Made by a program: the position numbers and the translations under genes. A stretch of DNA of 64,000 nucleotides, taken from positions 1 through 64,000 of the forward strand of contig UYFQ01000651.1 in assembly GCA_900617105.1 (NCBI GenBank), written 5' to 3'. This DNA comes from Hydrurus foetidus. Taxonomy: Eukaryota. The notes under the pieces were generated by a model. That model was given only the letters and a program-made list of their open reading frames with translations, did no database searches and was not told the DNA's origin. This document shows positions 1-64,000 of this stretch, one piece after another (the first letter of the stretch is position 1; each line of letters starts with the position of its first letter).

Positions 1-3000
1 TACCAACAAATTTTAAATCGGCATAGCCAAGGTAACATTTGGATGGTTTAAGGATCATTTTATGGAGACGAACGCGAGAAAAGAATTCTCGCAGTCGTGC
101 AACAAAGTTGTCAGGACTGTTTCCAAAAATGTTAACGTCATCGATATAAATTTCTAAAATTCTATAAAGTAACGTATTTAACACTTCAGTAGCAATCATC
201 TCTTGAAAATAAGAAGGTGCTTGCTTTAGACCAAAAGGTAGTCTAGTAAACTGATAGACACCACTATATAATATAAACGAAGTATATTTTTTAGTAGCGA
301 GTGTTAATGCGGCTTGATGGTATGCTTGAGCAAAATCCACCGTGCCAAAGATTGTCGGTTTCTGAGAACCGATTCTCTGTAACATTTCCGTTATGTTCGG
401 TACGGGCCAAGAGGCATGTTCCGTACATTCGTTCAAGTTACGGTAATCTATAACGAATCTTTTAGATCCGTCAGCCTTAGTTACTAAAAATCCTTGGCTA
501 TAATAAGCCGCAGTGGATTTCTCAATAATACCCTGCTCAATGAGGATATTTAATTGTCTAGTAATCTCCTTCTGATTGGCTGCTGATTGAGGTCTAGGTG
601 GTTGTCTATTTTTAGAGACACGCCACTTAGGGTCCTGAACAACCAGATCAAAAGGAGGAATAGAAGCAGGCTGAGATGAAAGTGTATTTGAAAAGATATC
701 TCTGTATTCAATACAGAGTAGTCTAATCAACTCCTGAAGTTCAGGAGTACCCGATATGTTAATCAGGGATACTGGGTCAACCGGTTCCGGATTGGTATCC
801 GGTAACCAAGGTGAAAAGGTACTAGCCTCATGTTCACCGATTTCATCATCATCTGGCATAGCCAGTTGAGATGTATTCTCGGATTGAATGACGAGAGAAG
901 CTAGTAGACCTGATACAATAACCCTTTGGGGTGTTACTGAGGTCGCTGCCCTGTGCACTATATTAGTCGATGCTAATTGACTAGGCAACTCGAGGAATAT
1001 TTGTGATTCCCGAATTGTCACTCGTCCGATCACAACATCGACTGAAGACTTGTTTAAAATAATTGCTTTGAAATTTAAAAAAGTATTTTTATTTAAACGT
1101 TCAGAAAAGTAAGTCATTTTCAAATTTATAGACTTAGAAATGTTATAACATTTTCCATCTAAGGCTGAACAAACAGTCAGTGTCTTGTCGAAAATAATAA
1201 ATTCTTCTAAATGAAAATTCTTAATTACACGCATGGCAACAAAATTGCCGGCGAGCGATCCCGTATCGATCAGCACTTGGACTTCATTTCTTGGCTGGCT
1301 GGGCTGTGACACATAGGTGACAGTAGCAGTTAGAAAGTCGGCTGACGAAAGGTTCGTAAGAGCTCCCAATATGGAAGAAGGAATAACAACATCAGTGAAA
1401 CTAATAGTTGATGATAACTTACTTGTCTTCTTTAAGCTCTTTTGCTTAGTGACCGGCTTAGACGGACCCTCCGGTACAGCCGAGGCTGACGCGGTAGCAG
1501 TAGAAGAAGAGAAGAAGAGGAGGTGGTAGGCACGTACGCTCCTCTTGCAACCAATGCATCAGGGTAATCCTTTTTCAGTTTCTTAAATGCATTGCTATCA
1601 GCATATGCACTGTCAGAAGAATTGAAGTAGGGTGATGCAGTAAATCTACACACAGAGATAGTGTGATTAGATCTTCCACAACCAACACAGACCTGTAAGG
1701 TGCGAGTGGTTGAGGGATTCGAAGACTTTGCAGTCTTCGCGGACTTAGCACGTGGTTTGATGGTGTCCTCATCAGGCTCAGCAGCGCGTTTGGAGATAGG
1801 CTTATCTTTAGAACGCGTAGCTGGGCCTGGAGTAACCTCATAACCAGCAGCCCGAAGCTCGTTAGCTGAGTTTCTGAGAGTAGTCAGTTGCGTCCACCAA
1901 ACGAATCGAAAATCTTTCAAATCGTTGATTGGAACAGTCTCACCGTTCACCTTGCGGCGTAAGATGAGCTGCCAATTGACGGGGTGGGTAGGCAACTGAC
2001 GCTCTAGAATCTTAACAGCCTTAAGCTGTTCCTCAGCAGTAGTGCTGGGAAATTTGCTACCAATGCACCAAGGGCAGTATCGTTACAGGAGTCAGTCTCA
2101 ATATTGTTCAAATCAAATCTGAAATTGAACGATGAGACTTGCTCGAGGAACGATGCCTGACCCAAAGGTGTATCGATGGACTCATCAGGTACTGCCTTGA
2201 GGAGTTCTTTGCAGAATCTCTCGGTAGTCCATGACTTCCACTCTTCGCACTCGTCGCGAATTGCTCTCTCAGTGCAATACTGCCTTTGCAGGAGTGTTAC
2301 AAGAGATTGCTCGACGTCTAATGGTACCACGTCAAGAAACGTATAGGGGCAACCATTCTTGCGAAGGTCATTGGTGATGCTTAAAACTTCCAGATGAGTT
2401 GGAACCTTGCTGAGCTTTCTAACCTTTTCATGAGGTAATAGATAGCGAGCAGCAAGGTTTGAAACAACAACATCGTCAGTAACACCACCAACGGTAGCAA
2501 AAGTTGCAACACTCTGAACATTTCTGTTCATGGCATTGCTGTCTGAAGTGAGCAACAGGGAATCGGTTTGCACCGGGTTTGCAGGCAAAACTGCGGCAGA
2601 TAACACAGACAGCACAGGCAAAGCAGGCAAAACATCACGCACAATGACAGGTGTCGGCGTGATGTCGGTGGCGGCGATGGCGGTGATGGCGGTGGTGTCG
2701 GCGGTGGCGGATGTCCTCGTAGATGATGGTGATGATGGCGCTGGTGGCGAAAGCACCGGCTCCAAAGATACTCCATCCACTCGCTGGGGAAGTTGTTGAT
2801 GTTCAACAGAGACTTCTCCCGCTTGGGATATCGCTAGATCCGCTGGCAGAGCTCCAGATGGGGCGGAAGATGGCTGCAAAAAATTTTGCAAGGGGTTTCC
2901 CCCTCCCACGCCGGGGGCCAAATTCGAAGAGGGGTTAGAGGCGACAGATAGGTTAGCTGCGACGTCAGTCGCAGCAAAAGATGGATCTGGAAGCGAGGGA

Positions 3001-3158
3001 GGATTCGCCGAGTCGGAATCTCCCGTTGTGCTAGCGTCCGGAATGATGGCGACGTTTTCGACGGTGACGTCGATTGATGGCGCTTCCTGAGAAATCGACA
3101 GGGGAGCCGTCGAAACGGCCGATACCCTGGAAAGTCTTCGTCGGTTGCTGGAAACCAT
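1..3158 (-). CDS. gag-pol polyprotein (gag, zinc knuckle, aspartic protease, RT), split by two -1 frameshifts near 2050 and 1510
   Basis: ORFs 2004-3158 and 1432-1995 (CVGCGRSNHTISVC) plus a third frame from ~1515 to base 1 in which DTGS (D codon 1267-1265) and YIDD are in the same frame. Confidence 0.88.
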
Positions 3159-3259
3159 ACTGGTGATCAGTGCCAGATGGTCGTCGGATGTCGGCGGTTG
3201 AAAAATCTATCTATCTCTCCAGTAACGAGAGTTCGTCTAACAACTCTCAATATTAATAT

Positions 3260-3634
3260 TGTAGTCGCGGCCGGATTCGAGTACGAAGAATCCGGGTAAA
3301 GACGGTATGCTGGAGTAAACTGTTAGGTTAGTTACAGTTTGTGAAAGAAGCGAGCAAGCAGCTAACAACAGACACAAACGATAGGCTACAAGGGTGCTGA
3401 TGCTGATGAGCGTCCGTTACCGGTGGACAGTTGATGTGGATGAAAATAGACTATGGGTGCGTGAATTATATACATACGTGAATATATACAAACGTGTGAA
3501 TATACATACGTGAATATATACAAACGTGTATAAAGTGTACGGTGAACGTACGTGCTAGGCTACACTACCATACATCTACAAGCACGTATGTACCGTCAGA
3601 GGGTCCGGGGTCCGGAGACCCCGGAACCACTACA
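3260..3634 (-). repeat. Putative 5' LTR of the gypsy element (375 bp)
   Basis: Inverted termini TGTAGT...ACTACA; sits just upstream of gag; its outer end truncates the neighbouring RT ORF. Partner LTR is outside the window. Confidence 0.8.
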
Positions 3635-4835
3635 CCGTCTTGTCGTCAGCTACTGCTGTTGACCCGAGTAAGGAGATGCAGACTTCTCTCGCAACTGCGA
3701 GGTCCTGCACTAGGTCGTCTTCAAAGCAGACACCTATGATGTCGTCGACATACATCTCTACCGCACTCTTAAGGGTGTGGGACAGCTCCCACTTAATGGC
3801 ACGTGTCACCGTCTGAAAAGCGGCTGGAGTGCACGCCCACCCGAAGATACCAGCAATCTGTAGGTACACAAGGTCACCAGTTAATTCCATTCCAAATAAT
3901 CCCGTATCCTCCGGGCGGAATGATAATAGGGTGTATGCACCCTTAAGGTCCATTTTCCACAGGCGAAGTTTGCTCCACTGAACGGTTGAATCCGCTTCTA
4001 CGGCCTTCTCCCAGAAGGAGATCATCATACAGACTATCCCCGCGATGGTTGGATGTCTGATGGCACCATATAGCTCCGCTGCTGCCGCTGTCGTTTCCTC
4101 ACTGTTCAAGGGGGTGCCCGTCACGTACGTAAGGTCCCCTATCGGCCGTCCACTTGGTTTTCCCTTCTTTGGTGCCCAGTGTGCGGCGCCCAAGTGCAGG
4201 TTTGGAATGTAGCGCAATGCCATCGCTTTTGGTAGCAAGAAGGCCAGCTTCTGTTCCACTATCCCGCCCAGCATCTTATTCACCGCTGAACTCACTTTGA
4301 GGTAGGTGCTTCTCAATGCTGCAATTGGTAAAGTGCCGTTCGGCTTAAAATCGGCCGGGAGAGGTACACGCATCCCGATTGCAAGATCCAACAACAGCTC
4401 TCTCTCGGGGTTGTCTGCGCGTAGGCGCTCAACCCTTGCTCGACTGAGTCTATCGCTCGACAGCAGCTTCAGTCTTCGCGAAACCATCGCGACGAAGTCA
4501 AGCTGAGCAGCTTGGAAACACCGCACGTCACTCTCGATCATTTCGCGTGGGAACGTGTACTTTTCAGCCCAAGCCACTGCAGCATCCACACCGTACTGGT
4601 CATCGGATGCTATCACCGCCTCTGTCATCAAAGCCTCAAGGAACGCATTAGGGAGACGATCCCCCTGGGGAAAATATGAATTCGCCATTTTGATCATCTC
4701 CTTCACCAGTGCTCGCGGAAAGCAGGGGTCGAGTGCGGTACTGACTATATCAACCTCCTCGACTAGTCCCCCGCTCTTCACTGGGGCATCAGTCTTACTG
4801 ACCTCTGTGTCGGACCTCCGACTCCCCTCAGGCAG
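3635..4835 (-). CDS. Reverse transcriptase of DIRS/Ngaro type, truncated at C-terminus
   Basis: PKKGKPSGRPIGDL, LWKMDLKGAYTLL, GIFGWACTPAAF, MYVDDIIG; ends at ...ADDKTV at the gypsy LTR junction. Confidence 0.88.
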
Positions 4836-6571
4836 TCATACATGGGTCTTGCCGTTTCTGATTTTACCGAGAGCCTCTATGCAGTGCTGGCGGAACCGCA
4901 GCGCTAGGGTAGCCGCCGTTGACGCTTTCTTCGCCTGCGTCCAGGTAGTGATGTCTTCGTGACGATACCTGCATGCTTCTCCAAATGCGCACGCGAACGT
5001 ATGGTTCGTCTTTGGGTTCACTACCCTGAGCTGTCCTGCGAAATGTTCACCACACACCATATCGGGATTACTGCCTGGAGAGCCTGATGCTAGCCCCGCT
5101 GGCCTCCCCTTCATCTCTGCCTTTGCCTTTGCCTTTGCCTTTGCCTTTGGCGCTACCACTTTGGCTGCATTGCTCACCTTGGTCCTGTTCTCTCGTAGCT
5201 GATACCAAGCCATGGCTTCGCTCAGCTTCTCCTGAGTGTCAATCGTGCTGGAGAACTCCTGGAGTACCGCACTCAGCCGAGCTGCACAGTTAATTGGTGT
5301 ACTGATGTCCCTTAGACCCGCATTTGCTACCGTGGTTGCCATTCGTAATGCTCTGAAGTATTTTGACAAGACTATGTCCACGGAGTGCAGGAGGAACCCT
5401 GAGGGTGCAACTCCATAGGCCGTTGGAGACCTTCCAGCTGATCTATGAATGCGGTGGTAGTGCCTCTAAAGGCCGCACCGTAAAACACGGAGAGACTTAG
5501 ATCCATGTTTCTGAAAGCGGTGACAAGCGCCATGTTTTGATTCGGACACGGCGTTACCTCCACGGGGATCTTAATTGACCTTCCTGCGAACTTCTGCAGA
5601 TTCAGTGCATCGGCCGTGGACCCTCCGAAGTCTCCCGTTAATAGCTTTTTCAAGAGAGGCATATCGGAGGAGAAGCCCAGATTCCAGATTCGGTCCAGTA
5701 GACTGCAGCACTCGAAACCGACGTCCCTCTCGCTCGCTCGAGAGATGGACTGCTCACTGATGACCCTTGCATACTCCTCAACCTGGAGTATGCACTCCGT
5801 ACCCATGATGTATGGCCATCTCTCCCTTTCGCACACTCTAAATACTACCCCTAACTCCTTCTCCCTCTCAGCCATATCTTTCTTCACCCGCGTAGGGTTT
5901 ACTCCCCCCTCTAGGTCGATCAGCATTAGCTTGCTGCTCTGCTTCTCACCTTGGTTCTGCACTCCCACTCCATCCTGCAGGCCACCACGCATCCTCTTGT
6001 CCAGATGATCCTCATCGGTATCTGCCACTGAAGTCTCCATCTCGTGGGCCCTCTTCAACTTCGCACTCAACCCTTCGGCGTGCCTCATGGCCACCTCCTC
6101 AAGCTCTTCTACAACAGCAAGGAAACTCGATGGAGTTGCTACGTTGACTCGGGCTCCGACCAGCGACACATCGGCCGGCGGCTCTCCGCTACCAGCTGTC
6201 CCAACGAGCATTGCGTACGTCTTTGTACTAGTCGGCTTTCCTCTCAGTTGCCAAAGTTGGACTAGCGAGCTGTCTAGGAATGCCATGGTCAACATCTGCC
6301 CTTCTGGTGGCATAAGTGCCGGGAGAATGAAGAAGGACTTAGTTGCCATGTCTTGCCACGGCTGCATCCGAGCGTTGAAGCTCAGACGCAGGAATCCTTC
6401 ACCATCGTACCCATCACGTTTGAACAGTGCAAGAGCATTCAGCGACTCTACTGCCGCATTTGGTAGGGTGCCGTACTCCGGAAGGGACAGCGCCTTCGAC
6501 ATCGCGACGAGCGCTGCTGCAGCCTTTGCTGATCTGCTACTTTCAGTTTCAATATCAAAAACTTCTGTCAT
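4836..6571 (-). CDS. gag-like protein with C-terminal CCCH zinc finger (one -1 frameshift near 5408)
   Basis: ORFs 5372-6571 and 4836-5381 join if one G is restored (TTG GCA CCC TCA = LAPSGFLLHSVDIVL); motif CGEHF...CAFGEACRYRH. Confidence 0.7.
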
Positions 6572-6591
6572 TTGAAAAAGACTTTTTAGCT

Positions 6592-7278
6592 TTAAATTTC
6601 GTCACCCGAATCTTCCCGTCCATCTACTTGCGATGCCTTATAATCACTGACCTTCTTACGTATCGCCAACCATTTAGATTGATATGGTGAATTTGCTAGA
6701 GTGTTATTTGGCGTTGCACGTACTCGACCAAAATTCTTCCCCATCAGAGAAGGTATATGAACCAACCACAATTTGCTGATGGGTATTAACTTTTTGTTCT
6801 GTGACTTCTTTGAGTCAGTTTCCCAAGACTTATACGACTTGATCAAATCAATCTGCTCTGCAGTTGACCACACTGACCGGGCAGTCTGGAGCGGGAAAGT
6901 CTTATCGCCAATTACAATAATTGACTCTGTTGTCGATGTGATTACTGGAGCAGATTTCGACTTCATGGATTTGCTTTTAGAGGTGACGTTCGACTGTGTT
7001 ACCGTCGTGTTACATCGAATCATCTTTTCTGCTGTCTCTGCCGCCGTATCAGCTTGAATTTGAGCATTTGTTCTCCGGATTTTCTTCTTCTTGACAACAG
7101 GAGTGAAGAATGATGCCTCATCTGATGGAGCAGTAGATGATGCGCTGGCGATCGTCACGGTGCTCTCGAGAACATCGATATGAGGCATCGACATGGATTT
7201 TTCGCTGCCACCGGATTCAGATCCAAAGCACGTTGAAATGCCGTCAGAACTGTCGTCCGACAGAAAATTGACTGACAT
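6592..7278 (-). CDS. Myb/SANT(trihelix)-like DNA-binding protein, possibly transposon-derived and truncated
   Basis: S/T-rich N-terminus, KKKKIRR basic stretch, then WSTAEQIDLI...LW...YQSKWLAIRKK with the spaced Trp pattern of Myb/SANT-like domains (as in PIF/Harbinger accessory ORFs). Confidence 0.5.
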   Translation of the reverse strand: MSVNFLSDDSSDGISTCFGSESGGSEKSMSMPHIDVLESTVTIASASSTAPSDEASFFTPVVKKKKIRRTNAQIQADTAAETAEKMIRCNTTVTQSNVTSKSKSMKSKSAPVITSTTESIIVIGDKTFPLQTARSVWSTAEQIDLIKSYKSWETDSKKSQNKKLIPISKLWLVHIPSLMGKNFGRVRATPNNTLANSPYQSKWLAIRKKVSDYKASQVDGREDSGDEI

Positions 7279-7557
7279 CTCGGAGCGTCAGTATGGGCTT
7301 CAAGAATTGACTGTTCTGGTTAGTGTGCTGCCCAATGCAACGAAGATCAGATTTATCTGTCAAACTCCATCAACTCTTGATTTTTACCCTCAGCTCAACC
7401 TTTTAACTTTTAGAAACAAGAGTTGGGAAAAGAGTTTGCGAAATCAACGTAAAATCTGAGATTGAGTTTTTTAACCACATTTTTAGCCTGCGTTTCTTGT
7501 TTCTTGCGAGTTGGAATCAGGCCAAATGTCGGATGTCGGAGAAAGTCGGAGAAAGTG

Positions 7558-7836
7558 TGTTGGAAATCTGGGCGATTTACACGGAATTTCTTCCGAGTTC
7601 CCAAACGATCCCTGCACTTCCGACTGCTAGCAACGCTTGCTCAAAAGAGAAAAAGACGTTCTATTCGGTAAGTTGGATTAAACGACAGTGACATGCTGTC
7701 GATTACATCTAGGTAGCATAACATGAGTGCGAGGGTTGCGGTCAATGCTATCGCTGAATGTACGTACACCCGTGCATGAAAACAATCATACATCACACAG
7801 GGTACAAGATCCTAGTCTAATCCGGATATCACAACA
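7558..7836 (-). repeat. 3' LTR of copia element
   Basis: Direct repeat of 13312-13590. Confidence 0.98.
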
Positions 7837-7843
7837 CACCCCC
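7837..7843 (-). promoter_or_regulatory. Polypurine tract
   Basis: GGGGGTG on the minus strand immediately before the 3' LTR. Confidence 0.8.
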
Positions 7844-8347
7844 ATGATGGTTATTGTTTGAATAAGTGAATATGTTAATTAGCATATGCTTATATAGTAT
7901 ACTTATTGGTTATTGTTCATAATGTTTCACACAACACTCAGATAGGGAACTTAGTGTTAGGGTATGGTAAACAGTAAATTTTCTTAAAAATATTTTTCAC
8001 GGAATTTTTTAATATTGACAAGTTGCGTCGTGATATGGTGTAAAATAAAACATGGGTGGTTGGATTAGCGGGTAAGTATTACTCGAGAAAAACTATTTCT
8101 AAACCGTCAAAAAAGCCTCAGCTGGTGACCGGTCTCGAGTTCGATCCAACCGATGTTGGTGCCCTTAAATCCGCTAAAACGTCGACATTCGATGTCGCAA
8201 AAGCGGTGCATCGATGTCCCTCGCGGTCCTATCAAACAAATGTTGATTTAAAGCGAAATCAGATTTTTATTTTTATTTTGTAATTTATCTGGAAAAAGCG
8301 CTATAAGTGGGTAAGTCAAAATCAATAAATAACTCCCCTGAATTTCT

Positions 8348-11300
8348 TTATACATTGAGCACTTGGTCGCGTAGCTCTTGGAATAGCTTCCCCTGCAGTG
8401 GCTTGGTCAGCAAATCTGCAATCATTTCTTTAGTACTCTTGTAGGTTACAATAATATGGTCTGATTTAATTCGGTCATGCAGGAAGAAAAACTTGATGTC
8501 TATGTGTCTAGTTCTTTCACTGTTGGACCTACCGTTCTTAACTAACTGAATTGTGGATAGGTTATCTTGGTAGATTAAAGCTGGACCTACCTCATACTCT
8601 TGATGGATAAGGAAATTCCTAGTCCATAAAACCTGATTACCTGCTTCAGTCATAGCTACTAGTTCTGCCTCTGTGCTAGACGTAGTATTTAATTTCTGAG
8701 TGGAACTCTTACCATATATTGCTCCCTTACCTAGTGTTATAATACAGCCAGTGTGACTCTTCTTATCTGCATGTACAGCGTATGATGCATCTATATAGGC
8801 TATAACCTTAACCGGAGTATCTACCTCTAGGGTCAGCGGCGTAGCTCTAGTCTCTCTGATATACCGTATAGTATGCGCTAACTTATTCCAGTCGTCGGTT
8901 CTAGGTTCTAAGACTCTTTTAGTTAGATATGCTATACATGTCAGTATGTCTGGTCTGGTTCTCTTACTTAAATATAACAACTTAGCTGTTAGTGAGTGGA
9001 ATCTCTCACGTTCTTTATCTTTCAATAAAGGACTGTTAAGATCGATCTTGAATAGATTATCGTCGGCAGGTGTTCTAGACACCCCCACAATCTCTATGCA
9101 ATCGTCTAACAAGTCTTTTATGAAACCTTCCATGGATATGACAACTCTGCCTAACTGCTCAAAGTTAAAAGTCATACCTATATAATTCAACACTCTACCT
9201 CTACTCTTAGTCAAGCCTGGGTATAGTTTTCTATCTCTGAAATTATACTATCTATACGCTTCTCATCCCTACTGCTGATCATCATATCATCAACATGGAT
9301 AACTAAAGTAGTCTGAGTGGAATCTAGCTCAGTCCTATTGAATACACATATGTCTGATGGATTTACCTTATAGCCTAACTGTGTTAAGTCTGATGATATT
9401 TTATCGTACCATAACTTAGCTGACTCTACACATCCATATAATGCTTTCTTAAGCTTAACTACTACTGTTCCTTTCTCATTTACATACTTCTGATAGGACT
9501 TGTCAATGCTAACTAATATGTTAGTCAAATATTTATTCAGTCTCATCAGCACTGCATGGTCACCGTCTAGTGGCATATCACTGTTGAGGAATGCACCAGG
9601 AAAATCGATCGTAGCGACCGCTCGATTTTCACTAGCAGCAATTGCAGCAACAATAAATACGCTAGTGGTGCTAACAGTTGGTGATGAACCGTTATCATAT
9701 ATATTTCTATCTTGTAAATGACCTCCTGCTACAAGTCTAGATTTTAGCTTATCAAATTTACCATCTGCTGTATACTTATCTTTTAAAAACATACTGCTGG
9801 TTATGATACTTTTCCTCTGATTGTAACTAAGACTGTTGAGGTGAACTGCCTCCCACACATTCTTATCACACATCTGTTGTAACTCTTTTTAATGGAATCT
9901 ACGGCTATCTCGCCTAATTTCTGTACTCCTTCTGTTACGGTCATGTTCATCATGTACTTACACATAACTGAATCTTTGTAGCTAGGTATACTTAAACCTA
10001 CTAATCTCTTGTTCCATCTACCTGGCTGATGGTTTCTAGCACTACGTCTGGGTTGTTTATCTAGAATTTCCTCTGACTTGCTATTTTCTGTGGTGGGGGT
10101 ATCTACCTCATCATCACTGTCTACACCAAATATATCATTCATTAATGCATCGGGGTCAGTTGGTGTATCGTCATACACTACATCCTCTCCTTCATTAACG
10201 TATATATCATTTGGTATGTATTCTGTTAATTGTTCGAACTCTGATTCGTAAGCTACATCAGAATTGCCATCGTATGAGTCAAAATTATTTGCTATCTCAT
10301 GATGCACAAATTCGTCTTCTGTGGGATAACTATACGGTGTTATCATGTCAGGTGTCTGCAACTCAAATTCATCGTTGGAGTAATCATTTCCATCGTCTTC
10401 GAGGATTTGATTACTCTGTTCGAAAATAGGTTGCTTGACATTCACTGACATATTTAATTTCCTCTCAGATGCTAACTTATCGAGGTAACTGATCACATCA
10501 TCTGTCATGGGTAGGCTAGTAGCCTTTGTCCTCTTCACTACTTTTAAGTTAGCTAACAGCAGATAATACCATGAACCTTCTAGGTTGCCTGCACTAACTA
10601 ATGCTATTGCTGCCTGTGATCTGGGTTTAGTCGAGTTGTCCACGGAGTCGGTATGTACTTGTACGTAATCACCGAAACCGTGTTTCAACTCCTTATCTAC
10701 GTTAATCTTTCTACCGTATAATTTCTCTCTGGGGCTGACGTAAGCTACACTGTTTCTAGTTGGTACTAAATTTAATCTGTTCACAACATATCTAAGTAAC
10801 CAACTTTCTAGTAGCTCACTCAGTGAAAAAGGTACCGTGTTGATGATGGCACGAACACGTTCCTTGATCACTCTGATCTTCCTCTCAACTACAGCTACTG
10901 CTTCTCCTGCTCCAGTACTGTCTAATATAATACCTAGTGCGGCTAGCTTACTCTCAAAACTTATAGTGTTAACTGCCGACTCTCCGTCTATTCTTATCAT
11001 AGTTATCTTAAATCCATACTTAGTAATGTGATGTATGTTGCTCTCTAAGTTCATCCATAAGGAAGACTTATTTTTACGTGAGAGTTTACATATCATCACA
11101 TATTCTAAGGGATTTGTAACTGTGACTAGATAGGGTATCGAGTTCACAAACATCAAATCTATGTACATAACCTGGTTCAGGAACTGCCTATCTACAACTG
11201 GCATCTCTTCCTCTAACTCAGTTTTGTGACTAGTTGTTTTCCCCTTAAGGGAACCCAAATCTGGTCCAAAAATATCTAATGCTCTAACTACATCTTGCGC

Positions 11301-12074
11301 TGTTATGTCACTCTTATCTAATTTCCCCTGACCTATTAATTTAATTAACTGTCCTGGGCTGGCGTAACCTAACTTTCTCTGATACTCTCTAGCTAACTCT
11401 GCTGACTTAACTTGTCTAGCTGTATACAGTTTCTTCTTATCCTTAACTGTCATGACCATGATCGATTTATCGAACGATACATTCTTGTAACTGACATTTC
11501 TGTCTAAGTCGCATAGATATATGTTCGTAGACTGATCATGGACAAATCTATATACAGGTCCTAACTTAATCATCCTAACTTTGTAACAATCCTGGTCACT
11601 GTCATAGCTAACTGACTCGCTCGAGCTGACTATGTTACCGAAGGATAATATATTTGCTATACAATTGCTATCGTAGTAAACTGTTCCGAAGTCCGTCTCG
11701 CCACACTCCGTGATTATCAAGGGTTCCCCTGAGGGTTCACTCCATTAATAATCATCGGGGTAGCGGACGGCATAATACTATAAAATAAATCTCCACTACA
11801 AAATACTGACTCTGCTGCACATGTATCTAACAACACTTGTCTCTCTGTAAATGTGGAACTGTGTGTATATACATTCGCACTAAAAATCACAGGGTCACCC
11901 CCACAATTTTTACTGTTCAGTGGACAAAAATTCTCCAGGCTGCATGCTTTATCTAACAATGGCACAAGCGCAGGGTAACCGGTCGACGTTGCAAATACGT
12001 CATGCAGTCCGGTTTCCCCACACGGAACATTTACATCCCTAGCTAGTGAATCAGGTAAAAAACATATAAGGGAC
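8348..12074 (-). CDS. copia pol (protease, integrase, RT, RNase H), split by three -1 frameshifts (~11727, ~9888, ~9228)
   Basis: PR LLDTCAAES; IN YIDLMF / RIDGE / VVERKIR; RT KSRLVAGG, IDFPGAFLN, LKKALYG, HVDD; RH YIDASY, SSTEAEL, YQDN, ADLLTKPL. Confidence 0.95.
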
Positions 12075-13256
12075 TTACTTTTCCGAGGAAGTGTGACGCG
12101 CAGGTGCGTTCTTCCTCGCGGGCTTCTTACACTCGTACGCATAATGCCCCTCCTCCCCGCAGTTGTTGCAAGATCCGAAACGGGTACCGTACTCCTGTAC
12201 GGCACCACCTCTCTCTCTCTGCGGGGTGGCCTCCCTATCCCTATAGGGAGTGCCTGCCCTCGCTGTACTCTCGCTGCCGGGGGTATCGTACCCTCCCTTC
12301 TCAGCTCCCTGACTGCCTCCGCGGCCTCTGCCGCCTCTCCCACCGGAACCCGCTCTCCCACCCCGACTGGCCGCGAAAACGTTTCGCTTCTCCGAGTTCG
12401 GGGGAGCTCCTCCGTGGACGGGCCTTCCCATAAGGAAGTTGGCCGCGTCCTGGTTGGCATCAGCCATGGTCTGCGGCCATGGCCGAACCTTATTTTTAAA
12501 CGTATTAATATATTCTGAATAGTTTGAATTCAGTGCAGTTATAAATAAGACAGCATGGAACTCATCTGTGTGTTCTGGTGCGTCTTCGTCTGCCAACCTG
12601 TAGGCTTCGCTCTTGACGAATAGCAGAGTCCTGCACCTACTATAGTAAGCTGCTAGATCTTCGTGTTGAGTCATTTTGTTATTATAAAAGTTTCTAACTG
12701 CTGTAATAATGTTATAAGTTTCTCCATACCTTTTGTTGCTCATGTGTGTTGCAACCACACATGTCAACAGACCTAGAGGATCGCATTCCTCCATAGCTCT
12801 CTTTCCCGCGGGCATCTCGTTCACCCTCGTCTGCGAGGCCTCTGACATTTGACCTAATAATACACCATACAATTTTGCGCAGTCTTTTATAAGTAATTCA
12901 GATGCAGCTTCATATTTCTTACGTGCAGTTTTCCATCTCTCTATGGCGACCAGTCCTGCTCCTTCAGGCGGGTCCGCAGGTTCTACCTGCTCCACGTAGT
13001 CGTAGAGGATCCCGTCTATACCTATTATTTCTTTAACAGTAGATTCATAAGTACTGTGCATATATACTCGAAAACATTCGAGCCATTTCAACACAGATTC
13101 TGGATCTGCCGCTTGTCCTCGCGGCAAATCCAGGTAAGCACCTACCTCGGGCTTCCTACCTTTAGATATGGGTTTATGAGGCTCTCCTTGCCCTCTACCA
13201 TATCGACCCCTGCCCCCGCCACGGGACTGGAATCTTCCATCGCCTCGTCCTCTCAT
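12075..13256 (-). CDS. copia gag with RGG boxes and CCHC zinc knuckle
   Basis: First ATG at 13256; CNNCGEEGHYAYEC; TAA at 12077-12075. Confidence 0.92.
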   Translation of the reverse strand: MRGRGDGRFQSRGGGRGRYGRGQGEPHKPISKGRKPEVGAYLDLPRGQAADPESVLKWLECFRVYMHSTYESTVKEIIGIDGILYDYVEQVEPADPPEGAGLVAIERWKTARKKYEAASELLIKDCAKLYGVLLGQMSEASQTRVNEMPAGKRAMEECDPLGLLTCVVATHMSNKRYGETYNIITAVRNFYNNKMTQHEDLAAYYSRCRTLLFVKSEAYRLADEDAPEHTDEFHAVLFITALNSNYSEYINTFKNKVRPWPQTMADANQDAANFLMGRPVHGGAPPNSEKRNVFAASRGGRAGSGGRGGRGRGGSQGAEKGGYDTPGSESTARAGTPYRDREATPQRERGGAVQEYGTRFGSCNNCGEEGHYAYECKKPARKNAPARHTSSEK

Positions 13257-13300
13257 CCTTGCAAATCTTTTGCAACTTCTAGCTAATCTATCTAAGGATG

Positions 13301-13311
13301 ACTGTCGTTTA
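13301..13311 (-). promoter_or_regulatory. Non-tRNA primer-binding site TAAACGACAGT, complementary to LTR positions 13443-13433
   Basis: Abuts the 5' LTR CA end, lacks TGG, and is an exact 11-nt reverse complement of ACTGTCGTTTA in the LTR. Confidence 0.8.
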
Positions 13312-13590
13312 TGTTGGAAATCTGGGCGATTTACACGGAATTTCTTCCGAGTTCCCAAACGATCCCTGCACTTCCGACTGCTAGCAACGCTTGCTCAAAA
13401 GAGAAGAAGACGTTCTATTCGGTAAGTTGGATTAAACGACAGTGACATGCTGTCGATTACATCTAGGTAGCATAACATGAGTGCGAGGGTTGCGGTCAAT
13501 GCTATCGCTGAATGTACGTACACCCGTGCATGAAAACAATCATACATCACACAGGGTACAAGATCCTAGTCTAATCCGGATATCACAACA
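13312..13590 (-). repeat. 5' LTR of copia element
   Basis: Direct repeat of 7558-7836, upstream of gag. Confidence 0.98.
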
Positions 13591-13594
13591 AAGT

Positions 13595-13790
13595 GGGTGA
13601 CCTCGTAAATTCAAAAAATTTATGTAACCCAGATTTGAGTGACCCAGAAAAAAAAATATGCGATTCCCCCCCCCCCCTGTCTAGATTCTCCTCGAATCCT
13701 AGATTTGGGTGACATAAACTTTTTGGAAAGTCAAAATTTATGTCACCCAAATCTGGGTTCTGGGGGAGTTTTGAATTTACGAGGTCACCC
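13595..13790. mobile_element. MITE, 196 bp, PIF/Harbinger-like
   Basis: 22-bp TIR GGGTGACCTCGTAAATTCAAAA; AGT on both flanks (3-bp TSD); internal GGGTGACATAAA / TTTATGTCACCC sub-repeats. Confidence 0.85.
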
Positions 13791-13972
13791 AGTGATCCTG
13801 GATCAAGATCATATCATCAACTTCATGATATTATCTATAATCGTAGGTATCATCATTAAAACATCTGCTGGAAGTTGAAGACCCTTCCTCTCGAACCAGA
13901 CCGCAGGAAACTGCTACTTGTAATACTTCTTTTTCTTCCACCTTCAGCAAAGGTTGTTATCTGAGTGTGATC

Positions 13973-14728
13973 ATGGCTTCCAATTCCGAGTTTCAACTTG
14001 AGACCGATATTCAATTTCGGGATGTTGACTACGACAAAGATATTGAAAAGTTGCTCCCAATATATATTAATGCTTTCGAAGATCAAAGGCAATACATTAA
14101 TGTATCATTGGCCACAGGAGAGGCCCACAGGGCAGCTTTGGAATTCATCTTTTCAGTCCGGCTATTTCTACTTGCGAGACTCCGCGACCAGCAGACGATA
14201 TTTCTTGTCGCCACGCAGGATGAAGCAGTGATTGGTGCAGGTGCCATTGCACCAAATTCATCATCGAACACATTTTGGGACACTGTTAGCTCGGGGATGT
14301 ACTTATTGCCATTTAAGTTTGGTTATGGTCCCTTTATGCGCGCGATGAAATTAGGAGGATCAACAAGTGGTGTAGAAGTTGATCCTCTCGGTGGAAAGGT
14401 GGTCATGATGGCCGTTGACCCAAAGCTTCACGGAAGAGGTGTTGGCAGTGGCCTGCTCAAACGTTTACTCTCTCGATGGGATGCGGACAAGACTCATGGA
14501 GACCTCCTTCTATTAACGCAACTCGAGAGCAGCGTCAAATTTTATCGGGGTTATGGGTTTGAATTGACAGCCAAAGTAGACAAGGAGGGATATTCTAACT
14601 GGTCTATGCACAGACCTCAGCCAGTGACTCCTGAAGATGTCGCTGTTGTCACTCCAACCGGTGAAGTAGATGCAGCACAAGATAAAGCAGATGACGGAGC
14701 AGAAGACCACGTGCAATTGAAACCGTAA
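13973..14728 (+). CDS. GNAT-family N-acetyltransferase
   Basis: Acetyl-CoA motif MAVDPKLHGRGVGSGLL and C-terminal VKFYRGYGFE; single exon; first ATG 13973. Confidence 0.92.
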   Translation: MASNSEFQLETDIQFRDVDYDKDIEKLLPIYINAFEDQRQYINVSLATGEAHRAALEFIFSVRLFLLARLRDQQTIFLVATQDEAVIGAGAIAPNSSSNTFWDTVSSGMYLLPFKFGYGPFMRAMKLGGSTSGVEVDPLGGKVVMMAVDPKLHGRGVGSGLLKRLLSRWDADKTHGDLLLLTQLESSVKFYRGYGFELTAKVDKEGYSNWSMHRPQPVTPEDVAVVTPTGEVDAAQDKADDGAEDHVQLKP

Positions 14729-16734
14729 GCCGCTGTGGGTGATCTACCTCTACCAGTGGCTAGCGATGGAGAAGAGAAGCGCATATGTGCGCTAGATTGC
14801 AGCGAGAAGTATCGCGGTGTCATTAATTGGCTGTAGGGTATGGGACTGGCCAGATAAGGTCGGATTGGATGGACTGGACTAGGGAAGAGTGTGTCACACA
14901 CTTTTCTCCTATCTCCTTTTTCGTCACACATTAGCACCAGCTACGGTATCATTAAAGTCCAAATCCAGCTTTTACTAGGACCATAATTAATTACTTCTAC
15001 GTTATCAAAAAATACGTCTGTCTGATCCTGATTAATGAGGTCATTCTTTTTATTTTGCTTCTCACTGTGTCAGCGGATGTTATTGCTATTCTTATTGACT
15101 ACATTGCAGTCAACCTCTTTGACAACATTTCTTTCAGATTCACTCCACTACCTCTTTTACACTTCTCGAAACCGTACATTTTTCTCCATCCTTACCATCG
15201 TATGAAAGATTTTGGTGCAAGGCTCCGTTATATTTTGTTTTACTATCCTGTCATATAATAGTACACTGTGATATCAATACAACAGTAAGATTTTCGATTT
15301 TCACAAATATTTCAATTAAAACACTCTCCTGAGAACAATTCTCGATGGGCTTTGTTTGTTCTTATCTGAACACAATAAAATGCCCTAGCACTCGAATTCA
15401 CAGAAGTAAAATGGCGATTTTCACGGTGCTTAAAATTGCTTTCAGTCTGCATTTCGATTTCGGACATTTCAGCAAATAATAGAGGTTCTGAAGTGAATGC
15501 ATTTTGATTTCATATGAAAGCTAATTTGCGAATTTCAATCTACACGGCTCGAACTCTCATGAGAATAGAAAGACAAAGCCCGAGATCGAATTTTACTTGA
15601 AGGTCATCATCTTCGGTAGGGAAACGTCGGAACAGCTATCCTGGATATCCTACATCTATTTGTCACAAGACGGGGGATTAATAATGCTCTCCTTGACTTT
15701 GGCAGTGTATGGAGCACTGTCGCTTTATATGGAGATCAAGAGATGTGAAAAATCGACATCATGGATTAATCAGAGGTTCGGTTCTGTTCTTCCTGCAATA
15801 AGACGCATGAAAAAGAGAATTGTCATGCGCATGGTGACACTTCACTTCGCATGAAAAATGAAAAACAGGCTGCCGAGTAATTTTATTATGATTCGCTCAA
15901 ACTGGAGCTCAATGCTCACTGTGATTCAATCTCTAGCACAGCAATTGAAGACAAGGAACATTCAGGAGGATGGCGCAAACTTTGGAGACTGCCGAGAAGA
16001 CGAGATAGCCTTTTTCAAGCCGTGAATTAAGGTATTTTTGTGGATATCTCTCTAAGGGATGAACCAATTGAGAGCAGGACGGCAAAAAAAATCGGGGGAA
16101 TGTGTAAAAGCTTACGTATACAACAGCAAGAAATAAATTACCACGTTCTGCCAATTGTCCCAGAGAAGAATATGAAATGCAAGCGATAGTTGCACCGTAA
16201 TTCGTAATCATAGGATATGAAGCTGAGAAGAGAACTATGGAATGCATTGGTTGCACTGCGACATTCCTCAGCGCTTCGGAAATACTGACTACCGTACCAT
16301 CGATGAAAAAAATTGAGTTGGATGAAGGTGATGTAAGATAGAGCAACACATATGCAATAAGCCATCGATTACGCCACCAGAACAGTGTAACGATATGCTG
16401 CGTCCAACACATTGCAATATGACAACATGCTATATTTTATGCTATTCTACGGAGAGGGAGGTAGAGGAATCGGGATAGATGTCTGCGTGGTTGAAGTAAA
16501 ATCGGGCTAAAACCTTCGCATGAAAATAAATTGTGTCAAAGGGTTTCGTAACCGATGGGCAAACTGTGGGAAATTTGAATGGAATACGGTAAAAGTTGTT
16601 GTATACAGCTTCGCGTATCTTCAAGTAACAATAAAATTGGGTCGGAAATATTTTTGAGGTGAAGTGATTGATGTAAAAAAACCGGTTGGAAGGGGTGACA
16701 GAGTTTTGTTGTAAGTAAATTGTAAATTTCGTTC

Positions 16735-18945
16735 TCATCTTTCTGGAAATATGTCGTATTCTCCTTGATCGCTCGGTGCTCTTTTTCTTCTCGATTCGGA
16801 GGAATGTCTCTGAGATTGTAGCAAATTCTCACGGTTCGCTTGTTGACTCACCTCGCAATCTGATGACTTTTCCCTCAGAGAACTTTTAGTAGTTGTAGTA
16901 GAGGTACTTCCCATGGTGGTTGAATTGCTCGTTTGAGGTTGAGTGGGAGGGATTCCATTCCTCAAATGTGGGATAGGATGGGAGATTGGAGTTCGATCTG
17001 TACCGTTTGATAAATAGGAGTAGGAATAATTAAACATGGAGGGGGAGGGGGAAGGGGAGAGAAAATAGCCGTCATTATTTCCGTTACTGCCCCGACTACT
17101 GCCAAAAATATTTGTTTCTACGTATCTTTCGTGTTCACTAGCGCCATTATCAGAGCCTAAACCTGTAAATGCACCTACACTGCCACTCGCAATATCGCCA
17201 GTGTTAGAGTGAATATTGTCGCTACTATAATGCAGATGCGTGTTGAATGAGGGGAGTTGGAGGGCATGATTAGCTGCTACTTCAGCGAGTAAGTACGTAT
17301 GGCTTGTGGAGCAGTTTGAGCCACTGGGTTGATTTAGAAAATTATGAAATGTCGCCATACCACTTGCTCGACTATTGTGCTCTGCTTTAGGCATTGCTGT
17401 CTCCATTGCCTTCATTAGCGGATACATAGAAGGAACTCTTGTATTCTTTTTCGCAGTTGACCATTCCTTAACTAATTGTTCTGCTGCAACTCTTGGGTCC
17501 CAAGCTACACCCATTTTCAAGAAACTATTAATATTGACATTTGCTGCACTTTCTGACGTGTCACTGTTGCTGCTATTCATGCCACTGGATTTTGAAAGTA
17601 AATCCGTCTTTCTGGTTGCTGCGTGATTGCTCTGAATTCCACAGTTTTGGTTTTGAGTCCAAAGATTTGAGTTTTCTGCGTTAATTTGATTTTCTACAAT
17701 ATCTGAGCTGTTTTTAGTGATACTGCAAATATCTTCTTTCGATAGTGATCTTCTTGTGTTTGTTGTAAAAGTGTGTACTGCATTATCTGCTTCGGATAGT
17801 TGTGTGTGATTTTTGACACCGTAGTGTTGCGTCATTTCAATCGCACTGTGTCGACTGTCAGCGGAAAATACTTGTCCGTGAGTAGGTCCTCTATATGCAC
17901 GCATATGTCCAACATTACTCTGCATTTGATTTTGACTTTGAACTTGATTTTGAGAATACACATCTGCAGCACTTTTGGAATAAGAAGAAGATGTTCTCAT
18001 GGTGTCCAATTGCAGCAATTCATCATCCAGACAGCTGAACTCGTTTACTGACATAGGGCTACTGATACGTGGCCGATTAACCGGAAATAGACTGGAACTG
18101 CTGGAGCTCGAGCTTGTGGTAGACGTAGTGCTGCCCAATGCAGCGAATGTAGGATAGCTTCGCGGACCTTCCGCGTGAGATGCAGTAGCTGTTTTGAGTC
18201 GATCCGTACACGGGATAGCCTCACTGTTCTCATTATTTGTCCCACCAGAATAATCTACACCGACATGCTTAATGTTATTAGCAGCACTCTTTCTCTGAGT
18301 GTTACCTCGACTTTTCTCAGAAGTTTTATTCTTTTCTTTTGAACCTTTCAGATTTCTTGTGGAGCTTGAAGTCTTCTCATGAGAATCAGAATGCGGTGAT
18401 GCTGGTTTAGTACTGACTGCTGTTGCCGCTGCTGAATGACAGTGATAATTGTGAGAGCTGGACGAATCTGGTGCGTTTGTAACCGAAGACGATGGAATGG
18501 AATTAGCTGGCGCGTGTCTGTTCATAACTGCTTCGATCAAGTTGCACAGAACTCTCGTGGATAGGGGTTTCCTGAGGACAGAAAAGAAGCCCAAGGAATG
18601 GGCATCGTAATCATTGGTATTGTCCAATTCGTCAAGCAGCAAGACAACTGGAGTCGGTGATCCTACAGCATGCAGCACGCCAAGCATATTCGTCGCACCC
18701 AAATGCTGCATGTCTTTTTTGGCGATGATGAGGTCGTAGCATGTGTGCTCAGAGCACTCTAGGCCGATAAAAGCATTTGGTACCACCGTGAAAATGCAGC
18801 AGTAATTCGTATCTTCCGTTGACTGTTCTAACATTCTGGCTCCACCTTTTTCGTCAACACCCGGTTCAACATCTGATGGCGAGTGGAAACAGTCGTCAGA
18901 AACATAGAGAATAACCTCGTGCTTGTTATGCTGAGTTTCTGACAT
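16735..18945 (-). CDS. Protein with N-terminal pseudo-receiver (CheY-like) domain and long disordered tail
   Basis: ILYVSDD...YDLIIAKKDM...TPVVLLL...GFFSVLRKPLS follows the receiver pattern; 736-aa uninterrupted ORF. Confidence 0.8.
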   Translation of the reverse strand: MSETQHNKHEVILYVSDDCFHSPSDVEPGVDEKGGARMLEQSTEDTNYCCIFTVVPNAFIGLECSEHTCYDLIIAKKDMQHLGATNMLGVLHAVGSPTPVVLLLDELDNTNDYDAHSLGFFSVLRKPLSTRVLCNLIEAVMNRHAPANSIPSSSVTNAPDSSSSHNYHCHSAAATAVSTKPASPHSDSHEKTSSSTRNLKGSKEKNKTSEKSRGNTQRKSAANNIKHVGVDYSGGTNNENSEAIPCTDRLKTATASHAEGPRSYPTFAALGSTTSTTSSSSSSSSLFPVNRPRISSPMSVNEFSCLDDELLQLDTMRTSSSYSKSAADVYSQNQVQSQNQMQSNVGHMRAYRGPTHGQVFSADSRHSAIEMTQHYGVKNHTQLSEADNAVHTFTTNTRRSLSKEDICSITKNSSDIVENQINAENSNLWTQNQNCGIQSNHAATRKTDLLSKSSGMNSSNSDTSESAANVNINSFLKMGVAWDPRVAAEQLVKEWSTAKKNTRVPSMYPLMKAMETAMPKAEHNSRASGMATFHNFLNQPSGSNCSTSHTYLLAEVAANHALQLPSFNTHLHYSSDNIHSNTGDIASGSVGAFTGLGSDNGASEHERYVETNIFGSSRGSNGNNDGYFLSPSPSPSMFNYSYSYLSNGTDRTPISHPIPHLRNGIPPTQPQTSNSTTMGSTSTTTTKSSLREKSSDCEVSQQANRENLLQSQRHSSESRRKRAPSDQGEYDIFPER

Positions 18946-19377
18946 ACTTACATAATACTTTCATAATCTTTGGCTTCATGACTGCCACTCTAAACGACAA
19001 AAATGCCTTCTCGGCTAGACATAGAAGTGAATCTTCGCCTCAGTCCTGTGTACGTCGATAACAGATACTGCCGATGTTTCCGTCGCAGTGATGAAGATAA
19101 GTCCATTATTTTTCGGAAAACTGGTGCACTCCGCTGAATGCTCTGCTGCCATCATGTCACATCATCATGCCGCACGAAGGGTTGCAAAGGTGCAGAGGTT
19201 GTTGTTAATGAGTCCGTCCTGAGTGCGAGGAGAGCCAGAGGAGCAGAGAGCAGAGGAACATCTGAATTCAGGATGGGACGGGAATGGACAATACCGTACT
19301 TTGGGATGTTCCCAGCAAACGGGAATATCCCCGCAACCGTAGAAGATTTTGTTTTCTAGATTTTTCGTAGATTTTTT

Positions 19378-19931
19378 CTGCGTAGGCCCATAGGCATATG
19401 TGCATATATATGCAAACCGTATAAATGCATGTATATGCGCATATATATGCAAGACGTTCTACATAAGCAAAATGCATATTCCTGCTATTCGCCACCATTT
19501 TGCCTCTATATTAGGCTTAATTCCACAACTGCAAGTCATTGCTGTGCAGAGATTTACCTTAATTATAAACTGTTGACATTTGACATCATCATGTTCAACG
19601 TAAACCGTATTTGCTTTCGACAGGCTCGAGCGCTCTACCAAGTGAGCTTCCCGGGTACTTTCCTCTCAAGTGCTGAATATTTTAGGAATCCATAAGCTTC
19701 ACAATTTACAATTCACAACTAGTGAGTAGTCCGCTCGCTTTAAGAAAGTAAAATTGGCCGTATGTGGCCGGGCCACATACGACCACATACGGCCAGCACG
19801 CCGCGAAGTACTAACGAGTGAACGTACCGTAAGTACGTTGCATGCATATGTTGCATATATACGCACCAGCTTTGAAAACGGTGCATATTGCCTATATAAT
19901 TTTTTTCAATTTTGCATATGGGCCTACGCAG
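19378..19931. mobile_element. Non-autonomous DNA transposon (554 bp) with 8-bp TSD, hAT-like
   Basis: 15-bp TIR CTGCGTAGGCCCATA; GATTTTTT at 19370-19377 and 19932-19939; repeated GCATAT/ATATGC subterminal motifs. Confidence 0.85.
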
Positions 19932-21051
19932 GATTTTTTCATCTCGATACAAATACAAATAACGATACGATTGAATCAATTCAAATTTGGATCTTGAGTT
20001 GCGAATGCACATTGAGATGCAAATGTACAATTGCTGTCATACTCTTCTCGCGTAGCCATAGGTGTAGGTTGTCAATTTTTTCGAAAGATAACCCAACAAT
20101 TGAAGTCTTCAACGATATCGAGGTTTATTTGTCTTTTTGTTGAATGCATGCTTGTCGGTTGGAAGCCTTAAATAGAATTTATCTCCATCGCTTCTTTCAC
20201 AGCCCCTGACTAGATCGCACTCATCGTACGGTAATGAGACGAAAGTAACATGCGCACGAACGTACATACGAAGGCCCTCCAACCAACAGGATGGCCGGAC
20301 TTGGCCGGACTTGTTTATGAGAGCGTTGCTATGTTCGAATGACTGTGTGTCTACTTCTTGACTTCAGTAAGTGTCAAGTAATACAAGCCATTGAAAGTGT
20401 TCAGTGATTGAAAGTTGAAGAAGTACACATTATTTTTGAATCGATTTTTTTTACGGTATCTGCGGTACAATACCGTATATCGCACTGTGCCTGGTCCGAG
20501 GCCCTCTGGGAAACCATTTTGCAGGAATAGAAGAAGATGTCGAGGATCTTGTGTAAATCCAGGACAGATTTTTTTTGGTAATTCTCACTGTGTTCAATCC
20601 TCGTCCGACCTAAGCCTGCATTTCGGAATTTTTTTTATTCACTTAGTCTGTGGGAGATCACGATCTTCCGCTCTACGATTTATAAGTAGCGCTTTCTTAT
20701 TTCTTGTATAATACCCACGGAAAACGTCGTTTCGCTGTAAATTAAATTGAATCCAGTATCCAGCTGAATTGAATGAAAAATAAATCAAATTAAAAATAAA
20801 AGTAAAGTTATCATATTAAATTGGTTGGTCGTAAACATGAAAATTAAGTATGCAAATGATAACGTCAATTTGACCCTAAAGCTATTTGGCCCTATGTATC
20901 TTGGTAGACTTCTGACTGAGTACTACACTATGACAATCTCATGTCAATAGAAATGCGAATATACTGAAACACGAAAACTTAAAATACGAAAACAAATACG
21001 CGGATACATGAATGCTGATAGAAATTAAAAATAACGGGAGATATGATGGAC

Positions 21052-24000
21052 CTAGGAACTCTCGGATTCCAGAATTCTTGCAACTCTAGCAGCTTGAAAA
21101 CTCGCCAATTCCCACTGATATTTCCACATGGCTATCTCGCATCGAATACTCAGTCGATAAGCGGCCTCCTCTTCAGCGTCTTCAGCTGTCTCAATTTCAA
21201 CAGAATGTTCTGGAGTACGTACTTTGCGATTAATGCGTACATGTATGTTCGTGTTTGTTCTGTTTAGTTCTAGGGAATTAATGTCATGAGTCTCGTACCA
21301 AATTTTGCGCGTTTTAGATGTTCTCTTGTTGACATTATTATTTGGTACGGATGTAGAGATTGTAGTGTTTCCGTGGAGATGCATGCTGCGTGATGAAGGC
21401 ATAGGCATAGGTGCAGGTGCAGGGGAGGTGGAGATGGGTGAGGGAGAGTCACGAATTAAGGCGTCATTATTGTTCCGACAATCATTCTTACATATGATTT
21501 TCATCGACATTGTTTTATCTATCGTTTCCTCTTCCACTTCTACTTCCTTTTCCTCTTCCTTTTTTTCTTCTTTAATCACCACAGAGTCAATCATAGCGTT
21601 AGTACGCGAAGAAGATACTTGTACGTTACACTGTTTTTCAAGTACAACCCCTTGTGACATTTCCTCCTCCATGATCGCTTCTCTCCTCACTGCACTCTCA
21701 TCACAAACATCACCACTCTCTCTGTTTTTTTCTGCTATTCCTCGTGTGTCCAACATTCCCTTAGGACCAGAATTGCTGCAGAACATTCCGCGTAAACTGC
21801 TAACGTCACTCCGCAAATCGCACATTCTTTTGGGGGATGTAATACAGGTGGAACTTGGACTTCGAATTCCAGAATTTTCGATAAAGTGCGACTGTTGATA
21901 TTGGATGTTAGGAACTGTGTGAGTAGAGAGTATTGATTTCAGAGGTGATGGAGATGCAGATGGGGATGGTTTGGATGGAGTAGAAGTGGGAGAAGGAGTA
22001 GTGAGAGGGTGGGAGGAGAGAGGAGAAGAGGAGGAAGAAAGAGAAATGGTCGATACTACTGATTCTGATTCTGTTCCGCATTCTGATTCGCATTCTGACT
22101 CATTTTCATTTTCAAATTCTGCTTCTGCTTTATCAATACTGACGTCATTCGTATTCCGATCCACTTTGCTAGGAATGTTCGGAAGCGATGAAGAACATTC
22201 TTCAACAGTGTTGTAGGAAGAACGTTCTGAATTTGCCTCAAGCAATATTTCAGTAGAATTTTCCTTGCCAAGTCGATCAGAAGAATGTTCTTCGCTTGGA
22301 CCTCTTGATGGGGAATGTTCCTCACGCAATTTGGAAGTTTGTCGTTCATAATAAGTGTGCGTCAGTAATTTAATTTGTGTTGGTATTAAAGAGATGTTCT
22401 CACAGAACGGCTCAGCTGTCTGCATTGCCCTCTCAGGTGCTCTCTCCTGACAGACAGCATCCCTGCCCTGCTTCTCACGTACTGGTAAACATACGCACTT
22501 ATCATCTATTGGAGGCATATTGACATTCGAATAGTCAGTGGAAACCTCTACTACATCCGACTGTGGGAATGTCGTACTAATAACTGGACTTTCATGAGCA
22601 ATTGAGGAATTAAATGAGATATTATTTGGTCTTGCTCTTTTAGGTGTAGCAGTATATTGACTTAAATCACTATCAGAATCAGAATAGGACCCATTACTCT
22701 CACATTCCAGAGTTAGAGGAGTGATTTTACTTTTCAGTTGTGTTGCGCCTGTAGTTTTATCGTCATATTTGTCATATTTGTCATATTTGTCAACAGCTAT
22801 TTCGAGCGTATTTTGTACGGTACATGGAGGAATGTAAGGTACTATTGATTCACTTAGTATCTCATTTTCATTCTCAAACTCAATCTTCACCTCTACCTTG
22901 TTCTCTAATTCGTTCTCTACCTCGTTCTCTTCCTCTTGTGATGTGTCATCCGTCTGTGACTGAAACAACATTTTCAAAATTGAAACTTTCTCGGATACTG
23001 CTGTGCAACTTTTGTATGGAGAATCATCCTTCTCATCAACACACTCTTTTTTCTTATTATCTACTTCGTTAATATTGTTTTTCTCACTTACACTCTTCTC
23101 CTCTTTTTCTGTTTCATTCAAATTCGGAATAATTTCATTTTCACTTATTGCCTTGAATATATTTCTTTCCCGTACAAATCGCATGCTTGGCAGACCAGTG
23201 ATAACGTCTGGTGTTGTATCGCATCTGTCATTCTCGATTTCATCTTGACACTCATTTTTATCTTCGATGCTATTTTTTTCATCCACATGACCATATTTTT
23301 CTATTTCTTCTTTGATTCCGTTTGTTCCTATTTTGCTCTCACTATTTTTTTTCATCATACATTTTGCATTTTGATCGCAGTAACTGGTCAAATTATCATC
23401 ACTACCATTTCTGACATTTCTCTCACTTCTCTCACTACCCATGTAGCTCATATCAGCATTTGGCGTCATTAGTTCTCTTTTCTTATCATATCCACTTGAT
23501 TTCAATTCACATTTTCTATTTGTTACTGATGGCATACATGAGGTAGTGTTTGAGGTAGTGTTGGAGGCAGAGTTAGAGGTAGTGTTTGAGGTAGTGTCAT
23601 CTGCCATTGATGATAGAAGAGCTCTAAATGGAGCGGAAGGTGTTGAGTTGCATCGTATCATGCCTCTGCCAAATGGATTGCAGGCAGAGAAAACGGGCAC
23701 TTTTGATAGAGAAGAAGATGAAGAAGAGGAGGAAGAGGAGGCTGGAAAAGAAGATATAGTAGCTCTTCTATTCATAACGACCTCCCCATTACTTCCGCTT
23801 GATGCACCAGCAGCATTACTTTTACTACTATTTAAATCATTTGCAGCAAATATCTCTTCAGCCATAACTTCCATTATGGTCAGCCGAGCTGTCGTAGGAG
23901 ACAAAGTGGACCTTCGGGGACTGGATTTAGGGACCTTTTCAGGGGTCCCCAAAATGGGTGTGGAATGTGTGTTGGACGGGTCTAGGTTCTCTTGAATAAG

Positions 24001-25799
24001 CAGGGTTGAGGGTTTTTTCTTGAGTCTTGATGCGGGAGATAAAGTGTGAATGGAAGTGGAATTTGTCGGACATAAGTAGGAGGTTGGACTGAAGGATGTA
24101 ATCGTTGCTGTGGTGGATATGGAGGGAGATGAAGATGAATTACCTAGAGAAGAAGATAAAGACGAGGAAGAAGAGGCGGAGGAAGTAGAGGAGGGTGAGG
24201 AGTTTGGAGAGAGTGATTGACATCCTTTCGAAACATAAGGCCCGTGATTTTCTTTGTTTATTCCTTTGATAAATCCAGAAGATAAATCATCTTGAGGAAT
24301 CTTCTTCGTCTCATCAAGTGGTGAGGAGGATATTTTCATGTTTTTGAAAGAATTATGTCTACTGAATATTGTTGGTGATGCAGAGAGACGAGATCGAAGT
24401 TTCCTAGCGGCTTTTAAGGTGTCCAAGTGCGTCAAATATCTATCCAAAAATAAATCAAAAAGTAAAATTAATTTCAAAAATGTAAAACCAGAAATAGTGT
24501 GTAATCTATAATTTCATAACCATAATTTGTAATCACTGTCTCAGAGAACTTCGACACTTGTAAACAAAAGGATGTCATCGACATAGGCGGATTGTGTCGC
24601 ATTTGTAAACATTTGGAAGATAAATTAATGGAATATTGGGTGGGGTAGAAAAGAACATTCCTACGATGGTAAACAAAATAGCACATTAGGAACATTGAAA
24701 CTCGTATCGAACACTTGTTGTTCTCAAAATACAGAATTCATTCACGACAGAATTATACAGAAATAGAACATAATTGCATATAGCATGCGTAATTCAAATT
24801 GATTTCACAGAACAAATTTCTAGCTCAAAAGAAAAGGTAGTGTAGCAAAAAGCACGCAACAGTTTGAACTCTGGACTTGTCCTTTACCTCTTCTCATATT
24901 CCCCGGAATCGACAGCATAGCCGGTCTCCATATCGACATAAACATAGGCAGTACATTTACTGCGAGATTTCTCCACTTTGCATTTTGTGTATTCCTCGCA
25001 TGCCTTCGAGTCTAGCAGACGTTGCTTCTCAGCGTCTGCCACCATAGGAGTCATTCCTAACAGAAGAGTCTTCTTCGCATCTAAAGAATCGGAAGGGGTT
25101 CAGCGATGAGAGATGAATTAGAGAATATTGCTGTATCGCAATAACATCTAATCGGAAAGAGGCTGAGTTGCGCTAGTTATTGCTGCTATTTGCTCGAGAA
25201 CTGTGGGACGCATCGAGAATGGATGAAAAACAGGTGTGGAGAAAATAATTCTTAGAGAGTCAGTAGAAAGAGAAAATTTCCTCATCAGGCCGTAGCAGGT
25301 CTTGCGATGCTAACATCTTCTCAACGATACAACAACTTGCTTACCTAAGGATTCAGGGTGATTTGTATACTTCTCTGGATACATGCTTCTTTGTGGTAGA
25401 ATACCATACCCTGTTTTTTCCATAAGAAGTCTCGCTAAAGTGCATGCCTTTTTTGCCGGAATCCTTCCTATACTGTTCGCCATCAACTGCAACAGCGTCA
25501 AAGATAATCGTGGAAGATAAGAAAACCCACTAGATGATCTATAAGATATCGATTGCAACACATCGATCTGCCTCATGTTTTACCCTGCAAAATTCCCTGA
25601 CGCGCTCCTCATCACTTCTTGCTGAGAAGAAAGTCGATTCATCTTTGGCTTCTTTCCTCGGTAAGATGACATTATCGCATTCGGTGATATCAACTTCTCG
25701 ATATCCTCGCGGATTGACCTCCATACTTTGACGAATATCGCTTAGGAATACCTCAAGCTCTGCATTACTCACTGTTCTTGTTAAACTGCTGTTCGTCAT
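21052..25799 (-). CDS. Large protein of unknown function, 4 exons (25799-25584, 25486-25345, 25080-24888, 24439-21052)
   Basis: GT-AG introns join in frame; ordered N-terminus ending YVYVDMETGYAVDSGEYEKRY, ~1100 aa S/E-rich low complexity, short helical C-terminus. Confidence 0.8.
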
Positions 25800-26481
25800 T
25801 CTAGCGAAATTCCTGCTTCAAGGATCATAAATTTTTCGTATGTTGTGACTCAAGTGTGAGATCTTCTGTCAATATACGAAGATCCGTGCATAACAGGCCT
25901 CAAGGCTTGCTATATGACTGTTCAGCGTATTCAAACTTTCACCACTCCTATGTTGGATGTCCAGTGATCCAATCGAGCCAATCGAAATCCCGAATCCGTT
26001 TGAAAAAAGAGAAAGAAATACACGCAGACACAGTACCCAGTACGTTACTACAGAGAATGGCCGAACGCCCCCCCCCCCCCATCTTGAAGTTTCAGAGACC
26101 CGACCGTTACTTTTTTTTATAAAAAAAACGCACCGAAAACTAAAGCCAACTCATTCCGAAACTTTCCGGAAATGAAAACTCGTGGGTTTTTGGTTTTAGT
26201 TTTCGGTGAGTAAGAAACGGTCTGAGTACGTCAGTCTGTTGTTGTGGGTTGCGGTTTGCGATGTATGTACGCAGTTTTGACACGTCACGTGCGTTACGTA
26301 CGTTTCCATGACAGCAAGGCGTCTCTCTCTCTCTCATACGTACACCATTTCAGCTCACAGCTGAGACAAAAGCAGTCGTCAATTAGAGTTTTGGCTTCAA
26401 TCGTTTGTCAATCGTTTTAATCTTGTCGCTCTGTGACTCACTATTGTGTTGTAGACGCTTCAGGAAAAAAATCCAGCTGCT

Positions 26482-29400
26482 ATGTCAAATTTATCTCAGC
26501 CTCCAATGACGGCAGCATTTCTCGTCTTAATGACTATTTGCGTTAGTCAGCCCGTGGCCTCGCTGTTGCTATCAAAACAAAGTTTGTTACCGAGCAGTAG
26601 AGGGGCTATTAGCGGAATTTGTCGGCTTCCCAGAGGCAGCACAAGGAAATATCTTGAGTTGAGGTAAGCTGAATAATCTTATTTCTACTCGTTGCTGTCA
26701 TGATATACACTCCACTTTGACAGCCCTGCACGTAAAATATCAGTGATATCTTGGATGAAGATAGCACTGAGTTCATTGACGCTTTAAAGCGTCAAGTTGA
26801 TGGCTCTAATCCGATGAATGCGTCACCTCGAGAGGTAATGTAATGTAATGTAATTTCACCTATCTTCGTGCATGGATTTCTACCGCTATCTCGACAGATC
26901 GATTCGGCACAATTACTTTAATTAGTCACTATTCTGCTCTATAGGTAACGAATCGAATCAAGACTTTCTTCATGAACACCAAAAGATCGAAGGAGGAAAT
27001 GATTAATTTCAAGAAGTATATTGATAACAATAAATCCGTGATGGATATAGTAAATGCTATTCTACTCGTAGAGGGCTGTGCTAGATCAAGTATTAAAGTC
27101 AGAGATATTATAAGTTGGCCAACTATACTGGAGGCGATGGAGAGGCGATCTCCTCTGCTGTCTTCTTCTATCGTATACAGAGGCATCAGCAGCATGCGTA
27201 GAATGGACGCAGATGAAACTGACGCACAAAAGTTCCTAAGACTTCTGTGGGAACAAACAGTAGAAGCTCAAGTTGTTCTCGATGATTCCGACATCTGCCC
27301 CGCCATATATTCAATGCAAACTTTAAATGCGAATTCTATTTGGACGAAGAATTTTTTGAGATTTTTTGCAGATGCTCTGGATGCTTCAACACAAACATTT
27401 CCATCCAAGGTGAATAAAATAAAATAAAGTAAAACTGAATATGGATACAAAAATAAAAGTAAAAAGTGTTCTTTGTAGAGAACAGTAGCTAGGAAAGGAA
27501 CAGTTTTCTCAAAATTGGTCTTAACCCCCTTCCACTTAACTTCATCATTTTGAATTCTTTTTCTTTTTTGGTTCTTATTTTTTTTTAAATTTTTCTCGTT
27601 CATTATTTCGCAGTGCTCTACCTACTCAATGCAAGCATGAACTATCTATCTGTTCTCTTTCAAATGCATCCAATTTACATCTTTTATCCTATTTTCATCT
27701 CTAAAGTGTTTTTCTCGTAGTTGAAGTGTTTCATTCAGATTGTAGTGATGGCTTAAACATGTCGATTAATGCAAATGACGCACTAAAAATACTTAAAACT
27801 CATTTAAGTTGAATTATGGAATACTAATTGTCCCTATTCAAATAAAAAAAATAGTACGTACGATGTAGTTCACTTATCTGAGCAACTATGTGAAATAATT
27901 TTTATATCATCTACTTTATTAATTGTTAACGCACTTGATTGCTGATGATATATTGTTTTTTATTGTTACTATTAGACACTATGCAGTTCTGTATTTGGAT
28001 TAAAGAAAATGAAAGCTGTGGGTGAAGTGAGATATTTAATATCTGCTCTAGCACGTAAAATCATCTCAAGTGAAGTGTACTATCACCCAGTAAATATCTG
28101 CATCGCATTAAATGGGTTGCAAGGTAAGACACAGTGAAGTTTTTGATGCTGTTTCAATACATTTGATGCTAATTTTCGCTGGTTCTCAGTTTTTTTATTA
28201 GGCATATGTTGGGCATTTTTATATTTTAGAGATGGATTATATTGGTTAAGATGGATTGAATTCGATTAATGGATCTACGCTACATTCCATTAAAAAATTA
28301 TTCCCATTCTGAATTTCACCCTGTATTATTTATTCTATATCACTTATCGTCATGAACTTTAAGTCTCTTGTATATTGTATCATTGAATAATTTTTCGCAT
28401 TGAAATATTCCATTTATTATATTCCACATAGGCCTATGCGATGAGTATGAATAATACATGAAGTTAGATTATCTCCGTGAAGATGAGGATGAGGATGAAA
28501 AAAATTGTTCTGTGGCTATATTTTCGATTAATCATTTAGTTATAATCTGCTCCATCAAACTTAATTTCTTCTTCCATCTTTTTCGTATTATTAGATTTAT
28601 TTATTCATTTATTTATTCATTTATTTATTCATTCATTCATTCATTCATATCTTTATTTCTCTTGTATCTTTTCTCTTTTCTTTTTTCCTTTTTTTTTCTT
28701 TTTCTTTTCTTTTCTAGGCATGGACGACTCATCAACAGAAGTACGTAGTTTGCTAACAGCTCTGATGGAAAAATCCATATCTGCAGAGGAGCAAGGAATC
28801 GACAAAGCGGGAGATAGAGAAATATCAATGGCTCTATTCGGTAAGAAGTACTATCTATTAATTTACATTCAATCATGTTATTTTTTTGTCATCGAAGTTG
28901 AGCCTTGTGAATTGCAGATGATTTGTGTTGTTTATTGTAATATCAATGGGATTATTTGGTAGTAATAATGATATTTCAATCACCATAAAGTTACGTCAAT
29001 TTATGATCTGATTAGTATATCTACATAGATGATTTAAGATTTAAACTTGGACATCATAACTCTATTTTCGCTCCTTTCCTCTACTTCATCTCCCTCTTTT
29101 TCATTCTTCACTTTTAGTTTTCGTTTTTTCATTTTCGTTTTTTGCTACCATTATTTATTATTTATTTTTGCAGGGTTACAGCGTATGGGGGCAAAACAAG
29201 CGAGTCAGAAAAAATACCAACCATCCGAATCTACGCCTGAAGTGCTTAGAGTTCTAAAATATTTAGGTATTGTCAAGGCCAAAACAAAACAGTAATTTTG
29301 AAGATTTTCTTGAAGCATTTTTGACGAGTATTGATGAGTTCACGTTGTTCTCAGTTGTGTTATTTTCGAATACGGAAATATGAAATTCCTGTTTGATTGT

Positions 29401-32400
29401 GACTTCGACAATACGTATGTATTTATTTCTTCTCATAAATGCTACTGTATGTGTTTGCGTGCGTACGTAGGTTTTCTAAAGGGTATACGGTATATTGAGC
29501 AATCCGCACACCACTTAACTTCATCATCATATCAGTTATGATGTTATACAGTAATGCACCTAGGGATCATTCGAATTGACGTGCTGATTAATCCTTCCAA
29601 TATCATTAGTTGCTAATATAATTAGTTTCAATATCATTATTAATGTTGCAATTTCTTTATTTATTCATTTATTTTGTTACAGGATCCTTGCTTGATAGTT
29701 TTGACCAGCCATTTGAAGGCAGAAGACTTGGATTCGCAGTTATGGGAATATCCGGTGAGATTTGATGCTATTTCCATTTATAATATTTATTCTATCGAAT
29801 TATTCTATCTACAGATTTATTCTGCTGTGAGATTTAAAATTATTAACATTTGTAGTAGATTTGATATTTTTGATCACGGTTTTGATTTATTTTTTTTCTA
29901 TTTTTTATTTGCGATGTTATCATATTGTATTTGTATTAATATTAATATTTTACAATTTTTATTTCTCTTTATAATCGTACCTAACTGTACGCACTTGAAA
30001 GAATAATACGTTACAAATTGTATGAATAAAACTTTTTGAAAGGTTTGTCCAGTAGCGTACCAGAGGTGCAAGATTTGGTGGGTAAGATCGCTGTGAGAGC
30101 AAAAGATGCATGGGGAGAAATGAACTCCCAAGAATTGAGCATGTGTCTACACGGTATGTGAAGATTGATGAACTGTGAGATAGGATGTGGTGTAGTGTGA
30201 TGTGATAGTGTCTCTTGTGAGATGGTGTGATGTATTGAGTGAAGATGAATGTGTGTACACGGTATGTAAAGATTGATGAACTGTGAGATAGGATGTGGTG
30301 TAGTGTGATGTGATAGTGTCTCTTGTGAGATGGTGTGATGTATTGAGTGAAGATGAATGTGTGTACACGGTATGTAAAGATTGATGAATTGTGAGATAGG
30401 ATGTGGTGTGATAGTGTCTCTTGTGAGATGGTGTGATGTATTGAGTGAAGATGAATGTGTGTACACGGTATGTAAAGATTGATGAATTGTGAGATAGGAT
30501 GTGGTGTGATAGTGTCTCTTGTGAGATGGTGTGATGTATTGAGTGAAGATGAATGTGTGTACACGGTATGTAAAGATTGATGAATTGTGAGATAGGATGT
30601 GGTGTGATAGTGTCTCTTGTGAGATGGTGTGATGTATTGAGTGAAGATGAATGTGTGTACACGGTATGTGAAGATTGATGAACTGTGAGATAGGATGTGG
30701 TGTGATAGTGTCTCTTGTGAGATGGTGTGATGTATTGAGTGAAGATGAATGTGTATACACGGTAAGTAAAGGTGAAAATGGAGTGGGATTTATTGTGTGG
30801 GGTTTTGATGAGAGATCTTACAGCATGCGATGTGGTGCGATGTGATGTGAGAGGATAGGGCGTTATCAAGTGATGGTTAGATATGATGTGTCTACATGGT
30901 GTATTATGAAATAGACTAGGATCTATAGTGTCTCAGATGGTGTGATGTATTGAGTCTGAATGTCACGGTATGCAATTGATGAGTGCGATAGGATGTGTGT
31001 GATAGTGTCTCTTGTGAGATGGTGTCGTATCAGTGAAGATGAATGTGGTACACTATGTAAAGATTGATGTTCCAATAATGTATAGTGTCTCGCGTGGTGT
31101 GGTATTTGAAGGAATGTGTTCACGGTATGTAAGATTGATGGTGAATGGATGTGAAGTGTCTTTAGATGGTGTGATGTATTGAGTGAAGTGAATGCATATA
31201 ATTTGATGAATTTGGATAATTGGTTTAGTGTCTTTGTGAGATGGTGTGATGTTTCCGTGAACCTTGCGTGCAACTCCTCTTTTTATTATCAAATTGCTTT
31301 CTTTTTTGCCTTGCAATGTATTTTAATCACCGATTTGTATACCCTTACAATGGCATCCGCTCTGTCCCCTCTACAATGCCATCCCTCCTACGCACTGAAT
31401 GCTTCGATTTCAATAATCATATCAACATAAGCGTTGCAATTATTATTTTCAGCGTTGCTATTATTACTAGAACTAGATAGCATAATATCGACATATTATT
31501 AAAATGCATTTCAATGTTTATACATTTAATGTACATTTTTGATTTAAAATTCACTTCTGACTCTTTTTTCTTTATTAATATTTCCGTACGTTCAGATCTG
31601 TACGAACGGTCTGACATTCAGTTCGCTACAGCGTACGACTCATCCACCGCATTGTATAGCATGCAAGGTAACGACTTTATGAATTTGCATTAGAGTGAAT
31701 TAATGACTGGAACATGAATTGAATTGACAACCAATATTTTTGCACATATTTGAATTCCTATGGCATGATAAACCCACGCATGACTCATTTGAGTTATTAT
31801 TATATTTATTGTTATTATAATTCTTATTACTATTATAACTATTTTCAAATACCATTGGTAGCATTTGATTATCTTGCATTTATTTTTGCTTTTTTTGATG
31901 CCTTTCATTTCATCTTTTTTTGGACACTAATCTATTATTTATTTCTTCATTTTGCTATTTGCTTTTTGTTTTTTTTAAACCCCCCAAAGGTCTGAGTTCT
32001 TCTATTCCTTCTAGTCGAAAGCTACTTGGCCTCGTTGCTGCATCAGTGCTGAATAATCAGGTTAAAATAAGTATTTTTAATCCTATTCCATTTTGTATTC
32101 CATTTTTTTAATTAACTTTTCCTTGTCCCTGCATAAGCTAACTAACTACTCATAAAGTAAAAATCTTAATTCGCATCTAATATCCTCATCACCATCTAAT
32201 AATATTTTGTAGGGTCGATATGAAGGTCGCGATATTTCTATGAGTCTGTACGGCTTGAAAGAGTTCAGCAGTGCCGAAGACGAGACAGCTAAGGTAAAAT
32301 AAATGCACTTATTACTTATAATCCATTGAAAGCTGTTTGAAAGCACTGAAGAATCGTAATTTCACCGTTGCTTGGATCTGAGTTCTGAGGGTTCTGAGAT

Positions 32401-35400
32401 CTGATTCCACGTTTTCTCGAACAAAAGAGAAGTTCTGCGAAAATGTAAAATCAGTTTTCAGACCTCAGACTGTAAGCAACGTCTAAAAATTTTTGTGAAA
32501 TTTTTCGTATAATCCACTTTTTAAAGACGGATTAATCAAAAAAAAGAGATTTTTCACGCTCTATTTATCGAGTCGCTAAGATGTTATAAGAAAGTATTGA
32601 AAACGTGATTTAATCAAACTAAAATTACCGTTTCTACCTCACATTCGTATATTCAAAGCACGTACATTTTATCCTTCTTCTCTTACAAATCTCTGGTGTA
32701 TTCTCTTTTTCTCATCTTGTTTTTTTGTGTAATTCTTTCGTCTTAATCTACTTTCTTTTTTTCAATCTTACTGCAATCTACTTTCTTTTATTCCTTCCAG
32801 GCGCTAGCTGCGCTTGGTCCCTATATCCGGGACTTCCAGGGGTCGTTTACTGTGCAGAATGTTGCGGGTGCTTTGCAAGGACTGCAGAAAATGAAATCAG
32901 GTGCGTTGCTGTGTAGTGTGGTGTGATGTTGTTCAGTATTGTGTGGTGCAGTGTAGTGGTGTCTGGTGTAGTGTAGTGTGGTGCAGTGTAGTGTGGTATA
33001 GTGTAGTGGTGTCTAGCGCAGTGTAGCGGTGTCTGGTGTAGTGCAGTGTAGTGTAGTGTGGTGTGGTATAGTGCAGTGTAGTGTAGTGGTGTCTGGTGCA
33101 GTGTGGTGTAGTGTTACGTGGTGTAGTGTATAGTGTAGTGTAGTGTATAGTGTAGTGTAGTGTAGCAACTTACTGCATGATATAGTATGGTACTAGGCAA
33201 TCGTCATGAATATTCTAATCATCCGAGTATTCAATCAAATTATTTTATCAATCGTAACGCTGAAATCGCATCTAATTTTCTTGTAGGTGTCAAATCATTC
33301 GATTCACTCGTGGGTTACCTCGCTCCTCATGTCGCCGTCACACAAGGTATGCACTCTTGGGGTCAAAACAAAACAGCACTTTAGAAATTTTCTTAAAGCG
33401 AATATAGCGTTATTTAATTCGTTCTCAGCGGTCAAAAATATGAAATTCCTGTTTAGTTGTTACTTCAACAATACCATGTTATATCGACAGACTTGACAGT
33501 GTAATGTATCGATGATCGGGTGTCAAGCAGAACTCTTCTCTTCGCATCTCCTCTTTTCCCAGCTAGACTTGACTGTACTAGATAGATTAAACGTTACTAC
33601 ACTATACTGTACCATACTAGACTACACCAAATAATGTGATTTTTATTTTGTTTTATTTTACCCGCCTAATGATTAATGACGTACTAAATAATCTCTGTGC
33701 AATTTTATTAACATCGTAGTATGGTAATTACCCAAGACAAATTAAATATAGTGTCACATCCAGTGATACAATACACATTACAATACAATACATTCTGATA
33801 TTGTTACTATATTCTATAAAATATAGATACCTTAATTAACATATAATAAACGAAGTGTTGTCAAATTACCCCAGGGGTTTTCAATTCTAGGGGGCTAAGT
33901 ATGGCGTTAGGAGGGCTACAAGGGTTAGATTCAAAACAACCAGATGCTAGGGCACTTATCGAATCAATGGCTGTTCTCATGGAGAAGTCAGAGGTACTTT
34001 GATATTTCAGATCTTATTAACATTATACTAATTATTCTTTTTGAGTAGTCCGGGCATTTTACTGCACAATACGTCCAAATTTAATGGATTATTCCGGTAT
34101 AATTATGCAGTGAGTCATTATATTCTTTTATTTATTTTTGATGCATTTTCTATTATTTGCCGCTCTTCATTCTTATTGTGAGATTTTCTCCTGATTTCAT
34201 TTTACACATACGTCTGTAATGATTTGATCCTGCACTCTGTAATAAATCAGTTATATTAGGCCTGTTTTAATTCTTCTTTATTCCATTTTCTTTTCAATGC
34301 CTTCTTGACATTTTTTGCATTTTTTGATACCTTACGTGTTCTTAATTCTTATTTTAAGATGTACTCATGATCTAGTATTGACTTAATTTAATTTGTTGAC
34401 ATCTTATCCGTTCACTTTACACGTAACAGTTCTGCACTCATTTCCTCTCTTCACCTCACTTCACTCCACCTGATTTTCTTTATATTCTAAATATCATTAT
34501 TTTTATTACATTATTTGTCCTATTTTTTTCCGTAGGAATCTTTCACCGGTTTTGAAGATTTTCATCAAATATCTACAGCACTGAACGGACTAAGTGGTGC
34601 GTACGTACACATTCCACCCCACTGAACACCCCCCTTTTTTCTCTTTTTTCAATGTGATTCTGTATTCGTATATACACTAGTCCAAGCTTTTTGTTTCTTC
34701 TGTTTTACGTGCCTTTTTCCCACCCACCACTCCCTCTTCCATTATTACCCTGTCCTTGTTCTTACTTCCTCCCTCATCTCTCCTTCCTATTCCCTTCCTT
34801 CCTCTTCCATTCCTCCCTCCTCTCATCTCTTCATTCCCCTCTCCTCCTTCTGTCCTCCTCCCTCTTCCCCTTCTCTTCCTTCTGTCCATTCAGTCACAAT
34901 TGTTACACGTTACATGCACGTTGCACTCTATCTCCATATTCGCGTGTCACTCTTATCATTTTTTCTCTTTTGATTTTCAACTTTTGATTTTTATATCTGA
35001 GGTCACTATTTTATTCACCATTCAATGGGAATATCGTGAGAGCCTTGAAATTTTGATGTGTTCTTCACGTTAATCTACTTTCCTTTCCTTTTCTTCTCTC
35101 GTGTGTTTTCTCTCTTCTATTCTTTTAAGGAGTGCAAGAGAATGGCGTGACTCAGGTTAGGAAGTGGCAGCAAGGCACAGGAGTGATCATCTCCACTGCA
35201 TCTGTTAACACCGCTATATCAGACACTGACAGATCCGCGAATAAACAAAAAGGTACGTTGAATAATTATTGTCAAACTATCAACTAAACAGGAATGCCTT
35301 ATTTTCGTACTAAAAATGACCGCTGAGAATAACGTATATTCAATCACTCTATATTCGACAAATGTGCTTCAAGAAAACTCATAGCGTTGCTGTTTTGTTT

Positions 35401-38400
35401 TGACCTCGACAACATATACGAAGAATTCTATTTAGAAAAAAGACATTTTACTAAATATGTAAAATTGGGTTGCAGCATATATACCACAACAGCGTATCAT
35501 AATTATTATTACTGCCACAGCATCATTAATTATTATTACTACCGCACGTACACGATACAGTCAGTACGGACAAGTTATCAAGAATGTTGAGAGACTCTCC
35601 TAAGCCTGAGAAAATTGGTATGGCACTCTACGGAATGCAGGTAAGAAACGCCCGACCTTTTTCCTTCTTTTTTTCTTTCTTCCCTTTTTTCCGCTCCCCT
35701 CTTGTATTTTCACTTGTCTTTTTTTCTTCCGATTTTGCATGGAAAGTTGAAGTGAACTTTTGTACTTTTCTTATTATTATTTTTGTTTTTTGTAACATCT
35801 TTGACAATCTTCTCGGTTAATTCTTCTTTTTTTATTGTACTGTTTTTTGTCATTTACCAAATATATTACATTGCGTCTTACATCATATCAAATTCAGGTC
35901 AAAAAACCAAAATTAACTTTGAATAAGTGTAACACTTATTCACACAATACGATTTGTTAATCTTAAAAATTATCTAATTTTCTTATTTATAATCTTTTAG
36001 GGTCTTTCTTCTCGATATGATTCCGTGAGGAAAATAATGGATTTGCTACTTCCTTTTGTTCGAAAAATGCCACCGCCATCTGGAAAAGTAGTAGGTGATT
36101 AATTCAACTTATATTTTGCAGAGATAATTTTTGTTATCAGATTTCGTGTCTTTTGTTAAAACTTATCAAAATTGTATTTATGGAATATGATGATTGAAGT
36201 TATTCGTAATAAATAAGACTGATTGTATATTATATTTATAGTTATGAAAGTTATTGATAATGCAATTACAACATTTCTAAGCAACCTATTTTGCTCCAGT
36301 CTATTAATCATTTGTTTTGTGATTTCATTATCAATTAGTTAGCAACTCACTTATTAAAATGATGAATTATTTAATAATCCAATACTTATCATACATTAAA
36401 ACACAAAATCTTTCAGGATTCTAAACAATTTGTAACACGTACATTTCGTGGACAAAATATCTTACAATACAAATTAAATATTGATTATAGTCAAAAACAA
36501 CTTTTTTATGATATCATATCGATTACAATACAACAAAATTTAAAATACCAATTCTTTAGAACACAATACATCTAATAATACAACACAAATTGCACGACGT
36601 ATTAGGATCATATATACTGTACATACTGTAGAATATGTGTTTCATAATTGTAAACGCATTTTACCTTTTTTACATGTCATAATATAATACATTTGTAATA
36701 CATTGTAAATTATAATACATAAACAAATTACAATAAAAACAATTCATTTATAATACAATATCGATTGTAATACAACAAAGCGTGGAATACTAAACACATT
36801 ACACAACAAAATATTTGAGAACACAATACAACGCAATATATCTTACAATACGATATAGACTTTAATACCAATTATCATATCAAATAAGATATGAAATTTT
36901 AAATACAACAAAATACAAATTATAATAAAAACATCTTAATTATAAGGCATGGCTATGCAGGGGTTCAAGGCGTGTTCGGGTAGGCCGACAGGAAGCCACG
37001 CAGAAGTATTATCAGCCCTTGCAATTAAATTGGCAGGATGGTCGAGTAAAAAAGAAAAAGATGTCAGACTGGATAGAAAGGGACTGGGTGCTGTTACGGA
37101 TGTACAAGTTACTTTGAGGAGGTATGCTATGTGTTTAAATATTGAAATATCGATAATTTTTAATGCATTTAATAGAGGGCACTTCCGTATAATATAATCT
37201 CAATTTTTTAAAACACTTTCTTCTTTTTCTTTTTTTAGTTCTCTGTGGGGCATCAGTCGACTGGACAGACAAACAACTCAAGTCAGAGAAGTGCTTAAGG
37301 TAAATTAAAACCCTCCCTCCCTGCCCCACTTCATATCAATATGATGGAACCACTTTGGTCCAACAATCACATAATCATTCTCTATCAAGATATCTTTCAT
37401 TGCACAATATAATACACAATATGTGAAGTATTGAATTATTGTTCCACGCCTGTAATACGATTTATGTTAAAAAAGTTAGATTTCGCTTTTTATCGTATAA
37501 TTCATTATGTTTCATTCCATTGCTCCTTTCATCATTCTTTTTATATAGTTTAAAAGATTTATTCTATTATTCGTTATATTATTTAGTTTGATTTATTTTA
37601 TTACCCGTTAATCAGTTTTTTCATTATTAATTCTATACTTCATTTACATTTATTTATTTTGCCATTCACTTAGTATTTCATTTTTCCATCATTTATTTAA
37701 TTGATTATTATTTTATGTAGGCCTTTGCAGTCGAAGTGTTGCAGTGGGACGTGCACACCCTGGACGCAAAAACCATATCCACTCTAAGTACGTACTGTAC
37801 GTTATTCTTTCTTTGTATTTTATGATGATTTGATTATTTTTGAAATTATAATGAGTTGATACGAATCAATGACGACAACAGATAAGAGACATCTGAATTT
37901 ATCTCAGAATTTATTTAAATTTCTAAATAATCGTATTCAAGCATCAAATCAATTTACATTATCTTAAAACAAATGAGAAAAAACAGACTGAAAATTTTTT
38001 GAATGACGTCATCAATATTTCTTGCCGTCTAATTTTCCGATTACCATCTAATTTTCTGATCTACAGGCGAAGTTTATAAAGGCGGTGACATCGAAAAAGA
38101 ACCCGAAGTCAAAGAACTATTGGCGAAAATTAGTCAATTTACAAATTCCGTAAAATCTCAAAATACGGATTACATAAAACGTAAAAAAGAGAAAAATGAC
38201 GTTTTGACGAGCAACGAAAATAGCAGCCATATTAACACTAAAAAGGCTGATACGAATGTACGTAAATCAATCGACTCACAGTCAGTCGTTAACATTGACA
38301 GTGTGGTATCGTCATTAGATGGTGAACTTGGATTTGACGAAGTGAAAAAATATTACGGAATGTCAAATCAAAAAAGTATCCCTCAAGGGAATTTGTACTC

Positions 38401-38677
38401 TTTACCTTCAGTGATTGAAGAGATGGAATTAGTGGAGGAAATAAAACAATCCAGAAAAGCCAAAATTGATGCAAGACATAAAAGACAACAAGATAATATC
38501 GATTCTAATCCTAACACTGATAATAAAAATAACTCTGATGGCACAACAACCAGCACTACCTCGTCCAGATCAAAACAGTTTAGACCCCCCAGGGCAAACA
38601 TTGAAGACAGTCCAAACAGAGGAAAAGTTTGGGTGCAAAAAAGTGTTCGAGAATCGGTAACAGGAGGAACAGTCTAA
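26482..38677 (+). CDS. Helical-repeat protein (~40-aa repeats, OPR/HPR-like) with N-terminal signal peptide; about 22 exons
   Basis: Exons e.g. 26945-27409, 27976-28123, 28718-28840, 29174-29266, 29683-29754, 30043-30153, 31596-31667, 31990-32060, 32213-32293, 32801-32900, 33287-33346, 33875-33993, 34536-34596, 35561-35640, 36001-36094, 36947-37121, last exon to 38677 splice in frame; recurring (I/L)SxALxGLQG motif. One apparent single-base loss in exon 2. Confidence 0.85.
29270..29411. mobile_element. ~140-bp MITE with TTGTC...GACAA ends and TA flanks; related copies near 33356, 35269, 40935, 45870, 49938, 56563, 56840, 59788
   Basis: Shared core CAACTAAACAGGAATATCACATTTTCGTACTCGAAAATGACCGCTGAGAACAACG (consensus by eye) in both orientations; TA flanks clear here and at 49936/50076. 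Confidence 0.75.
30141..30766 (+). repeat. Minisatellite (108,108,98,98,98,98 bp units) that duplicates an exon end and 5' splice site
   Basis: ACACG|GTATGT recurs with the exon-side G at 30153, 30261, 30369, 30467, 30565, 30663 and 30761 (last is GTAAGT); degenerate copies continue to ~31250. Confidence 0.93.
32910..33165. repeat. Degenerate (GTGTA/GTGTG)n pentanucleotide microsatellite, intronic
   Basis: Direct inspection. Confidence 0.9.
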
Positions 38678-40356
38678 AAAAGTATTCTATTTTTTCAAAT
38701 CCCAAATTCCGTTCATACAGTCTGGAATTAGGGGACGAAATGTACACATTTATTGTCAAGATTGTAAAAAAAAGGCCTCTATTCTTGTAGTAGTTTTGCA
38801 TACATTACTCTATATAATGAATGAAAGGGAAAGGGAAAATTCAGAATAATGATATTGGGGAAAGAAAAACGAAAGTGGAACAGAGTACGAAGTGTATGAT
38901 ACTGATGAATGCTACTCTTGTCAATTGATGCGGGGTAGGAGTGAGAATGATCTCAAAGAGTGCGTTAGCATTAGTCTCGTGTGCGGTGTTAATTGTTTGC
39001 ATTAATTGGCTCCATTTGTTGACTACAGTGAGGCAAAGGGAGGTGCAGTGCAGTGGGAGTGACGTAGGGACGACAGCTAACGGGGAAAGAAAGAAAGAAG
39101 AGTATAGGGAAATAGTGTGGAAGGGAGAAGAAAAGGGAGAGAAGGAGGGAATGTGATTCAGGATAAGTGAGAGAGGGAGGGGGGAGAATGACAAGAAGAA
39201 GAAGGAGAGGCCGTGAACATGATAGCAGTATCCACGGTATAAAGGAATACGGTGCGTTGGTAGTCTGTCAAGCACAGCAGAACTACAATGCGTATGTAAC
39301 ACTGAGATAGTACTTAGCACTTGTCTGCTGTGCTACGTTAACAACACAGTATTACTCTACACTCTACTGCACTACCACATGATTAAGTACTGCAAGCAAA
39401 ACAGATCAGAATCAGATGATGAATTAGGTCATGCGATGATTCTCAAGATTGCGAGTGATGAGTTATGGAGGAGAAAAAAGAAGAACAAAAATTCAGTGGG
39501 TGAAGTAAAATGTGATGACGTGGGGTGAGGTGAGATAGGATGAGATCATCGACTGGCATCAACTTGCAAGTTAACCGATAACGACCGATAATGTTATTTT
39601 ATGATACAGTAGAATATTCTACAATCTTCTTCGATTCGTCACAACACAGCACACACATCGTGTGGCACTTTTTAAATGTATGATAACTATGCATTGCCTT
39701 GTCTCTATGTACATTATACTAAAAACGTACGTTACCTAGCACCGTACGGACAAAACACACGCGCCTTTTCCTTCCGCATGATGTGAAATCCCAAACATAA
39801 AAGATAATGAAAAAGAGTATACATTGTGTCCCTCTTCAAAATGATAAAAAGTAAAAGACAAAAATCATGCGGACCTTGGGTGAGACAAGAGGATACAGCA
39901 CACATCTGCTCATCGCAAATTATAATTATAATCTTACCGCTCATCATTACGTGATACCTAATCGTCAGTTTGTAATTAAATATTTTCAGTATTTTAATAC
40001 GGAGTGTTCTTTTCTTTCCCGAACATGTTCTTCCTTCAAAATCTTTTCTAAACAAGATAAGCGCAAATCATACAATGCAATCCCAATGTAATTCCTGTCT
40101 TCAAAATCAAAAAGTAGAAAGAAAAACGAAAATAAAAGCAGTGCGACACGTCACTGGAGTGTTTCTGCAAATTAGTAAAATAAAGTCCTGGAAGGATTTT
40201 AGAAAATTTCCCTCACATCGATTATTCATCTGGATCATTATTACCTCTCATCTCAATATGATAATTACTTTGCTATGCTTATTTTCGATTAACTTTATTT
40301 GTCTGTGCAATTTGGAACTAACGTTTCTTTCTGTTACATAAAAACCATTTTCGGTT

Positions 40357-40620
40357 ATACATGTAATTTTTTCGCCCTTTTTTCTTTTCATGTACACATC
40401 AGTTGTACTTCATCATTCTTTACAGTATCAAAGTATTTCTATTTTGTGATGATTTCCTTCACCTTCTCATTTCACTCTCTATACTTCTGAAACGTCACTC
40501 TAACTTACATGATACAAACGATACGAATCATCACAAAATAGAAATACTGTGATACTGTAAAAAATAGTACAGTACAACTGATGTGTACATGAAAAGAAAA
40601 AAAAGCAAAAAAATAATGTA
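40357..40620. repeat. Imperfect inverted repeat (~95-bp arms, ~70-bp spacer)
   Basis: TTTTCTTTTCATGTACACATCAGTTGTACT...AGTATTTCTATTTTGTGATGATT mirrored by AATCATCACAAAATAGAAATACT...AGTACAACTGATGTGTACATGAAAAGAAAA. Confidence 0.9.
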
Positions 40621-41130
40621 ATACCTATGTTTTTTATTTTTAAATTCTAATGATGGGCAAAGTCAAATAAAAATAACCATCGAAGGAGAAGATATATCAA
40701 TATGCACATATCGAATAATGTAACCATGTGTGACGTCATTACTTTTGAAAAACGAAAAATGAGAAACGTGAAATTATTTGTGGTTCTGGAATTTAGCTTC
40801 AAGATACTGTTCTAATATTGTCGAAATCACAACTTAATGCTCGCTCCCTCTCCGTCAATCTCCTCTATCCTATCAGTCACCCATCTCCGCCGACGATTCT
40901 GTTCTTCTATCTCCTCCACATCTTGCTGTATGTATTGTCGAAGTAACAACTAAAGAAAAATATCACATTTTCATACTCGAAAATGACCGCTGATAACAAC
41001 GATAATCTCTCCATTTTAGTGAAATGTGCTTTATTTACCAGAGACTTCAAGAATATCATGAACTTAAATTTTTATCCGTTTTTTAAAAAAGAAAAACAGT
41101 CGGAATGATGAAATGAGATGAAAAAATTCG

Positions 41131-42399
41131 CTATTTTTTCGTTTTTATTAATCCCAATGTGATGCTATTATGCGCCACAATTACGGTTCGTTCCGGTATA
41201 TCATACCGTTGACAAAACAGAACATCTTTACTCAAATTTATTTTTGGATTATTCTGAGGCTTCGGAAACTTTCCACGGGAATTCATTTGTTCCCGTATAA
41301 AACGATCAAAACTTTTATTAGATGATAATTCATTAATATTTCTAAGACTACGGTTTACTTTTAAACTATTTTCGATTTTATTTCGATTAATTTCTGATTT
41401 TATTATTCCGTCAGAAAAGATCAAATTTTTGATATTGCTGCTATTATGCAATAGAAAAACAAAAGAATCGATGGCTTTGAAATCTTTTTCTTCATTTGTC
41501 AGTGGATTATTTGACATATCTATGTCAGTAATATGGGGTAACATCATTAATTTTTCTGCAAAATATTGACCGGCTTGAGAGTCGATAAAATTATTTGCAA
41601 GATTAACACTATTAATGTGAGTATTTAGCATCAGAAATTGTGTCATAACAGTAATCTCCATGAGTCTGAAATTCATCCCATTTAAATCAAGATGTTTTTC
41701 ATTTTTATTTTCCATTTCTTCGATTTTCATGCCGTTTAATTCTTTAATTCCCTTCGGAATATTCCCATTTGTTCCGAAGAATGCTTGAAAAAGAATCAAA
41801 CCATCATTTTCCGAACTATTCATATTATTGTTCCTAAGATCGAGAATTTCAATTGGCTGCTGAGGAATATTCAGAACAGCTGTAGCTCCTAAGAATCGAG
41901 CAGCGCGACTCATTCTTTCTCTTTGAGTACCTTGGGAGCAAATGACAATTATCTCATGCAGCGAAACAGTCGTCAACATGTTCGATGACAAACGTAACGT
42001 CTTCAATGCTTTAAGTTTCCCAAGATATGGAGATATCGTAGCAAATTGGTCGTCATCCATGTAGCAGTTGGTCAATGAAAAATGTTGGATTTGATCTTTG
42101 AATCTTCGGAGAAACTCCAGAACAACTCCATGAGGACCATCAAGTAATCTTCTGCCGTTGATACTCAAGGAAAAAACTCCGTCGGAGTCTTTCTTTAAAT
42201 CTGAGAATTTACTCAATTGAGAAAAGAGTTCATCATCGCTACAACCTAAAGCTTTGTTTAATGTACCCTTCGTAGGACTCCGGCTTCTAGAACGCTCTTC
42301 TCCACCATTGCGTGAACCAAAGTGCACATTTTTCTGACGGATTGAGGGGTTTCTGATTGACGAGGCTCCAATCGATAGTTTTCTCATTATGTTCTCCAT
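41131..42399 (-). CDS. Leucine-rich repeat (RNI-like) protein
   Basis: LKTLRLSSNML, IEILDLRNNNM, INSVNLANNFI, ITDIDMSNNPL; first ATG 42399. Confidence 0.9.
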   Translation of the reverse strand: MENIMRKLSIGASSIRNPSIRQKNVHFGSRNGGEERSRSRSPTKGTLNKALGCSDDELFSQLSKFSDLKKDSDGVFSLSINGRRLLDGPHGVVLEFLRRFKDQIQHFSLTNCYMDDDQFATISPYLGKLKALKTLRLSSNMLTTVSLHEIIVICSQGTQRERMSRAARFLGATAVLNIPQQPIEILDLRNNNMNSSENDGLILFQAFFGTNGNIPKGIKELNGMKIEEMENKNEKHLDLNGMNFRLMEITVMTQFLMLNTHINSVNLANNFIDSQAGQYFAEKLMMLPHITDIDMSNNPLTNEEKDFKAIDSFVFLLHNSSNIKNLIFSDGIIKSEINRNKIENSLKVNRSLRNINELSSNKSFDRFIREQMNSRGKFPKPQNNPKINLSKDVLFCQRYDIPERTVIVAHNSITLGLIKTKK

Positions 42400-42790
42400 T
42401 GCAGACAGCTCTCGAGGTGATGGAGACAAATCGATCAAAAAAATCGATTTCGATGTGTAGTATCAGATTTCAGAGTTGAAAGCTGCTGCACAGGTCGAAT
42501 TGCTGTGCTACACCTACCACAACTCTAGCATCATCATTACGAACTGCGAATTACCCTTCAAAACGATGAAGCTGAACAGTGAAGGAGAGAGGATTGAGGA
42601 AGACGTTATTTACCATTGTTTACCGAGGCTTACGGTAGATTACGGTTGAAGTCGCGAGAACAGCCGAAATATGTCGGATATTGTCACGAAGTGATCAACA
42701 TCATGTTGTGTGGAAGTGCAGAGACATGACCTCATTGTACTGCGATATCTACTAGAAAAAGAGGCGACTAAGGTCGGTTATCTTCTAGCG

Positions 42791-43648
42791 ATGATTCGGA
42801 ATGCAATTTTTGTTTCCCTTTTAGTGGTGTTTTTCACTAATTTCATCGTAAGCAAGAAAGATGGGCTGAATCCAAAGTCATCACTTATTCAACATGATAA
42901 AAAGAAAGACTGCGAGGATAAACCCATTACCAGCATGCCTTGTTTTCTCCCATCTGAGTATCAGGTACTGGGAGAATCAAGCTCTCGTTTTCATATACGT
43001 CAAGTACCTGGCGATGGAGGATGTTTATTCCATTCACTAGCAGTCTGTGTCAGATTTCTGCGCGATAAGAGCCATCCTGTCTACTTCGATATCGATTTAA
43101 GAAAACTGTCCGATAAGTTACGGCAAACTTCTGTTAAGATTCTGCGTACTCCAGGACTGTGTTTAGCAATGGAGGGAGGTGAAGAGATCATCTCTTCGGA
43201 ACTCTTAAAAATGGTCTCAGCGAATTACAACATGACAGACGGCGAGTACCTTCAGCAAATGTTACTCGCAAATACTTGGGGTGGCGGTCCTGAGATTGTG
43301 GCTTTGTCGAATCACTTAAAGCGACCTATTCATGTTTACGAATTACACACTCATGGGACGATTAGAAAAGAATTTCAATTGAAAATCTGTGCGAAATTCG
43401 GATCGCCCACTTTTGATGAGAAACGACCGTTACAGATTTTATGCGCTGACGGCAGATTTCCCAACATTTCACCCGGCTCTCAAAAAGATATTGGGGATCA
43501 TTTTCTGGCTCTATTCCCTTGTTCTGTAAAGAAACCGATAGGAACATCAAAAGCAACTTTTTCTGCTTTGAATAAAGTGAAACGGCCAAAGTGGTTGGGA
43601 AAAGTCAAAGAAGTTGATCAAATTTCGACAATTTCAACACAAGAATAG
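42791..43648 (+). CDS. OTU-family cysteine protease (deubiquitinase) with N-terminal hydrophobic segment
   Basis: VPGDGGCLFHSL (catalytic D/C), WGGGPEIVALS, DHFLAL (catalytic H); first ATG 42791. Confidence 0.92.
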   Translation: MIRNAIFVSLLVVFFTNFIVSKKDGLNPKSSLIQHDKKKDCEDKPITSMPCFLPSEYQVLGESSSRFHIRQVPGDGGCLFHSLAVCVRFLRDKSHPVYFDIDLRKLSDKLRQTSVKILRTPGLCLAMEGGEEIISSELLKMVSANYNMTDGEYLQQMLLANTWGGGPEIVALSNHLKRPIHVYELHTHGTIRKEFQLKICAKFGSPTFDEKRPLQILCADGRFPNISPGSQKDIGDHFLALFPCSVKKPIGTSKATFSALNKVKRPKWLGKVKEVDQISTISTQE

Positions 43649-44889
43649 CATTGCTAATATAGTGTGAAATTGGATTTGAGGATGTTAGTAGAAAATTCTG
43701 ATTGCCTTGGTGAAGAGAGTAGAATGTAATTGATAATTCTGTTAGTACGTCATGAAGTTACTTGGTTCAAATTGTTAGCACTAGTGTACAATTGTAAAAA
43801 GACAAATAAAAGACACATTTATTTTCGCGAATCATAACGCATTTTTCTAAACCGCAGCTGATGTAAAGAATGTGGTTTCATTCCATTGAATTATAAATTA
43901 GTAGAGCATTCATTCTCACACACTGTTATTCCTAATTCGAATTTTAGAGACGTGATAAGTATAAGTTTTGATATGCGTACACATCTGCAAATATTGTTTC
44001 ATAGAAAAAGTGTGATAATTTTGTTGTTGTTGAGAATCTGATAATGCGAGTTACACGATAAATTGATTTATTTTATCCTATCCCATCCCACCATCTGAAT
44101 TTCTGAATCACAATTTTTTCTTTTTGCCCAATTAATTGCCGTACATTTCTACTGGGATTTCCATAAATGATTAAAAAATCAAGAATTCGATTCATGAAAA
44201 TAGATACGTCTTTCCTATTCTATTTATTTCAATTTGAATTTGAATTTGTGAAAATGCAATGCACCTGCTGCTCGAAAAGTTTAATAGATGAGATGCATAC
44301 TAAAACATGATTGAGATGTAGTAAAGATGCATTTTATCACTTTCAATACATCTAGTAATACAGGACTATTTCTGCTTTGTTGACGATCTGTCAAAATATG
44401 TGATGTCGGGATGTCAGAAACTTCTGGTGTGCATTTGATGGATTAACAATAATACCACAATACACAAAAATGTTTCGTAATACAACTCGACAATTCACGC
44501 AGAAAACAAGCAGCAATTTGATAAAATAAAAATTGCAGTACCGTATACTGTACAGTGCCGATGAACACCCAACATCTTGATAGCTTTCTACCGCACATCA
44601 GGCTCCGCAGGACCTTGGACCGACTTCAACCTTCAACTCGACCGTTGGTTTTCTGAGCAACTGTTACTCTCAGCTGGAGCTGCCGTATGACGAAGTTGCT
44701 AAGCTCTGTGGATCTCAACTAAAGGTGACAGGCGTGAGGTGGAAACGTATCGATAGGTGCCTCGTTTCGTTGTCCAGCTTTTGAGCGCTATAAATTAAAA
44801 GAAATTATAAAATTTATCGAAGGAAAGGGGAATCTAGCGTCCTATATTTGAAGTGGACTGTTTATTAAATTACTTCCATTTCGATCCAG

Positions 44890-46485
44890 ATGTCGACAAA
44901 ACGGACGAGAAATACTTCAGCCACGGAGCCACCACTAACCCCAAAGAGAAGATCGGCATCTCTTTCTACTGCAAAGGCAGAAGTTGTCGAAAAGGGAAAA
45001 CGGAAGATTGTTGTCGTTGGTGATGATGCGGGTCAATCACCCACCAAATCTCCTAAAAAGGCTGCAGTTTTAATAGCCATCACATCAGCTGTCACGAGAG
45101 GGTCTTCGAGAAAATCACTCGCAGAGGAGGAGCAAAGAAGAGAAGTTGTGTTGGATGATTTTATCGAAGAGAGGAGACCCCGCACAACCAGAAGTAAAGG
45201 GATCGTGCCATCAGAGGAGTACGATTGCACTTCAATTCGATGATTTAATTCAGTGATTCAAAAGGCTTCTTAGCTTCAATTTAATCTCGTGAAATTCGAT
45301 ACTTTTTAATCATTAATTTAATGCAGGGTCCCCGTAACCGTCCCGGCGAAGGTACCGGTGAAAAGACTTCGTCCCCGTTCCCTCAGAAGGTTCTCTCCGT
45401 CCGCTGAAGAGATAGCACTGATGCAAGGCGGATTACATGATTTCGGAGAAGATGATGATGATGATGATGTTGTGACATTGTCGGTCAAAGCACCTCGTGA
45501 TCCGATCACAACGCGATCAAGAACAGCACCTGCCAGGTGATGTAATATATCTAATGTATAGACTTTTAGATGCTTTACTTCATCACATCCCTCTCTGAGT
45601 GACGTATAGTATATTTATGTATAGTATAGTTTATGGTATAGCGTAGTATAATGTAGTGGAGAGGAGTAATATGTGACGTGCAATGGAAGGAGGGTGAAAT
45701 ATGAAAGACACTACAGTTCCGAACTATATAAGACAGTATATCAAAATGTGTCCCATCCTGTGCTATCCCATCCCAAAATATCACATCTCGTCATCACGTA
45801 ATGTCGTGATAAGGACTTGCCAATCGTTCCCAAGATTGCCTTGAAGTGTATTTGACGAAGAGAGAATGATAAGCGTTGTTCTCAGTGGTCATTTTCGAGT
45901 CCGACAATATTATATTTCTGTTTAATTGTTAATTCGACAATTCTAGTAATGAATCCGCTTTTATGATTACCTGGTTCTCATTTAAAATTGTTTTGTCGAT
46001 TAATTCATACTATAACTGTTTTTTTCTTTTTCCGTAAATTTTTCTAATCTACCCTTCATACTGTCTTTTTCTTTCACAGCCAAGATGCACGGAAGTTCTA
46101 CGTGGCTCCTGTGCTGTTTAAGGAGAGTAACAAACAAGAAGAATCAGTCAGTCTAGCAGAGCGATACTGGTTTACGATGTACAATTGTTTCAGAACTCTT
46201 GCTCCATTGTTCCTCGCAATTGTCGTGTTTCTCTACGCTGTTTCAGCTTCAACGAATTCTCAAAAGATAGCTAGTGTTGGATTAGCGTATGCGTTTGTTT
46301 TCTTAGGAATAATGGCAACGTTCTACTGTACAGCATTGCCACTTATCGTTGCGTCAAATATGGTCAGTCGATTCATTTTTTCAAACGGAGCATCGATGCA
46401 GAAGGATTTGACAAGAGCACTTCTTTTTTTCCTAACAATTGGATGTGTTCTTTTTTTCGCTTATTACCCCATAGGATTGTTCTGA
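44890..46485 (+). CDS. Membrane protein of unknown function, 3 exons (44890-45218, 45327-45536, 46080-46485)
   Basis: In-frame GT-AG splicing; basic S/T/P-rich N-terminus and about three C-terminal hydrophobic helices. Confidence 0.8.
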
Positions 46486-47483
46486 TTTTTATTTTCAAAA
46501 TACAAAATACAGAATTCTAATGTGTTGTAGTGGTGTCATCTGTGAACGTACACTATGTAGCGTACCGCACGCGTATTAATTCCAATTTGAAGTAGGATGA
46601 TCAGAATGATGTGGGATAGGCTGGGTTGAGTTGAAATTTGTTTTGTTGGGTAATGCTCCGAACAAGTTTCATATTATTGCCGTCATTATTTATTTTAGTG
46701 TTTTAGAATTTCACTAGATGTCAGTATTGTTATTATGAATTTTGCTTGATTTTACGAAATCAAGAGTAAATCCACTAATTATTGTACATGTTCTCTGATT
46801 CTTAATTTGTTTCTAATATAAATGAAGAATTCTTTCACTTTTTCAAAACCTTTACTTTTTCTTTTTCATAATAAGATTCAGATAAAGCGATTTATTTTTT
46901 TTTATTTTTATTTTTATTTCATATACCATATACCTAGTCCAGGATTTGTGAATTTTAGCAAGTCCGCAATTTCACTGTATTTTTACAACACATTGAAAAT
47001 TATTTCAGCCAAGTGGGTCAGGTTTTTTCTTTTTTCACGTTTTTTCTCTTACGGGTTCATGAATAACTATCTACCGATACGCACTGCAAAAAATGATAGA
47101 AAACGATACATCTACTTTAGAGCAGTACTGTAGCTTCCACGTACGTTCTTCCACTATTATTCAAGATACAATCTACTCTCCATTTTACAGTATATTATTT
47201 CATGTATTTTCAGTGAAATACGCGAAGGAAAAAAATGCCGTTGGTATAACAAATTGTGCGATGGTTCATAGGTGGATCAAAGGGAGAAAATCATAATAAA
47301 GAATAAATGTAGTCAAGTCTAGATGTACATTCCACATATATAATAACTATCATCAAACCAGCATCATAACAGCAAGGATCGTGCTAAATTTAATAAATTG
47401 AACTCTATTAAACTGAATGAAATAAAATAATTGGAACGGTAATTAATAAAATGCGAAATACACTTACAATTCTCAATTCTCTT

Positions 47484-48928
47484 CTACCAGGTATCAGTCT
47501 ACCGATGAGAACATCACCAATTCCAACTCGTACGTCAGATCAGCTCTCTGCGGTATAACAGGTGGATACCCCACCGATCCATATGCAAGCTGTCAAGAAA
47601 ATATTGCATGTCGAATATCAATTTACAGAGTGAGAAATTCTATCACATATTTCTTGCCACCACCACTCAACATTCGCCTGAGGATCATTCTATACAGACA
47701 CGATTTCGATTTCGGAGAATTCAGCGTAAAGCGGTCACTGAATTCGGTAAAATTCAGAGGGGTCAAAAACAGGTCAACGACTTCAATCGAATTTCTCGAT
47801 TGAACTCGTTTAGATTCATCTCCGTATAGAATGGCTCTAAGGAAACTATAGGCTAATATTGAATGTAGAATAATAAGTAATTCACGATGTGCCTGTCAGA
47901 ACTATTTATCATCGATGAATTCAATACTAATTTTGAATTAATCAGGTAAGCTTTTCTAAAAATTATCATACTCAATGAGAAAAAAGGTAAGATGAGCTGT
48001 AAGGTTTTCGAAATATTTGAGAGATAAATTGAATCGCTTTATGAAGTATTTTTGAATATCTCAGCAAACAGCAGTGTGAAACGATTTCAAAACTGTTATC
48101 AAATTTGTAGCTGCATAAAGTGCAACACATCTGTTTGCACAGCACATCAATAAACAGAATTAGGACAGATACCAATACCATAAAATATAATGATCTTAAT
48201 ATGTTTCCTAGCAATGATTTGTGCAGAGTCACAGGAAATTGGTCAGACCTCGTAAGGTATCGTTACTCTGATCTTCTGTCCTTTGCTGATGTGTCCAGAT
48301 AGGAACACTTTCTCCCACCCCTGAAAGAACATTCGTTAGGAGAGGCATCAAAGAATATTCGCAACAAGAGACATCAAAGAACATTCGTTAGGAGAGACAT
48401 CGACAGAGATTCGTAACAAAAGAGATCAAAGATACGATTTATCGCATAGTGAATGATGTCATGTTTCTAATCGCGACTTGGATTGAGTAATCCCAGATTG
48501 ATTCTCTTGGAAGTCGACTACTGAGTACCTTGATCACTACTCCTGCTCCTAAAACAAAATTTGTCGTCTGACCTCTGTTGTAAGAATTATCTACGATCGT
48601 ACCATCCTCTAGGCAACACGTGTAGTGCCTGCAAATTTTGTTATGGTAGCTGTCATTTAGAAGCCCTCGATCTGAATTATTATGTGGGTTCATCTACACC
48701 GCTGTCATAAGTAATTCACTTTCAGTCAAACTGTAATTGTTGAATTTATGTCCGCAATCAAACAGGAAGTGTTTGGCCGTTTAGAAGAAAATCTTACACT
48801 GCCAGCGAGTCATATTTCTTTGGATAGTTAGTGGCATCACCAACTGTCAGGGTGACGAAATTTAATCTCTCATTTTCTGTTTTTTTCCTCTTTTTCAACT
48901 CCCGCAGTTCCCTCGCTTTCAGAAGCAT
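47484..48928 (-). CDS. FKBP-type peptidyl-prolyl isomerase, exons ~48928-48798, 48628-48529, 48320-48249, 47589-47484 (start uncertain)
   Basis: GDATNYPKK, VHYTCCLEDGTIVDNSYNRG, FVLGAGVVIKGWE, IPYELAYG, PPVIP, LTYELELV. Confidence 0.93.
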
Positions 48929-49338
48929 CACACGGACAGTAACAGCTATTTGGATTTCCTATCACTGACTGGAGGAGGCGCTCCCCTGTAGCATGAAAGT
49001 TGAAAGTGAGCAGTGTTCCTTCAATCGATCACAGGCAGAAAACTGAAATGGATTATTGAAATGAAAATAATGGAAATTGCATCTGATTTGAATTTCAAAT
49101 TTATGCTTTTTGACAGAGTCATCGCGAAGAAGTCATCTTGATCTAGTCCATCGTCGAGTTGCGGGTCTGCAAGTGGCAGTGCAACTTTCGGACTTATCAA
49201 GTCAGAGTTGTCCCGATCTGCGAAATCGCCCGCACCAGGATCAATCAGCTCAGGGTTCTATCAGAATTGAAGACAAAAATCTTGGAAATTGTAGAATTTC
49301 TGACCTAGAACATATCTGACAAGTAGTTCAAACAAATC

Positions 49339-63603
<14,265 letters not shown>

Positions 63604-64000
63604 GTAAATACAACAAAAACAGAAAAATAGCCTTTTGAATTAAAGCTCTCCCTTTATCACCTCCCCCTCCCCGCCACTTGGGTGACACAAATTTCAAAAT
63701 GCTGTTAAGAAATAAAAAAACGACTCTATGTATTTACGTGAGGTACAACTCTATTGAGGTATATATCGATTAAAAACAGGATTTACGTAAATTGGTATTT
63801 TTATCTTATTTACTTTTTCTCTACAATCTTATTTCCTGCACCAATATTTTATACGAATTATTGTTTTTAAAACTCTGTTTTTCTTATCTATCTTTACAAC
63901 GATTTTCCATATTTTTTGTATTTTTTGTAGCTATGCTAATTTCAAGAAAAAAAAAGACAGTGCGGAAAGAATAAAAATTAAAAATTAAAACCGAAAAAGA

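Follow-up and report, generated by a model that had tools for sequence, protein, structure and literature searches.

[quoted passage not shown] The initial annotation had put forward such Tf1-like self-priming, with a transcription start at 13443. [quoted passage not shown]

Structure of the element

The element is 6.0 kb long (6033 bp) and occupies 13590-7558 of the minus strand, on which all of the following features are read. The 5′ LTR (13312..13590, 279 nt, TGTTG...CAACA) and the 3′ LTR (7558..7836, 279 nt) both begin with TG and end with CA, and they are identical at 278 of 279 positions, with a single difference between them. U3 of the 5′ LTR would run from 13590 to 13444, and R-U5 from 13443 to 13312. 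The element is flanked by a 5-bp target-site duplication, CACTT (13591..13595, partner 7557-7553), and a polypurine tract, ATCATGGGGGTG (7837..7848), lies immediately before the 3′ LTR. The paired TG..CA LTRs, target-site duplication and polypurine tract are those of a Ty1/copia LTR retrotransposon, as are the domain order gag-PR-INT-RT-RH and the copia-type reverse transcriptase. The sequence at 13590-7558 is a recently inserted member of this group.

The gag ORF (12075..13256, 393 aa) contains a CCHC zinc knuckle and opens with the earliest ATG downstream of the predicted +1. It is followed by a protease region in a different frame (11717..12074, LLDTCA at 11833-11816) and by an integrase ORF piece (9801..11744), which has no Pfam match and was assigned through its homologues and its D-D-E-type motifs at 11165, 10991 and 10889. 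A reverse transcriptase piece (9211..9888, HVDD at 9297) was recognized by motif and by Pfam, and a further piece (8348..9247) holds the RT C-terminus and RNase H, with the acidic motifs of the latter present (YIDASY, TEAELV, YQDN, IADLLTK). The Pfam matches of the element's ORFs were RVT_2 (E 1e-21) and zf-CCHC, and Rfam gave no match within the element at E 0.1. Frameshifts break up pol in this copy, leaving it in pieces that lie in several frames. Contigs from other runs carry one additional base at these breaks, and a 99% identical protein runs across the RT-RH break; the breaks therefore belong to this copy or to its assembly. Depth over the element, summed over contigs in runs X8 and X9, is far above that of the flanks, and although this is not a copy number it suggests that the element is present in many copies. 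Among the metagenome sources examined, the glacier samples X1 and X2 were the best for this element.

In the window element and its relatives L001 and L014 gag and pol are separate ORFs, unlike the single gag-pol ORF of many more distant relatives, and Pol may be expressed by frameshifting or by splicing. The end of gag (12083-12070) reads AAG-TAA-GT, in which a splice-donor-like GTAAGT overlaps the stop codon; many close gag homologues terminate in SSEK or GKGK. Upstream of its ATG the gag frame stays free of stops across the PBS and as far as U5 (13394-13256), in a leader lacking ATG, and the same is seen in the homologues P0122, P0124, P0127, P0128 and P0138.

Other features were recorded around the element. 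A GNAT acetyltransferase ORF (13847-14728, plus strand) adjoins the 5′ LTR; its nearest Atlas clusters are bacterial, which does not establish a transfer. A 54-nt dispersed repeat is present in five diverged copies (35263-35316, 40929, 49932, 56823 and 59782), possibly the ends of a small non-autonomous transposon, and a 98-nt tandem repeat forms an array at 30098-30891 with a core 98-99% identical. Long ORFs of 200-1153 aa at 1432-7287, 16735-18960 and 21052-24513 (minus strand) have no Pfam match, the block at 2-6 kb is GC-richer than its surroundings, and among 110 short ORFs compared with Pfam a single match was obtained, to FKBP.

A primer-binding site complementary to the LTR

The PBS is 11 nt long, lacks TGG and directly adjoins the 5′ LTR, at an offset of 0 from its end (13301..13311), the minus-strand junction reading ...CCAACA-TAAACGACAGT-CATCC. 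Its exact complement lies within the LTR at 13433..13443 (LTR nt 148-158), with a second copy in the 3′ LTR at 7689-7679, and perfect pairing ends at 11 bp. A match of this length in a 279-nt LTR has a chance expectation of about 1e-4. The lack of TGG, the exact complement in the 5′ LTR and the end of pairing at 11 bp had been noted in the initial annotation and are confirmed. The LTR segment is the predicted self-primer, and would form nucleotides 1-11 of the RNA. The annotation had also described its start as initiator-like, TC-A-CT, which holds: GTCACT at 13441..13446, with a predicted +1 at 13443, fits BBCA+1BW, as do two other sites in this LTR. The base immediately after the PBS (13300) is a C, a putative footprint left when reverse transcriptase copied the self-primer's m7G cap.

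When RNA starting at 13443 was folded in silico, the PBS helix closed the leader (z -3.4, none of 200 shuffles being as stable), and the mean pair probability of this leader-closing helix was 0.89-0.95. A U3 arm at 13450..13458 is partly complementary to the primer and is predicted to form a hairpin with the primer copy at the RNA 3′ end (13458-13433 in one LTR, 7704-7679 in the other), with a pair probability of 0.97 for five pairs. On this model the hairpin could stop the 3′ copy of the primer from competing for the PBS. It is not lineage-wide, the corresponding complementarity in relatives being 3-8 bp and mostly 3-5 bp.

The 11 sequencing runs identified all consist of contigs. The LTR-PBS junction is spanned by contigs of independent runs, which show no variants at a level of at least 3% in either arm; with about 10 variant sites in 390 nt, this invariance is not significant. 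Contig depth across the LTR has no step at 13443, depth of this kind being unable to map a start.

PBS and LTR change together in related elements

Relatives were collected with an RNase H profile search, which gave 101 loci, 78 on metagenome contigs and 23 on MAG contigs. The metagenome loci were drawn from the best 80 of 558 confirmed, in 11 of the 64 parts of the collection. Four of the 101 loci lacked an RNase H end and 56 had a long ORF after the RNase H stop; 28 of these 56 were read across the terminal overlap of the contig, most relatives being collapsed metagenome contigs. A check on gag that is independent of pairing was passed by 47 loci, 45 by BLAST and two through a gag-pol ORF of their own. 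Nine were dropped at this point; eight of these have matches of 5-8 bp, and L037 has one of 16 bp.

Among the loci fetched, a perfect match of 10-19 bp between the PBS and the element's own LTR was found at 41 of the 47 testable LTR-gag junctions. The match is at least 12 bp long in 35 of the 41, and in 37 it exceeds all of 60 shuffles. In each case the bases pairing with the LTR arm come right after a CA, and the arm lies 70-221 nt upstream of them. Six junctions gave less than 10 bp, but on inspection four of these (L010, L047, L061 and L076) have 9-11 bp, two of them with an LTR end read as CAATA. L030 and L048 have no convincing match to their own LTR, nor has L036, which had been dropped for want of a gag match. 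A palindrome spans the LTR-PBS junction of L030 (L030:5343-5800). In the RNase H tree L030 and L036 stand as sisters, and they may represent a sub-lineage with another mode of priming. Where linear contigs include sequence upstream, L003, L004, L024 and L096 match over 14-15 bp and L067 over 9 bp, and L005 and L068 have no match of at least 9 bp.

Removal of three loci that share their first 10 PBS bases with others left 38, which with the window element make 39 families. When the PBS of one family was compared with the LTR of another, matches of at least 10 bp occurred in only 2 of 1482 pairs. The PBS is preceded by CAACA in 30 of the 39, although the search had demanded only CA, and a polypurine tract with a matching inverted LTR start was present at 23 of the 38 loci, compared with 9% in shuffles. 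Both results indicate that the LTR ends are the true ones. TGG was found at the PBS start in none of the 39 families, the window element included, which is not the pattern of a PBS for a tRNA 3′ end.

In a quick RNase H tree, built without named references, the window element groups with L001, L014 and L079 (SH-aLRT 99). L001 is the nearest testable relative among the loci fetched: 3 of its 11 pairs differ from those of the window element, and each is altered on both sides. The covariation that the initial annotation had proposed to look for in related copia families is thus present, both in the 41 of 47 matches and in these double-sided changes. The primer length of 11 nt holds for the window element, where the helix ends at 11 bp, but not for the lineage, where it varies between 10 and 19 nt. 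Three gag homologues read HKRQA rather than HKRQS through the PBS, a protein comparison in which a change on the LTR side would not be visible.

Between L017 and L024, and between L003 and L004, the reach of the helix towards the initiator A differs by one base; in both L017 and L024 a C follows the helix, as if the start site had moved by one. The loci L079-L096 are protist-type copia contigs in bacterial MAG assemblies, most likely through binning contamination. No relatives were found in three scans of viral contigs or in a gag-profile scan of metagenome contigs.

Signals at the predicted RNA 5′ end

Three signals that had not been used in finding the helices, namely the initiator, a step in ATG frequency and the C after the PBS, point to the LTR arm as the predicted 5′ end of the RNA. 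The primer arm begins at, or one nucleotide past, a CA in 31 of the 39 families, against a background of 11%, and the CA is absent in the other eight. The hexamer BBCABW is present at the start of the arm in 22 of 39, with a background of 2.1%. The human initiator consensus is BBCA+1BW (as given in PMC5287114); the oomycete initiator is described as YCAYTYY in PMC3599244. No TATA-like consensus was found upstream of the predicted +1 across families.

ATG occurs 88 times in the 3563 nt upstream of the predicted +1 and 12 times in the 5855 nt downstream of it, a 12-fold drop. It is the most depleted triplet downstream, and the step sits at the predicted +1. In the window element there are seven ATGs in U3, the last 5 nt before +1, and the next is that of gag.

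Among the 18 families in which pairing extends to the initiator A at +1, the PBS is followed by C in 13 (expected frequency 0.22, p 6e-6), and the base after that is A in 10. C also follows the PBS at 7 of 11 loci outside this set. In contrast, where the helix ends a single base before the A, as it does in 13 families, A comes next in seven and C in only four. The test on C was conceived once the data had been inspected, and it draws on families that are related to one another. MMLV-type reverse transcriptase on capped templates is reported to add C, mostly as CAA, opposite the m7G cap (described in PMC6885630). A C after the PBS is what would be expected if reverse transcriptase copies the cap.

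Proposed priming mechanism

On the reading that we favour, Pol II would start at the initiator A at 13443 and the RNA would be capped. Nucleotides 1-11 would pair back with the PBS so that the R-U5 leader is closed, and the element's RNase H would then cut near the junction of nucleotides 11 and 12, by analogy with Tf1, to leave a capped 11-mer that reverse transcriptase would extend over U5-R. During plus-strand synthesis the retained primer would itself be copied up to the cap, where a C would be added opposite the m7G, and the PBS would in this way be rewritten from the RNA 5′ end in each cycle. Copying of the primer to the cap would account for the wobble-free pairing, for its extent from the LTR end to +1, for the concerted changes among families and for the C that follows.

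That the helix exists does not establish what it is for. Covariation and folding demonstrate the pairing and not a cleavage, and a structural role (in packaging, dimerisation or control of translation) might be envisaged, with priming by other means, for instance by a short capped RNA, or in trans by the second packaged RNA through its 5′ end, with no RNase H cleavage in cis. In favour of this, PMC5445492 describes for the fungal GalEa copia elements a conserved non-tRNA hairpin that occupies the place of the PBS and has no known role. However, one arm of the helix starts at the 3′ edge of the LTR, the site required for a primer 3′ end, and the predicted +1 is where the other arm ends; G-U pairs would lengthen the helix at the +1 end in only 1 of 39 families; and a C follows the PBS. 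Selection on structure alone accounts for these features less well than does the copying of a primer as template, and we consider a purely structural role improbable. Priming by a half-tRNA, tRNA-Asp (GUC) cut after its anticodon loop, with an incidental match to the LTR, appears more improbable still. Half-tRNA-primed copia elements of the Osser, Bryco and Bianca type have a PBS complementary to the 5′ half of a host tRNA. With a primer ending at tRNA nt 41, the PBS complement of the window element does read Y-U-GUC-R with a stem of 3 bp, anticodon-loop priming that includes tRNA-Asp is described for fungal Helenus elements in PMC10886601, and half-tRNA priming has been reported in several plant copia lineages according to the text of PMC6317226. 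Registers ending at nt 39, 40 and 41, however, fit 0, 2 and 3 of the 39 families respectively, and the nearest relatives L001 and L014 misfit and yet keep the match to their own LTR. A half-tRNA would also leave the LTR match (about 1e-4 by chance), the initiator and the ATG step unexplained. ARAGORN found no tRNAs in the 64-kb window.

A chance match or an assembly artefact was also considered, as 11 bp is short and the frameshifts may be assembly errors. This explanation is rejected as scarcely credible in view of the chance expectation, the independent-run contigs that cross the junction, the 41 of 47 relatives, in which dozens of unrelated contigs have the same geometry, and the cross-family control.

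Comparison with known systems

The arrangement resembles that of Tf1 and Tf2 of Schizosaccharomyces pombe, of Tj1 and of the Tf1/sushi group, in which the PBS likewise adjoins the 5′ LTR and is complementary to the RNA 5′ end. Tf1 reportedly retains its primer and is said to require additional U5 stem-loop structure, both to judge from the titles of papers; leader hairpins are predicted in the window RNA from 13443. Pairing in Tf1 involves the first 11 bases, with an RNase H cut at the junction of bases 11 and 12, and self-priming, demonstrated for this element, is implied for Tj1 and the Tf1/sushi group (as described in PMC7175516 and PMC4600332). Priming by an 11-base primer is thus demonstrated in Tf1, whereas in the relatives of the window element it is predicted, with primers of 10-19 nt. 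Tf1/sushi elements are Ty3/gypsy with the order RT-RH-INT; the window element has INT before an RT of RVT_2 type, and we therefore rejected membership of that group. The likeness in mechanism would be either convergent or ancestral.

The initial annotation was aware of no demonstration of self-priming for copia. Its premise of novelty goes too far, since self-priming was already proposed for two plant copia families, Houba and Osr-1, and the TAR lineage to which they belong was predicted to self-prime in 89% of 203 elements (PMC6317226). As with the window element, these are copia elements for which self-priming is predicted from PBS-LTR complementarity, the TAR call being made from complementarity alone in the account given there. 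TAR is a plant lineage, whereas the nearest named relatives of the window element are diatom proteins: just one integrase homologue carries a taxon name, that of a diatom, Fragilaria crotonensis (36% identity), and the nearest Atlas clusters carrying any taxon are Bacillariophyta, with 1-2 members each. The host would accordingly be an aquatic protist, probably a stramenopile. An origin independent of TAR is presumed, the tree having been built without TAR references. The diatom relatives recall the CoDi elements (Copia of diatoms), which fall in copia Branch 1 according to PMC2774666; no named CoDi clade is included in our tree. GalEa elements, mentioned above, are likewise copia without a tRNA PBS, but their Conserved Hairpin Site is described in PMC5445492 as lying entirely downstream of the LTR, with no LTR complement, unlike the pairing reported here.

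Self-priming by copia elements is thus not new as a prediction, but its occurrence in a diatom-type lineage appears, on a literature search, to be new in print. The main texts of PMC2806351 (the CoDi paper, supplements aside) and PMC2774666, in the portions available, contain no statement on a PBS or on priming, and the literature searched, which included these and the main text of PMC3601003, holds no statement on self-priming in diatom-type or other protist copia elements; CoDi supplements, Repbase and GyDB lay outside its scope. The search likewise listed no work in which a C that follows a PBS is traced to the cap.

Implications

The broader proposal, judged on the sequences compared, is that a large aquatic-protist copia lineage self-primes independently of Tf1/sushi and TAR and copies its capped primer through the m7G cap; we give this an even chance of being correct. 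The C after the PBS, if it is a real cap footprint, would be sequence evidence for a self-primer that is both retained and copied. The PBS and the following C would then be a genomic record of the capped 5′ end of each element's RNA, so that DNA alone would suffice to locate transcription starts, and synthesis templated by the cap would routinely form part of a natural retrotransposon's cycle. The proposal would also account for the failure of PBS finders to detect anything in these protist copia elements, and would supply a simple annotation rule. If it is true, this would be the third lineage, after Tf1/sushi and TAR, with LTR elements that do without a tRNA primer from the host, a point relevant to whether self-priming is ancestral or has been invented repeatedly.
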